Source of the DNA: Psammoneis japonica
Taxonomy: Eukaryota
Assembly: GCA_008632985.1 (NCBI GenBank)
Contig: QPGO01000008.1
Location: 166,979-230,978, forward strand
Direction of reading: 5' to 3'
Length of the DNA stretch: 64,000 nt
Part shown: positions 1-64,000 of the stretch, one piece after another
Layout of the letters: the number at the start of each line of letters is the position of its first letter
Position numbering within the stretch: position 1 is the stretch's first letter
Notes under the pieces: generated by a model
Database searches by the model: none
What the model saw: the letters and a program-made list of their open reading frames with translations, nothing else
Told to the model about the DNA's origin: nothing
Translations under genes and position numbers: made by a program

Positions 1-1620
1 GTCGTCACACACAGGTCATTTTGGGCCTGCTGTTGCTTCTTGCTTGGTGCACTCTGTCGCTCAATGAGCATCTTCAAATTTTCAGCAATGCTCCATGTGG
101 CACCTCTGCCAAATGTCAGGACAATGCTGGCATGATTCTGCTCTGCCAGAACAGAACCACCAAGCTCAAGATTGCCGGCTGGCTGCTTCAGACAGCACCC
201 CGCACAGTGTTCTGGCTCAGAGAAAATGTCTCGCAGAATGCAGGTTTTCTGAGCATCATCAGCAACATGCACTTTGGCCTCATTGAATGCATGGGCCCAT
301 TCTTCCTCTGTGCTGCACTGCAGCATTATCCGGAGGCAGTCCTTCATCTTTTCACAACAGAAAATGCCAAAATTGTCAGGGTTCGGCCAAACTTCATTGA
401 AAGTGTGGTGAAAATCACACCGCAGCACAATGTCAAGGTCATTGCCCAGGCTTTCGACAAAGCCACTAGTTGGGTGCTGGTCAGCAAAGATGATCCTGAC
501 ATCTGAGATTTGCCACTTGTTTTCCATGATGCTTTCCATGGACTCAAGAACAAAATGATGGTGCTTGTGATCCTCCTCCAGGCAGAGGCCTTCTGCAACA
601 GCACGAGGTTTCATCTCAGAGTCCTTCACTGCCGGACCAATGTATGGCCAACCAGCCTTGTTGCACTGTCGCTTCTGAGCATCTAGGTGGAGTGCATCAC
701 CGTGCCTCTTGAGGTCACGTTTCATTTCAAGGGTCATGTGGCAAACTGCTTCTGGTCTGCCATTGTCATCACGCATCAATCGGAAGTCAAATCCATGGTT
801 TGATTCTTTCATGGCTTCAAGAAAATGAAGTGCATTCCAAGTGGATGAGTCCTCCTGCATCACACGTCGAAGCATGGCACGTAGATTCTTTCGAGCAATG
901 GTTGAGTCACTGATGATGAATTCATCAGCTGCACTCTTTCGGCATTTCTTTGCAAGGTTTTCTGCAAACTGAGCTGTGACCTGACGCTCCTGGGGGTCTG
1001 CATTGATCAACCATGTTTGGACACGACGCTTGAAATTTTTTATGAAGGTTGCATCCATTGAGGCATAGACTGGCATGTGCTTCTGCAACAATGGCCGCAG
1101 TTCCCTGGGCTCCACTGATGGATTTGACTCAATCCGATCAATCACTGACTCAAGACAAGCAAGATTTGGTTGGAGGTTGCCACTGGTCTCTTTTGCCTTG
1201 CGGTGGAAAACCGTGTTGAGGTCATGAGAATGGTGGCAGTTTGCTGCGGCAATCTTCACAAGGTGAAAAATGCCTGGTTTTGTCGCACCCAATTGAGGGT
1301 CAACTCGCTTGTTGACAAGAGAGCACCGAATCACAAATGGACATTTGCGCTGCTCTTTCATGGACTGCTTCTGGCACCTGCGGCTGCCACTGCCTTGCAA
1401 TTGATCCAAAGGCTTTCTTTTTTTCTCTTTGCATGCATCTGACTTGGTGTCACTGAAGTGACAAACAATTTGCTTCCCATCATGAACACAAGAAATAGCC
1501 CACATGTCAAGAAACTTGATGGCAGCTTGGTGCAACTGCTTGTAGCTAGCAAAGTGACGACCAACAGGAAACACAAGCTTGCACTTTGTCTTGAAAGAAT
1601 CTAGAGATCGTTGGTTCTCA
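1..1620 (-). pseudogene. Mutator/MULE-type DDE transposase relic (runs off the window start; right boundary approximate)
   Basis: Manual translation of the minus strand around 720-380 gives RHGDALHLDAQKRQCNKAGWPYIGPAVKD...VAEGLC...VRIIFADQ...LRCDFHH. This matches the MULE core (first D, second D, C/DxxH), with expected Tyr replaced by His/Cys. Confidence 0.7.
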
Positions 1621-4600
1621 TTGGCATTGGAGATGTCTTCTTCTGTGGGAGCAAGTTTAACAATCTCTTGTGCAAGATCCTCAGTTGGCCAGTTCTTCTT
1701 GAGAAGTTCCTTGCTCTGCTCTTTGAGAGGGTGTGCTTCAGAATGATCCCCACAATTGTTCACAAATGAAGGCATTGAGACCTTTTTAAGAGAGGGAGGG
1801 GGTGGAAGCACTGGTTGAGAGGAGGTAAACTGAGCAGAGTCAGTTGCACCACTGTCATCTCCATGTGCATCAGAAATTGCATTGTCATTGTTTTCCAACA
1901 GCTCTTGCTGGGAGCTTGATGAATCATTGTCATCACTTTTGTCTGCCTCATGATCTGAGGACAAAAGGACAGATGAACCTTCACTGGTGTTTGACATCAT
2001 GTGTGAAACGACAAGTTGACAACAAACAAGTGCAAGCCACAACTGTGTGCACTGCGGTGCATGTGTTGTTTGTTGTTGGCTCACCAAAAATCCTGGCGCG
2101 ACAGAGACGTCATGAGTGAACAGCAAGCGTCAAAGTGTGTTTTGTGGCATTCATGAACACAAATTCAAAATGAGATTGTTGCAAGATTCATCTGCCACGT
2201 CATTTTATTTAAAGAAGATTCGTGGTCTGCATTTGGTCAGCGTGCAGTGGTCCATCATGACCAGTTCTGACCTGGGATGAAAACACATCTTCTGCAAAAG
2301 CCAGGACATTTTCAACATCATCTTGATCACCAATGTCAACAAATGAACATTCTCCCATGCCCCACTCCTTAATGTTGGACCTTCAGCGCTTTGCCCCAAA
2401 GTCATCAGAGGAGCAACAACAAATGAAATTGCGCTGTTGACTGCAGCATAAAAAAATGGCCTTGTTGCTAAAATTCCAAGCTGGAGCTGACTCGCCACAA
2501 CCTTTTCACAGTGTCACAAGAGAGATTCATCACACTGCTCTAACTTGGGATTTCAACATGGGCACTGCTGCAAATGACACATTTGCCACATCATCCATTG
2601 TCAGCTGCAGCTGTTGGTGCCACAGATTTTCCTCTAGCCATCCTGCCATTTGTTCATTTTTTCTGGCATGCAGCAAAAAAAGAATTTTCTGTGGGTGGCA
2701 AAAAACCAGCAAAGAATGAGAAAAGTTGAGTTTGGCTGTTCACCAGAGGTGTTGGTGGCTGGCCACAGGGGGGGCACTGCACAAAAGAATGCAGTTGGTG
2801 CTGCTGCAGCAGACACACACGTGCTTTGGTGCAGCAGGAGAGCACTCTCCACATGTGGAGCAAAGGCATGACTTGGGCGGGAGAGCAGCAGCTTGTGTGC
2901 CAGTTTGAAGATCTCAGCAAATTGTGGGTTGTGGATGTGCAACTTGGGGGTGCAGCACCAGGAACAGCAATGGTCCAATTTGGAAAAGAGTCATGCGCAC
3001 AGCTCTGCCCCACCCACACTCCACACTTGTGCCAAGAAGCAGCGGGGGAGAAGAGGGCTGCTCTGGCTGCAACAAACAGCATGTGTGGTGAACATCTTGT
3101 GTGATCCAGAGGCGTGCCAGAGGGGGGGGGAGAGTAAAAAGCAGTGCTCCTGGCTGAGGTTTGTGGATTTTGTCTGTGCATGACAGCATGTGTCAGTGTG
3201 TTGCAGGCTGGCTGGCACACCAAAACTTTGGCTGCATGAAGACAAAGCATGGTTGAGTTTTCCTGGCTGAAATGACACTTTTTTTAAGTGTGGTTGCAAC
3301 ACATTCTCAAGACTTGCAGATTGGCTTTGTTGTGTGGGCTGTGCTCAGCTCACAATGGCCCATGTTCTCTGGAGTGGCTGCAAGTCCAACAAGGATTTGC
3401 TCCTCACTGTGCTTGGAAACAAGTCATTGGCCAATTGTTGCATGCTCCTGCCGCACCCAGTGTGCACTGGGAGAGTGGGTTAGCTTGTTGCCAGAGTTGC
3501 AGGGTGGAAGCGCAGCAGCACTTAAAATTGGACTTTGGGTTTTGTTTTGTGCTCAGAAACAAGTCATCAAGTTTTGCAACACAAATGTCTTGCTGTTCAT
3601 CATCAGACAACAAACATGACAACAAAATCCCCCTGGCAAAACCAAAAGTTGTGTCTTGGCTCCTGTTTGAGCAAGTGGGTGCAACCTGGTTTGGCTTGAG
3701 CATCCCAGCTCCAGCAGCAGTGCAAAAATGCTCAAGAAGTGGCAAAATGAGTGCACATGGGCAGCTGTGCAGAAGAAACCTTTTGTCTGCAGGAATGCAA
3801 CAAGCCACTTCAATCATGAGAAGGAAGACAACAAAGAATTCTGTGACTTCCATTGGGGGGCATTGACTCATCAGAAATGATGAACACTGATTGTGCACCA
3901 GTCATCACTCCAGCCCATGTGTCCTCTCTGCTGGGTGGTCATGCTTGAGTGGCATTGCCATCAAGGAGGAGGTGAGTTGTCTTGTTCCATCATGTCTGAA
4001 AGTGTGTTCAATCCAGCTCCAGCAGCACCAGCTCCTGTGTGCACTTGAGCACCAGCTCCAGCAGGTAAAACACTTTCAGATGTTCACACATTCCTGTGCA
4101 GTTTTGGCAGTGCTGGCCAAATTTTCAGCCGGCGCCAGAGCTTGCACTTTCTGTGTTCTTTCTGCAATGAAGTGTGTTTGTGCATTCATGAAAAAACATT
4201 GACAATGCTCACTTTCATCACTGGATGATGTGTGCTGGCATGAGTGCATCAGAAAAAGACCTCCACAGCTTGCAGCCACTCAAACAGTGACAAGAATGAT
4301 GATGACAACAACGACAACTCAACAACAATGTCATCATCCAACTGACAGCAGCAACCAGAGCAATGTGATGCACTGCTCCATTTGCTGTTGTTGTTGTTGC
4401 TTTCATTTTCATTTTTCTTGTTCTTGTTGCAGGAGCTTCTTTGTCTGCATTTGAAAAAACACTTGGGTCTTTTGCTGCCTTGGCTGTGGCTGTTTTGCTC
4501 TGGACTGCCTTTCTCAGCATCTGCTGCCATCTCTTTTGCTGCTGTGTGTTGTCTCATCACTGTTGTTTCTTTGGCTGATGCACTGTCTTCACTGCTCTCT

Positions 4601-7600
4601 CACAAGCCAAGCATGACTTGCCTGGCATTTCCATGTCAAATGATGGGCAGGTCATTGAACAAGAAGCCAAAAAGCGTTGGGGTCTCAAACTGAGAAAACA
4701 GCTGAGGAAATGGAAAGAAACAGGAGAGCATCAAAGAGAGATGCTGACCAAGTTTTCAAGGTGGCACAAGTGCTTGAAAAGGCAGAAGAAGAACTTGAAG
4801 ACCATCCTGTGGCAGACAACAACAAAACTGAAAAACAAGAGACTCCTCATTTTGTGCTTGGATGGTTGTTGGCAACTGCAACAAGCACCACTTGTGGGAG
4901 CAAGCAGCTTCTTGCAACTTCAAGAGCAGACACACAGACATGTGTTTCAGGCTTTCAAGCATCTAAAGCCTGGCCAAACATGTGCAAGTTGCCACAAGAG
5001 AAGTGTGTTGCATGGCTCTCTCTGGTGTGCTTTTTGCAGCACTTGATGTTTCACATTGTGGCTGCTTGCTTGCAGTGGGTGTGACAAGTTTTTTGCCCAA
5101 GAAGGCAGTGCTGGTTGATCCAAATGTCCCTGTAAAATGTGGCACATTGTGGCAGAAGGCAAAACTTGCATTCTTGCCACAAACTGCAATGCACCCCCAA
5201 TCTGCAGCAATGTTTGTGACAATTTTGTCAATCCCAAAGTGCTGCACATGGACATTGTGACCAAACACATTTTCCAGGTCTTGCTTGTGTTGCGCGCATT
5301 TCTTCATTTTGCAGCTGGCTTCTTGACCAGCATGTTTGACATCAACATCAGTGCCAAATGTCTTTTAGGTCTTTGCAATGTGCCAAGGCTTTGTGAAACT
5401 CTGTTCATTCAATGTGTTGCTCTCATCAAGAGCCACTCTGTGTGCACCAATTTGCTTGCACCTCAGTTTCCTCCACTCCCCAACAATTTTTTGGATTGCA
5501 TCTCTTTTTGGTTGTGTGCTTGGCACAGGCTCTGGCGCCATCAACCTTGCCCTCACCATGCCCTGGAGGAGCACCAGTGGCATTGCATGACAAAAAACAA
5601 CTTGCGTGTTCACAGCACAAAACCCACACTGAGACAGCAAGTGCAGCACCAGAAAAGTGTGAAATTGCTTGGCACAAAACCATCTGTGGCTCTGTGGCTT
5701 CACATTGTTGCACACACTTGCCACAACCCATGATCACTGGGGTGCTCAATCAGGCAAAAACTTTTTCAAGCAAGCAAGCATGGCAATGCAGTCTTGGTGA
5801 GATTGAGATCAGAGAGACTGCCATGATGGGCTTCTTCAACTGTGCTGTCAATGATGACCTTGCACACTCATCCTTTTTGATGATCAACATGGCTCACCAG
5901 CTGTTGCCATGATGACTGCCTTGAGTTTGATGTTTGAACTTGGGTGCCAAATGTTCAGAACAATCTGTGAACATGAGCACACCAGCACCAGAATTGTCGT
6001 GAGCCTTGTGCTGCACATCTTCATGCCATGACTCTTTCCAAAAACAATGGTTTGCAGTGAGGCAAATGGCAGCACAACTTTTCCAATGCTGGGACACAAC
6101 AGTCTTGAGCAAACACTCCCACACCAGGTTTTTGAACTCATTTGAGCCATTTGCGGGTTTTCAGCTTTGCGTCTTTGTGTGCATTTTGTGAGACCCACAT
6201 CTGTTGCCCTGTGGTGTTTTGGACAGAGTTGCGTGACAACACATGTTGTCAGAGCATTGTGGTGGGAGCTTGGAAACTGGCCCATCATTCCAGCATTGGC
6301 ATTGCATGGGAGGGGGTCAATTGTTGCACTCACCTGGCATGTGTGTCTGATGCAGAAACTCTTGATTTGCAACACGTTGGCACAAATGACAGCAGCTGCT
6401 GCATTTCTGCAATGAGGATGAAGGCTCACACTGTTTTGTTGAATGCCTCTGCTTTGTCCTGAGCAATGGTTGCACCCAAAAGGCCCAGCTTGTGCTTTCA
6501 ACAGTTGCAGTGACCCTGTTTTTTGCTGACAACAGCAACCAGCTGGTGCTGCACCAAGATTTTCAAGTTGGTGTAAAGAGTGTGTTGACATCAAAGCACC
6601 TTTGATGGTTCATGCAAAAATTTGCACTGGTGCACAAACATCACAGTTGTGCACGATGCTGTGCCAACTGTTGTTTTGTCTCAGGGCACTTTGCAGGAAC
6701 CATTCACCAAAGAAGAGCTGGTGTTGCCAACTCTCCTTTTTCTTTTGCTTTCTTGCACTCTTGCAAATTCAAAATGCACTGCTGGCTTTGACTGGTTCTC
6801 CAACACATCTTCATTGCTCATGCATGGTGGATTTGTTGCACAACCACTGGCTTGCCCTGTGCTTGCTTCCATCAGCGTGTTGACTGGCGCCGCACCTTTC
6901 TGTGATTTGGCGACATTGCTGTGGTGCACATGTGACAAAAGCCACTTGCATGACTTCCTCAGACACTTTTTCAGGATGGCAACAACATTTCATCAAACAC
7001 CAAAAACACCCTCTTTCTTCTCAGACAGAAGTGCTCTCCATTTCTGCTTGCAACATTTCACGTGTTGGTGCCAAGGGTTTTTTTTTTTCAAAATCACTCC
7101 AAAGAATGATGCTGAATGGCCGTGCATGATGCAAAAGCTTTGGCTGACCTCTGGGTTGTTGGGACAGTTGGAGAGCCCAGTTGCCAGCACTGCTTTGTTG
7201 CCAAGCCATGCTCATCACCAGCCACCACCAGACCATTTGCAACAAACTTTCTGGCTCAGCCAAGCACTTTGCCAGCTGTTGCTCAACAGCGCAGAAGCTC
7301 TCAGCTGAGAGCAGAGTTGATCACCATCAGCTGCTTTTTGAAAAGCACAAATTTGCCACTGTGACATGGCAGCGTGCTCAAACACACTTTGAGCATGGCT
7401 GGATGCTGCTGGCATTGTTTGCGAGGGTGCTGCAATCAAGAAGAGAGGCTGTGCTTCACTGGGAGTGTGCGAAATGAATGCAGCTGCTGTCAGCTGCAAT
7501 GGCATGGCTGCCATGCCAGCCATGGCTGAGGTTGGGCACAATCATGTGGGTCATGTGAAACATTTGGCTGTGACAACAAAAACGCAGGGAAGAAAGTGGA

Positions 7601-7870
7601 AAGAGAGCCCTGCTGGCTGGAAGAAGATGCGCCCCTCCTGACAGCCAGTGCAACATGTTGTGGCAGAAACAATGAGGGCAACGCCACATGGAAAAAAACC
7701 AGACTTGTGAAAACTGGTCTGTGTCAGTCATTTTCCAATGCCAGTCATGATTGCAGCGCAGCGCTTGTCCATGCGGACTCAAGGCACACACACACACAAC
7801 ACACACATCTTGTTTTGTGTCTGCACGTGTTTCCTGCTGGTGCTGTTGCTCACACACGCCACAAAAATAA
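1..7870. mobile_element. Block of decayed, mostly unclassifiable transposon-derived DNA, depleted in CpG and TpA
   Basis: TA and CG are rare and TG/CA abundant. Many overlapping Cys/His/Gln-rich, Tyr-poor ORFs occur in all frames. Composition switches abruptly near 7.9 kb. A recognisable MULE relic sits at the left end. Confidence 0.8.
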
Positions 7871-8415
7871 TGTCAGTTATTTTGTGTATGCATTCACGAT
7901 GAAAACCATTTTTTAGTGATTAATCAGGTAACCGTCGACGGTTGCGCGCCGGACCGTTGTGACACGACAAAGTGTTACACCAGTAATGTATCATACATAC
8001 TGTACGACAAAGCCTTTAGGTAGCGATAATTGGCGATCCAATGCCAACGGACAACTGACCCGCCTGCTCGACATGTATGTACAGTAGGCGTAGGATGTAT
8101 TGCACTGGCCGACATGTAGGTGCAGTACGTACTGTAGATACAAGATGACCGTATAATAGGTATCCTAGATCAGATGATCATCGCAGAGATTCATTTTTTT
8201 TCTCTCTCATTTTTTGCAACAATAGAGGAGTAGTAGGTACGGTGGATCGGACGAAGTTGCAGCATTTCAGTTTCTTCATCCACTTGGTGCTGGGAGGCGG
8301 CAGATACGGTATCCACTTTTGGAAAGCTACTAAAGAAGCGAAGAACACGTAAAGAACCCAGCGCCAAAGACTGCAGCAAGAGCTCGCGAAGCTTGAAAAG
8401 CAGGATAGCGCCATC

Positions 8416-11400
8416 ATGCAAACTCATGCTAATGGACTTCGCAGCCGAGACCTGCAAAAGCAAAACAGTTCTAAGAAACACGGAAAGAGCGACCCGAACA
8501 TATGCGGCACCTGTGGTATCACAACCCACAGGGGCTCCAAATTTTCAAGGGTGGAACTCAAGAACGAAAATGTTCATTATGGTGTTTGTATCAAGTGCAA
8601 TCTCGACAAGGTTCCTCCGTCAATTGCCAAGCAGTACAAGGAAACAGAAAGAAAATCCAACGATACACCAGCTAAGTCAGTTTCTCTCGCAGAAAAGTCG
8701 TCTGGCGGAACCACCGTTGCCTCGAGCAGTTCTCGCAGCATGACTTCCAGCCAGCGAAGTATGAACGAGGAGGAGAAGTCAAACCACTGCCTCTCATGTG
8801 GTATTCGTACACACAGGGGACCCAAGTTTGCCCGAATCGATGTGAAGAACGTCGATGTTCACTACGGCATCTGCATCAAGTGCAACCCCCAGAACGTACC
8901 TCCTTCTGCTCTCAAGGCTTATCAAGAAAAGACATCAGGTGGATCCACGGCGGCACCTACAGCGAAGACATCCAAGATAGCTGCCGATGCTACCGCAGCG
9001 ACGGCTGCTGCTGCGGGCAAGGTGGCAACTGGAAGCTCACGTAATCTCCCTGTCATGCCACTCAGTCTGGAGAAGGAGCTTGTCCAAGAACTGAGCGTGT
9101 CGTGGTCACAGGCACGCGAGTACGTGGTGAAAGCGAAAGCGGACATGAGTGTTGGAGCCACGGATCCAGTAGATAGTGATCTGCAAGCGGAGCTTAAGGC
9201 CAAGGCGAAGGAGTACCACGCCAAGAATCCCAACCCAAAGCCCCTCACTGCAAGCTCACGAAAGCTAGTGAGCGATGCTGTAGTAGAGACCGCCAAGGCC
9301 TCGGCAACGGCTGCGGGCAAGGCGGCAAGCTCACGTAGTCTCCCTGTCATGCCACTCAGTCTGGAGATTGAGCTTGTCGAAGAACTGGGAGTGTCGTTGT
9401 CACAGGCACGCGAGTACGTGGTGAAAGCGAAAGCGGACATGAGCATTGGAGCCACGGATCCCGTAGATAGTAATCTGCAAGTGGAGCTCAAGGCCAAGGC
9501 CAAGGAGTACCACGTCAAGAATCCCAACCCAACGCACGTCACTGCAAGCTCACGAAAGTTAGTGAGCGATGCCGTAGTAGAGACCACCAAGGCCTCGGCA
9601 ACGGCTGCTGCTGTGGGCAAGTCGGCAAGTGCAAGCTCACGTTATCTCCATGTCATGCCTCTCACGCTGGAGATTGAGCTTGTCCAAGAACTAGGCGTGT
9701 CGTTGTCACAGGCACGGGAGTACGTGGTGCAAGCAAAAGCGGACATGAGTATTGGATCCACGGATCCCGTGGATAGTGATCTGCAAGCGGAGCTCAAGGC
9801 CAAGGCCAAGAAGTACCACGTTAAGAATCCCAACCCAAAGCCCCTCACTGCAAGCTCACGAAAGCTAGTGAACGATGCTGTAGTAGAGACCACCAAGGCT
9901 TCGGCAACGGCTGCTGCTGTGGGCAAGGCGGCAAGTGCAAGCTCACGTAATCTCCCTGTCATGCCTCTCACGCTGGAGATTGAGCTTGTCCAAGAATTGG
10001 GCGTGTCGTTGTCACAGGCACGCGAGTACGTGGTGAAAGCGAAAGCGGACATGAGTATTGGATCCACCGATCCCGTTGATAGTGATCTGCAAGCGGAGCT
10101 CAAGGCCAAGGCCAAGGAGTACCACATTAAGAATCCCAACCCAAAGCCCCTCACTGCAAGCTCGCGAAAGCTAGTGAGCGATGCTGTAGTAGAGACCACC
10201 AAGGCCTCGGCAACGGCTGCTGCTTTAGGCAAGGTGGCAAGTGCAAGCTCACGTAATCTCCCTGTCATGCCTCTCACGCTGGAGATTGAGCTTGTCCAAG
10301 AACTAGGCGTGTCGTTGTCACAGGCACGCGAGTACGTGGTGAAAGCAAAAGCGGACATGAGTATTGGATCCACCGATCCCGTGGATAGTGATCTGCAAGC
10401 GGAGCTCAAGGCCATGGCTGAGGAGTACCACGCCATGAATCCCAACCCAAAGCCCCTCACTGCAAGCTCGCGAAAGCTAGTGAGCGATGCTGTAGTAGAG
10501 ACCACCAAGGCCTCGGCAACGGCTGCTGCTTTAGGCAAGGTGGCAAGTGCAAGCTCACGCAACCTCCCTGTCATGCCTCTCACGCTGGAGATTGAGCTTG
10601 TCCAAGAACTGGGCGTGTCGTTGTCACAGGCACGCGAGTACGTGGTGAAAGCGAAAGCGGACATGGGGCTTGGAGCTACGGATCCCGTTGATAGTGATCT
10701 GCAAGCGGAGCTCAAGGCCAATGCCAAGGAGTACCACACCATGAATCCTAACCCAAAGCCCCTCACTGCAAGCTCAAGAAAGCTTGTGAGCGATGCTGTA
10801 GCAGAGTCTACCAAGGCCTCGGCAACGGCTTCTGCTTTGGGCAAGGCGGCAAGTGGAAGCTCACGTAATCTCCCTGTCATGCCTCTCACGCTGGAGATTG
10901 AGCTTGTCCAAGAACTGGGCGTGTCGTTGTCACAGGCACGCGAGTACGTGGTGAAAGCGAAAGCGGACATGGGGCTTGGAGCTACGGATCCCGTTGATAG
11001 TGATCTGCAAGCGGAGCTCAAGGCCAATGCCAAGGAGTACCACACCATGAATCCTAACCCAAAGCCCCTCACAGCAAGCTCAAGAAAGCTTGTGAGCGAT
11101 GCTGTAGCAGAGTCCACCAAGGCCTCGGCAACGGCTTCTGCTTTGGGCAAGGCGGCAAGTGGAAGCTCACGTTATCTCCCTGTCATGCCTCTCACGCTGG
11201 AGTTTGAGCTTGTCCAAGAACTGGGCGTGTCGTTGTCACAGGCACGCGAGTACGTGGTGAAAGCGAAAGCGGACATGGGGCTTGGAGCTACGGATCCCGT
11301 TGATAGTGATCTGCAAGCGGAGCTCAAGGCCAATGCCAAGGAGTGCCACACCATGAATCCTAACCCAAAGCCCCTCACTGCAAGCTCAAGAAAGCTTGTG

Positions 11401-12582
11401 AGCGATGCTGTAGCAGAGTCCACCAAGGCCTCGGCAACGGCTTCTGCTTTGGGCAAGGCGGCAAGTGGAAGCTCACGTAATCTCCCTGTCATGCCTCTCA
11501 CGCTGGAGATTGAGCTTGTCCAAGAACTGGGCGTGTCGTTGTCACAGGCACGCGAGTACGTGGTGAAAGCGAAAGTGGACATGGGGCTTGGAGCTACGGA
11601 TCCCGTTGATAGTGATCTGCAAGCGGAGCTCAAGGCCAATGCCAAGGAGTACCACACCATGAATCCTAACCCAAAGCCCCTCACTGCAAGCTCAAGAAAG
11701 CTTGTGAGCGATGCTGTAGCAGAGTCCACCAATGCCTCGGCAACGGCTTCTGCTTTGGGCAAGGCGGCAAGTGGAAGCTCACGTTATCTCCCTGTCATGC
11801 CTCTCACGCTAGAGATTGAGCTTGTCCAAGAACTGGGCGTGTCGTTGTCACAGGCACGCGAGTACGTGGTGAAAGCGAAAGCGGACATGAGTATTGGAGC
11901 CACGGATCCCGTAGATAGTGATTTGCAAGCGGAGCTTAAGGCCAAGGCCAAGGAGTACCACGCCATGAATCCCAACCCGAAGCCCCTCACTGCAAGCTCA
12001 CGAAAGCTTGTGAGCGATGCTGTAGCAGAGACGACCAAGGCCTCGCCCGTCGTTGCTACAGCTGGTGCTGCCGCTGTAGGCACTGCGGCTGGTCTTACTG
12101 CGGCCAGTGCAATGAAGAAGGAATCGAGCGCCAAATCTCGCAACGTGAGACCAAAAGCGAATAGCATCGGAGTGTCTGCCGTTGCTAGCGAGTCTTTTCA
12201 AAAGAATGACATACACAACGGCATGAGCATTGAATGTCATCCTGATCTCGTCCCAGAGTCAGGGTATGAATCTTTGGACGAAGGCAAGAAGCCTGATATC
12301 GAAAGAAACACTGAATTCTTGGCCAAGAGCTTAGATGTCCCAGAAAATGTGAAGGAGTGGCTGTCGGAAAGGCTTAGCAAAGAAGATCTAACCCTAGTGA
12401 TGTTGGCTGGAACATCTGGACAGCGTTTTCGTACGTACATGCACGACAGACATAGTTCCAGGACCAGTCGCCGTACGAGCAGCCTTCGAAAAGAAGCTGT
12501 TGATGTCGAGATTCTGAAAGCTGAAATGAGGAAAATGAGGGAAGAAATGAAGAGTATCAAAGCTAGGATGGACGCTGCCTAG
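8416..12582 (+). CDS. 1388-aa unknown protein: two N-terminal CxxC-x4-H...CxxC motifs, ten ~102-aa tandem repeats and a C-terminal coiled coil
   Basis: Uninterrupted 4.2-kb ATG-started ORF with normal CpG/TpA content. Motifs CGTCGITTH...GVCIKC and CLSCGIRTH...GICIKC; C-terminus ILKAEMRKMREEMKSIKARMD. Confidence 0.85.
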   Translation: MQTHANGLRSRDLQKQNSSKKHGKSDPNICGTCGITTHRGSKFSRVELKNENVHYGVCIKCNLDKVPPSIAKQYKETERKSNDTPAKSVSLAEKSSGGTTVASSSSRSMTSSQRSMNEEEKSNHCLSCGIRTHRGPKFARIDVKNVDVHYGICIKCNPQNVPPSALKAYQEKTSGGSTAAPTAKTSKIAADATAATAAAAGKVATGSSRNLPVMPLSLEKELVQELSVSWSQAREYVVKAKADMSVGATDPVDSDLQAELKAKAKEYHAKNPNPKPLTASSRKLVSDAVVETAKASATAAGKAASSRSLPVMPLSLEIELVEELGVSLSQAREYVVKAKADMSIGATDPVDSNLQVELKAKAKEYHVKNPNPTHVTASSRKLVSDAVVETTKASATAAAVGKSASASSRYLHVMPLTLEIELVQELGVSLSQAREYVVQAKADMSIGSTDPVDSDLQAELKAKAKKYHVKNPNPKPLTASSRKLVNDAVVETTKASATAAAVGKAASASSRNLPVMPLTLEIELVQELGVSLSQAREYVVKAKADMSIGSTDPVDSDLQAELKAKAKEYHIKNPNPKPLTASSRKLVSDAVVETTKASATAAALGKVASASSRNLPVMPLTLEIELVQELGVSLSQAREYVVKAKADMSIGSTDPVDSDLQAELKAMAEEYHAMNPNPKPLTASSRKLVSDAVVETTKASATAAALGKVASASSRNLPVMPLTLEIELVQELGVSLSQAREYVVKAKADMGLGATDPVDSDLQAELKANAKEYHTMNPNPKPLTASSRKLVSDAVAESTKASATASALGKAASGSSRNLPVMPLTLEIELVQELGVSLSQAREYVVKAKADMGLGATDPVDSDLQAELKANAKEYHTMNPNPKPLTASSRKLVSDAVAESTKASATASALGKAASGSSRYLPVMPLTLEFELVQELGVSLSQAREYVVKAKADMGLGATDPVDSDLQAELKANAKECHTMNPNPKPLTASSRKLVSDAVAESTKASATASALGKAASGSSRNLPVMPLTLEIELVQELGVSLSQAREYVVKAKVDMGLGATDPVDSDLQAELKANAKEYHTMNPNPKPLTASSRKLVSDAVAESTNASATASALGKAASGSSRYLPVMPLTLEIELVQELGVSLSQAREYVVKAKADMSIGATDPVDSDLQAELKAKAKEYHAMNPNPKPLTASSRKLVSDAVAETTKASPVVATAGAAAVGTAAGLTAASAMKKESSAKSRNVRPKANSIGVSAVASESFQKNDIHNGMSIECHPDLVPESGYESLDEGKKPDIERNTEFLAKSLDVPENVKEWLSERLSKEDLTLVMLAGTSGQRFRTYMHDRHSSRTSRRTSSLRKEAVDVEILKAEMRKMREEMKSIKARMDAA
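9055..12045 (+). repeat. Coding tandem array of 10 units, 306 bp each (first unit 294 bp)
   Basis: Unit starts (MPLxLE) at 9055, 9349, 9655, 9961, 10267, 10573, 10879, 11185, 11491 and 11797. Confidence 0.95.
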
Positions 12583-12767
12583 AGATATGGAGATTGCTTG
12601 GTGTTTATCTATAAGTTACAATGCATGTATTACTTTCGCTTTTGATGGGTGAGCACACCTCGCGACGCCTTGTGCATGTAGAGGTATTTGAATAGTAGGA
12701 ATAACATTAAATACGAAAGCCTCATATACGTCATAAACATTTCCCCTATGAAATTTCTCTTCCTGAG

Positions 12768-13879
12768 TTACATTATGACGCAATCTTGCTCTCCAGCGGC
12801 ACCTTGCGGCATTCCCATGTCGTCAAAAACAAGCCCAGGCGCAAGCTCTTGAACGATTTCCTCTGGTGGTTGCCCGTATTCTTGTACACGTTCCATAAGT
12901 GTGATAAGAAGTTCTGTGTTGTCTGATTGGGTTTCATACACGTTGACAAGCTGTTTGAAACATTCCAGCTGTTTGCAGCGTCTTTTAGGAGGTGAACGAT
13001 GAACGGCAATGGGCCAACTAAGCTAGGACCACAAACACAAAACCATTCGGCAAGCAATAATATAGAAACGTACCTGTCATATTCTTCGGTAGACAACGTA
13101 TCTTTTTTTGATTCCAGCCAAACGGGGAACTTATCACATACTTGCTTCATGGGTTCATACATTAACTCCTTGGAAAGCAATTGCTGCATCATTCCGTCCA
13201 TGAGTGCGTCTGAAGGATCATCGCCTTCTGCTGAGGGCATGAACTTTTCGAACTCTCGTGTTAACTCTTCCATCATTTTGGTTGCCTCGTCCATTTCATT
13301 TTCGCTCGTGGCAGGTTCATTCAAGTTCTCTAGCAGAGCATCAATAGCTTTATCTACGCCTTGTTCTCTGGGAGGAGGAGGAGGAGGAGGCGGTCCAGCG
13401 ACTGGAGTTCTCGATTTTGGGGGCTTGGATTCTTGATCAGAATTGATTGGCTGCCGAGTCGTCGCCTCGCTACCAATTTCCGCCTGAAATTCAGATTGAA
13501 GTTGCTGCATGAAGGAATTCAGCATTGCGGCAGCCTCGGCATCTTGAGGATCCAAACTACCGCTCATAAGTTGTTTCATCATTACATCCAAAGAATCGTT
13601 TGCCGTCGCTTTCTGTTTCTCATCACTTCTGGTGGAGCTCGCGTCTGACTTTTCCAACAAGGGTGCTGACTTGCATGCTGGAGCCGTACGACTTCTTGTC
13701 GATGATTCAACCTCTGCCGTAGATGATTCGTCTGAACAGATCGGCACGTTGTCTCGCGTGATGATCTCGCTGTCGCTGTTGTCGCTGTCGTCCAGCTCGT
13801 CTAGCGCTTCATCGAGAATCGCATCGAGGTCCGTTTGCTGCTCGTTACAAGAAGGTGCTCTTTTTGTGGCGTTGCTCAT
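12768..13879 (-). CDS. PEX19: Peroxin 19; exons 13879-13074 and 12981-12768
   Basis: N-terminal DLDAILDEALDEL; core MDGMMQQLLSKELMYEPMKQVCDKFPVWL. Removing the GT-AG intron restores ...QEYGQPPEEIVQELAPG and a terminal CaaX box, CVIM*. Confidence 0.92.
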
Positions 13880-15094
13880 TTCCTTACAAAGACTGCGGGT
13901 GTTGATTGCTGGTGTTATGTGGGCGTTATCTACTCCATCTCTATGGATACATAAAAGTGCCGGTAGTAGATTGTAGAGAGAACTGACTTATTCGGTGCGG
14001 TGTCTTCTTTCCTCTTCTCATTCGATTCATTTTTTTGAGATTTGTGCACTGTGCGTCCGTCGGTCGCTCATTTATCGACCGCAATGATTTGGCGCACACG
14101 AAACATCGCAGCAATGTTCCACACAATGCGGAGAACACACTCATTGCTTGAAGTTTGATTCAGTCCAAATTGGTGTCTGATTTTTGATTCATGCCGACTG
14201 AGCTCCAGCAGAAGCTTTTGAAGCCCAGCGCAGCTGGCTCAAAGTCTGTTGGTGAAAATCAACACTGTGGGGACGACTCAGGTGCACCAGCACTTCCAAA
14301 AGGCGCCTGGTGCCAGCCAGACATGTGGGAGGAGATCAGACAACTTCAAAATCGTGGAAGAAGGGGGGGGGGGTCATCAAGCCCATGAAAACCCATGGCA
14401 TCAGTGTGGCAAGATCTCTTGAAAGGAGGCATCAAAGGAGCCAGAACAAGAGTGCAAGTTTTTGGTGTTAAATGGACAGTGTGCCGACAAGCTCCTTGCC
14501 AAACTTTTGAGCCCCCACAGTCTTCTTCTTTTTCTTCTTTCCGGGCAAGAGAGAACTCAAAATCTTGGTGCCCAAAGAGAGCTGAGCCTGCCTGCCACAC
14601 AAATCAGACCATCATGCTGTGCGCCAAAAAAGCCACAGATTTGTGACAAAGAGTGCAGGCTGGAGTTGACACACAGTCTCAAGGAAATTTGCAAAGGAAA
14701 GAAATCTAAAACAGCTGCTGGGATGATCAGCACAATGGACAAAAAGTTGTTGGTGCTGAGTCTCACTTTCCCAATCTTGCAAACAGGTGTGGGTGGGATG
14801 TCTGTGACATGTTTTCATGCTGAACCAGAGTGACACTTGCCAACAATTAAAATTTCCACATGTCTGCCCAGTGTCTCTGCCGATCTTCATTGCACATGGA
14901 TGTTGACTCTGTTTCTGGACAGCTGAGTCACAAACAATTGAGCTGTTTTTGCTCATTTTAAGTTGCCAGTTTTGCTTCTTGTTGCATCAGCATTTTTTTT
15001 AATGTGCCAAATTTGCATGCATTCCCCCCTTCTCCTTCCATTTGCAATCTGTTTCTTTTCTGCTTTGCTCTGTTTCTGTTGAATCTATCTGGTG

Positions 15095-15187
15095 CACTCT
15101 CCATCGTGAGTCTGTGCATGGACCATTCTTCACGCGCGCTCGCACGCACACGAAGGTGGTCGACGCATGGACTCATGATGGAGAGTG
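15095..15187. mobile_element. 93-bp MITE with 31-bp TIRs and a 9-bp TSD
   Basis: Arms are cactctccatcgtgagtctgtgcatggacca (15095-15125) and tggtcgacgcatggactcatgatggagagtg (15157-15187). Flanks are tatctggtg and aatctggtg. The TIR is shared with the element at 51576-59349. Confidence 0.85.
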
Positions 15188-15242
15188 AATCTGGTGCACC
15201 CCTGTCACAATCCACTCTGTCCTGGTCAGATGTCTGACAACA

Positions 15243-18200
15243 ATGACCAGTGTGCTCTCTGCCAACATTTCCAAAGGCATCCCCAGCATTCTTCTTTCTT
15301 GCTCCGTTGGGCTGCAACGATGGATCTTCCTCTTCCAACACCACTTCCTGAGTGACGATGGTGCCTCCAGCATCTCTTTTGATGTGTCAGGGCCTCTCAA
15401 CCATTCCCTTGATTCAAGCACCAAAGGATTCTTGTCCCTGTCTCTTCATGATGGCAATCTGTCCTGCCTTTTTCTGGATGCCAGTGATCAAGAGTTTCAA
15501 CCCTCCACCCATGGTGATCGCTCCTCCAATGAAATGCCGGGGGATTTTTCCTTTGATGATGATGTTGTCTGTTCTCATCATGTGCTGGCACCAGAAGAAC
15601 TTGGCATTGGCTCTCTTGCCCCAGACCCTTCCGATGATGGCATCTGCCACAATGTCATTCTTTTCCTGGAGGAGAAGTTCTGTGTTCTCTCAGCACAATG
15701 CTCTGTGTCATTTGGCGCACTTTGTTTGGAGGAGATGGAAGAAGCTCAAATGTTGCAACCTCCATGCATTTGTGAAACCAATGCCACCAAGAAGCTTTGT
15801 CCGGTGGAGGAAGAGTTGGCTGTGATGATGAAGAAGCATTGTCTCTCCCATGGTTTGCACAAGGCTTTTCTTTGTTTGGCCAGACGTGCCAAGGAGAGTG
15901 ACTGTGAGTGCAAGTCTCTCTCCCATTCTGCCACCTTGCAATGATGCATGAAAGCCAAGTGTGCCAGTTGTGTGGGCCCAGAGCCCATTTGCTCCACAGT
16001 GCATGTGGAACCACCCAAGTTCCCCCAATGCATGTGTGCCAACTTTCCTTTCTGCATCATGTGAGAAGGGCACTCCAGATCCCCAGGTTTTCCAGTCTTG
16101 TCAGTGGTTGTGCCATGAGAAGCACTGCTCAAAAACAAACAAGCACATTTGTGACTCTCTTGACACTGGAGACTGGTGGAAGCAAGTGGAGCATGATCTC
16201 AAATCTTCCCTTGATGAACTGGGCAATGGCTGCCCCTCTGGGTCACACTTTGTTTGCCCAGTTGTGCTGTTTGACAATTCCACCCTTTGCAACAACACAG
16301 GTCATCTGCAAGCACAACCTGTTCTTGTGACATTGGGCAATTTTAGCAATGAGTGTCATTGCAGCCACTCCCTTTGGCCAACACTTGGAATGGTGCTGCC
16401 ACACCCAAAGACAAGCAACGAGTGCACTGCTGACCATCAGTCAAAGCCCAGACAGGAGACGCACATCAAGTTCTGCCACAGCACTTTGCATGAAATGTTC
16501 ACTGAGTTGCTCCAACTGTCAAAGAAAAAGACTGGTTTCCCAATTGTGATGCCATCTCCCAGCTTTGTCCATCTCCACTTTCAGTTGTGTGTGACGATTG
16601 GTGGTGCAAAAGGTGACAATCACATGGCTTGTCACTTGTCACTGCAACTCCCATTCCAGCAACACATCCCAGATGAATGGGGGCTGTGACACACCACAGT
16701 GTTTTGGCAACAATCCCTTGTTCAGCTGCAATTTGGTGGAACAAGACAACATCCAGGGGACAGTGGAGGCTGCCACAACAGTCATGAAGGAAAGGCATCA
16801 TGGCAAGGCAACTGCAGCTCACAAATGGTGCAAGGACATTTCTCAGCACCTGGCTTGTCCCGTGTTTTGGGAAATCCCTTGCACTTGGGCCTTTGCAAGC
16901 ATCTGCTTCATGCCTTCTTTAACCTGCTTCATGTCCCAGAAAACATGTTGTCATGGTGCAGCAAACATTGTGGTGATGGGGAGTGCACAATGGACAACCA
17001 ATTGTCCATCACATTCAAGGAGCTCCAGAGCTGTTCGACAAAGCTGATTTCAAGAGATGCTTCAGAGTTGCCGCACATGCACCCAGGAGGCAAAGTGATT
17101 GGAGGATGCCAAGAACTCCATTTGAGAATGAAGTCACTGACCAGACTCATCCATCTGGCCAAGAGCAAGCAGGTTTGTTGCTTGCAACACTTGCTGCAAT
17201 GAAAGGCATGCTTTCAAAGGAAGACAAAAGCCTTGAGCCACTGGAGAGTCACTTTGTTTGCCTGATGTTCATGTCTTTGGGATTGGATGCAGCATTGTCT
17301 CTGTCCTCTGACAATGAAAGCTTTCTCACCACTTGGCTCCAGAAATGCATTCTCAAGCATCTCCAATTGTTTCAATTTGTGGTCAGCTCATTCAGAGAGT
17401 GCCATTCTTGGTCTGGACTTTGCACATCCAAGTTCAATGGCTTTCTTCACTTCCTTTTTTACATTTGTCAGTGCGACGATGCCAACAATTTTTTTGGCAG
17501 ATTCTGTGAAGCTCTTCTCAAGATGCTTTTGAAGCAACCTGCTAAAAACACAAGCAATTGGCAAGACAGGCTCAACCTTGATGTGATGAATTGCTGCTGT
17601 GAGGACCTTGTGGTTGGAGAATCAGAGAAGCATTTGGTGGAGGCAGGTTGGCTGCATGCACAAGAGTTTCAGGCTCCCACATCTCAACCATCAAGAAATT
17701 GTGGATGCACAGACCCTGTCACTGGATTCAAACTGCATGAATCTGCATGATGACAGCCACTTGGGCTGCAAATGTGGATGACAACAATGCCACATGGTCT
17801 GTAAAATGTGGTGACAAAAAGTTGCAGACACTGTCATGTCCGTTTGTTCCAGGCCATTGTGGCAATGAGTGGGTTGCATCCTTGCCAGATCATGCAGAAC
17901 ATTGTGCAGCCTCCCCCCTTGATTTGCTTGTGAACTTTTGCTTTGGATGCAATGCTCCAGGCCCAGTCAATGATGAACATGACATTCTAAGATGCCACCC
18001 AAACTTTCACTCCCATCTGTGGGAACAAAGGAGTTGGCATGATTGGGCCGTGGTGAACTGGGATGAGAACAAAATGAGCTGTTTGGTCACAGCTCGTGTG
18101 TTGTCATGAGCAACCTTCAAAAATCAAACAATGAAATGCAAATCCACAGTTTGTGCAATCCAATCACTTCAGAGCTTCACATCAACCAAAGATTCACTCC

Positions 18201-18436
18201 TGACCTTTTTCTTCAGTGATGAAACAGAGTCAGAAATGAGAGTTGTTGATGCTTCTGAGATGCCATCTGCCACCTTCATTCTTCCATTGACAAGGTTGCC
18301 ACAAGACCTCTTTCCCAACAGTTTGGAGGATGGCACTCATTTTGTTGTCATCCCATCAAGAATTGACTGGCGCAACATGACTCTGTCCTTGATGGAGGAA
18401 CATTTGGACCCTGAACATTTGGATGAACACTGGTGA
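15243..18436 (+). pseudogene. Plavaka-type (CMC/EnSpm-related) transposase relic, broken by stops and frameshifts
   Basis: LDTGDWWKQ...VCPVVLFDNSTL...GHLQAQPVLVTLGNF; SKFNGFLHF...NNFFGRFCEALLK...KQPAKNT; LRCHPNF...WHDWAVVNW. These resemble the conserved Plavaka blocks in the expected order. Confidence 0.7.
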
Positions 18437-21400
18437 GTTGTCCAGAAGTGTTCAGAATGCAAGGACAAGGAGATGGAAAAGCCTGCCAGGTGCATCATTG
18501 AGAGCTTGGGCAAGGCAGTGCCAAACACATTCTGCGAGGCTTGGTTCATTCATGAAGAGTTGACAGAGTGGCACAAGAAGTGGTGGGCAACCACCAGCAG
18601 GCTTCATGGAATGGCAAAAGAGTTGCCCCACAAACAGAGATGAAAAGTTGTGCTCCATTGAGGATGACAACCTGCACACAACCCTCACCATCGGAAGTGG
18701 CTGTGGTGGCAGGGCTTCTGGCATTCACATTGATGTGCACAGTGTGTCTGTGGGATGGAGGGGATTGCCACACTTCCATTGCAACCTCGCCAACAATGCA
18801 AACATTGCCCTCCTTGCACATGTTCCAGTCAGAAGAGGTGTGTTGCAACCCATCTTGGTTTCGCAATGGGCAAAAACCATGGCTTGTTTCTGTGCAGGAC
18901 AATTTCATCATGGACCAGCCCACGTGGGAACTTGCCTTGCTCATTTGAACAACTTGTTTGTCCGCGCAAGCAAATCAAACATGTTGCTTGGGCCCAAGCC
19001 AGAGTGGATTGGTGACTGCAGCAAAAGTGGGAAACCAAGCAAAACTTGCCAATGGCACATGCAACAGATGAGGTGTGCCAAAAAAAAATGTGGAACCTCA
19101 CATCCATTCATGATGAAGATTGGTGGTGGAGCCAATCAAATTCAAAAGAACAGGAATGAATGGTGTGACCCAAGCAGCACAGGCTCTAACAAGGATTGGC
19201 TCTGTCTGCATGAGAAGTTGGACAGGATGGAACCAGTTCATGACTGCGGTGAGGAACCCAAAATTTGGTGACACTTGACTGCGGTGAGGAACCCAAAATT
19301 TGGTGACACTTCAGGAAAGGCCACAATTGTGATGACAGTGCATGTCATGAGCTCCAGCTGCAGATGACAGATGAGGTTGCTGCAGCCAGAACATTGCAAA
19401 TGGGTGTGACCAAAAAACACATCAAACTTTGGCAGATCCATGAGCCTCATCAAACATGTCATCATTGTCTTCCACAGAACAATCTGGCTCCTCTGTCTCC
19501 TCTGTGGCTCCATTTTGTCTGGTTGCACCTCATCGTCACACTGCATGGAGGGTGGGAAATCAACTTGTTCCACCAGGGGCAATTTGCTTTTGCCTGTTCC
19601 CTCATTGCGCAACAAAAAATCAAGAGTTGATCCAACCAGAATGTTCATCGCAGGAGCAACCAAACCTGCATTTGTGGCAGAAGCTGGCTGATTTGATTCC
19701 TCCACCTCCAAATTGTTGTTTGACAAAACAAAGGCAAGCCCACACCCTGAGCTGGGGTTGCCTGGCTCATTCAGAGTGCCATCCAATGCCCTGTTGGAGC
19801 TGATGACAATGTCACAATGCTTCATGAAACATGCAATGTCTGGGATGGCACACTTCTGCTTGAAATTTGCCAACAGGATGTTGGCAATGAAATGATCATG
19901 CAAACGTGCACATTCTTGAACAACAGCATCCTCAGCAGCTGGGTTGCTTCTTTCAGGTGCCACTGGCACATCATCCACACTCTGCAGGCTGTCAATTGGA
20001 TCATCCTTGTGATGCTGGAACACATTGGTGGGGAGAAACTTGACAGCAACCAACTGGGCAAGTTCCTCCTGAGTGGCACTCTCCATGCAGTGGGCCACAG
20101 TTGGCCCATTGTTCTTGGCGCAGCATTTGGCAACTTTGTTGTGGCTCTGCTCATGGTCTTTCATTGGTGTTCAAGTGCAACAAAGGCAGACAGCAACAGG
20201 CAAGAAAAAATCCACCCACAGAGATGGAACTGTTTGTCCAAAGTGGCAGACAGCACAGAGATGGGCTGCATCATGACAACATGCGATGACACCATTTTCC
20301 TCATCTGCCAATTCAATGCCAGCAGGAGGGTCATTGAACAAGTCAATGGGAGTGTGCCAACCTGCAAAAGACAGATGAACCAAAAAGCTGTCATGAGTGA
20401 TGCAGAGAACATTCAGAGAAAAGAGGGAAAGGAGTGGCATTGCCTTCAACACCATGATTGGAGCCACAGACTCTGTGATGTTTCTCAAACATGCTTTGCA
20501 TGATGGTGGGAAACAAGGTGCTTTCAGCCTTTGGTGACAGAAATGTGATCAATTTGTGTTCAAAGGTGGGGCACAAAGATGCTTTGTTCTTGATTCATGA
20601 AGTTGAGGGCTGAGGGTTGATGAACTTCAGGTTTGTTGAATTTGTTGTCAGACTTGTCCTTGTCATTTTTTGGGTGTTTTGGGAAGACATGTTCCCAAAC
20701 CATCATTGCAAAGGGACATTCAGAGGTTGCACTGGCACCCAGGAGTGAATGGAAATTCATGGTGTTCCCCATCTCTTGTTCAGATGGAAAACCAAGAGAG
20801 AGCAGAAGAGCACAACCCACCTTTGAGTTGTCCACTTTCTTTGCAAGATTGGTCTCCAAAGTTGTCATTTCACTGGCACAAAGGATCTGTTTCTGAGCTT
20901 TCTGGAGAGAGGTGATTGTCTTCTTGGCAGTGGCAATTTTGGCCCCATGGGCTTTGCACTTTTGCTGCAGCTGCTTGCACATCTTTCCATTTTGGTTTTT
21001 ACAAAGGTCACGTGTCTGCCAGCAAAACACAGCCACACTCTGCATTTGTTGCCAGACATTTCTTTTGGGCAAATGCCAGAGGTGGCATGGTGCTCAGAGG
21101 CTCTGAGCAGCATGGGAGTCTTGCAGGAAGGGACTTCATTGCGCTCCTTGAGAAAGTTGAGATCTTTTTGTTGAACCACAGGGGAGCAAGCCCAGTTGTC
21201 CAACACATTGTCCTCAGAGGCATTGGCTTCTTCATTGATGGAGGCTGCAGCCTGCAGCAGCAGTGGCACATCCTGGGTCACTGGCTGGTGGAACAGCTCC
21301 AGACAAAGAGCCTTGATGTTGCCAAGGGCTTGTCCTGGAGCCTTGCCTGGGCTGCCTGGGAGGACCTCAACCTTGCGCTTGAGCACCGTGAGAGCACCAC

Positions 21401-24400
21401 CACCACCACCTCTGCCATGACCACCAGCAGCACTGGCACAACTGGCGTTGTTGCAGCCAGCACCTTGTGGGTTCTCCTTCTTCTTTTTTCTTGGTGGCAT
21501 GGTCAATGAACACATCAAATGGCAAAAGGTTGTTGATTGAAGTCCCAGAGCAGGGAGTGTGCAAGCGCGAGTGTGAAAATTTCAATCTTGACAAGAACAC
21601 ATTGATGTGATAAAATCAAACTTGTCAAATGCATGCTCGACACCAATGATTGAATGATTGACTGAAATTGTTTCAAATCATTCAAACCATTGCAACATGA
21701 CACAAACATGGACTTTTAAAACAAAATTGATGCTGAAAAAGAGATGCTGACCAGAATCAACTGACAGACATGCTCGTCTTTTTGCTGAAAACACGAATTG
21801 TTGCTGCCTCACAAGACACAAAATTGCAAACTCAAGTTGCAATGTCTGACAATGAGAGCAGCGGGAATGGGCAATGGCATTGTGGATGTGATGGAGCAAA
21901 ATGTGGGACAACACAAGGTGATGAGAAAGAGGAAACAAGTGGCAAGTGCATGGAGACAGGACAAACAATGCAGGTGACTGACACTTGCACAAATTTTTGC
22001 ACACAGGAGACATCCAGACTCGTGACCGAGCTGAAACAGAAGACGGGCAGCAGGGAGGGCACAAAAGTGTGCAGCAGCAGTGCACAAGACTGGCTCACAA
22101 GAAACACAAGACATGCACAAATCTGATCATTTGCACAAAGTTTTCTCTTGTTGCAGGCAACGCTTTGGCCCGCCAAACAGGAGGAATGTAAGACAGATTG
22201 TTGCAGGATGATGTTGTTGCCTGGTGCAGACAATCATGGAGAGAGTGAGAGTGGTTGCAAGGGAGGACACAAGGACCAAAACAGGACACCCATTGTGTGG
22301 GAACTGCAAAGGATGACTGGAGCTGATGCAATGCAGGAGAAAAACAAGGATGGGAAGAAAAAGGGAGCATTTTTTAGCATTCAGTGTAGAAACAACAAAA
22401 TGGGACATTTGCGAATCAGATGATGAGCAGCACACAGCCAGTGTGCAATCAGGTCAATGAGACAATTGAACATCATTGTTTTCAGAAATGAACAATGTTG
22501 GAAAGTTGTTGCAAACACATGGTTGTTGAGACAGAAACAAATGCAAGTGACAAGTTTCATTGACTGTCATTTCCCACTTGTTGGAAGGTCAGTTTAAGTG
22601 TGGACAGAATCAAAAATGATGTCAAAACACATGGACATAAAAAATTGTCAAGAATGTGTGCATGATGAGACTGATTTGCATCAACTGCTGCACCCCACTT
22701 GGAAGGTTGAAAGGATTGTTAAATTCCCTTTGTCAACAATTGTCAAGGACTTGTTAAGAACACAGGATTCTGAACAAGAGCACGTGAATTCTGAACAAGA
22801 GCCACAACATTTTCCAGATGGAAAGCCACTCTGTGCATCACTTGTGAAGTGGAGAGACACTTTTTGGATGGAGCTCAGCTTGGTGGGCACCCGTTTTCCA
22901 GAAACAACACCCTTGTTGACAGCACCCTCCTTGCCAGAGCCATTCTTGATGGTTGCTCTTCTTTGTTTCTTGACGGGCATGCTTGCCCTTCCTTTGTTTT
23001 GGCTGGGGCCAAAATGCAGCACCTTTCATGGTGCCACAAACAATGGCTCAAAATGTTGGGCTGTGCTGGTTGTTGTGCTCACAAGATGTTTGCTGAGCAG
23101 CTTCATTTGTTTGTGAAAAGAAGCCAAGCCCTGAGTCTCACTGCAAACACGTTCAATGTGCATGGCCAAGGGCAGCACATGGCCAATGGTCTTGTTCTGT
23201 TTTTTCTGCCTGGACAATGAAAGTGACTGCTTGGCACAAAACAACAGCTGCCATGGAAGCATGCACTCAAAAATTGACCAAGGCTCTCACCAGCTGTTTG
23301 ACTGTTCTTGTTGGCACATTTGTCCCAGCCTGGCTTTGTTGAAAGGAAAAGTTTGGAGATGCTGCACTTTGCCTTCTCACCTTGAACATCTTTGACAGAG
23401 TGCCTGTTTGATGCTGCTGGTTCTTGATGCTGGGCTGAGTGAAAAAAATGAGACAGGTGCACCCTCAACACATGACCATCCAAACAATCTGATGCTGCAT
23501 CTGTGAGAACCACTCAAAGAACATGAAAACACAAACCACAATGTCAACAACATGGTTGCTCCAAAGACAAAGAAGTTTGCTTCTTGTGAGCTCAGCCTGG
23601 AGGAGTGGAGTGACAAAACAACTCTGGTGGAGTTCAGAATTTGAGCAGCCGCACCCACGGGGTGACCCACACATGCAGATGAAGAACAGATCATGCCTTT
23701 TGAAATCAAGTGGCCACTCTGCAGGCAGTGGGAACAAACATGCCACACTGACAATGCCCTGGTTGTTCACTTTGATTCAAGCCTGACAAATGGTTCTTGC
23801 AACACTTGCAAAATCTTTGGTCAAGTGGCCACTTTTTTTTGCAGCACCTGGGTTTTGATGTGAGACAAGGACCACAATCTGAGGGTGTGGCAACTTGAGC
23901 AGGAAGGAAGCAGGCTCATTGGTGCTTTGTGATGCAAGCTTGGCCACTCTGCAGGAAATTTGAAGGCTGGATGAAAGAAGCTCTTTGACTTCTCTGGTGT
24001 GGCAAAGCAAGTTTGAAGTGATGCTTGCAATCTCAGCAGCTGAGCATCTTGAGCAAAACAGGAGCTTTGGGAGGTGTGCTTCTTGTGGAGAGGTGGTCAG
24101 CCAGCAGTGGGCAACTTCAGGCATGGCTGGAGGTTTGAGAAGACCAGACAAAGAAAGTTCTGTGGCTCTCTTGGCACAATGAGATCTTCATCATGTGGGT
24201 GAGCAACACACACAACAATGTTGAAAAAGCAGTTTGGTGACCCGAGCGCACATGTCGTCTGGCACATGTGGCTTCAGAGCCACTCAAATGGTGGTCGGAG
24301 GCACCTCACAACCTTCACAAAAAAGGCTGCCCTCTGTCATGCACACCGTCTTGGTTCAGGACGTCAACATGAACAGTCATTCAGCGTGCGTTCAAAGCTG

Positions 24401-24805
24401 CAGAGGCCATGCATGGTGAAAGCACACATCTACGGCTGCCAGGTGGCATGGTGGTGGTTTGTCAGTTGTGGGGTCTTCAGACAATAAAGAAGAATGTCCG
24501 GTCATTCATCAACGGCAAGTGCTGTACATCATGAAGGTGCTGATAAAATTTGTTTCTTTTTCGAATTTGTCATTCTCACATTATATAATATACAGTATTT
24601 TTGATTATTTGTGTGCCAATGACCGTAAAGGTCATTGTTTGAATGACCATTCTGGATTCTAGCGTTGCGTGACCATCCGTCGTTCACAAAACGGTACAAG
24701 AATAAGTGCTCTCGTGCTTCTTCAGGAAAACGGAGGCCTGTTCTTGCTTCATCTGAACAAGTAATGAAGAGACGGAACGAGAGAGACGGAAAGTATTTCA
24801 TTTCA

Positions 24806-27235
24806 ATGCATCGAATTTGTGTTGTGATTGTAATCGCCGGTTGCATGGCTGTCGTTCGTGCTCAAGACATGTGTGGCATCTGCCAGGGAGTGTATTGTGA
24901 TCCAAACAAATCATCAGCAAATAAGCTCTTGTGTGATTTAAGATGCGGCTCTCTTGCCAATTGTGAAGGCTGGAATGAACTCCGCGCTCGAGAGTCGCAA
25001 CAGACTTCGAGACCCACGCCACGACCAACACGATCACCGACTCGTAGACCAACCCGATCACCGACTCATAGACCGACCAAAAATCCAACAAAAAAACCGA
25101 CTCCTCAACCCACGACATCTCCAAGCCTCGCCCCTACTACAAAGCCAACGACGCAACCTTCTCGTGCGCCGACAACATCGCCAACACCAAGTGTGCCTCC
25201 TACAACGACACCAACAGCACGACCATCTCGTGTGCACACAGCATCGCCTACAGCAAGGCAAACGGCATCTCCTACAAAGAAACCGACATCACAGCCATCT
25301 CTTGGGCCAACGATCTCACCAACGACCGCAACGTCAGTTCCAACAAAGCAACTTACCGAGATGCCGTCACCATCACCAACCCCGGCTCCAACGCCTTCAC
25401 CAACTAGATCTCCATCGATAGAACCAACAAAACAGCCCACCTCCCGTCCAACAGCACCTCTGACTGATATGCCCACACAAATGCCAACTCCAACCCCAAC
25501 GTCAGCAACAGCTGATACAACGTCTCCATCAAACATTCCTATGCCGGAAATCAAAGCATTGCCAACCCATTGCAAGAACTGCAAGGAGAACTCGTGCTTC
25601 TCGATGCCATTACCTGGTATGGAGGTCAATTGCAGGAGATGGAACTGTGAAACTCTTGAGGGATGCTATTTCGGTGGTGATCTCAGCAATGCTCCTCCCC
25701 CGGTAGATCTTGAAACTGGAACTCCATGCACCTCAGATGAACAATGTCTCTCGGGCGTATGTCGCAACGGTGCGTGTATGGCGTCCTCGGATTGCTATCC
25801 CGTCAAGCACGACTACGGGACACCGTTCAACAAGAATACGATCAATCTCGTTTTTGTGGGCTCGGCATTTGATAGAGCTAGTCATGAGGAGTGGAGATTA
25901 CAAGTTAACCAAACGTATGACTACATGAAGAATTACAGCATGTTCGCGCAAGAGAACGAACAGTTGAATGTATTCATGGTCGATCAAGAGAGTCTCGATC
26001 CGTCGTTTTGTGTCAATTCTTGTGCCGGGATTGAAAGGTTGCTGTGTAAGTACCTAATTTGACATTTACTTTGTCGATCATGCTTTGCATACTTACAGAA
26101 ATCGTTCTATACAGGCTGTGATCTATTTAGAGCCAAAGCTATCTCAGAGAAGTGTTTCCCAGCCGCAAGCAGTGCTTTACAAACAATCGTGATTCACAGG
26201 GATGGCATGTAAGGCGCAAAATTATCTCGTTTATACTGACTCAAACTTTGTCATGAAGGATTATCACGGTCCCTATAATGCCGTTTTCGCCAATTCGCTG
26301 ACACACTTCCCATGTACTTGTCGGCCAGGTACGGAGGAGCCGGATACCCCTACGAGAACTTGGCTACAATGTCAGTCCATCCAAAAGGCGCGCAAATTGC
26401 AGTTCATGAGTTGGGTCACTCGTTATTTGAATTGGCTGATGAGTACTCATACGGGCCTGGAACAGACCGAGATCCTAATTGTGCGGCAACCAGTGACTGT
26501 TCGAAATGGTCTGACCTTATTGGACGAAAACTCGATGAATACAATGAAGTGACCTGTATGCCAGGTTGTCGGAACAACAACTACTTTGTAGGAAACGTGT
26601 CATTCATGTCGTCACTGAGCAGCCCTGTCGGTGCAGTGAATACTCGTTACACGTGCTGTACGTACTTGGCCTTAACGAAATCATTCCCTTCATACTGTCA
26701 AGTTTTTGACTTTGAGCCAGGATACTTGGTAAATTTCTGCCAGGGCAACGACTACCAGAATTACGGAAAATCTAACTACAACGAGCAACCGAAGCTCTCA
26801 ATTAGTACGGGGGCGGCGTTTAAAGACAAATCCAAGTACATGTACGTGTCAGAGCCTCTTTTGGTGGAAGTGCGTCTGAATCACAAGAAGGGTCGCGCCC
26901 AAGTGGCAGGCACACCTGTGTCGGGAGCACCTGGTTTGTACCGAAAGAAACGGGTGATAGGAGACTACAAGAGACTTTCTCAGGCCAAGGCAGCTGGGCT
27001 TGAAAAAGTTGTACGTGTAAAAGTGACGTATCGCCAGGGTACTCAGCGATTCTTTCTGTCAACGAATACCACCATTGAAGTTCCATCACACGCATTTGTG
27101 AGCGACGATATCAAGAGAGAACGAGTAGCCGTGTCTGAAAATGCTGAATTCGTTAGCCTCGTTCTCGACGTAAAGGGACGATCGTTCAAGAGAATTCAAG
27201 CCAAGTTTGTGAGCGCGGGTACCCCGATACAGTGA
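24806..27235 (+). CDS. Secreted M64 (IgA-peptidase-like) zinc metallopeptidase with Cys-rich modules and a Pro/Thr/Ser stalk; exons 24806-26045, 26115-26208, 26329-27235
   Basis: Signal-like MHRICVVIVIAGCMAVVRA and a long xPT tract. Two GT-AG introns join the frames (RLLC/CDLF; DGM/YGGAG). Zinc motif AVHELGHSLFELADEY. Confidence 0.8.
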
Positions 27236-27790
27236 ATGTGTCCTTCTCGGATTGATGTTCGATTGGTCGAACACAAAATAAGTTTTCTTCTCAGATGCTT
27301 TCCATGTTGACATTAAAAAATACCGCAAACTGTCGAAATGTACGTGTCTCTCATGGAATGCATGGAAAGACAGGCGAACTTGGGACAAAAGAGCCTCCGT
27401 CAAGCTGTATGAAGTGTTATGGGTTCGTTATTGAAGCCGAATGTTACCTGTCACTCTGTGGAAGAGAAACGCTTTCCTGGAATGTGACTATTGTCATTCT
27501 CATATTTCGAGTCCACAATCACCGTGAGCAACACTCAGCCCCAAAGCATTCTACGAAAGGAGTCAAAACAATTAGGTTGGCCCTTGATACTGGAGGGTGC
27601 TCCACATCGAACGCAGAGACCAAACTGGTTGATGAGCCTTCGATTGCAAAATGAATTTTTTGGTGTTTTCATAGGCATTTTCTCTAGAGTACACTTCCTA
27701 AAAGTAAAATCGCGTACTTTCTCTCGAACCAATCCTAACTTGTCCAAAACACGCCGCTGTAAAACATACTACTTCTTTCTTCATTGGCAT

Positions 27791-29473
27791 TCATGATCCA
27801 AGTCTCAGCTTTTTCTGGAGCTTTGGGCTCTTGGACAGTGGCTCGCATTTAGGACAAGTTTGTTTGTGTTGTTTGAGCGTAAAGCACATGTGGTCAGCAA
27901 CACCCCGGTAGCCAGGAAAGTTAAAGCTGTTTTCCTCTGTCAACGTGTCAAAGGCTGAAAGGACCGCAAATATATAGTAATTATTGTGCATCTCTGACAT
28001 AAGTCTTGACTTCACTTCGTGTGTCACGTACATGTCAAGGTCGACAAACTGAACACCGCTTTCTGTTACCGTGTCTTTGATCGCGTTTCGATAGACCCTG
28101 TCTTTTTCATCACTTTGAAAAAGCACTGTCAAATTACCATATTTCTTTGGGATGTCAAAGGAGCAGGTCACAAACTCTTTCATCTTAGGGATAGAAGTGT
28201 CGCACCAATCAATAGTATCCCCTCGCCGGACGTGAAGTGTGCCATACGCTGTTGCTGGAAAATCTTGACGAACTCTCTCGAAAACGTTCATCGCAATTGT
28301 TTTTATCAAATTTGGAGTCGAGTCGTTCTGAATATACTCACATCTATAAGGAAGGGCATTGATGTCCTCCGCCTTGACCATTGTTGACTCGATGTCTTGA
28401 AGCGCCTGTACCAACGCTTTGCGACTCTTGTCTGGAACAAGATAAAGGTGAGAAGAGGAGAAGTGCGTGAGCGAAATAGTTCGAGTATCACTTTGCGTAA
28501 GAAATATGTCAACAGTGGACTCACAAAAGCTTTTGCGGAACTCCCACACAAAAACTTGGTCTGTTCTTCCGGTCCGCTGATCATTTACGAATCGATTCAG
28601 CTCCACAAAATCCGACGCAGCCTCCTTCGGACTTTTAGAAACAAGTCTTAAGGGCGTTGTCTCATGCGAGAAAAGTTGGTCTACAAAATTGTCAACATTT
28701 CTTGCTTTTCCTTTGATACCGGACTCGTGAGTGAAGTTCTTAGCAGCTTCGAGATCTAGAACCGCAACTGAATCGTCTTCTTTGAATCGGAAATCGAAGA
28801 AATCTGACCAGCGCATGCTGGAGTCGACGAACTCGCCAGAATTATGTTGCCTGCCGAGCATGAAAAAAGGAGGTGGGATATAAAGTGTCGCGCACAAATA
28901 GCCAGCGAACTTGAGCAAGTGCTTTATAACATTTCTCCTGTCCTTGAGTCCCGCACCTTCAGGGCAAAAAACAACAGATCTAATGTATAAGTGCTGCCAC
29001 TCCATTGCCAGCCAGGCCGGCGCCGGTTAACCCACACTCCCAGCACATTACAAGAATGTGGCAGGAGTTGACAAGGACTCACCTTCAGGGCCAAGATAAA
29101 TGATTGCATTTTGGTGCCTTGATGGGCAAGATCTCCAGCAATTTGGTATCGACGCGTTACCATCGATAAAATCATTCATGGCTGTATCCAAGTTGGTTCC
29201 GTCTCTGCTCTCAATCACATTACCAGTGCTCACCCTTTTTCTTGTTTCGTTTTCGTCAAACGCGGTGAAGAATCCAAATGTGTATCCGACGAGCAGGCAA
29301 AGGATAAGAGACCACCGACCATTTAAGTAAAGGTTTCGTGAGTCTTTCCTTGACGCATCTTTCGTTTTCGTTGCCTTTTTCATCTTTTGTTGCGGCGGCA
29401 ACCACCAACCATTCAAGTAAAGGTTTCGCGAGTCTTTCCTTAATGCATCTTTCGTTTTCGTCGCATTTTTCAT
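27791..29473 (-). CDS. Type II membrane fucosyltransferase-like glycosyltransferase; introns 29082-28957 and 28524-28432 (alternative start 29383)
   Basis: TM segment WSLILCLLVGYTFGFF; HVRRGD and FQSDE motifs. The spliced product is collinear with the intronless paralog at 30167-31552. Confidence 0.75.
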
Positions 29474-29734
29474 CTTTTGCGCGGCCCGTAGAGTTCGTGT
29501 TGGAGAGAAAAAGACGAGACAAAGCAAAAATGTGAAGCCATGCTGTACCTCTCACGACTCACCTTGCGAAGTTGGTAGAACTCTTACGTACAGTACAGTA
29601 CAGATTACAGTACAATCGACATTTGCGCAAATGTCTGCTGTCAGCCCCGACCGCGCTCGTCGCGCGCGGTTTGTCAATCGTAAGGTCCGCCTGTCGTCCG
29701 TTTAGCTCAAAAGAAACTCTGTGTACTACCGTAC

Positions 29735-30130
29735 CGTAGCTACTCACTCTAGAGAGTAGCTAGTAGCTAGCTACTCCTAGCTCTAGAGAGTAGCTAGTAG
29801 CTAGCTACTCCTAGCTCTACTAGAGAGAGTAGCTAGCTACTCTCTAGTAGCTGTAGCTACTCTAGCTAGAGAGTAGAGAGTAGAGTAGAGAGCCACTCTA
29901 CTCTAGCTAGAGTAGTGCTACTCTTGAGTAGAGAGAGACTCCTCTCTACTCTCTACGATAGCTCTCTAGAGTAAAGGCTGTGGTACCCAACAGTCTCACA
30001 CTACCAGAACGGTACCAGAGTCTACCTGCTCTACCGGTACTCTACTCTAGAGTAGGCCCCTACTAGCTAGTAGTAGGTACCGACTGCATATCTAGCTACT
30101 CGCAGAGTCAATTCTACCAGTAGAGATGGA
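29735..30130. repeat. TpA-saturated low-complexity tract (TAG/CTA/AGAG permutations) including a perfect 2x34-bp tandem at 29750-29817
   Basis: tagagagtagctagtagctagctactcctagctc occurs twice; surrounding sequence is built from tag, cta, ctct and agag words. Confidence 0.85.
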
Positions 30131-30166
30131 ACATACTGTGCTGTAGTTCTATTTCAAAGACGTCAT

Positions 30167-31552
30167 CTAAGGACCTTTCTTAAGTTTGTTGTTCAACCTG
30201 TCGTCGTATGCAAGGGGCGAGCATCGCGGACAGATATGTTTGTGGTGCCTAAATGCAAAGAACATATGTTTTGATATCTCTGGGTATCCAGGATATTGGA
30301 ACGTGCCATCTTTGACAAATGCGTCGAAAGCTTTGATCACAGCGAATGTGTAGTAATTGTCATGCATTTCTGATGGAAGTTTCCCCATTATTTCTTGCCG
30401 TACAAACAAATCCAAATCCACAAACTGCACCCCGAGGTCTTCTATTAATGCCTTCACCTGGTCCCGATAGGTGATGTCTCTTTCATCACTCTGAAAGAGT
30501 ATCGTGAAGCTTTGTCCAAATGCAGCTGTTCCGTTGAAGGAGCATGCCAGAAACTTTTTCAGTTGGCGCACGGATGTATCACACCATTCAACGGTGTCAC
30601 CTCTTCTCACGTGCATTGTGCCATAAATGGAATCGGGGTATTTTTGGCGAATGCGTTCCCATACGTTTGTGGAAATTGTTCGTATCAAATTTGGCACGGT
30701 GTCTGGCTGAGTGTACTCGCAGTTGTAAGGAAGAGAAAGCTCTTCTTGTTCAGATGATTGCCTTTTGACCTCCTCCAAAGCTTCAGCAAGTTGTTTACGA
30801 TATACGTAGAAATTCTTTCGGATTTCCCAAACAAATCTTTGTTCCATATTGTCATCACCTATCTGCTGCTTTACAAATTTCTCCGCTGCGAGAAAGTCTC
30901 GTCTCACCTCGGAAGGGTTTAGAGACTTCAGTCTGAATGGATTCGGACCATGCGGAAAGAGTCGTTCCACAAATCTTTCAACGTTTCTAGAGTCATCTTT
31001 GCTCGTTGATTCATGAGTGAAATTCCTAGCAGCTTCCAAGTCAAAAACAGCGACAGAGTCGTCTTGCTTGAACCTGAAGTCGAAAAAGTCTGACCACCGA
31101 ATGCTTGTATCGACATAATTGTTGTCATTGTGTTGTGCCCCAAGTTGGAAGTGTGGCGGTGGAATATACAATGTGGCGCATAGATAGCCAGCATACTTTA
31201 ACATGTGCTTGATAATGTTCCTCGCATCCTTCAGTCCTGCACCTTCAGGGCCGAGGAAAATGATTGCATTTTGGTGCCTTACGTGTGGAGGGCATATCCT
31301 CATGCAGGCTGAGGCTGCGACTTCAGTGTCCAAAGGTCCATGGATGTCGGTGACATGTATTTCAGATGTCATATCAGCAGTGGTGAATTCGTCCTTGTTA
31401 GACATCTTGGTGACGATATCGCCAGAGCTGTTTGGGTTGTTCACCGGAATCGTCCGCAACAAACCCGCCGAATAGCATACAAACAAACAAAGCATCAGCG
31501 CCCATCTTCCCTGAAAATGTCTGACATCCTCGCTTCGTTTGCTACCTTTCAT
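30167..31552 (-). CDS. Intronless paralog of the fucosyltransferase-like gene
   Basis: Likely ATG at MKGSKRS; TM WALMLCLFVCYSAGLL; HQNAIIFLGPEGAGLKD, HVRRGD and FQSDE, all shared with the neighbouring gene. Confidence 0.8.
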   Translation of the reverse strand: MKGSKRSEDVRHFQGRWALMLCLFVCYSAGLLRTIPVNNPNSSGDIVTKMSNKDEFTTADMTSEIHVTDIHGPLDTEVAASACMRICPPHVRHQNAIIFLGPEGAGLKDARNIIKHMLKYAGYLCATLYIPPPHFQLGAQHNDNNYVDTSIRWSDFFDFRFKQDDSVAVFDLEAARNFTHESTSKDDSRNVERFVERLFPHGPNPFRLKSLNPSEVRRDFLAAEKFVKQQIGDDNMEQRFVWEIRKNFYVYRKQLAEALEEVKRQSSEQEELSLPYNCEYTQPDTVPNLIRTISTNVWERIRQKYPDSIYGTMHVRRGDTVEWCDTSVRQLKKFLACSFNGTAAFGQSFTILFQSDERDITYRDQVKALIEDLGVQFVDLDLFVRQEIMGKLPSEMHDNYYTFAVIKAFDAFVKDGTFQYPGYPEISKHMFFAFRHHKHICPRCSPLAYDDRLNNKLKKGP

Positions 31553-31799
31553 TTTGCTCTCGGGACTGATTCTGTGGCCAGTGAGTTGCCAGTCGTTGGA
31601 AGCCAGTTGGCCGTTGGCCGCATGAAGCAGGCCGTGATGAGGGGTAACGAAACGAAGCAAAAAGTGACCGCGATAGACTGGAGACTGGATCCGCGACCGC
31701 GATCCTGTTCGTTATTACAGTAGGGCCCTATTGCTATTACCGCCACCTCATAGAGTTCCGTTTTGACGTCATGCAGGGGCAATATCCTTTTTTTCTACG

Positions 31800-33300
31800 G
31801 TGTGTGCGTGTCGTGCATCGATGTGAGTGAGAACTGGAGTGCGGGGAATGCATTTCTGCTGGCAGACAGGTGCTCGCTCAGCTGTGTTTGTGGTCCTGCC
31901 TTGCCGTCTCGAGTTTGTGGGTGCTGTACGATGAGTTGTCGTTTGCGAGTTGCCCCTGTTGTCATGATGCTGTTCATGATCTGGTGGACCTCCTGTGGAA
32001 ATTGCAGTGTGTGAACTTGCCATGTGTCGTTTGGCGTTGGGGATTTCTTGTTCTTTTTTCTCACACAGGCTGCAAGCTCTCTCCAGCAAGGTCAGCTTAA
32101 ATGCACTCTTGGATGTTTGTGAAAATGTCAGGTGGGGCAGATCAAGAGGTCAAATTTGCGCTGAGTTTGACGATGTTGTTGCAACCAGCATCAACTCTCA
32201 GGGTGTCAACGAAGATGCAAAGATGCAAGCAGGCAGTTGGCAGCATTCATCGTGAGACCCCACAAATGCAGAGGGACCCTCTTGTGGAGCTCTGCGTGAA
32301 TTTTTGTGTGTGGTGCTGAAACATGCAGCCCACACACGCAAAACTGGTGCAGTTTCTGCGACAAAAATTGGAAAAAACGCCCAGGCTCACGAGATGGCTC
32401 TGGTGCAAAACCTGCGTGAACAGCCACCATGCATTCATGTAGAACTCTGCACATTTCTGGGTTGCGGGTCCCTCTGTGTTTGTGGGGTCTCACGATGAGC
32501 ATGGCTGCAGGAAAGAGCCAGAAGCTGCTTTTTTTTAAAACACAATTCTGGGGTCTGCCCAGAAGTTGGTGTGCACATGCCCTTTTTTGGCATGTGCACA
32601 CTCATTTTCTCACCACTTGTGCTGCCAGCATGTTGTTGGTTTCCTTTGTGAGCTGCAAGCACTGGCTCTTCACAGTGACAGAGATCATCCAAATTACAAG
32701 GTTTGTCAACAGGTTTGCGAGTTGTGCCTGTTGTCACGATGTTGTTCATGATCTGGACCTCCTGTGGAAACTGCAGTGGGTGAACTTGCTCTCTCCAACA
32801 AAGTCAGCTTAAATGCACTCTTGGACATTTGTGAGGGTGTCAGATCCAGAGGTCCAATTTGCTGAGTTTGACGATGTTGTTGCAGCTGCAACCCCCCGTC
32901 AGCTCTCAGGGTGTCAACGAAGATGCAAGCAGGCAGTTGGCAGCATGGCTGCAGGAAAGAGCCTGAAGCTGTTTTTTGGAAAAAGCATGATTCTGGGGTC
33001 TGCCAAGAAGTTGGTGTGCACATGCCCTTTTTTGGCATGTGCGCACTCATTTTCTCACTGCTTGCGCTGCCAGCGTGTTGCTGGTGTTTCTTTTGCAAGC
33101 TGCATGCACCGGCTCTTCAACAGAGATCCAAATCACAAGGTTTGCTGACAGTGCCCTCCCCCAGGACATGACGTGACTTCTCTGATTGTTCATTTTGAAT
33201 TGTCAGTGGATGAGATGATGAGCACCCCGAAAGGCAAGCCTCGAACAGCTGAACGGACGGACAAAATTGTTTTTTGTCCTTTTCGATGCTACGTGTCACG
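31800..33300. repeat. Small TpA-depleted island containing a diverged direct duplication (about 31941-32660 vs 32712-33110)
   Basis: Shared blocks gtttgcgagttg..ctgttgtca.gatg.tgttcatgatctgg, gtcagcttaaatgcactcttgga and atggctgcaggaaagagcc appear in both copies. Confidence 0.75.
32247..32498. mobile_element. 252-bp MITE with 33-bp TIRs and a 4-bp TSD (GCAT)
   Basis: tcatcgtgagaccccacaaatgcagagggaccc ... gggtccctctgtgtttgtggggtctcacgatga, with gcat on both sides. The empty site ggcagttggcagcatggctgcagg is present at about 32932-32955. Confidence 0.9.
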
Positions 33301-33801
33301 CATGTGTCACGAATGCCGTCACGCCAGTGTCGGTCACGCACACTCCCAGCTTGGGAGGTCTGGGCCACGCACGACCACACAAGTCGCATTCTGTTGCCTC
33401 ATCTCTCATACAAATCCTACATCATGAAGAAATGTCCGATCGACTGTGCGGTACGGTACTTTGAGCCTCTTCTTCCTGTGTGCAGGAACAACGTCGAAAA
33501 ATACCGCACCCAACACGTGACAGCCGAAAACTTCATTGCATTATTATGCACCGTCAGTAAGTCACCTTTGAATAGGTCAAAGGATACTGTGCTGCAGCAC
33601 AATCGATTCCCCTCCACTCTTTGCTCTGTTGGTTGAAAGTCTCTGGAAGGAAAGCGATCGTGAGAGAATTGACATTCGCGAAACAAATCGTCGCTATCCT
33701 ATCCGGTATTGGTCGTTGCTTGTAAGCTCTGGATAGTGACGCCAAAACCTCTCGCTTCAGTTTAGAACGCAGCACGGAGAAGCCTCAGGACGACTACTAA
33801 T

Positions 33802-36141
33802 ATGGCTGGTGAATATGGTCATTCGTGGGATATACCTGCAAAGAATCACTTCGGCGTCATGGACTGGCGCGGTATCCCCCCGCCTCAGTCTATTCTGCAG
33901 CCTATCATCACGCCGCTCACGTTTCCCACCATTGTGAACAATGGCTCAAGTGGTCGTCGGAGTTTCTCGTCTCTGTCAGAGGAGACAGAGCAGAAAAACG
34001 GTGACAATCGAAAAACTTCGGAAGATCAGGAAGAAGAAATCGTGCCTCAGGTTGCTTCGAAGAAAAGCAAGAAGGCGAAGAGTGATAGTGATGTTACGTA
34101 CTACCATCCCACCGTAAACAAGCAGGATATTGTCTTGTTGGAGGAAAATGGAAAGCTTGTAAACCATCGCAAGATTCGTGGGAATAACCGACTTCGCGTT
34201 CTTTTGCACGTGTCGAAACAAAAGGATTTGAACGAATATCAACAGTCATGCCTCGCAGAGCAGATAGTGCAGGTTATCCGTGAGGACTGGAAAGGGAATA
34301 TTTACTATTGCGTGCCCGAGACGAAGCATCTTCTCCGTTTAAAGACGAAGGTGACAGATGAAGATGATGCTTATGAAGCTATGCTGCTTCTTGTTGAACA
34401 AAACCAAGATGATTTGAGTGTAATGTTTGAAGAGTGGAAAGTTGCATGTATTGCCAAACAGCGATCAAACCAGCGATTGACAACAGCCGAAGGCAGAGTA
34501 TCACATCAAGCAAATCCCACCTCGTCCCCCCCTTTGAATAGTGATTCGGGAAAGAAGCGAAGAATATCCGATATTTCAACCGCTTCAACGTCTGAACTCA
34601 AAAGGCAAAAAGAGGCAAGCAAGGGTCCATCTAAAGAAGGCACCCCACAAGAGAAGAACAATGACGGCATTTCACAAGCGACTAGTTCTTTTGCTCAAGA
34701 GTCTAGCTTCTTACCTCCTGACTATATAAAGGGGTTAAGCGACATGCGTGAAGCTGCTATCGCAAGTCTCAAATACAAGCAAGAGCGTGACTTGGCTTAT
34801 GGACGTCGCGACAATACTCGCATGGCACTCCTGGCGTCTCAACACGATCTTATTGGAACTGCACATTTACCGGAGCGCAGTTTCAATCCAAATGCTCAAA
34901 ACAAGGCGAATCAAGGCGAGTCAACGTTGTTGTCGTCTCCGCAACCAGTGGCGCCTTCAACAGCACCTCCGTGGAGGGAATTGAGTGCGTTAGAAGCTTT
35001 GTGTTCCATGGTCAGTCGGGATTCTCCAAGCCAAGACGGAGAGAATAGCACAGGCAAGCCGGTGTCCGTGGAGGGCGACAGTAGTGGCAACAAGAAACCG
35101 CAGGCACAATGTTCAGAACAGGATGGCGATGGTTCAACAGATCCTCCATCTCCCCAACAAGACTCGAACGGTCGCCCCAAGCCGGAGAAAGCGTGGAACG
35201 TGATGTTCCAACGGCTTTGCAAGTACAAGGAAGCGTTTGGGGACTGCTTAGTACCCTATAGCTGGGAGCATGATAGGAAATTGGGGTAAGTTTGGTCGTG
35301 GAGGAACAGAATGGAAAGTAGTTTTGTGATTGCTGGTATGCTGACCCTTGTTTGTTTTTGAAATGAAAGAGATTGGGTATCAGTGCAAAGAAAGCGCTAC
35401 AAGAAGGGACTCTTACAAAGAGATCGTACTGAGCGGTTGGAGGCTGTCGGCTTTGTTTGGGCGCTGCGACAACAAGAACCGTGGGATTCGATGTTTGATC
35501 GTTTGGTTGAATTCAAACGTTTGCATGGGCATTTGGTTGTTCCGCTGGGGTACAAGCCATTCCCTAAGTTGGCACGATGGGTCGTGGACCAACGCAACCA
35601 CATTCGAAGAGGAAAGCTGGCAAAGCGTCGAGCAGAAAAACTGGAGTCCATTGGCTTCTTGAGTAAGGCATGTGAGCAGAAGAGCGAGGCGAGTGAACAG
35701 ATAACCAGATGCCACGCGGCGCTACCTCCTTTGCTCCCCAAACCATCCCCAATGCCTGCCCAAGAAGTTCAGCAAGTTGAAGCAGAAAACTTCAACACAG
35801 ATACGGTTGTAACAAACAACGAGGAAGACGAAGGCAGTTGGCATCTTTTTGAAAACATCAGAAGTGACGTTGGACTGTGGGACGAACGCATGTTCCACAG
35901 ATTACTCGTCTACAGACAAGCAAACGGCCACTGTTACGTCCCTGAAAACTATAAGCACGACCCTTTCTTGGGTCGATGGGTTTCTGCGGTACGATCAAAC
36001 AAAGAGCTTCTTCCACTCCAACACGTCCGAAAGTTGGAATCGATTGGCTTTGTGTTCAGCGTGCTCCAACAGCTACCGTGGGACAACATGGTGCAACGTC
36101 TTCAATTGGCAGGCAGTAGGACTGCGATTGGGCACTTCTAA
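33802..36141 (+). CDS. Helicase-associated (HA) repeat protein with about 3 HA domains and a possible degenerate DUF6824-like N-terminal region; intron 35286-35369
   Basis: WNVMFQRLCKYKEAFGDCLVP..KLG/DWVSVQR..LEAVGFVW; WDSMFDRLVEFKRLHGHLVVP; MFHRLLVYRQANGHCYVP. The intron restores the frame. Confidence 0.85.
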
Positions 36142-36390
36142 AAGAAAGATGAAAGGCGGGAATTTTTTTTTGTCAACAAGACATTTAAAATGAAGTATTA
36201 CTGAATTGTCGGAGAGATGAACGACGTCCACCCAAGGATTCATGTGATACAGATTGCGCATACACGAATCTACAGATTGCGCATACACGAATCTACAGAC
36301 TCTATAGTGCTTCTATACAGTAGAAGGAATCGCATCATATACCGTAGGTTCGAACAACGCGAACATTGATTCGTTAGGTCTATTTTCGTT

Positions 36391-37098
36391 TTAGATAACC
36401 CTTGCACGCTTCAGCCGCCGAACAAATGGTTTAGTGGTGAGGACGACCACTGGAAGTCTAAGTGGCTCAAAAGCCTCGTTCACCACTAAAGTAAGGCCAA
36501 TGGTACCCAGAGTAGGATCCAGCGTTTCACTTAGATGCCATCCTGTCCAGCTATCGAAAGTAGCAAAGAGATTCATGACATCGACATTGCCGATCGTAAT
36601 GGCACTATAAGTGAGGATCGCCGTGCTGCCCCACACTAGCCAATACCAGAACATAAATGGCATACCGTAGTCTTGAACTAAGGCTTTGAATTGGCCCCGA
36701 ATGGTGAACAATTCGCCAGTGTTAATTCGCTTCTTCATAAGCAACAAGGCCAAGTCCTTTTCGAGTTTTCTCAGTTCCATTTCCTTCTGGTAGTCCGAGA
36801 GGGATGCTACTCGCTGCTTTTCCTTCAGCTGTTCTTCCTGTGTCATGGGTTCTTCGTCAAAAGAGGAACTGCACACTGGTAGAGTCGGATGGAACGCATA
36901 AGAAGAAATGCTAGTGCCAGAATACCAACGACGCTGGGGACGTGATAACGAGGGATCCAACGTTGAAGCACATGATAACGATGACAAGCTCTGAACTTTC
37001 AGTAAACTTGACTCAATTTCTCTTCGAAACGATGAACTTAGAAAACGACTGCGGCAGGAACCGCTAATGAACCCACAACCCGTCCTCAGCAACAGCAT
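36391..37098 (-). CDS. DUF1279/FAM210-like membrane protein, probably mitochondrial
   Basis: Ser/Arg-rich N-terminal presequence; FKALVQDYGMPFMFWYW...LVVNEAFEPLRLPVVVLTTKP. Confidence 0.75.
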   Translation of the reverse strand: MLLLRTGCGFISGSCRSRFLSSSFRREIESSLLKVQSLSSLSCASTLDPSLSRPQRRWYSGTSISSYAFHPTLPVCSSSFDEEPMTQEEQLKEKQRVASLSDYQKEMELRKLEKDLALLLMKKRINTGELFTIRGQFKALVQDYGMPFMFWYWLVWGSTAILTYSAITIGNVDVMNLFATFDSWTGWHLSETLDPTLGTIGLTLVVNEAFEPLRLPVVVLTTKPFVRRLKRARVI

Positions 37099-37376
37099 CT
37101 TCCTGGTTGCTGATTGACGAAATGGTTTGAAGCGAGGCGCTGCGAGCGCTGAGGCCGGTCGCGCTGCGCGCAGCTTGCGGGCTATGATGGCGTTTTTCTG
37201 CGGACACAGGTGGCCGGAAACACAGTTTGCAAGTTGAGCTACTGTAGTCTACTCTTAGAGCTCTAGAGTAGAGAATAGGAACAGTACATATACCGTAGAA
37301 GTACAACAAGAGACAAACAATGCGTACGGTAAATGCACGGTTTATTAATTAATAAAGGTAGACCATCCGAATATTC

Positions 37377-40170
37377 TCATTGTGGTTTTGTGTTAATTGT
37401 TGTAACCTTCTCTCCAGCTTTGATGCCGGTGGAAGACACACGGTTTGAAGACTGCAGCTGGGGAATGTGGCGGTCGACCACAGGATTATAAATTCTCTTG
37501 TCATCAGTAGATGCTAGGTTCGTACTGCCATTGTCGTCGTGCTTCGCAAACGATAATATACTGGTACCAATGATCGCTTCCGCTTTACCCTGTTTGCGAA
37601 AGAGTTGAGACGCGCCACCAGAATGAGCACAATGTGAAGCAGCTGCATTTAAAACGATAGATTCACTTACGCGATGTTGACTCTGAAAGCCAAACTCATC
37701 TATATACCCTAGTACCTTGTTCAACTCATCTGCCGCATCTTGCCTTTCTGAAAGTTTTCGGATAATGTCAAACGGCATGGGGTGAATATGAACGCTATCC
37801 GTGCTCACATCGATGGAGACGTAGGAGCCTTCCTGAATGTCAACTGTAGCAAACACATCATCGCCGTAAATTCGATACGAGTCCGAGTCAGCGTTGGCTC
37901 GTATAGGACTAAACCCACGCAACAAATTGCAAGCTGGGGGCACTGGATCTTGCTTACAAAAGACAGATTCAAAGTTCTGGTGTGGATTCTGATAGGACAT
38001 CATGTTGGCGCCATCAAAGTAATGAAGTGGTCCTACACCCGACTTGGTCGCCACCAATCGCTCATGGAACGCCAGCTCGATTTCAGCTTCATTTGCATAC
38101 CAATTTACTCGTGCTTCGTAGTGTTTGAGTGCGACAAGAAAGCTCCAAGGTGCACCAAAGCCAGAGTGAGATTCTTCATAAACATGAATGCTTTCAAAGC
38201 CAATCTCTTCCAACTGTTGAATCAAAATGGCTCTGGTCTTGTACTTTGATGATAGTTCAGGGGGATCCTTTGACCCGGGTGACGCGCCGAGCTGCATGAC
38301 AAGAACACCGTCGGAATCAAGCCCCGCATACATGGCCTCCAAGAACGTCTTGGTATTGTATAAGACATCGGCAAAGTCAACTTCATCTTCCGGATCGCTG
38401 ATGATGTAGTTCGACGAGGGAAGGAATCATAATGTGTTGTGAGTAAAATTTCCTTTCCAGCTAATAAGAGCAGCCAAACACAACACCAAACCAGCAAAAA
38501 ACTTACAGGGCGTCTACAATGATAACGTCCAATGGCTCTGAATTTTCCATTTTGCTGCCATTGACATGCTTCTCATCATTTGCATCGGAATAAAATCGGT
38601 CCATAAACCATTGAAGAGCATCTTCGTAGTACACCGCCGTTCGTTCATCCTCTACACACCATTCTGCACTGCCTACAAAATCGCTGCAATCGCTCCAGTG
38701 TTTCAAGTGCTGGTGTGACACTTCCACCATTTCTTGATCAATCTCCACCATGATTGCCTTTTCGACCGTCTTGTGCTTCAACACCTCACGAAGAGTCGCA
38801 CCCTCCCCGCCACCGATAATGGCCACGCGTTCAGGGTTACCGTGCGCAAACATGGCCGGATGGACCAAGGCTTCGTGATAGGATGCATCTCCATGCAGGT
38901 TGGATTGCATAATTCCATCCAGCATGACGATACGATTCGGTTGATAGAGATCGGAATGAAGGGATTGATAGGACCCGTCACCCGATATGGACCTTTCATG
39001 GTCTGCCAAACTCCCGACGCGAGAGCGAATCACGTCGTAAACATCAATGCGTTGGTACTTTGTTTGGAATGAAACAACCTGGAAAAGCGAAACAAGACGA
39101 GGAGAAAAATGAGCAACAGCGACGACATGGACTACAGCTCAACTACTACAAAGCCTTACTTCATGTTTCATATCCATATCCATCATGCCAAGGATACATT
39201 TTCCCAGGTCGGCTTGCTGCAACGGATTCCGGTCATCGTCACGAAACCCTCGTAACTTGTGTGACCAAAGGACAGTCGGTTGTTTGTTTGCATCAGGAGG
39301 TGGAATTCCAAAGACACGTTCAATAATGGGCACCACGGGAACCAGTGGCTTTGATCCGCACGTGAACAAGTCAAGAGTTATGACGCCTTCTTCTGGCCAC
39401 GTATGGAAGGAAATGTGACTTTCCAACAGAACACCAACACAGGAAACACCCATGGGTACCAGAGTGTGACAATGATAGGAGAGCAGCGTCAACTCTGTTT
39501 CCTTGACAGTTTCCAAAATCCCTTGCGCCAATCGCTCTTCTGAATCCAGAAAGTCGCTATCCACACCCTTCATATCAATTAACAAGTGCTGCCCAGCAGG
39601 AAAATGTTCTTCTGGTAAACACTCTTCACCTGTTGCATTACGACAAGTGTCAGCCGGTACGTCTACAGACGCAGGCGTTGCATCCGTAGTTGGTGCCCCC
39701 TTTCGCCTCACCAGCACGGAGGAACTGGTGGCACTAGCGGCAGTATCGAAATTACGAGAAGAGTAGCTCGTTCGTGGTACCTCTTTTCCTTCCATGATTT
39801 CCGGATAAGGCAATCCCTTGTTCTCACTGTTACTGTTGCTGCTCGACATGCTGCCGCCGCCGTTCAACGCCCCAGAAGGCAGTCGATACAATTGACCTGT
39901 GCTACCAAGTACGTGTTTTAATAAGAGAATTCGAGCACAGCGGCCTACCGCAAAGGCCAATAAAGACGTGGAGCAAACAGTTAAAAACAGAAACCGCTTC
40001 GATACCAACACCGAATAGGGCCTTGTCATCGTCTGCTTCTCACTTGTTTCAGCATCGCCATCATCGCTCGCCCTAGTAGTTCTTCTTATGAGATCATTAT
40101 TTGTGTTGCTATTGTTTCGGTTAGACGTTTCTCTCGATGCTGTTTCTTTACGACTCTTGCCTGACACCAT
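37377..40170 (-). CDS. S-adenosylmethionine decarboxylase / aminopropyltransferase fusion with an N-terminal TM segment and a degenerate SET-like tail; introns 39159-39079, 38506-38398, 37670-37590
   Basis: GQHLLIDM...GVSCVGVLLESHISFHTWPE (prokaryotic-type AdoMetDC); LDGIMQS..YHEALVHPAM..VAIIGGGEGATLREVLKH..VEID..IIVDALDP (spermidine synthase fold); VFATVDIQEG..SFAKHDDNG (SET-like). Confidence 0.9.
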
Positions 40171-40648
40171 GTTATATAAGACGGTCGGGATGATGATTGG
40201 GTTCTCATGCAATGTACGAATCGACAATCAACAACAACCGAGCAACATCAACAACACTGCCTGTGCGAGATGCACTGTGGAAATGACAAAAATGAGGAAA
40301 AAAGGGCACGTTCCTCTTTTGCCTCGCTGTCCGTTGAATCGCTAAATGGAGAACACCTTTAACTATATACACAATGGTATATATTAGGGTGATTCATATT
40401 CGTTACGAAATTTTTTTAATGTAGAGCGTGCGCGCGTCACGTCAGTTCATGTCACACTGGTGCGCGCGCGCGACTAACGGTACAATGCAAAACAATAGGT
40501 CATGAGCAGGAAGATCGTCCGAGCTCCCACGACCTCCCACCGACAAAGAGCGACCGCACAAGAGATCGATCCAGAAAAAAAGACAAAGGCTAGAGCCACA
40601 TTCACGGTAAAGTAACTTTTACATCACATTATCGTCAGCTTGAACACA

Positions 40649-41911
40649 ATGGTAAGCAAATGTATGAGAGATGGAGGGTAATAATAGAGCCAATGTTTAG
40701 GGTGTCATGGCCATTTTCGAAAACTCCAATTTACTTTTTCATTCTTTAATTTACTTATTCAATTTTGACCATTTTCCTTATTCACAGAGACCAATTTTAT
40801 TAAAAGGCCATGAGCGGTCCATCACCGTGGTCAAGTTCAATTACGATGGCGACCTGCTCTTTACTGCCTCCAAGGACCACGTGCCTTCTGTCTGGAGAGC
40901 TGAAAATGGGGAACGATTGGGTACTTTTAACGGTCATAAAGGAACCATTTGGGATTTAGACTGCGATCGATTCACTACGAGGCTCCTGACGGCATCGGCG
41001 GATGCGTAAGTGATGTTTGTAATGCTGTCTAGTTACGCTTGGAGTTTCTCTTTTCATCGTAAGTTTTGTAAATCTAAGTTACGACACGCTCTTTTTCGTC
41101 CACGGACAACTACTTTAGGACTGCCAAACTGTGGGATTGTGAAACTGGAGAATGCATTCAAACATTGACCCATCGAGGACCAGTACGAGGGGTTGCTTGG
41201 GCGGAGGGTGCTGAAATGTTTGCCACCATTTCGGATCCATTTGTGGAACACAATGCTCAAATCTCGGTTTACGATGTGGGACAGGATTCACCGAGATTGG
41301 AAATTGATTTACCGAAGGACTCAAACAACAAGAAGGTCAACCCGACCAACATTGCATGGCTCAATATCAACGAGGCGCTCTTTGTGACGTTTGATAATGG
41401 ATCCATTCGCTTGTATGATCCAATCACTGGAGAAGAACTAGAAGAATTCTTTCCACACGAAAAGAAAATCAATCGCGTATCCTTCAACCGTGAAAAGACA
41501 TTGTTCATTACCAGTTCGGCGGACTTTACTGCCAAACTCTACGACGTGGTGGACCTGAAGCATCTCAAGACCTACAAGACGGACCGTCCCGTCAATGATG
41601 CCGTCATTTCCGAAACAAAGGATCATATCCTACTGGGCGGTGGTCAAGAAGCCATGTCGGTCACCACGACTTCGGGTAAGGTGGGAAAGTTCGAGACGAG
41701 GTTCTTCCACTTGGTGTACGAAGAAGAGTTTGGAACCGTCAAGGGACACTTTGGACCCATCAATGCTCTCGCGATAAACCCAAATGGGCTCAGCTTTGCG
41801 AGTGGCGCTGAAGACGGATACGTTCGCCTTCACTTCTTTGACAAGTCATATCTAGACATGAAAGACCCTGTCCCCGAGGAAGATGAAGAAGAGAATCCAG
41901 CAGCAGAGTAA
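40649..41911 (+). CDS. EIF3I: Translation initiation factor 3 subunit I (WD40); exons 40649-40651, 40788-41005, 41119-41911
   Basis: [76 protein letters not shown]. Confidence 0.95.
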
Positions 41912-41973
41912 AGTAAACGTTTACCAGTATGCATTAACAAGTTCTCTATAGTTGGTCCGGCATTAGATCAGCT

Positions 41974-42590
41974 TTATTTAACTGAGACTAGAGTGTTCCT
42001 CACAGACAGACTGATTCTGTTGATAATCGCTTCTCCGGCATCCAGATGAAATTCTATCCAGCTTGCTCTCCGTATTCCGTTCACATCCACAGTCTCAAAT
42101 GGTTCTGCTCCTTCGCCTGTCATCAGTGGCAACACGGGAGGGATCTCAACAGTTTCAGTCAGTTTGCGGAGCAGTCTAACTTGCCTGGCAGAGCCATGGC
42201 AGCCAATTGTTGCTTCCAATGCAACCTCTTGCGAATCAAGAGCGGCTTCGTTTAGGGTCTCATAGTCGCCCAGAATATTCTCTCGCCGATAGAAACCAGA
42301 TGCACCACGCGAAGGCGTTCCCACACTTGGGCCATCCACGACAATGCAATGATGGGAATCGTTGCATTCAACAGTTAGAACAACTGGATTCTCCACAATT
42401 TGGTGTTGTAAGGGCATCTACAGGCATCCCTCCAAGCTGTGCATAGTTTTCAATACCGCAACCCTGATAATCTTTATCTCGGCAATATGATAAGAGATAG
42501 TTGGGTTCAACATCAAAGACATGACAGTACGGAGGAAACTGAGTACGGTGTGGTCGACAGCATTGAGATCACAAGCAAGCATGAGAGAGC
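41974..42590 (-). pseudogene. Dead copy of the last exon (and part of the intron) of the M64-like gene at 61552-64000
   Basis: Collinear with 61552-62170. It lacks the 20 bp agcacagccgcgagtctgga (frameshift) and is separated from its upstream exon by the Gypsy insertion. Confidence 0.85.
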
Positions 42591-42607
42591 GCGAGCGAGA
42601 TGTCAGT

Positions 42608-45600
42608 TGTACGGTAGTTGCATACGCCGCCCTAGATAGGATCTACAGTTCATAATTGAACATGTCGATTCAGATCTATTCTCTACACAAGTTCCAGTAT
42701 ATCGATGAGCACTCTAAACATAAAGCTCACTTTTTTCGTCCATCGAATGACGTTACGCTAGATCAGTGCACAGAGAATTCACTTCACGCGTTTTTTCACG
42801 ATGACTTCCAACGATGCTGCGACACCCTCCTTCGAACTCACCGGACAATGGGAAACCCCGAAATGCTTCAAGGGGGGCACTGCGAAGTTTGAAGTTCGAG
42901 ATGTCCCCAACAACATCCACAGTGGAACACACGAGAAGAAAGTGACTTCTTTCAGTGGTGAGCATGGCAATGATGACCCCCGTTTCTTGTGTGATTTCTA
43001 AAGACAGGTGAAGGAGATCTTTGACCGCAAGCCCTTCGAAGCAGGCCCGTCCAAGTTTGGCATCTTCTCCACTTGCCTCATCGGTGCAGCAAAAACTGAT
43101 TGGGAGCAAGCGCAACAGGAATTTGAAGATCCAGTGCCAGAGACTGAGGACACGTTCCAAGCCATCCTTGAGACGTTCAAGACATGCGCCACTTCGAGAG
43201 CGACACGCCTCGATGTGACCAGATCGAACATCTGAGGACCATCAACAAACTGGTCTGGAGCAACTTGTGAGCAGTTCGTCTTGGCAATGGATGGCATGAC
43301 AACTGACCTCCGGCAGTTTCTGCTGGACGTCGACAATGACAGTGAAGCGCTGGACACTCAGCCCACCTTGTCAGACGACGATTGCGTCAACATGCTCATC
43401 AAGAGCGCACCACAACCTTGGCATGACAAACTCACAGCAAATGGCATGAACCCCCAAGACCTTGCCAAAAAGGACTTGAAAGAGCAATTCCAGTGCATGG
43501 AGAAAGTGGAGAAATGCAAGGAGAGATGTCACAAGTGCTCCAACGATGTCGTCACGGAAGCAACAACCAAGACTGAAAGAAGAACAATCGCAAAATGTCT
43601 TGCAAGGGAATGTCCGGGAAAAATCCCCCAAAAGCCCAAGCACTGCAACTTTTGCAAAAAATCTGGACACAACAACCAAGAGTGCTTCACCCGGGACATC
43701 CACATCACAAGAAAGTGTCCTTCAAACACGATGACCAAGACAAAAATGACCGCCACAATGGAGATCACAGCAATCATCACCGCAAGTGCCGCTGTCATGT
43801 CTCCAACAAGGAATCAGAGCAACCACGCTGCTTTTTGGGTGACGAATCCTTGGACTGCAATGACGGACGAGCAGCAATGATGGGCGAGCATGCAAGATCT
43901 GCCGCTCTGAAAAACAGAACAGAAAATGTGAATCTGGCAGCGAACAATCTGATGGCTGCCAGCTCAGCTGCTTGCAAGACAAAATGGATCATGCAAAAGC
44001 GGAGCACAGGAATGCCGCTCACATCCAATCAGGCTGATCGACACCAAAGTTGCAAAGAAAAAATGCAAGACAGCAGCACTGGCTGCAACAGCGCCGCCAG
44101 AGGATGATGCAGTCACTGGATCAAGTGCTCCATCATTGTCAGATTCTGGAAGCTCTGCACCCAGGAGATTTTGGCAAAAAGTCAAATCTGCCAGTTTCAA
44201 CACCAAAACTGGCAAGTTCACATGCCGACACAGAGTGGCATGTGACATTGCCTTGCCAGAGCCGTCAACATCCAAGACCTTTAGATGGTCTTTTTGTGTT
44301 GATGAAACCAAGGACAAGACTTGCAGCTTGATTCTTGGAAGCAACTGTCTCAAGGAACTTGAGATTTGCCTGTCACATTCATCCAAAACTGTTCAGCGGG
44401 GCAACTCATGGGCTCCAGTGCAAAGCCATGATGAAATCAAGCCTGGCTCAGAAGCTGAAGAAGCATTCTGGCAAATGCAATCAGACAAACATGACAAGAT
44501 GGTCAACGAGTGCTCTGCACTCAATGAGAAACAAAAGAAAAAAACACTCAAAGCATTGAAGAGCCATGAAATGCTCTTTGATGGCACATTGGGAACTTCA
44601 ACTACAAACCAGCCAACCTGCATGTCAAACTGGGCAAAGACGTGCCGTTTCACGCAAAACGAGCATTCAACACACCACAGATTCACAAGGACACCCTGCT
44701 CAAAGAAATCCAAAGATTGGCATCAATGGGAGTCCTCAAGCTAAATGACAGCAGCAGGCATGCATGCCCTGCTTTCATTGTGCCTGACAAAAATAAAACA
44801 GCCTGCTTTGTTTCTGATTTGAGAAAGTTGAACGTGAGATTAAGGCGCGAACCATGTCCGCCACCGACCATGCAAGAGTTGCCACAAAACCCACAAGGGT
44901 TTGAGCACACTGCTTCTTCAGACCCAAATGTGGGTCACTGCACCATTGGGCTCATGCCTCAAGCACAAGAGATGTGCGCTGTTGTTGCCCCGTGGGGGAA
45001 GTTCAGCTGTCAATGCCTGCCAATGGGAGCAGCGCTGGCATCAGATGTTTTTCAACTAAAAATGATGCAACTTGTGCAAGGACCAGAGGATTTTGTTCAC
45101 ACTTGCCACAACGACCTCCTTCCAATGGGCCAGCCTGCCTTTGATGAGCACCTTGAGCAACTCGGGGCAGTCTTGGGCTGGCTGCAACACATCGGGCTCA
45201 ATGTCAACGCCGCAAAATCAAAATTCTTTGCTGCTGAAATTGAACACCTTGGTTTCTGGCTCACTGGGGAAGGAACAGAACCTGTGGGTGAAAAAGCAAA
45301 AGCAACGGATGAGATGGAGTGACCAGAAACACAAAAACAACTCCGCCATTTCATCGGCATGGTCAATTTTTACCATGACATGTGGCAATCACGGTCACAC
45401 TTGCTTGCACCACTCTCAGAATTGACATCCAGCAAGAAAAAGAAAAAGCTGAATTGGCTCCCAATGCATGAGAGAGCCTTTCAAGCAGTGAAAGAGGCAC
45501 TGAGGCAAGACGTGATGCTCGTGCACACTTCTCCAAAAATTTTGCTGTCCACGTTGAGGCGAGTGATTTTCAACTCAGCGCCATCATGTCCCAAGAGGGC

Positions 45601-47809
45601 AAGCCAATTGCTTTTTACAGCAGATGGCTCAACAAAGCCCAAAGAAAATGTGCTGCTGCAGAAAGAAAACTTCTCTCTGTTGTGGAGTGCCTGCGAGAGT
45701 GCAGAAACATCTTGCCAGGCTACGAAATTGAAATTTTTACAGAACATGTCCATCTCACTTACAAAACGGCATCATCAGTGCGCGCGCATTGCTGGTGCCT
45801 GTTCACAGAAGAGCTCGGACCCACCTTGACGTTCATCAAGGGAGAGGAAAACATTGCAGCCGATGCACTGAGCCAGCTTGACAAAAAGATTCTGACTGAG
45901 ACAGCCGAAGGCCTTGATGGCAGCGCGCACCCACAACAATCAAATTCAAAGCAACTGGAGCAAATCACGTGATCCGAGCAGCTCTGTGTCCAAACCCGAG
46001 CTTGAGAGAAAAGAAAGCCAATTGAAAATAGCCAAAGCCCTTGCAGAAGAGGCTCTGCCACGATCCCAGCCAGCCCGCAAGCGCAGGCACCTGGAGAAAA
46101 GAGAGGAGACAGCTCCCACTCATGGCTCACCCACCAGCTGCAAGACAATCGTGAAATGCCAATGGAAAGATGCAAAAACATGTGAGAAGCTAGAAACAGA
46201 CAGAAACTGCATGGTTGGAAAGACAGGCAAAAACAATGCAGTCTTTTATGATGGCAATCAGATGCCCGTGCCACGACCACTCCAAAAACCAATCGTGGAT
46301 TGGCGCCATGTCAATCTCTGTCATCCTGGAACAGATCAAACAGAAGAAACAATGTGACAAAATTTTACATGGAAGAACTTCCGCAAAGACATTAGAGACC
46401 ATGTGACACATTGTGATGAGTGTCAATGGCTCAAAAAGCATGCCAAAAAATGTGGCCATCTTCCTGCCAAAGCAGCAGAACATCATCCGTGGCGCAAATT
46501 GTGTGTGGACCTCATCGGTCCCTACAATGTGCAGACCGCTGATGGCAAAATTCACGAGCTCAAAGCCCTTGCCATGGCAGATCCAGCCACATCATGGTTT
46601 GAGATCAAGGAAACACCCGATGCTGTGAGCAAGACAGCAGCGCCAACAGTCAACCAAGAATGGCTCTGTTGCTGCCCTCATCCTTGCAAGATCCCTTGTG
46701 ATCAGGGTGGTGAGTTCACTGGCCAAAAATTCCAAGATCTGTTAGAATCTCATGGAGTCAAAGGCAAGCCAGCTTCCAGCTGAAATCCACAGGCAAATGG
46801 CCTCATTGAGCGCACTCACCTCACTCCACACAACATGCTGTGCACATTTGACCTGCAACTGCAGACACTGAATCCAATTGATCCTTGGTCTGGCTGTTTG
46901 GCCAATGTGGCTGATGGCAAAATTCACGAGCTCAAAGCCCTTGCCATGGCAGATCCAGCCACATCGTGGTTTGAGATCAAGGAAACACCCGACGCTACAA
47001 GCAAAATGGCAGCACCAACAGTCAACCAAGAATGGTTCTGTCACTGCCCTCATCCTTGCAAGATCACTTGTGATCAGGGTGGTGAGTTCACTGGCCAAAA
47101 ATTCCAAGATCTGTTAGAATCTCATGGAGTCAAAGGCAAGCCAGCTTCCAGCTGAAATCCACAGGCAAATGGCCTCATTGAGCGCATTCACCTCACTCCA
47201 CACAACATGCTGTGCACATTTGACCTGCAACTGCAGACACTGAATCCAATTGATCCTTGGTCTGGCTGTTTGGCCAATGTGGCCTGTGAAATTAGAAGCA
47301 CCTGTGCCACACTGCACTCCAAGCCACCCCAGCAGAACTGGTTTTTGGACATGACATGATTTTTGACAGAAGATTTGGTGCCAATTGGGACCAGATCCTG
47401 TGGCAAAAGCAACATCTGATCAACCAAAATGACAAGCATGAAAACCTGAAACAAACCACCCATCAACATCAAGTGGGCGACCATGTTCCATGCAAATGAC
47501 ATGCCCGACGCAAGCATGATGTCATTGAAGTCTGTTCCAATGGCACAGTGCAGATCCAAACCAGTCAAAGGATCAAAGAGAGAGTCAATGTTTGTCTCTC
47601 ACACCTTTGCAAACACCATCCTTGACCTTGCCAAACCCTTGGGGAAGCGAGTGCAGTGCACCGCCCTGGGATCCACAGCTCACAATTGAACATGTCTTCT
47701 GACGTTGCTCATCTGATGATGTGGACGATGACTCAGATCCATTCTTGACACAAGTTCCGGAAGATCAACAAGTGCTCTAAACACAAAGCTCGCTTTTTTT
47801 GTCCATTCA
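42608..47809 (+). mobile_element. Degenerate full-length Ty3/Gypsy LTR retrotransposon inserted in an intron of the dead M64-like copy
   Basis: Gag knuckle CNFCKKSGHNNQEC; protease DSGSS; RT (PWGKFSCQCLPMG, HTCHNDLL); RNase H (KPIAFYSR, ENIAADALS); integrase (LCHPG, CVDLIGP, DQGGEF, PQANGLIER). Polypurine tract ggggaagcgag at 47641. Related LTRs at about 42608-42746 and 47652-47809; candidate TSD tcagt (42603-42607, 47807-47811). Confidence 0.9.
46538..47281 (+). repeat. 372-bp tandem duplication inside the Gypsy integrase
   Basis: ADGKIHELKALAMADPATSWFEIKE...GVKGKPASS occurs twice, starting at 46538 and 46910. Confidence 0.95.
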
Positions 47810-48175
47810 GTGAAATCGCCACAGCTTCCAACCTTTGGTGCAGCTCACTTGCAGGCCCTGTCAGAACTTTGCATGTGCAGCATGTGAATCTTTTGTTGAC
47901 AGCTCCAGCTGTGATTTGCCAGGGTGTGCACAAATGATTGTTCAATGACAAATCCCTCATCAATCCGACAACCAACCATGCATCTGGCTTGGTTGCATCC
48001 TGGCGGGGTGGCTTCAATCAAGTCAGCCCACTTTGAGCACCACGGGTGCTTGTCACAGTTGGGATGGTTTGAAGTCCGACCACCATGACAAGTGACCCAG
48101 CTCATGAACTGCAACCAAAGCACTGTCAGGATGGAGGGCAGTGGAAGCAACGTTGTCTTGGGCACAACCGGTGCC
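47810..48175 (-). pseudogene. Hypermutated fragment of the M64-like catalytic exon (continuation of the dead copy)
   Basis: Aligns to 62176-62568. A deletion removes most of the LFALADEYF segment after HELGH, and TpA/CpG sites are converted. Confidence 0.9.
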
Positions 48176-48440
48176 AAAAAAAAAGAAAAAAGGAAAAGAA
48201 GGGATTGGCCTTGAAACCACAAGCCGGCACCCTCAGGAAGATTGATGGACAGATCACGCAGATCCCGAGCAGGGAAACATGCTGTGTGAAAAGGGCAGTC
48301 ACATGAGTTGGCACAGCAAACATCTGCACAAAGAGCAGCATCAGAAAAACACACAACCAAGACCAGATTGCATGCACACAGAAACAGAAAAGGGCAAAAA
48401 AAGGAAAACACACCACATGAGGCATGTCAAATGAAACATT

Positions 48441-49150
48441 TTAGAATTTTGAAATTTTCAAAATTCTTGCAGAGGTGGGGCATGGCCACTGAGCAGTCAA
48501 GAGCTCTGAGCTGGTGGTCTGCTGACAAAGCAGAGTTTCCAAGGCATGCCATGAAGGCAGTCGAACATCAGTGCAGCAGTGCTGAATGGCTTCCGTGCTA
48601 AAGTTCATTTGGCGGAGCATCTGGCAGGCCCCAACACGAAAGGAATGGGAAGACCATCTGTTGACAGCCTTCTTGTCCTTGACCAGATCAAGTTTGTGCA
48701 CCTTGGCGGCCACTTCATGGACATCTTTCTCAATCACCTTGGAGGTGACGAGCTCAATCTCCTTGCCTGCAGGTTTGCACAAGGACAGAGGAGTTGGTGA
48801 TCTTGTGACCAAGTCAGTTGCAGCCAAACACTGAAAATCTGATTGAAGTGGCAAACAGCAGTCACTTGCATTGAGGGATCACCTTGACATGCTTGGTTGG
48901 TCTTTCAGCTGCATTTGGAACAGATGATTCTTGTCCAAGGGTGACAACAGCTGGGCTGTTCCTCATTGGTTCAAATGCAATGGAAACAGGAGACCTGTTC
49001 TCTTTCACTGCATGCAGTGCCAAAGGCAGTCCCACACAATTGACAACAATGTCATGCACATTTGGTTTTTTTTTGGTGTGATGCATCAACACCCTCATGC
49101 CATTCTTGTCCAGAATCAATTGCCGTTTGCACAGGCAACACACCATTTTC
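48441..49150 (-). pseudogene. Tyrosine recombinase relic (DIRS/Ngaro- or Crypton-like element; extent unknown)
   Basis: WSSHSFRVGAC (HSxRxG), followed after a frameshift by CSTAFMACLGN, resembling WxSxAFxxYLR with the catalytic Tyr codon read as TGC. Confidence 0.7.
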
Positions 49151-52100
49151 ATTTGACAACAACACCAATGACGAATTGCACCTCAAAAAAAATTTGATGG
49201 CATGTTCACAACAGCCACAAGTGAATGCATCCAGTTGTCATCATCTTTGCAAACAATGCTGTTCACATTCCAGCAATTGCAAACACAAGCAGCATCAACA
49301 CAGTGTTTGGACAGAGGCAGCACTGAACTCGCAATGTGGGTGAGTGCATTGCCTGCTGCATCGCAACTTTTTTTGGAAGAGAAGCACAACCCAAACAGAA
49401 ACAAATGCAATGGCAAAAGTGGTGGGTTCTCCATTCCCGCCAATGCGTGCAATGGTTGAAAGGCAGTGCCGTCTGGCAGCAATGGCAAGGAAGAGTTTCT
49501 TGCAAATGCAAACTCCGTTGTCCCATGACAGAAAGAAACCAACAGCAAAAACAAGGTCACTTGAAAGAAAGGATCATTGAAATCCTTGTGATGATGGCTT
49601 CCTCCACAAAAGTTGGTGGATCTCCCCATCCAATCACGGTTGTCATGATCTCCAAAGCCAAACTCAAATGGATGATCAAGAGTTGTTTCTCCTGACTGCA
49701 CAAGATTGCATGCCAAGTCAATTTCTTCCAAAGAGCAATTCTGACAAAATGTGCTCAATGCGTTTGCATGCAAAAAAGCGCGAGTGCCGCTGACCAAGCT
49801 GAGTTTGGAGACAACTGCTTGCCTCATGTCAGAACCATTCTCAGAGATGAGTCCCTCTTTGATCATCCCATTGAGTGAAATGGGTGCCAAACAATGACAT
49901 CCATGGAACAGCGCAAAGTCGTGATCTTGTGCAAAAGAAGAGTTGGCGAGCAATGTTGGCAAAATTGCACCCATGCTTCACCTTGCAAAGGAGCACCAGT
50001 TTCTCCTCTCCGGAGAACACAATCTTGGTTGACGGCATCACGGGAATGCAAGCAATCCTGTGAAGACAGCTGGCTCGATTCTTTGCTGCTTTGTGATGGA
50101 GAATCCTCTGTTCATTGCTGGAACTGTCTGAATCAAACTTGACCACAAAGTGTGTTTCTAGAATGTGTGCATGCCTTGCTCCGCAGACCTGCACCTCCTT
50201 GACGATGATCTCACCTTCCTCTTCTGCAAACTTGCGCTTTTGTCATTTCTCTGAAAATGGCAAGCACGACAATGACAAGAGCGAGACATTGATTTCTTCT
50301 AAATGACAAAGCATTGAGCACTTGCCAGCAAGCCTCTTTCCTGCATGATCCCCAGCTGCTCCAACTTGTGCCGATGGCCACAGGTCACATGTCATGTGTT
50401 GGTTTGTGCACTCACGGACAGACTCTGGAACAACAACAGATGGGTTCCAGCCCCAGGTGGGACTCCGTGTGACATTGGGCCCGCAGAATTCTGCGTGCGA
50501 GCTCCACAGTAAATTGGCACTGCAATGAAAACACAAATGATCGCCAACAGAAAAAGAGGCAATTTTACGAATGCATCTCCTCCTTGGTGCTTGGAGCACA
50601 TCATTGAGAGTTTGCCCGGACATGTTTTGCAGACATTGAAGAACACACCCAGCATGTTTTTGTTCTCACAAATGTTGAAAATAGAAAGCCTTTGGCTTCG
50701 CAAAACAGGGAGCATGTGAAACAATTTCGTAGAATGCAAAATGCAGAAATGTGAGTGCGTGACATGCGACGTGATCCAAAAAACCATTGATGTCACAGTG
50801 CAGCAGTGCAAGGTCCCACCCAGAGCTGGAGCACGTCAACACCACAGTCTTCAAGAAGAGGAAGCAGATTACAAAGTTCAGAAAAGAGAATCTCTGTGGC
50901 GTCATCTTCCGTGTCTCACGCCTGCCACATCCGGTCAAGAACAAAGCAGCGATGGCAGTGCAGACTGGCTCTTCAAAGAGAAGACATCGGCAGTGGCGCC
51001 AAACAAAATGCAATGCTGACAGAAGACACTGCCAATTCGCAGCTGCATCGGCGCCATTGCATTGACTGTTCACGGTGAAGCCACGGTGCTTTTCCCATCC
51101 AACAACTTTGTGCTTGGAACACAACAGGTGCGCGTGCTTCAAAATGAAAAGTGCAGCCACCTGAAGAGGATGAAGCTCTTTTCCATGCTCTGCCTCCAAT
51201 GCATCAAGCTTGCTCACGTCCATGGCGCATTCACCCATGCCGGGGTTCTTCCGATCTTTTGGTGGGACCGCTTCTTGTCCATCTGGCAGTTTCTTTCTGC
51301 AGAACTTGTGAATCGAATGCTTCACCAGTTTTCATTGTGACACAGACGTTGGCTGTTTGCTGTTGATGATGAGGGTGAGTGCCGTGTTGATGACAAGCTG
51401 CTGTTGAATGTTTTTGAGATGAGCGAGAATGCACGCATGCATTTGTTGTGCATGGAAAACATGCCACATTCTACTTTGGGTGCGCCATTTTTTTTCATGC
51501 AGAACATGCACCAACAAACACTGCAAAAAAGGAATCCAAAGGCAACGGAGTGTCCCTGTCGTCCCAATGCAACACCACTCTCCATCGCGAGTCTGTGTGT
51601 CAACCATTCTTTGCACATGCGCTCGCACGCACCCGAAGGTCTCCTCGTGGACTCTCAGAGAATTCAGACAGATGGTGGCAAAAAATGTGCTCCGGTGCTC
51701 TCACAGATTTGGCTCAAAATGGGCTCTTCACAACTCGTCATGTGTGTTTCAAACCACCACATGAGATTTTTACACAAAACACACCAGAAAAAGCACCGTT
51801 CCCACGACAATCGATGTCATTGGCACATTGACAGCCATGCCTTCTACCGCTTGCCCATCATTGCAAGATGCATTCATGAAGCTCATCATGGCATTGGAGT
51901 GGCGACAATCGGTGACTGTTTCGTTGCTTTCTGCCCAGTGCTTGGTGTGTGCGAGAGTGTGTGTTTTTCGGTCGTCATGCTGGCATGGTGTCTCCTTTCA
52001 TTCTCTTCTTCCACTCATTTCAATTCGTGCATTTGTGTGTTGAAAGATGTGAATCTTAAGGTGCGCTGAAACCAGTGTCGGTTTTCATGTCAATGTGTGA

Positions 52101-54123
52101 GTGTCGTTCTGCTCAAACCAGGATTTGTTGTGTCTTTGATTTCTTCATGATTTGATGGCTCACTGATGGTGCTCTTTCTCTTTGTGGTGAATGTTTTAGA
52201 CTGTCAATGTGTGTTGAAGACATTGTTGAGCTGCAGCATTGACAGTCGAGATTTGTCATTGACTGAGCTGCTGCATTCGTAGTGACACGCATGAGTCCCG
52301 TCTTTTTGCTGCATTTCATGACGATTGCCTTGATTTCTCGTGATTTGGGATGGACAACGCCTCTCCATTGAATCCAATTCTGTCATTGAGCGTCACAGGT
52401 GAGACTGTGCAAGAACAGAGATGACATTTGCATCTGATTGACTCACCATCTGCCATTTTTCTCAAAGCAGGTTGCTCTGGGGCGTGAAACAGATTGATGA
52501 GACGGAGATTTGTGACACGTTCTAATGGATTGGAGGACACAGGAGACAAGAAATGCCACAGAGATGAATGGCAACTTCTGTCACACTGAATGCCTCAGCA
52601 GAAACTTGCAACAAATTTCTGTCAATGCGAGGCAATCTGTCAGTGACAAAAGACTGAAGAATGTTTGCAGCTTGTGAGTTGCATTCTATGAAATCTGTTG
52701 TTCACAAGACAACATGGGTCATAAAAGATCTTGTGCAAAGACTCGAACATGGGAGCCAATGTCCCTCCTGAGGGTTTCTGGGTCATTGTCGGCAGTTGCC
52801 GTCAAAGCTGCTGCGGTGCCCAAAGTGGTGCTGTCATTTCCCGTCTCCTGATTGAGATCACAGTGATGTTTTTGCACACAATGTCAGTGTCGTCATGTGA
52901 TGACAAACAATGCGTCGAAAAATCGGCATTGAACACACTGATTTCTGCAAGCATCATCATCCAACACAGCGGCACTCGCCATTTTCTTTTGTCGCGGTGA
53001 AGTGCGGAAGACTCCATTCCAAAACAAAGTTGACACATGTTGTGTCCAATTGTGAGTTAGCCGGGGCAGGGCTGGTTGGTCGCACACGTTTGGGTTCGAT
53101 GTGATGCACAACTGGCCACACCCTGCAGGAAAAGCTGTTGGTGGCAGGCGAGCAGAAGCAACAAAGCAAACAAAAAACATGGCATGGGTCAAAACGTTGC
53201 AAAATGACGCGACAACAAACAGTGAGAAGAAACCCAACTTAACCCATGAGTGCAGTGCACAAATGTTGTCCAACCACTTCAGTGGCATCTTGCATTCCCA
53301 GCTTGTAGATCAGTGAACACCGCTCACGTTTGCTCGCCATGGTGTTGCTTCATGTTGGTCATTGTCATGTTGTTTGTGTGCGAAGAACACCGGATCTATT
53401 TGTCCGATGGTGGCTCTGTTTTGGTCATGGTGGATGTTTTGCTGTTTTCAATCTGAAGACATTTTGAGAAGCGCTTTGTGACAACCCTGTTTGGACCGTC
53501 AAATAGAATTTTTTTTTGCAGATTCCAGAGTTCTTTCGGGGTGTTCTGCAAGACTTTTGAGTTGGGGCACATGTGTCACAAAGTCCACAGAAAACTTGAT
53601 GATGTGTTCAAGCTCAAGAGATGAACACAAATTTATCTTCCATGTGGACCACGCAGATTGTGTGCCGGCGGAAAATCCACCGCATGTCAACTCACACAGT
53701 GGCAATCCTGCGCATGTTCCACTTGCACCTCACACACGCACACACACCTGCACAGTCCAACAACCGCGCACACGTGCGCGAGATGACTGTGCCTGGTGCA
53801 AAGTTAATTTTTCTACAGTGCGCTGCTGTGTCGCACGCCGGCCATCCGCAAGAGCACCGGAACACATCGCCTGCATGCGACCCTGGTGCATCGTCTGTCT
53901 GAATTCTCTGAGAGTCTGTGAAGCACAGGCTCAGAGCAAACCTGGGCAGGACACTCAATTCACAACACACACAAACATTGAGAACATTTTACATTTACAA
54001 AATGGGAGACATTTCATGGACACAGCTTCCGGGTTTCCACATTTTGTGTGCCGGGTTCCTTTCGATGTTTTTGATGTTTTATCACGGTGAAAGTGCGACG
54101 ACCATGATGGTCGATTTTCACAT

Positions 54124-54225
54124 CAATGCAAGTGGGGCCAAAGTGCGCCGACCATTTGAACCTCATCATGTCGATGATGTGTGGCACAGGCATGGTGTCA
54201 GTGCACTTTGGCCCCACTTGCATTG
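54124..54225. repeat. ~100-bp inverted repeat with 29-bp arms, possibly a MITE
   Basis: caatgcaagtggggccaaagtgcgccgac ... gtcagtgcactttggccccacttgcattg. The two mismatches are at CpG positions; no TSD was found. Confidence 0.75.
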
Positions 54226-54744
54226 CAATGAAAAAACCAACGGCATGCTGTCATGGCTGTTTTTTTTTTCAGCGGCCGCACCCAGAAAAAAGCTCTGGCC
54301 GTGCAGAATTCTGCGGTGATTTTGTGCTGAGCTCTCAGCCAACTTCTGTCAAAGACACAATTTCACTCGCGTTGCATGGCACTCTGTCAATCTGTCAAAA
54401 GCAAAGATCATGACAAGGAAACAGCAAAATCCCAAGAAATCAGAGGCTTGCAAGGCCACAATGAGGCTCATGCCAACAATGCCTGCTTCCCTCACCCACA
54501 CTTGGCTCACTGCTTCGGAGCATTGCAATCTTCTCACTCAAGGCGGCATCAACAACAGAGTCACCTGTGAGGACATGAGCTCCATCATGAGGTCACACAA
54601 CAATGGAGCATTTGAAAGTCGACAGTTTGGAAGCCATCACGACAAGCATTGTTGTTCCCACTCTGCACAAGATGACCCAACAATGCCAGAGACTCGGGGT
54701 GCCATTGATCTTCACCTCGACTCTGATGCATTCTCGGGAGATGA

Positions 54745-57167
54745 ATGCGTGGAGGATCTCAATGCTGTCAGTGCTCTTTGTGTGAGTCGATTCCTGAGTC
54801 AGATGACCAAGAGAATTCAGGAAATGGCAATGTTGTTGCTCCCACTGTCACTCCGTTGCCCAGAAATTCAAAAACATCTGCGGCTGGCTTGTGCAGAGGA
54901 TGGAGTGGTCCCAATTGCAAGAGACTCGTGTCCATGTCTCTGAAAGAGGCTCAAGACGAAGTTCCTTGGCTTCTTGGTGAAGGAAAGTGCAATCAACCTT
55001 TTCCACTTTCCAAGAGGTTCAACAAGCGCAAAGACTGTGAAAAGTTTGTTGTGGACAACAGTGCTGCACCGGCTGAATGGACGATTCGAGCCACTTCATG
55101 CACTGGCTCATCTCATCTCCACGGTGGCCTCTGCGATGCATGCAAGAGTTCATCCTCATCACTGACTCACACAAATTCCTTTTGCAAGGAAGATGCAAAG
55201 GTTCATGGAAAGATGCACATGACTGAGGAACGCATCCATCTGCTTAGACCAGCAAAAACAGCGGAGGCAGTTAAGTCAATCTGTCACGAAAAGAACAATG
55301 CCATGCACAATCTCAGCAGAAAAACAGCTAGACTGAAGGCGAAACTTTTTGAAGTCGAGTCTGACTTGCACACAGTTGAACATGATGATGACAAACAAGC
55401 ACTACGAGATGTGCTAAAAGAGGTGCCACCGGCTGCAAAGAAAGCACACTGTGAAGATTCCCTGCAATTTCATGTTCTAAAGGAGTCTCATCGCAAACTG
55501 CTTGGTGTGCGCACAAAGAGTGATGGCACATTGTCAAATGGGAATCAACATCATCCAGAGGCAATGACACCCGCAATGTCTCTCATTCGAGACGCAAACG
55601 AAAATGTGCACAAGTCGCTGCAGAATGTTCTGCACTTGCCGTCAACCAAGGAAGCAAAGAGAAAACTAAAGGAGCTGGTTGGAGACACCAGCAAAGATGG
55701 ATCGTGTGAGGAAATGATTGATCTGATGTCAGGAATGCATCAACAATGGGCTGTGGAAAATCCCACCATCAGCCAAGGTTGGAACCAGGTGACGTTTAAC
55801 TGCAATTCAATGTCCGTCAGTCCTGGCACCATGCTTTGCACTCGAAAGGATGGCATGTGCCAAACAGATGGCGTCATCATGCCAGAATCTGTGGATGTCA
55901 CCAAGAATCTTTTTGATCAGTTTGCATTCAAGGTTTCTGAGGAGCGGGGAGTTGGTCCATCAGAACAAGGCAAAATGCAATTGGTGTCGTCTCTTCTAGA
56001 GCGCGAAACAGAACACACGGCAATGTGTGTGGTTTCTCAAACCCACGTTGTGACATGTGTTTCATTGGGGCTGCCTTCAATGGAACTGCGCCAACAAAGT
56101 CAACCATTGGTTGTCAGCCAGATGACTTGCAGAGGAAGCTGGCGACACGAAATGTGTTTGGATGAGTTGAAGCAGCCGACTGTGCAGGTGCAAACGTTGG
56201 ATTCACCAAACTGACCTGCACCACACCAGCAAGCAGTTTCATTCCAGCTGATGTCCTTGAAAAGCATGGTTTAGATGGGTCGTGGCTTGTTGCTGGTAAA
56301 TTGTTTGCTGATGGTGAACCCAAGTTCTGCTTCCACGATGCGCCGCATGGTTTGAAACGCGTGAATTGTGCAATGAGAAACCAATCCCTGTCATGGCATC
56401 CCGACGGCACATGCCCAATGTCAATGAATGCCCTTCGGGAAGTGCACCAATCCATCATGGGGAGCACAGACGAAATGGCCTTGATGCACTCCATGAAATT
56501 GAGAGCCTCCGATTTCGATTCCAGAATGGATGCTTCTCAAAAGCAGAAGGTTCAACCAGCAGCCCGCACTTTGAGCAACACCATGTGCCGGGCGACAGAC
56601 AAAGTGTGTGCTGACGCGATGATCGACTTTCCGTCAATCCCATTTGAACAGAGGAAATTCCAGCTTTCCAAGCTGAGAGAGCTTTGCTCTAATTGCAGTC
56701 GTTGGTTTGACACCTGGAACTCTAGAGATCCATCCAAGCCAAGTCATTGGAAAGTGCTGGTGACTCGAAGAAACGCAGTGGAAATTTTGGACGAATTGCT
56801 TGGCATTCTAAAATTCTTCCAAGATTGGAAAGAGTCCCTGACACTCCCGGATGGCACTTTTGTGCAGGACAACTTTATCCCGATGGAAACTTGTGAGACC
56901 ATGAAGCAAGACTGCCATGGTGCTGCTTCCCACACATGCGATCAAGCTGTCAACAAAGGCCGAGAGGTGTGTCTTTACCGTTGCAACCAGGACAAGTGTG
57001 AGAACCACTTTTCCCATTGCCGCGTTGCCTGCGGGAACGCTCGAAATCCCAAGGGGGCTCATGCAAAGACTTGCGCCAACTTGTCGGGTCTGAAGAGGGC
57101 CATCCGGGCCAGCAAAAATGGGAACATCACATTGTTTGAAGCAGCAAAGAAAAGGAAAGGAAACTGA
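54745..57167 (+). pseudogene. P-element/THAP9-like transposase relic, frameshifted near 56.0-56.3 kb
   Basis: NVHKSLQNVLHLPS; FHDAPHGLKRV (DxxH); KQKVQPAARTLS; RWFDTWNSR; NQDKCENHFSHCR. These are P-superfamily blocks in the expected order. Confidence 0.8.
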
Positions 57168-57628
57168 ACAGCCAATTTGGTCACTGCGTCTTTGCACTTT
57201 CGTGCGCAACAAGTGCTCCAGTTCTAGTTGGCAATTTGTCGGTTCCTGTGCATGGCCGAGACTGCCGTTCAAGACGAAGCAAGTCAGACGATTTCATTTT
57301 TCCACACAGCTCCAGTGTCATTCCAAAGCAAGCTTGCCAAAGGAGCAAATGTGACTCCACATTGAAGCTCAGCGGGATGCACTTGACAAACAATTCCCTC
57401 AATGGCAGACTCTTTTTGGCAGTGGACAGCACATCTTCTAGAATTCTTCCACGCCGATGCAACACCTGTGCAGCAGCAAAGTTCACCAGGTGGAGCCCCT
57501 CAAGCAAGCTGACAAAATTGTGCCAAATTCTGCCCCGGACGGGTCATGCACCCATGTGCCTTTTTGTTCTCACGAAAGTCAATCTCTTCAGTTGGCATGC
57601 CGGATTTCTGAGCATCATCTGCGGTGAG

Positions 57629-58764
57629 TCAGTTGTGCTGGACAAATTCAACAAGCAACTCCTTGTTCAATCTGCGCATTTTGCTGCAAGATGTGACCTT
57701 GAGGAGAAGCCACCCTGCAACACTGCATGATTTTCCTTCATGTCCACTCAGTCGTTCCTGGAGAACAGCAGTGTCAACATCTGAGCCCAAGTCTGGTGTC
57801 GCATCGTGCATTGCCGTCTTTGACCATTCGGCACACATGTCACAATGAAGTTGGGCAAAGAAGCATCTGAGGTGCGCTGCTTGGTTGTCTGACTCAGAGT
57901 TGAAAAATGAGACAATTTTCTGAAGGAAGCGTTCCCGCAAGACGACGTGGATTTCATGCCATTGATTGTTGGCACGCCTGTCAATTGTTTGAGGCATCGC
58001 CCCCGTCAGAGTGTGGCAAACTGCATTTTCAAAGCTTGGTGTCTCCTGAGCAGCAAGCAACTTGAGCTCTTCTCTGCTTGCAAAGTCTGTGATTTCCGAA
58101 TGATCAACGTTTGTTTTGGACACTTCCTCCTGAGCATTCTTTGCCGCCCGCCCCCCACTGCAGATGGCATGTCATGTTCATCTAGGTGCAAGACCTGACG
58201 AATCTCATCAACATCATCAACCTTGAATGTTGGTAGAGGGACAACACCCCGTGCTTTTTTAAATGCAAGCCATCTTTGTGACTGGTGCCGACGGTTGGAA
58301 AGGACATTGAGCCGTGTGAGCAACTCATCAAAGGAGGTGTCGCGTCCTTTCCGTGGCAGCGGCTTCTTTGTGTTCCACCTTGTGGTGCTGAATCCATGGT
58401 CATAGACGCGCTTTTGGAAGAATTCATCTGGCTCTCTGCGAATCGTTGCGCAGTTGAGAGTCAAAGCACTGCCATCATCCTGATCCATTGCGTTGATTCC
58501 TGGCGGCGGCGGCGGCAGTTGTTGCTGTTGCTCACACATTTCTTCATGCTCTGCGCCCAAGTTTTCCATCTCGTCCCTGGAGAAACCATTCTCATTTTGC
58601 ACGTCATCAACAGAGAGGACTTCTTCGTCACACAGGGCACCAGCCTCATCAAAATGGTGCTCAGTGGGGTCACTCATCGTCAACTGCACACACGCACTTG
58701 CAACAGCGAAGCGATGTGGTGTTGGCTGCAGAAAATCTGCTTTTCGAAAAGTCGCAATTTCCAT
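57629..58764 (-). pseudogene. Convergent accessory ORF relic of unknown function inside the 7.8-kb element
   Basis: Two overlapping protein-like frames (acidic N-terminus, then KLLAAQETPSFENAV...) joined by a frameshift near 58.1 kb. Confidence 0.45.
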
Positions 58765-59434
58765 TGTCGCAGAGGCTGCGAGCTGATTGGCATGTCTCTT
58801 TATGTCAAGGGTGGTCGGTTGCCACTTTTTTTAGCTCGAATTCGGCCGAACACTTCGTGTTTTGCATGATTTTTCCTGAATTTCACCGTGCTTCACCGTG
58901 GTGAAAACAACAAGCCATAAGTCTGTGACGGAGGTAGTCCGTCTACCAACTCTCATTTATTTTATGTTTGTTATGTATCAAAGATTGTACATACATGAAA
59001 AGTTGGTAGACGGCAAACTACGTTTTTGAGAAATGTCGATGATTGTCATCATCGTCGTGCTTCGATCGCGGTGTTGATGGTTCTCGTTTTCGTGCGCGAT
59101 CGGGTGTGACTATGAATAATTCTTGTATTCAAAAATAAACACTAAAAAAACCTTATTCAAATGCAACGGTAATTTTAGGATAAACGCGGGGATGACCCCC
59201 CTTAATTATCGAGTGTTAATAATAAAGATTAAGGTAGCCGCTCATATCCGTCAAATGTCTCCCGGCCAGACAGAATGTGTCCCGCCTAGAGACCCCCGAG
59301 TGTGCGAAGCGCGCGGTACGGTCGACGCATGGACTCACGATGGAGAGTGACGCAACACGGCGAGAAGAGAGAACTATGCCTCCTCGCTCCTCGCTCCTCG
59401 CCTCTCGCCTCTCGCCTCCTTGACTTCGTGAAGA

Positions 59435-60133
59435 ATGACGACGACAACAACTGCAGCAACGACGACGCTCAATACGGGTGTCAATCCATCAAAGCGTGAA
59501 GTGTGGTTTTCTAACTTTGAAGAAATCAAGAAGTTTTACGACGAACACGGTCATTTGACATTGCCAAGAGACGATCCGAAATTCGCAAAACTAGCGCAAT
59601 GGTTGAGCTACCAACGACACCGAGCAAAGATACTTCGAAAGGATCAAATTAGGCTCCTCGAAAGTATCAACTACAAGTCAACTCCAGTCCGTCGTGTATC
59701 ACACGACAAGGAGTGGAAATTGAAGTTTCAACAGCTACAAGCGATTCATGAAGAAACTGGACTTCTCCGTATCCCCACCGAAAAGAGAGCACTTGCGAAT
59801 TGGTTGAGTAAGCAGAGACGCTTACTGAAGTTTGGTTTGCTCGATCCCGAGCACAAGGAGATGCTTATTAACTTAGGTGTGAAGCCACTTGCAATTCGTG
59901 TAGAGAAGAAAAAGAACGCGTTACAGGAGGCGAAGTGGATGTCGCAGTACGAGAAGTTGAAAGAGTATGTCAACATCCACGGCAATTGTAACGTGCCTAG
60001 GGGTTGGAAGGAAGACAAGACCCTTGGCAATTGGGTTTATAGCCAGAGAACTAAATACAAAGAGATGCTAGCCGGAGAATCGATTATGGATCCAGAGAGG
60101 AAAAAGAAGTTGGACGAGATTGGTTTTGAGTAG
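59435..60133 (+). CDS. Small intronless protein with three helicase-associated (HA) domains
   Basis: WFSNFEEIKKFYDEHGHLTLP; WKLKFQQL..LANWLSKQR; WMSQYEKLKEYVNIHGNCNVP..LGNWVYSQR..LDEIGF. Confidence 0.85.
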   Translation: MTTTTTAATTTLNTGVNPSKREVWFSNFEEIKKFYDEHGHLTLPRDDPKFAKLAQWLSYQRHRAKILRKDQIRLLESINYKSTPVRRVSHDKEWKLKFQQLQAIHEETGLLRIPTEKRALANWLSKQRRLLKFGLLDPEHKEMLINLGVKPLAIRVEKKKNALQEAKWMSQYEKLKEYVNIHGNCNVPRGWKEDKTLGNWVYSQRTKYKEMLAGESIMDPERKKKLDEIGFE

Positions 60134-60160
60134 ATGATTAGCAATTAGCAGACAGCCCTG

Positions 60161-62568
60161 AAAGACAAAGGCTAGCCACATCCACGGTAAAGTAACTTTT
60201 GCATCACATTCTTGTCAGCTTGAAACACAATGGTAAGCAAATGTATGAGAGATGGAGGGTAATAGAGCCAATGTTTAGGGTGTCATGGACATTTTCGAAA
60301 ACTCCAATTTACTTTTTCATTCTTTAATTTACTTATTCAATTTTGACCATTTTCCTTCTTCACAGAGACCAATTTTATTTTTAAAAGGCCATGAGCGGTC
60401 CATCACCGTGGTCAAGTTCAATTACGATGGCGACCTGCTCTTTACTGCCTCCAAGGACCATGTGCCTTCTGTCTGGAGAGCTGAAAATGGGGAACGATTG
60501 GGTACTTTTAACGGTCATAAGGGAACCATTTGGGATTTAGACTGCGATCGATTCACTACGAGGCTCCTGACGGCATCGGCGGATGCGTAAGTGATGTTTG
60601 TAATGCTGTCTAGTTACGCTTGGAGTTTCTCTTTTCATCGTAAGTTTTGTAAATCTAACTTACGACACGCTCTTTTTCGTCCACGGACAACTACTTTAGG
60701 ACTGCCAAACTGTGGGATTGTGAAACTGGAGAATGCATTCAAACATTGACCCATCGAGGACCAGTACGAGGGGTTGCTTGGGCGGAGGGTACTGAAATGT
60801 TTGCCACCATTTCGGATCCATTTGTGGAACACAATGCTCAAATCTCGGTTTACGATGTGGGACAGGATTCACCGAGATTGGAAATTGATTTACCGAAGGA
60901 CTCAAACAACAAGGAGGTCAACCCGACCAACATTGCATGGCTCAATATCAACGAAGCGCTCTTTGTGACGTTTGATAATGGATCCATTCGCTTGTATGAT
61001 CCAATCACTGGAGAAGAACTAGAAGAATTCTTTCCACACGAAAAGAAAATCAATCGCGTATCCTTCAACCGTGAAAAGACATTGTTCATTACCAGTTCGG
61101 CGGACTTTACTGCCAAACTCTACGACGTGGTGGACCTGAAGCATCTCAAGACCTACAAGACGGACCGTCCCGTCAATGATGCCGTCATTTCCGAAACAAA
61201 GGATCATATCCTGCTGGGCGGTGGTCAAGAAGCCATGTCGGTCACCACGACTTCGGGTAAGGTGGGAAAGTTCGAGACGAGGTTCTTCCACTTGGTGTAC
61301 GAAGAAGAGTTTGGAACCGCCAAGGGACACTTTGGACCCAAAATGCTCTCGCGATAAACCCTAACGGACTCAGCTTTGCGAGTGGCGCTGAAGACGGATA
61401 CGTTCGCCTTCACTTCTTTGACAAGTCATATCTAGACATGAAAGACCCTGTCCCCGAGGAAGATGAAGAAGAGAATCCAGCAGCAGAGTAAAGTAAACTT
61501 TTATGCATTAACAAGTTCTTTATAGCTAGTCCGGTATTAGATCAGCTTTATTTAACTGATGCTAGTGTTCCTCACAGACAGACTGATTCTGTTGATAATC
61601 GCTTCTCCAGCATCCAGATGAAATTCTATCCAACTTACTCTCCGTATCCCGGTCAAGTCCACTGTCTCAAATGGTTCTGCTCCTTCGCCTGGCAACATTG
61701 GCAACATGGGAGGGATCTCAACAGTTTCAGTCAATTTGCGGAGTAGTGTGACTTGCCTGGCAGAGCCATGGTATCCAATTGTTACTTCCAATACAACGTC
61801 TTGCGAATCAAGAGCGGCTTCATTTAGGGTCTCATAGTCGCCCAGAATGTTCTCTCGCCGATAGAAACCAGATACACCACGTGAAGGCGTTCCCACACTT
61901 GGGCCATCTACGACAATGCAATGATAGGAATCGTTGCATTCAATAGTTAGAATAACTGGATTCTCCACAAAGCACAGCCGCGAGTCTGGATTTGGTGTTG
62001 TAAGAGCATCTACAGGCGTCCCTCCAAACTGTGCGTAGTTTTCAATACCGTAACCCTGATAATCTTTATCTCGGCAATATGATAAGAGATAGTTGGGTTC
62101 AATATCAAAGACATCACAGTACGGAGGAAACTGAGTTTGGTCGACAGCATTGAAATCATAAGCGTGAGAGATGTAGTGAAATCGCCACAGCTTTTAAAAA
62201 CACGTTTGGTACAATTCACTTACAGTCCCCGTCAGAACTTTGTATGTACAGCATGTGAATCTTTCGTTGACAGCTCCAACTGGATTTGCCAGGGTGTGCA
62301 TAAACGATCGTTCACTAATAAATCCCTCATCCATCCGACAACCAACCATGCATCCGGCTTGGTTGTATCCTGGTGGGGTAGCTTCAATCAAGTCAGCCCA
62401 CTTTGAGCACGGGTACTTGTCACAGTTGGGATGATTTGAAGTCCGACCACCATGGAAGTACTCGTCTGCAAGAGCAAATAACGAGTGACCCAGCTCATGA
62501 ACTGCAACCAAAGCGCCGTCGGGATGAAGGGTAGTGGAAGCAACATTATCTCGGGCATATCCGGCGCC
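60161..62568. repeat. Direct segmental duplication; the partner is 40578-42590 plus 47810-48175
   Basis: Continuous alignment from aaagacaaaggctag through eIF3i into the M64-like gene. The partner copy is split by the Gypsy element. Confidence 0.92.
60230..61491 (+). pseudogene. EIF3I: Near-identical duplicate of eIF3i with a -1 frameshift in the last WD repeat
   Basis: Same exons and introns as 40649-41911. cccatcaatg becomes cccaaaatg at about 61341, giving a stop at 61355-61357. It also has an extra Phe codon (RPILFLKGH), and upstream identity ends at about 60161. Confidence 0.75.
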
Positions 62569-64000
62569 GCCGTATCTGTCTTCATTGTGCACCACAATGG
62601 TCTGTAGGGATGAAGATGCCGGCATGCATTTGTCCGCAAGCAGTCTGGTCACCTTTAGATCACAACCTGTGAACGCAACAAACAGCAAAAGTAACATTAC
62701 ATGAATGAGATGGCGCTTATGGAAAAGAATTCAGGTGATTCTCTCCACTTCAAGGCACTTACACAACCTGCGATGTTAACAAACAGCAACAAAGAAGTCA
62801 CGAGTTAGAAATTTGCAGAAGGACTACTACTTTTCCGTCCCTCCATGTGTTGGGCTACTTACAGTCGAGCTATGCCTAGGCAGTTGAAAACGCAAAACTT
62901 GGGATCAAAACTGCTAGGATCAATGAAGAACATGTTCACGTTCGAGTGGTTGTACATGTTGTATCCTTTGAAAACATTTGCTGTCTTATTCACTTCGTGT
63001 CTCCATTTCTCAGAGTCAGAAGTGTCAAAAGCTGAAGGGACAAACACAAGATTTACCTTTCCCACATCGAGCCGAGTCCCGAAATCGTGTTTGATGGGAA
63101 AGCATTCCGGCGATGCCATACAAACACCGCTGCGACACGTTTTTGACATACACCTTTCGTCCGAAGTACATGGTAAGCCGGTACCTAACAAGGACATTTC
63201 ATCAAGAGGTGCCGTTGGCTTCAGTGTTGGAGCAGCTGGTGGTGCAGTGGTCGTTTCATTGTCGGGGCTTCTGTAGTAGGAATCGGTGTTGGGCTTTGCG
63301 TCGGGCTCGGTGTTGGGCTTCGCGTCGGAGTCGCTGAGGGACTTCGTGAGGGGGATAAAGTTGGAGCCTTTGTTGGCATGAGCGTAGGTTTTCCTGTTGG
63401 TGTCGAGTTTGGTGGTACCGCTGGAATGATCTGTGTAGGTTCCGGGGACATGCTAGGCCCATTACTAGGGTGTTCAGTACGGGGCTGTCGCGAAGGTACT
63501 GTTGTTGGCGCAGCCGTAGGATTGAAGTTTGGGGAAAAAGTTGGGCTTTCTGTGGAATCATGTTGTGGTGATGATTTCGTAGAATAGGTTTCCGTAGAGC
63601 AATAACCTGGGCGATTTGCCTCGCTCGCCCGACACCACTTTTCACACCTGACTTTGAGCTCGATGCTAATATCTTTGTCAAAACAACCTTTTCGTTCGCA
63701 CTTGTTGCATTGCTCTACCTTGCAACTAGCTACTGCTTTGCATCCCCATTTTAAACATTTCAGGTTTTCTTCTTTTTTCGAGCTGAAGCAGCCTAAGTTC
63801 AAGCACGTGCGACATCGAACCCGTTGACATCGTAGAGAAGAATAGCAATTCCACTCCCCTCTGCATTTTCTGGCGTCAACGATGTAAGCTCTGTTGTAGC
63901 ATCCCTTGCTCAAGCATTTTGTGCACTTGTGCACCGAATCATTATCTCCGCTGGAAGATTCACTGATCTCTGGATCATGGGGCTTTGAGTTTGTGAATCC
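61552..64000 (-). CDS. Second M64-like metallopeptidase (5' end outside the window); exons >64000-62863, 62767-62763, 62666-62224, 62130-61552; apparent 1-nt frameshift near 63260
   Basis: Cys-rich modules, an xPT stalk and VAVHELGHSLFALADEY. The last exon FPPYCDVFDIEPNYLLSYC..GFYRRENILGDY is homologous to FPSYCQVFDFEPGYLVNFC..GLYRKKRVIGDY of the 24.8-kb gene. Confidence 0.7.

Follow-up and report, generated by a model that had tools for sequence, protein, structure and literature searches.

A 2.4-kb duplication at the edge of a repeat-filled domain points to DNA-level erasure of TpA in the diatom Psammoneis japonica

Results

In a 64-kb window of Psammoneis japonica (the whole stretch of DNA analysed; all coordinates are positions in it), T:A to C:G changes at TpA hit both strands and are restricted to sharp-edged domains. 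A 2.4-kb duplication provides a natural calibration, since one and the same sequence occurs in three positions relative to an erased domain: beyond it, at its edge and within it. We consider it most probable (about 85%) that this duplication straddles the edge of a silent, repeat-filled domain and that a TpA-erasing process acts at the DNA level inside such domains.

Organization of the duplicated segment

The duplication involves eIF3i and the 3' portion of a gene for an M64-like peptidase and is present as copies A and B. In blastn, 40579-42576 pairs with 60161-62163 (94.8% over 2022 columns), and two further pairings lie across a Gypsy element (47809-48087 with 62175-62454, 88.0%; 48088-48175 with 62481-62568, 86.4%). 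The first-pass annotation had proposed a single duplication over three zones, and these pairings together with the dinucleotide counts confirm it. Zone 1 of copy A is the eIF3i part, zone 2 the last-exon part and zone 3 the piece beyond the Gypsy element. The features are listed below, with the supporting evidence in brackets.

26279..27232, plus strand: paralogue C of the M64-like peptidase, in-window outgroup (Pfam Peptidase_M64, 2e-07)
40579..41911, plus strand: copy A zone 1, intact eIF3i gene (open reading frames; ATG 40649, stop 41909-41911)
40652-40787 and 41006-41118, plus strand: introns of copy A eIF3i (open reading frames)
41912..42576, minus strand: copy A zone 2, last exon (dead) of the M64-like peptidase gene plus 3' flank and proximal intron (alignment, codon table)
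42577..42759, plus strand: Gypsy insertion junction and left LTR, the LTR at about 42620-42750 (TpA positions, blastn to 47669-47806, LTR alignment)
42760..47668, plus strand: Gypsy internal part in the order RT, RNase H, integrase (Pfam RVT_1, RT_RNaseH, Integrase_H2C2, rve; TpA counts)
47669..47808, plus strand: Gypsy right LTR (1 TpA left)
47809..48168, minus strand: copy A zone 3, distal intron and upstream exon fragment of the M64-like gene (alignment)
42760..58800, no strand: TpA-free, CpG-poor, CpA/TpG-rich domain of about 16 kb (0-6 TpA per 500 bp versus about 30-37 expected)
60161..61491, plus strand: copy B zone 1, eIF3i copy with the frame broken in the assembly
61492..62561, minus strand: copy B zones 2 and 3, M64-like peptidase gene, 3' part with an open frame (open reading frames; Pfam Peptidase_M64, 2.8e-11)

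The eIF3i copies had been called almost identical, and they are indeed 99% alike (18 substitutions over 1327 aligned bases), while zones 2 and 3 differ at 46/652 and 37/356 aligned bases. The eIF3i of copy B has a 3-bp insertion (60378-60380) and, in the assembly, a frame-breaking 1-bp deletion near 61340. Its M64-like gene consists of the last exon (61552-62130), a 93-nt intron (62131-62223, GT..AG) and an upstream exon from 62224, and M64 homologues align straight over the exon junction. Paralogue C shares 123 of 310 aligned residues with copy B. Zone 2 of copy A carries a 20-bp deletion and a 5-bp insertion and has lost its TpA in part; zone 3 is free of TpA, and a 26-bp deletion has taken part of its HELGH region. 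The empty Gypsy site of copy B (62163-62175) lies within the M64-like intron, and comparison of this site with both junctions of copy A did not bring out a clean 4-6 bp target duplication.

TpA and CpG changes between the two copies

In zone 1, one of the 52 TpA of copy B reads CpA or TpG in copy A, the reverse count is 2/56, and TpA is kept at 50 of the 52 sites overall (21/21 in the non-coding parts). Zone 2 behaves differently: 15 of 40 TpA of copy B read CpA (9) or TpG (6) in copy A and 25 are kept, against a reverse count of 2/30. The annotation had estimated about 13 versus 2 for this dead last exon. It had also described the piece beyond the Gypsy element as fully converted, and here we found that all 14 aligned TpA of zone 3 read CpA (7) or TpG (7) in copy A, the other 2 of the 16 falling into a deletion; the reverse count is 0, copy A having no TpA. 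Binomial tests of TpA loss in A versus B gave p=0.002 for zone 2 (15 v 2), p=0.0001 for zone 3 (14 v 0) and p=5e-7 for both (29 v 2). The dependence on position that had been suspected is thus seen in the steps from 1/52 to 15/40 (p=7e-6) and from 15/40 to 14/14 (p=3e-5). Both strands are affected, with 9 CA to 6 TG in zone 2, 7 to 7 in zone 3 and 16 to 13 overall. Outside TpA, A/T>G/C transitions number 12 in copy A versus 4 in the reverse direction, a tail that is weak at most.

CpG follows another course. Of its 24 sites in zone 2 of copy B, 19 are kept in copy A, 2 read CpA, 1 carries a transversion and 2 are deleted, while 4 of the 25 CpG of copy A read TpG or CpA in copy B. CpG loss in the last exon is thus 2 versus 4, close to the balance (about 3 versus 4) that had been noticed. 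In zone 3, 10 of 16 CpG read TpG or CpA in copy A, 4 are kept, 1 carries a transversion and 1 is deleted, so that 10 of 15 aligned sites are lost versus 2 in reverse (p=0.04). With the transversion and the two deleted CpG dropped, TpA loss in zone 2 exceeds CpG loss (15/40 v 2/21, p=0.03), and at 43001-44000 TpA is down to 0 versus 56.6 expected when CpG still stands at 39 versus 62.5. TpA loss runs ahead of CpG decay, in agreement with the proposal that it acts earlier.

A dead copy that decays neutrally beside a selected copy might produce such an asymmetry through selection and chance. Copy B is indeed under purifying selection, with 1 nonsynonymous to 10 synonymous changes on its side; the annotation had raised the caveat that the comparison copy is probably selected. 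However, the asymmetry persists at sites that are neutral in both copies (6 synonymous, 4 intronic and 2 in the 3' flank; 12 v 2, p=0.013), the check that the annotation had asked for. Moreover, all 14 aligned TpA of zone 3 changed against a background divergence of 11/356, a ratio that comes from the duplicate only, and the changes run from A/T to G/C at a single dinucleotide. To our knowledge, an A/T-biased ordinary mutation spectrum is usual elsewhere. The ordinary nuclear spectrum of Bigelowiella natans is likewise described as A/T-biased in the accessible text of a recent preprint (bioRxiv 10.64898/2026.01.13.699255). We therefore regard neutral decay as a very improbable explanation.

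Polarity of the changes

Copy A is the changed copy, with TpA turned into CpA or TpG and not the reverse; this assignment follows from nonsynonymous to synonymous ratios, from residues conserved in homologues and in paralogue C, and from an intron donor. The class in which TpA of copy B reads CpA or TpG in copy A comprises 17 nonsynonymous, 6 synonymous, 4 intronic and 2 flank sites, and the classes with B as changed copy show the ratio of 1 to 10 given above (Fisher test 24:11 v 1:10, p=0.001). At the two columns with Tyr in B and Cys in A, 11/11 and 9/11 distant homologues carry an aromatic residue, and at the two columns with Val in B and Ala in A, all 11 homologues carry V, I or L in each case and none carries Ala. 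Among the 17 nonsynonymous sites, read by eye from the alignments, paralogue C agrees with B at 8 and with A at 3 and is uninformative at 6; the three sites that speak against our reading are I/V, I/V and V/A. The donor of the M64-like intron is GT in B and GC in A. For synonymous and non-coding sites the polarity is by argument only.

The opposite polarity would mean that an RIP-like C>T process (CpA>TpA) struck copy B and that copy A is ancestral. The segment is a duplication, and the reversed context order (CpA 29, CpT 8, CpG 6, CpC 4) resembles the preference of RIP in Neurospora. Against this, copy B has the open frame, the conserved residues and the GT donor, and 17 nonsynonymous to 6 synonymous changes would be intolerable for a selected gene. 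In neither copy has the eIF3i part been hit, and the repeats of the window are almost free of TpA, which is the opposite of what RIP leaves behind. We give this possibility hardly any weight.

Flank preference and absence of a gradient

Conversion is fastest at RTA/TAY. In zones 2 and 3 together, 23 of 64 purine-flanked half-sites changed versus 6 of 48 others (p=0.008), and the preference is also seen in zone 2 alone (12/43 v 3/37, p=0.04). The TpA that survive tell the same story: comparing domain with genic DNA, we counted 1 v 320 RTAY, 62 v 613 sites with one purine flank and 71 v 210 YTAR.

The annotation had further suggested that the process spreads from the transposable element, and our counts do not show this. 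We found no gradient toward the Gypsy element inside zone 2 (3/14, 7/10 and 5/16 in successive thirds; Mann-Whitney p=0.68), and the domain edges are sharp. The left LTR, which has the partly erased exon on one side and the erased interior on the other, holds 15 TpA, a number that a simple distance-decay model would not predict.

A patchwork could also arise if copy A had once been fully erased and gene conversion from copy B had later overwritten all of eIF3i and patches of the last exon. In favour of this scenario, differences that belong neither to the TpA nor to the CpG class are rarer in zone 1 (12/1327) than in zones 2 and 3 (34/1008, p=3e-5). However, by our own count from the alignment the non-coding part of zone 1 differs at 7 of 319 positions, close to zones 2 and 3, and thus selection on the exons explains the low zone 1 value. 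The differences in zone 2 are evenly spread, without long identical tracts, and conversion there depends on the flanks, which is predicted by kinetics but not by overwriting. Gene conversion is improbable in our judgement, albeit less so than the other alternatives weighed here.

Erased domains of the window

Per-500-bp TpA counts are bimodal across the window. We drew domain and genic blocks by eye from these counts, which makes the following observed/expected (o/e) values partly circular: four erased blocks (35,243 bp) hold 134 TpA (o/e 0.06) at a CpG o/e of 0.33 and a CA/TG o/e of 1.76, whereas the genic blocks (27,380 bp) hold 1143 TpA (o/e 0.61) at 0.91 and 1.18. Base composition is equal in both kinds of block, the domains are rich in CA and in TG alike, and we looked for a strand bias from transcription and saw none. 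Among trinucleotides, only those containing TpA or CpG are depleted. A Pol-eta-like WA>WG spectrum was set aside as a candidate, for TA is hit but AAY/RTT are not depleted (AAT/ATT and AAC/GTT, ratios 1.03-1.05).

The 16-kb domain next to zone 2 starts sharply at 42760 (edges 42759/42760 and 58403/58801) and contains the Gypsy interior, zone 3 of copy A and further repeats; six further edges of domains in the window are likewise sharp, within about 100 bp. The domains carry remnants of Gypsy and of the DNA transposon Plavaka (15952-16686), and the genic parts carry Pex19, O-FucT, HA, spermine synthase, AdoMetDC and eIF3i. Zone 3 lies inside a large erased domain and not merely beside one element, and the cause is wider than a single Gypsy border. 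Erasure is independent of target repetition, since copy B and the eIF3i duplicates have been left alone and zone 3, with two copies in the window, is completely erased. As to a possible independence from CpG decay, all counts are also compatible with a single domain shared by both processes in which the two rates differ by a factor of about 2 or more.

The Gypsy element

The element is a Ty3/Gypsy retrotransposon, with RT, RNase H and integrase in this order between its LTRs (Pfam) and a Ty3 match of 3.8e-11. The LTR pair (42639-42743 and 47669-47806) is 80-89% identical in blastn. The 15 TpA of the left LTR include 4 RTAY. Its degree of erasure could be gauged against the right LTR alone, and that copy has been erased too. 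The right LTR reads CpA or TpG where the left LTR has TpA (TCTAC/TCCAC, CATAA/CACAA, TCTAT/TCCAT), a difference that supports action in situ. The interior is nearly free of TpA and contains a 372-bp tandem duplication (repeat D7). Each of two internal duplications shows 3 adjacent CA<>TG double differences, the pattern expected when both copies start from one ancestral TpA and convert it independently of each other. When the Gypsy RT was compared with the protein collection ('longer' lengths), none of 714 candidates reached E<=1e-15, and the polarity of transposon residues is thus taken from one Ty3 alignment, in which SGYHQI, YLDD and GKYEY of Ty3 read VGHCTI, CHND and GKFSC in our element.

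Erased DNA that includes a retroelement could suggest ADAR-like RNA A-to-I hyper-editing of transposon transcripts that was fixed by reverse transcription. However, reverse transcription makes both LTRs alike and here they differ; the two strands are equally hit; host-derived DNA that was never in the element is erased at all 14 aligned sites; and the Plavaka remnant of a DNA transposon lies in an erased domain. The target A follows T, and ADARs share this preference for A after U/T (bioRxiv 10.64898/2026.01.13.699255, accessible text), yet we see next to no chance for an RNA-level origin.

Sequencing support and metagenomes

Some long-read base callers make systematic miscalls at modified bases, and a modification of TpA in repeats might thus have been misread as CpA or TpG by the sequencer or the assembler. 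We compared the window with run X1 (657,387 short contigs, 140.7 million letters), which may come from the same sample as the window's assembly, a circumstance that leaves some room for an artefact. Its contigs, with word depths of 60-72, agree with the TpA-free stretches of the window over pieces of 599-2369 bases but for 0-1 letters, and a contig over 47254-48120, which includes part of zone 3, has 0 other letters. Copy A has genuine indels of 20, 26 and 5 bp as well as transversions, and the same pattern is found in an unrelated metagenome contig (L049), the record name of which reads like a short-read assembly node. In B. natans, the corresponding changes are described as heritable mutations scored on Illumina data (bioRxiv 10.64898/2026.01.13.699255, accessible text). 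Miscalling is a very unlikely source of the pattern.

Run X2 is labelled 'DNA?' and carries the spliced eIF3i of copy A (joints 40650>40787 and 41005>41119, GT..AG; 0 other letters versus copy A); it thus behaves like a transcriptome. Its contigs cover 40800-42747 and 58807 onward, and between 43156 and 58427 its depth is 0 in 21 of 23 bins and 0.23 in the bin 50460-51123, missing cover being no evidence.

Scanning metagenomes with eIF3i yielded 80 loci, and the 41 that reach 3 kb or more were scanned for TpA. Among these 41, L049 was the only one with a TpA-free block (about 2 kb). This short contig represents a second eIF3i lineage. In 2071 bp it has 6 TpA versus 126 expected, and the edge of the block is sharp. 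Two other loci (L067, L080) showed single low-TpA windows in GC-rich DNA and were not counted as erased blocks.

Discussion

The reading we favour would run as follows. The duplicated 2.4-kb segment straddles the boundary of a silent, repeat-filled chromosome domain, and within such domains a DNA-level process would turn T:A into C:G at TpA on both strands, yielding CpA or TpG, with the highest rate where a purine precedes the T (RTA, or TAY as read from the opposite strand). The ordinary decay of CpG to TpG or CpA would come after it, at a slower pace. Copy B would have retained a working peptidase gene and the ancestral letters, and the peptidase fragment of copy A, probably dead on arrival, would record the process: the expressed eIF3i part untouched, the last exon just outside today's edge with 37% of its TpA lost, and the piece inside the domain with all of it lost. 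The last exon may have been partly erased because the process leaks or at times extends past the edge, or because the edge once lay elsewhere.

From the sequence pattern we infer that the domains correspond to silent or methylated chromatin and that the process is probably enzymatic. Adenine deamination on DNA, as proposed for B. natans, would be the leading candidate by analogy, with a chance somewhat short of even. Thymine oxidation is unlikely, an overshoot of T:G repair slightly more so, and other causes make up the rest. More speculatively, diatoms might possess a DNA-editing defence guided by chromatin domains, working by adenine deamination or another T:A->C:G reaction at a near-palindromic RTAY on both strands, before and faster than cytosine-methylation decay, with sharp, movable edges that could engulf host DNA and duplicate genes nearby and destroy them. 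Such a system might be old and SAR-wide, with a DNA adenine editor at its core; the suggestion of antiquity comes from the same TpA-only signature being active in a chlorarachniophyte. We regard this comprehensive version as tentative and rather doubtful.

The signature is nearly complete over tens of kilobases of transposon-filled diatom DNA and recurs in a second lineage, and the process may thus be widespread in major marine algae. The flank rule narrows the search for the enzyme, and the duplicated segment proves that host sequence does not survive capture by a domain. There is also a warning for annotation: erased DNA lacks TAA and TAG stops and Tyr codons, so that spurious open reading frames become more common and similarity searches miss transposon proteins.

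RIP of ascomycete fungi converts C to T at CpA, creates TpA and acts on both copies of a duplication. In common with it, the changes described here are dinucleotide-specific transitions that ruin repeats and can touch adjacent DNA. The chemistry and the footprint are opposite, however, and here the process has spared the whole of copy B as well as the eIF3i parts, which are 99% alike. A signature of methyl-CpG decay appears to accompany the TpA loss, in zone 3 as well as in the CpG content of the domains. Methyl-CpG deamination cannot yield T>C/A>G at TpA, and it lags behind TpA loss wherever the two are comparable here.

Very-short-patch repair of E. coli has a T>C bias in the context CTWGG and makes CTAG scarce. 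Aberrant repair by TDG/MBD4 is reported to give TpG,CpA>CpG (PMC4041421, accessible text). Both resemble our case in producing T>C in a fixed context, there as a by-product of the protection of methylated cytosines; their contexts differ from ours and, as far as these sources describe them, neither erases TpA domain-wide. In dinoflagellates, 5-hydroxymethyluracil made by TET/JBP is described as preferring TA and TC and as tied to the silencing of transposable elements (PMC11572971, accessible text). It is a thymine modification and not a mutation, and its TA preference and its tie to transposon silencing would be the parallels to the diatom signature.

The closest counterpart is the TpA-erasing process first reported in 2026 in one chlorarachniophyte, B. 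natans. According to the accessible text, 230 of 231 mutations in the hypermutable regions of mutation accumulation lines were A>G/T>C, all on TpA and in silent single-copy foreign DNA (bioRxiv 10.64898/2026.01.13.699255). The same source describes integrated viral DNA in delimited silent foreign regions, with copy number not acting as trigger, a hypermutable region that reaches about 21 kb past the annotated insert, and a long-term footprint of TpA depletion and CpA+TpG enrichment in window clusters and transposon-like genes. Our literature search met TpA erasure in this preprint alone and found none for diatoms; its supplements may hold flank data. In its accessible text CpG, flanking, trinucleotide and diatom are not mentioned, and relative to that text the lead over CpG decay, the RTA/TAY rule, the action on both strands, the sharp edges and the destruction of trapped host DNA are additions of the present work, in which CpG decay, flank preference and edge sharpness were measured. 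Both systems share A>G/T>C changes at TpA that yield CpA/TpG and are local to mobile or foreign DNA. Here, unlike in B. natans, the host is a diatom by its eIF3i similarity, the targets are transposon-filled blocks and a trapped host gene fragment, and the rate is inferred from a duplicate, whereas it was measured there in mutation accumulation lines. Erasure is near-complete in our by-eye blocks, with the TpA o/e of 0.06 comparing with 0.45 in the B. natans viral region. As judged from sequence, the signature matches the TpA-only hypermutation of B. natans, which would now also be seen in a diatom.

TpA-free domains in the window

From per-500-bp counts, it can be seen that the window splits into two kinds of DNA of equal base composition. 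Genic parts have observed/expected (o/e) ratios of about 0.6 for TpA and about 0.9 for CpG, and four blocks carry 0-6 TpA per 500 bp vs 30-40 expected.

TpA-free blocks (per-500-bp counts; window positions)
1-7867: block 1; CpG-poor, CpA/TpG-rich, sharp edges
13990-24430: block 2; CpG-poor, CpA/TpG-rich, sharp edges; contains a Plavaka transposase remnant (15952-16686, 5.5e-12)
about 31800-33290: block 3; CpG-poor, CpA/TpG-rich, sharp edges
42760-58800: block 4; contains a Gypsy interior and zone 3 of a duplicated segment

Domain and genic blocks were delimited by eye from the TpA counts and then summed. The marked domain blocks (35,243 bp) held 134 TpA (o/e 0.06), with o/e values of 0.33 for CpG and 1.76 for CA/TG; the marked genic blocks (27,380 bp) held 1143 TpA (o/e 0.61), with corresponding values of 0.91 and 1.18. 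Only trinucleotides containing TpA or CpG were depleted in the domains, and the edges were sharp (about 100 bp or less). The erased blocks contained the Gypsy element, the Plavaka remnant and otherwise unrecognisable frames, and normal DNA contained ordinary genes. The border effect reported in the first-pass annotation is a small part of this much larger pattern.

In the erased blocks, TAA and TAG are gone and TGA is the only stop left, so that long but false open frames accumulate in each of the six frames (124 of at least 50 aa in 10 kb); Tyr codons are impossible where TpA is absent. Three stretches (49796-51123, 53116-53779, 58428-59755) had summed word depths of 1,356-61,266 in sequencing run X1, vs about 60-70 elsewhere, and many internal joints. 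They represent repeats or satellites of very high copy number, located within the erased domain and at its edge. Normal, TpA-bearing DNA carries ten tandem copies (86-92% alike) of a 306-bp unit at 9033-12074, contained in a 1409-aa open frame (8353-12579, + strand) with weak ENT-domain matches in Pfam.

The duplicated segment and its two genes

Two genes lie on the duplicated segment: eIF3i (+ strand) and, on the - strand, an M64-like metallopeptidase gene represented by its 3' part (Pfam Peptidase_M64, 2.8e-11). The best named eIF3i relatives are from Eucampia, Ditylum, Odontella, Coscinodiscus and Fragilaria (about 78-85% identity), names that point to a diatom as the source of the window.

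Features of the duplicated segment (copies paired by blastn)
40579-42576 and 47809-48175: copy A, interrupted by a 5.2-kb Ty3/Gypsy element
60161-62163 and 62175-62568: copy B, unbroken
61552-62130, - strand: copy B peptidase, last exon (open frame)
62131-62223, - strand: copy B peptidase, intron (93 nt, GT..AG, from the sequence)
from 62224, - strand: copy B peptidase, upstream exon (open frame)

Distant homologues align straight across the exon junction of the copy B peptidase, and the Gypsy insertion point in copy A lies inside this intron. Since the homology of copy A stops at 48168, the 5' part of the peptidase gene was never present in A; its remainder is broken by three indels (20, 5 and 26 bp). 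Decay took opposite courses in the two duplicates. Copy A combines this dead fragment with an intact eIF3i (40649-41911), the spliced form of which was found with 0 differences in the transcriptome-like run X2. Copy B combines an open peptidase with an eIF3i (60230-61491) that has gained 3 bp by insertion and whose frame is broken in the assembly by a 1-bp deletion.

The second M64-like gene of the window, paralogue C (26279-27232), lies in normal DNA, matches B at 40% of 310 residues and has no intron in the part matching the intron site of B. Several genes at 33766-36138 and 59432-60130 encode helicase-associated (HA) domain repeats, and one of them lies directly upstream of copy B.

TpA differences between the copies

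The pair was divided into three zones: the eIF3i part (zone 1), the last exon with 3' flank and part of the intron (zone 2), and the piece beyond the Gypsy (zone 3). The comparison rests on a single window and a single pair of duplicates, and the counts within zones are small.

Differences between copies A and B (zone: substitutions per aligned base; B-TpA read as CpA/TpG in A; reverse)
Zone 1: 18/1327; 1/52; 2/56
Zone 2: 46/652; 15/40 (9 CA, 6 TG); 2/30
Zone 3: 37/356; 14/14 aligned sites (7 CA, 7 TG); 0

Summed over zones, the asymmetry was 29 v 2 (binomial, p=5e-7), and TpA conversion rose significantly from zone 1 to 2 (p=7e-6) and from zone 2 to 3 (p=3e-5). Two further B-TpA of zone 3 fall in a deletion of A, and TpA is absent from A throughout this zone. 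As for CpG, A lost 2 and B lost 4 in zone 2, and 10 of 15 aligned B-CpG in zone 3 were TpG/CpA in A, with 2 in the reverse direction. The earlier estimates for zone 2 (about 13 v 2 for TpA, about 3 v 4 for CpG) were thus right within counting error, and the description of the piece beyond the Gypsy as fully converted is exact for TpA. The non-coding bases of zone 1 differed at 7/319 positions (counted by hand), a rate near the background of 34/1008 in zones 2 and 3, and kept 21/21 TpA; with such background divergence, no special process is required to explain how alike the eIF3i parts are.

A fungal RIP-like mutation acting on copy B would give the same pattern, but all four polarity tests (codon effects, homologues, paralogue C, intron donor) indicate that copy A changed. 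Sites with TpA in B and CpA/TpG in A were 17 nonsynonymous : 6 synonymous, as neutral decay gives, and those with CpG in B and TpG/CpA in A were 7:5. The classes with B as the would-be changed copy gave 1:10, as expected of a gene under selection (24:11 vs 1:10, Fisher test, p=0.001). Among eleven distant homologues (30-35% identity), the two columns with Tyr in B and Cys in A had an aromatic residue in 11/11 and 9/11 sequences, and both columns with Val (GTA) in B and Ala (GCA) in A had V/I/L, never Ala. At the 17 nonsynonymous sites, paralogue C carried the residue of B at 8 and that of A at 3 (I/V twice and V/A once, each in a variable column), and was uninformative at 6. B has a GT donor at the peptidase intron, and A has GC there. 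When only sites neutral for both A and B were counted (6 synonymous, 4 intron, 2 flank), the TpA asymmetry persisted (12 v 2, p=0.013), so that the loss of asymmetry named as refuting in the first-pass annotation did not occur.

Erasure in place and its signature

Host-derived zone 3 DNA, the LTR pair, internal duplications and the Gypsy RT residues show that erasure took place in situ. Zone 3 lost all 14 aligned TpA. The Gypsy (Pfam RT, RNase H and integrase; Ty3 match) has short LTRs at about 42620-42750 and 47669-47806, and TpA in the left LTR reads CpA/TpG in the right one. Two internal duplications (46538-46837 / 46910-47209 and 32537-32640 / 32982-33085) each contain three places where adjacent bases differ as CA<>TG, as left by a single ancestral TpA that became CA in one duplicate and, independently, TG in its partner. 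Compared with Ty3, the Gypsy RT reads VGHCTI for SGYHQI, CHND for YLDD and GKFSC for GKYEY; Tyr codons were thus turned into His or Cys codons.

Both strands were affected (16 CA : 13 TG), and CA and TG were each enriched in domains. RTAY (R, purine; Y, pyrimidine) survived once in domains v 320 times in genic DNA, TpA with one purine-flanked half-site 62 v 613 times, and YTAR 71 v 210 times. Among polarised changes of zones 2 and 3, 23/64 purine-flanked half-sites had changed vs 6/48 others (p=0.008). Where only one half-site was purine-flanked, the change lay on that side in 12/15 cases (p=0.035, tallied by hand). This preference defines the unit of change as RTA>RCA, equivalent to TAY>TGY.

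TpA loss and CpG decay

The proposal that TpA loss acts earlier than CpG decay is supported, and TpA loss leads wherever both are comparable. Zone 2 lost 15/40 TpA vs 2/21 CpG (p=0.03; 1 transversion and 2 deleted CpG dropped), and zone 3 lost 14/14 vs 10/14 (transversions and deleted sites dropped). Positions 43001-44000 hold 0 TpA vs 56.6 expected and 39 CpG vs 62.5 expected. A single domain shared by both processes, with TpA changing at least 2 times as fast as CpG, fits all these counts, so that independence from CpG decay is not implied.

Position relative to the Gypsy

It had also been suggested that the process depends on position and spreads from the transposable element. Position matters greatly (1/52, 15/40, 14/14), but a smooth spread from the Gypsy does not fit the data. 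Inside zone 2, there was no gradient towards the Gypsy (converted TpA by thirds 3/14, 7/10, 5/16; Mann-Whitney, p=0.68). The left LTR, between zone 2 and the erased interior, has kept 15 TpA in 150 bp, including four in RTAY, the context most prone to change; its comparison copy is the right LTR only, itself erased. The present domain edge is at 42760, just beyond the left LTR. The erasure of zone 3 is explained by its place within a 16-kb domain, where it has the Gypsy to one side and further repeats to the other.

The 37% conversion of zone 2 could reflect leakage or episodic extension past the edge; TpA hypermutation in Bigelowiella natans occurs in episodes and reaches about 21 kb outside the annotated insert (bioRxiv 10.64898/2026.01.13.699255). 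Alternatively, the edge may have lain elsewhere before the Gypsy arrived, or the left LTR may be younger, with less time to lose TpA. All three sources could fit the data alike. Patchy overwriting of copy A from B might also leave such a pattern, but the zone 2 conversions obey the flank rule (12/43 vs 3/37, p=0.04), which speaks against overwriting and favours incomplete mutation.

Read support and a second case

Contigs of run X1 (657,387 records, 140.7 million letters) cover erased DNA at 43461-44201, 44174-44772, 47254-48120, 48092-50460 and 51591-53101 with 0-1 other letters at word depths of 60-72. Since X1 derives from a single sample, from which the window itself may have been assembled, this agreement supports real erasure but is not independent proof. 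Differences of X1 from other repeat copies were 349 transitions : 42 transversions.

A metagenome contig of 4379 bp (L049), from another eIF3i lineage, was found by a tblastn match of its eIF3i, which is 65% identical to that of the window. Among the eIF3i relatives of the window, an unnamed protein shares 78% identity with it, and those attributed to Craspedostauros and Fragilaria share 68%. Positions 1-2071 hold 6 TpA vs 126 expected, 432 CA+TG vs 257 (1.7x) and 57 CpG vs 115, and a sharp edge at 2072 is followed by the intact eIF3i gene. In its first kilobase, 3 TpA stand vs 60 expected and 42 CpG vs 59, TpA loss again being ahead of CpG decay. Pfam found no recognisable family in the erased part. 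Among 41 metagenome loci of at least 3 kb (80 fetched), no other had a TpA-free block.

Comparison with known systems

Our literature search found nothing like TpA erasure, and no diatom case, apart from a 2026 preprint on B. natans, taken without its supplements. In mutation-accumulation lines of this organism, two integrated viral regions mutate about 1000x faster than the rest of the genome, with A>G/T>C making up 230/231 changes in them, always at TpA; the larger of the two is a silent region present in a single copy, and the process is active in some lines only (bioRxiv 10.64898/2026.01.13.699255). Elsewhere, that genome has clusters of TpA-poor, CpA+TpG-rich windows and transposon-like genes, and an ADAT2-like deaminase of DNA adenine is suggested as the enzyme (bioRxiv 10.64898/2026.01.13.699255). 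The signature is the same in the diatom window, which would therefore belong with this kind of TpA hypermutation.

Bacterial TadA has a UAC target in the anticodon loop, which recalls the TAY preference of the diatom erasure, and this resemblance may weakly favour a deaminase. Two other causes may apply: thymine oxidation at TA, since 5-hydroxymethyluracil in dinoflagellates occurs at TA/TC and has a link to transposon silencing (PMC11572971), and an overshoot of T:G repair, for which aberrant repair by TDG would be a precedent (PMC4041421).

The text of the B. natans preprint, supplements aside, mentions neither diatoms nor CpG, flanking or trinucleotide context. The diatom case adds a further member of the supergroup, transposon domains as targets and near-saturation. 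It also shows that host DNA caught in a domain is destroyed, that TpA loss runs ahead of CpG decay, that flanks follow an RTA/TAY rule and that edges are sharp.

Follow-up and report, generated by a model that had tools for sequence, protein, structure and literature searches.

TpA-erasing hypermutation of transposon blocks in a diatom-like genome

Hypermutation that erases TpA dinucleotides from transposon blocks is confirmed in the window, the whole 64-kb stretch of DNA analyzed here. The process is very probably limited to domains and active after transposons have settled, converting TpA to TpG or CpA in place, near saturation and at a rate at least a few hundred-fold above background, in all resident classes of element and with a leak of ~0.7-0.9 kb beyond them. 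The observations point to a process that has been reported once before, in an unrelated alga, and that represents a little-known way of disabling invading DNA.

Five TpA-depleted blocks (1-1451, 1752-7763, 14117-24393, 31901-33301, and 42871-58784; Table 1) add up to 35,055 bp, in good agreement with the "roughly 36 kb" over which a first-pass annotation of this DNA had described the skew. They contain 129 TpA at an observed/expected ratio (O/E) of 0.03-0.08, with TG and CA at an O/E of 1.6-2.0; the rest of the window, 28,945 bp, contains 1,200 TpA at an O/E of 0.605. When 1-kb windows were considered, TpA O/E was ≤0.17 in nearly all of those within blocks, with a mean TG/CA O/E of 1.58-2.05, and intermediate values were obtained where a window crossed a block border. 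The stretch 42871-58784 holds 74 TpA in 15,914 bp (O/E 0.07, CpG O/E 0.50), and on both sides of the small island dense TpA is back within ~100 bp. An apparent TpA-bearing gap in block 1 at 1452-1751 was rejected as a threshold effect. The relics in the blocks span several transposon classes, including Plavaka and MULE-like DNA transposons. The tandem copies inside the gypsy relic differ from each other at TG-versus-CA doublets, and a presumed LTR pair (42619-42750 and 47652-47813), which aligns poorly, gives a weak count of 6 of 10 TpA changed to CA or TG. When sequences closely related to the gypsy RNase H relic were sought, 14 pattern matches in viral_contigs and 222 in metagenome_contigs were obtained, none of which was confirmed, and Tandem Repeats Finder detected no tandem repeat in a very-high-copy stretch.

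Table 1. Coordinates of the features described in the window.
Feature	Position	Strand	Remarks
TpA-depleted block 1	1..7763	.	25 TpA in 7,463 bp; O/E 0.04-0.07; CpG O/E 0.14-0.40
Relic frame in block 1, 709 aa	3-2129	-	three relatives, E 2e-106 to 7e-62
TpA-depleted block 2	14117..24393	.	23 TpA in 10,277 bp; O/E 0.032; CpG O/E 0.15
Plavaka-type DNA transposase relic in block 2	15952-16686	+	PF18759, E 5.5e-12
Small TpA-depleted island, 1.4 kb	31901..33301	.	7 TpA; O/E 0.079; internal repeats; normal genes on both sides
Copy A of segmental duplication	40579..42576	.	94.7% identical to 60161-62163 over 2,022 columns
Gradient zone	41900..42759	.	host DNA and left end of gypsy insertion, partly mutated
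TpA-depleted block 4	42760..58784	.	gypsy relic, gene fragment, further unclassified relics
Ty3/gypsy-type relic in block 4	44582..47152	+	RT, RNase H, integrase
Gypsy RT	44582-45319	+	PF00078, E 8.9e-6
Gypsy RNase H	45472-45969	+	PF17917, E 7.9e-19
Gypsy integrase	46358-47152	+	PF00665 and PF17921
374-bp tandem duplication inside gypsy relic	46538-46911 / 46910-47283		96% identical
Hypermutated Peptidase_M64-like host gene fragment	47809..48175	-	in transposon block; to the immediate right of gypsy relic
Copy B of segmental duplication	60161..62163	.	runs on into gene
Unmutated counterpart, part of Peptidase_M64-like gene	62175..62568	-	open frame 62194-62730

Polarized data at the nucleotide level were obtained from one pair of sequences, comprising 363 bp and a 2-kb flank. 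The alignment of the trapped host gene fragment with the gene copy at 62 kb, claimed in the first-pass annotation, was reproduced (47809-48175 against 62175-62568; 81.7% over 398 columns, E 1.5e-112). In an alignment made for the present analysis, 363 aligned bases contain 38 mismatches, which from gene to fragment comprise 12 A>G, 10 T>C, 8 C>T, 3 G>A, and 5 others, and indels and non-TpA substitutions are also present. All 14 aligned TpA sites are lost, as had been stated, but they are divided into 7 CA and 7 TG rather than 8 TpG and 6 CpA; similarly, the 11 CpG sites said to have become TG or CA were recovered, but from 17 aligned sites rather than ~15, with 5 kept and 1 changed to CC. The loss of TpA (14/14) stands against 48/327 changed among the remaining 14 types of dinucleotide other than CpG (Fisher p = 1.2e-11). 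All 11 C>T/G>A changes fall in CpG, TpA sites account for 14 of 22 A>G/T>C changes, and 12 of the 38 mismatches are of other kinds, 8 of these being A>G/T>C away from TpA. Sorted by 5′ base in a hand count of both strands, A>G affects TpA at 14/14 sites, ApA at 4/48, CpA at 2/62, and GpA at 2/43, so that equal rates across all NpA contexts, raised earlier as the counter-case, are excluded.

The open frame of the gene copy encodes 178 aa and includes part of a Peptidase_M64 domain (Pfam PF09471, E 2.8e-11); its protein relatives show 47-55% identity, and it is far closer to them than the hypermutated fragment is. At the 22 codons specifying a different amino acid in the two sequences, five outgroup proteins agree with the gene 38 times and with the fragment 4 times, and at codons 58, 122, and 163 the gene has TAY and the relatives have Tyr, where the fragment has TGY. 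In the relic at 3-2129, 11 columns carry Tyr in at least two relatives, and the relic itself has Cys in 6, His in 3, Phe in 1, and Tyr in 1, i.e., Cys or His at 9 of 11 conserved Tyr positions. These protein comparisons indicate that TA is the ancestral and TG/CA the derived state, which upholds the direction of change originally proposed and speaks against the alternative that TpG/CpA is ancestral. Since none of 23 metagenome loci of relatives of the 3-2129 transposase is TpA-depleted (O/E 0.34-0.82), and TpA is kept even in several of them with a CpG O/E of 0.16-0.5, TpA depletion is not intrinsic to the transposon. A Tyr-poor relative (P0115, 0.9% Tyr) was considered as a second case and rejected, its Tyr having changed to Phe at 9 positions, His at 4, Trp at 3, and Cys at 0. 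In the relics, Tyr codons become Cys or His codons and TAA/TAG stops are lost, so that frames remain open; the resulting long false open frames and Tyr-poor "proteins" call for caution by annotators. The window contains 76 open frames of ≥150 aa.

Copy A of the segmental duplication continues in the fragment at 47809-48175, with a gypsy relic of ~5.2 kb in between. Within copy A, 15 of 41 TpA have become TG or CA in 41900-42576, compared with 1 of 51 in 40579-41899, and the divergence between the two copies is 6.9% near the block (41900-42576) and 1.37% in the far zone; every TpA is retained in copy B. Block borders are sharp, and partial mutation reaches ~0.7-0.9 kb into neighboring DNA. Because a host gene fragment is affected, the borders are sharp, and the signal fades over a flank of ~0.7 kb, the mutation was made in DNA in place. 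The targeting of a region rather than of homologous sequence, as previously suggested, is supported by the unmutated state of the partner at 62 kb and of the same duplicate more than ~0.7 kb from the block.

The numbers of TG and CA in the blocks are similar (738/701, 1164/1147, and 1567/1771), in keeping with the earlier proposal of action on both strands. Relative to the count in normal DNA, surviving TpA amount to 2/339 where both strands read T-A-Y, 59/642 at mixed sites, and 68/219 where both strands read T-A-R (chi-square p = 6e-22). Hits per strand were 16/64 for TAC, 8/49 for TAT, 4/35 for TAG, and 2/64 for TAA, and at mixed sites the change lies on the pyrimidine strand 12 times versus 3 (p = 0.035). 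Thus, R-T-A-Y is nearly gone from the blocks and T-A-A-A is spared, the 5′ T of the target being absolute and a 3′ pyrimidine preferred. TAC ranks above TAT in the early-phase count, whereas the TAT-containing classes are at least as depleted among the survivors. The loss of TAC in the blocks is 24.9 per kb, and the gain of TGC is 29.4 per kb. Processive action on a single strand was rejected, as changes to TG and to CA alternate over the length of the fragment. In the R-T-A-Y context, CA+TG outnumber surviving TA by 1864 to 2, which, if taken as an equilibrium, would imply a TpA rate at least ~900-fold above background, a deduced rather than a measured value. TpA is saturated in the blocks at a far-zone divergence of only 1.37%.

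The loss of CpG together with TpA, also part of the original observation, extends to all 65 TpA-depleted 500-bp bins, each of which has a CpG O/E of <0.8; normal bins have a mean of 0.93. Within blocks the CpG O/E is 0.04-0.7, and the changes lead to TG/CA. CpG decay is thus a constant companion of TpA loss but is slower, about half of the CpG being kept where TpA is gone; 42760-43760, for example, contains 1 TpA at a CpG O/E of still 0.68. This co-located decay is compatible with methylated, silenced DNA, and it is from CpG decay that methylation and heterochromatin are deduced here. P. tricornutum, a diatom, is described as carrying 5mC on TEs only (PMC12344493). The deamination of 5mC in methylated transposons matches the conversion of CpG to TG/CA in the same blocks, but it is unable to remove TpA, and relatives with a CpG O/E of 0.16-0.5 retain TpA.

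Unitigs built from reads, with a word depth of ~60-65, are identical to the window over 47254-48120 and differ from it once over 48092-50460; the intact TpA that raw reads might have revealed behind a faulty consensus is therefore replaced by the same TG/CA sequence. The reads represent one sample and study, probably the source of the assembly itself, with the library type unrecorded; the agreement excludes a polishing artefact, although the reads are not independent of the assembly. Ongoing activity was not shown by variant unitigs, which mostly reflect CpG/TpG differences and TG-versus-CA doublets of paralogous copies.

The following explanation is considered the best as a whole, at slightly less than an even chance of being correct. 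Transposons would settle in a diatom-like genome, and a mutator confined to their domains would then rewrite TpA to TpG or CpA directly in resident DNA, affecting the retroelement, the DNA transposons, and the trapped host gene fragment. Each TA would be open to attack from either strand, the strand chosen being the one in which A is followed by a pyrimidine. A deaminase would be recruited to silenced, cytosine-methylated chromatin, where adenine in 5′-T-A-Y would be deaminated to hypoxanthine by an enzyme of the TadA/ADAT2 kind. That such a candidate enzyme is the agent, and that the process is the one measured in Bigelowiella natans, is possible and is put forward tentatively. TadA-derived editors are described as favoring U-A-C-G(A) (PMC8052359). 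Compared with this motif, TAC is the top early target in the blocks (16/64), with TAT near it (8/49), and the +2 G is confounded by CpG decay. A search for a candidate deaminase gene within the 64-kb window found none. As ADAT2 is, to our knowledge, universal among eukaryotes, finding it would not separate the explanations. Since A>G on one strand equals T>C on the other, thymine chemistry fits equally well; DNA adenine deamination is the leading guess, and thymine modification is its main rival.

In the thymine version, a TET/JBP-type enzyme would hydroxylate T in R-T-A of silenced transposons, and the resulting 5hmU or 5fU would occasionally pair with G, giving T>C; 5-formyluracil is known to mispair with G. 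The same duplex data are accommodated, with the preference read as R-T-A, and in dinoflagellates, members of the same SAR supergroup, 5hmU made by a TET/JBP homolog is described as silencing transposons and, in Crypthecodinium cohnii, as replacing thymine preferentially in TA and TC (PMC11572971). This joint preference is not reproduced in the blocks, where TC/GA is undepleted (GGA/TCC 0.89, GAA/TTC 0.88), and a base-resolution map of Breviolum minutum is reported to show 5hmU without sequence preference (PMC11071213); the thymine version is considered unlikely. The co-location of CpG decay in 65/65 depleted bins and the low-rate A>G beyond TpA (in the fragment, 8 of 22 A>G/T>C) might instead suggest that TpA loss is incidental to heterochromatin repair or to some other mark, arising either from error-prone processing of a methyl group on the TpA adenine or from Pol-eta-like patch synthesis while methylated DNA is repaired, but TpA is kept in relatives whose CpG decay is strong. 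Eukaryotic 6mA is known from the motif ApT rather than TpA, and the WA motif of Pol eta predicts that AA is lost along with TA; the AA/TT O/E in the blocks is, however, 1.1-1.3, and ApA changed at 4/48 sites versus 14/14 for TpA, so that the WA>WG idea offered in the first-pass annotation finds no support and any by-product of this kind is quite improbable.

Editing of transposon RNA from A to I by an ADAR-like enzyme, followed by reverse transcription before integration, would yield A>G changes favoring a 5′ U (discussed in bioRxiv 10.64898/2026.01.13.699255), and one of the relics is indeed a retroelement. The changes are strand-symmetric, however, and DNA transposon relics are equally depleted; in addition, the host fragment and flank are affected by distance, and the tandem copies diverged in place after duplication, making this route very improbable. 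Scarcely any credence is given to the view that the pattern does not reflect mutation at all. That modified bases misled base calling or assembly might be suspected because the data come from one sample only, with the library type unrecorded, but unitigs with an exact-word depth of ~64x reproduce the sequence, and the fragment has indels and other substitutions. DNA that was intrinsically TpA-poor is at odds with the outgroups, which give TA as ancestral, and with the TpA-normal transposase relatives, and relics with broken frames cannot be under selection against TpA. GC-biased conversion was rejected as a cause along with anti-TpA selection, since CpG disappears from these stretches too and the relics are broken.

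Deamination of adenine in resident DNA, the preferred explanation, can be set beside several known systems. Repeat-induced point mutation (RIP), a fungal genome defence that works by mutation, converts CpA to TpA, thereby creating stop codons, requires duplicated sequence, and mutates both copies. In both processes, transposons are riddled with transitions at a single dinucleotide and neighboring DNA is reached as well, but here TpA is destroyed and stop codons are removed, copy B keeps all of its TpA, and copy A has lost 1/51 over its distant 1.3 kb. The term "reverse-RIP" used in the first-pass annotation is therefore apt as to the direction of change, but there is no sign of the dependence on duplication that characterizes RIP. 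ADAR, which prefers a 5′ U, and APOBEC act before integration and on a single strand, of RNA or cDNA, whereas here the changes were made in place, on both strands and in DNA transposons and host sequence as well; what would be shared is deaminase-driven hypermutation of mobile elements (e.g., PMC4866542). Dinoflagellate 5hmU is a non-cytosine modification on the transposons of protists that belong to SAR, reported for one species in a TA/TC context, but it is presented as a mark, and the portions of the source consulted describe no mutator role or TpA erasure (PMC11572971).

The earlier statement that no known pathway erases TpA is out of date, as hypermutation of TpA to TpG/CpA has been measured in B. 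natans. Mettrop et al. (bioRxiv 10.64898/2026.01.13.699255) describe, in mutation-accumulation lines, TpA-specific hypermutation of integrated viral DNA, in which two viral regions gained 231 mutations, 230 of them A>G/T>C, all at TpA, at a rate of ~6e-7 per site per generation versus 3.5e-10 elsewhere; the new mutations appeared in culture, in some lines only. The same preprint reports 124 TpA-depleted clusters in the genome and an enrichment of TE-type Pfam domains among TpA-poor coding sequences, and it proposes an ADAT2-like deaminase. The two cases share A>G/T>C changes at TpA on both strands (here 14/14 TpA, with polarity given by outgroups) and confinement to regions (~1000-fold above background in B. 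natans, five blocks of TE relics here). They also share TpA-low, CpA+TpG-high clusters, the blocks passing the footprint cut-offs of the preprint for 1-kb windows (TpA ≤0.43, CpA+TpG ≥1.52; bioRxiv 10.64898/2026.01.13.699255) in nearly all windows. They differ in that B. natans is a rhizarian chlorarachniophyte in which giant-virus and virophage inserts are targeted, whereas here transposon blocks and a trapped host gene are affected in a stramenopile that homology marks as diatom-like; depletion is also deeper here (O/E 0.03-0.08 versus a Rho of 0.45 in the B. natans NCLDV region), and new mutations were measured directly there, whereas the present evidence is a footprint in the sequence. The flank gradient, the T-A-Y preference, and the co-decay of CpG are found here and not in the portions of the preprint consulted, whose Table S2 may hold flanking contexts. 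A literature search for a TpA-erasing signature, to which most subscription journals were inaccessible, returned only this preprint, with no report for diatoms or transposon blocks. A mutation-accumulation study of a model diatom, as far as consulted, reports no such effect (PMC6604790). The lack of the effect in the model diatom and at the 23 related loci suggests that the process is lineage-limited and weakens the case for ancestry shared with B. natans.

If the present reading holds, TpA hypermutation would be no quirk of one chlorarachniophyte and its viral inserts but a process aimed at transposons and present also in a second algal group, one that is ecologically dominant. Relative to the consulted parts of the preprint, the new elements are the hitting of R-T-A-Y and sparing of T-A-A-A, the choice of strand by the 3′ pyrimidine, the leak of ~0.7 kb, the constant association of TpA loss with a slower CpG decay, and the lack of TpA loss at other loci that encode relatives of the transposon; with these points, enzyme identity and targeting become concretely testable questions. 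A natural adenine editor that acts on T-A-Y and is capable of attacking double-stranded DNA would be of interest to base-editing research. It is a rather doubtful, though conceivable, generalization that chromatin-guided DNA base editing, likely by a 5′-T-A-Y adenine deaminase, serves as a defence in at least two distant SAR lineages, doing at A:T pairs what RIP and 5mC decay do at C:G. If true, such a defence would act on all transposon classes in a diatom-like genome, Tyr codons and signals that contain TA would be erased with reading frames kept open, and its spread over several nucleosomes could hasten the decay or diversification of transposon-adjacent host genes.

TpA is almost absent from five stretches of transposon-relic DNA in the window, which were delimited using a 1-kb profile together with density segmentation. 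These blocks (35,055 bp) contain only 129 TpA dinucleotides, with an observed/expected ratio (O/E) of 0.03–0.08, whereas the remaining 28,945 bp contain 1,200 (O/E 0.605). TpG and CpA reach O/E values of 1.6–2.0 in the blocks vs. ~1.19 elsewhere in the window, and the G+C content is equal (0.47–0.49 in the blocks and 0.476 outside). A Pfam search with an E-value cut-off of up to 0.01 gave matches for seven of the 117 block frames of at least 105 aa, comprising four parts of one Ty3/gypsy relic, a Plavaka-type transposase, and two weak transposase-like matches. At 50184–50851, the word depth in sequencing run X1 rises to 57,000–75,000, compared with ~60–65 in the single-copy flanks; a stretch of ~0.6 kb here is part of a repeat with on the order of a thousand copies, across which many short unitigs connect variously, and no tandem structure was found at this repeat within the window.

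TpA-depleted blocks and transposon-relic features of the window
Feature	Position	Strand	Evidence
TpA-depleted block	1–1451		
TpA-depleted block	1752–7763		
TpA-depleted block	14117–24393		
TpA-depleted block	31901–33301		
TpA-depleted block	42871–58784		
Ty3/gypsy relic, RT	44582–45319		Pfam
Ty3/gypsy relic, RNase H	45472–45969		Pfam, E 7.9e-19
Ty3/gypsy relic, integrase (two frames)	46358–47152		Pfam
Plavaka-type DNA transposase	15952–16686		Pfam, E 5.5e-12
709-aa relic frame	3–2129	minus	three genuine relatives at 34–38% identity (E 2e-106 to 7e-62)

The DNA outside the blocks carries ordinary genes, including those for Pex19, AdoMet decarboxylase, O-fucosyltransferase-like proteins, an HA-domain protein, and Peptidase_M64. 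Every named relative of the Pex19 frame is a diatom (Seminavis, Cylindrotheca, Fistulifera, Pseudo-nitzschia, Mayamaea, and Skeletonema; 30–45% identity), with no near-identical protein on record; the closest Atlas cluster of the AdoMet decarboxylase is mainly Bacillariophyta, and the two named relatives of the peptidase are from a diatom and a Tetraselmis transcriptome. By homology, the DNA thus probably comes from a diatom or a closely allied stramenopile rather than from Bigelowiella. A 1,409-aa open frame at 8353–12582 (+) contains ten 306-bp (102-aa) units in tandem, with 86–92% identity among them, and lies in the G+C maximum of the window (0.555–0.558 over 9–12 kb); its weak, scattered Pfam matches are probably due to the repeats. 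Two adjoining O-fucosyltransferase-like paralogs (27791–29026 and 30167–31711, both minus strand; 66–71% identical in DNA) and a second, diverged Peptidase_M64-like stretch at ~26.3 kb (26326–26447 vs. 62457–62578) show normal TpA.

A fragment within the last block (47809–48175) aligns with its unmutated counterpart, the Peptidase_M64-like gene copy at 62175–62568, with 81.7% identity over 398 columns (E 1.5e-112) and 38 mismatches in 363 aligned bases. All 14 TpA sites of the gene copy are lost in the fragment (seven to CpA and seven to TpG), as against changes at 48 of 327 other dinucleotides (Fisher p = 1.2e-11). The first-pass annotation had reported the same total, but split it as eight and six; its figure of 11 CpG sites changed to TpG or CpA was likewise reproduced, but among 17 sites rather than 15, with five kept and one changed to CpC. 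Each of the 11 C>T/G>A changes is at a CpG, and eight of the 12 changes besides TpA and CpG are A>G or T>C at sites other than TpA. The original finding stands despite slightly different counts, and is much stronger than could be judged from the 366-bp example.

The direction of change is indicated by protein relatives. When the fragment is compared with the gene in the frame of the gene, the amino acid differs at 22 of 114 codons, at which five relatives (47–55% identity) agree with the gene 38 times and with the fragment four times, contrary to the possibility, raised in the first-pass annotation, that TpG/CpA is ancestral. At codons 58, 122, and 163, where the relatives have Tyr, the gene reads TAY and the fragment reads TGY. 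The transposase relic frame at 3–2129 provides a second, independent test of polarity: at 11 columns of alignment A1 with Tyr in at least two relatives, it has Cys (six), His (three), Phe (one), and Tyr (one), while 44–80% of residues other than Tyr are kept, and at the Tyr positions of the relative P0116 it has Cys or His in 11 of 21 cases, vs. 0 of 12 in another relative, P0117. Cys and His are precisely what TAY codons encode once converted to TGY and CAY, respectively, and the Tyr content of the relic is 0.4%, vs. 2.8–3.2% in two relatives. Since TAA and TAG are removed and new in-frame stops cannot arise, many long open frames are present in the blocks, and gene callers are likely to report them as Tyr-poor proteins. 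Dead transposon DNA here carries very long open frames, up to the 709 aa of the minus-strand relic; window-wide, 76 frames reach at least 150 aa.

The fragment belongs to a 2-kb segmental duplication, of which it forms a displaced end. The two copies, copy A (40579–42576) and copy B (60161–62163), are 94.7% identical and ~19.6 kb apart; copy A resumes as the fragment past a gypsy relic of ~5.2 kb. The later interruption of one copy by a gypsy insertion makes the duplicate a natural before/after control for hypermutation. Far from the block, copy A diverges from copy B by 1.37% over 1,315 aligned bases, with 1 of 51 TpA sites changed; beside the block, the divergence is 6.9% over 664 bases and 15 of 41 TpA sites have become TG or CA; within the block, TpA is gone (14/14). 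On a 100-bp scale, borders elsewhere are sharp, and even an island of 1.4 kb is affected. Copy B is untouched, so the change is not a RIP-like reaction to duplication. Within its integrase part, the gypsy relic contains a 374-bp tandem duplication (46538–46911/46910–47283; 96% identical), the copies of which differ at TG-versus-CA doublets and one TGTG-versus-TACA site, as would be expected from independent decay of shared TpA (or CpG) after duplication. The change was thus made in place, by region and not by homology.

The conversion is strand-symmetric: the three large blocks have TG/CA counts of 738/701, 1164/1147, and 1567/1771, and TG and CA outcomes alternate without runs along the fragment. 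Survival depends on the flanking bases: relative to counts in normal DNA, sites reading T-A-Y on both strands (ATAC, ATAT, GTAC) survive in 2/339 cases, mixed sites in 59/642, and sites reading T-A-R on both strands in 68/219 (chi-square p = 6e-22; against the flanks of block CA+TG, p = 2e-17). ATA/TAT, GTA/TAC, CTA/TAG, and TAA/TTA are reduced to 3, 5, 12, and 19% of normal, respectively, and the largest gain is in GCA/TGC (1.83-fold), the TGC gain of 29.4 per kb matching the TAC loss of 24.9 per kb. Among 30 polarized events, the per-strand hit rates are 16/64 for TAC, 8/49 for TAT, 4/35 for TAG, and 2/64 for TAA; where only one strand has the pyrimidine, the outcome accords with that strand 12 times and with the other three times (p = 0.035). 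Surviving TpA sites lie in A-tracts, with A at +1, +2, and +3 in 45, 57, and 44% of cases vs. 21, 27, and 27% normally.

Decay of TpA and CpG is co-located, TpA loss being faster: CpG O/E is below 0.8 in all 65 TpA-depleted 500-bp bins (below 0.25 in 30 and 0.5–0.8 in 17; normal-bin mean, 0.93), and 42760–43760 contains one TpA with a CpG O/E still at 0.68. TpA is saturated where far-zone divergence is 1.37%, which would imply an acceleration of at least a few hundred-fold. If survivors are at back-mutation equilibrium, the CA+TG:TA ratio of 1864/2 at R-T-A-Y would give a lower bound of ~900-fold, and that of 1760/68 at Y-T-A-R a bound of ~26-fold.

An assembly or base-calling artefact is contradicted by the X1 unitigs, which at a word depth of ~60–65 keep the mutated sequence with no differences over 47254–48120 and one over 48092–50460; the match rules out a polishing artefact and the exact words argue against miscalls from noisy reads, although the confirmation is not independent, because X1, of unrecorded library type, is probably the source of the assembly. 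The three public runs containing the stretch come from one sample of one study. Selection against TpA, or intrinsically TpA-poor DNA, is contradicted by the window data, and none of 23 metagenome loci coding for relatives of the 3–2129 transposase is TpA-depleted (O/E 0.34–0.82; minimum 1-kb value, 0.32), so low TpA is not intrinsic to the family. Several of these loci have a CpG O/E of 0.16–0.5 and keep TpA, indicating that cytosine-methylation decay alone proceeds without TpA loss; four of them (L014, L018, L021, and L023; CpG O/E 0.16–0.36, TpA 0.75–0.78) are probably methylated transposons of other protists without the TpA process.

The window data support the region-targeted mutator acting at TpA on both strands proposed in the first-pass annotation, but contradict its candidate Pol-eta synthesis, as well as ADAR editing of RNA intermediates. 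We tentatively favor adenine deamination, in which adenine in DNA would be converted to hypoxanthine, with an absolute requirement for 5′ T and a preference for a 3′ pyrimidine; TadA-derived enzymes are described as preferring U-A-C-G(A), like their own tRNA loop substrate (PMC8052359). The main rival, modification of thymine, is rather unlikely: in dinoflagellates, transposons are silenced by 5hmU that TET/JBP enzymes produce, reportedly with TA and TC favored in one species (PMC11572971), but 5hmU is reported without sequence preference in another (PMC11071213) and TC is undepleted in the blocks. The two chemistries are inseparable by sequence alone. Whichever applies, the transposon content, constant CpG decay, and nucleosome-scale gradient suggest a mutator aimed at silenced, methylated chromatin; P. 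tricornutum, a diatom, is reported to have 5mC only in TEs, together with heterochromatin marks (PMC12344493).

Full-text literature searches yielded one match for the TpA signature, Mettrop et al. (bioRxiv 10.64898/2026.01.13.699255), and none for diatoms, so that a precedent now exists for what the first-pass annotation held to have no known pathway. In the sections of that preprint covered, mutation-accumulation lines of Bigelowiella natans show ~6e-7 mutations per site per generation in two integrated viral regions vs. 3.5e-10 elsewhere, in some lines only; 230 of 231 viral-region mutations are A>G/T>C, all at TpA, and TpA-poor coding sequences are enriched in TE-type domains. An ADAT2-like adenine deaminase is proposed; no flanking preference is given in those sections, and the word "diatom" is absent from the main text. 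The consulted part of a Phaeodactylum mutation-accumulation study reports no effect at TpA, only the usual GC-to-AT bias (PMC6604790). Integrated viral regions are mutated in B. natans, whereas transposons are targeted here, in a second, distant lineage. The domain-limited, strand-symmetric, in-place T-A conversion with T-A-Y preference in the window adds to a very recently described kind of process new information on its motif, its spread, and how it relates to CpG decay.
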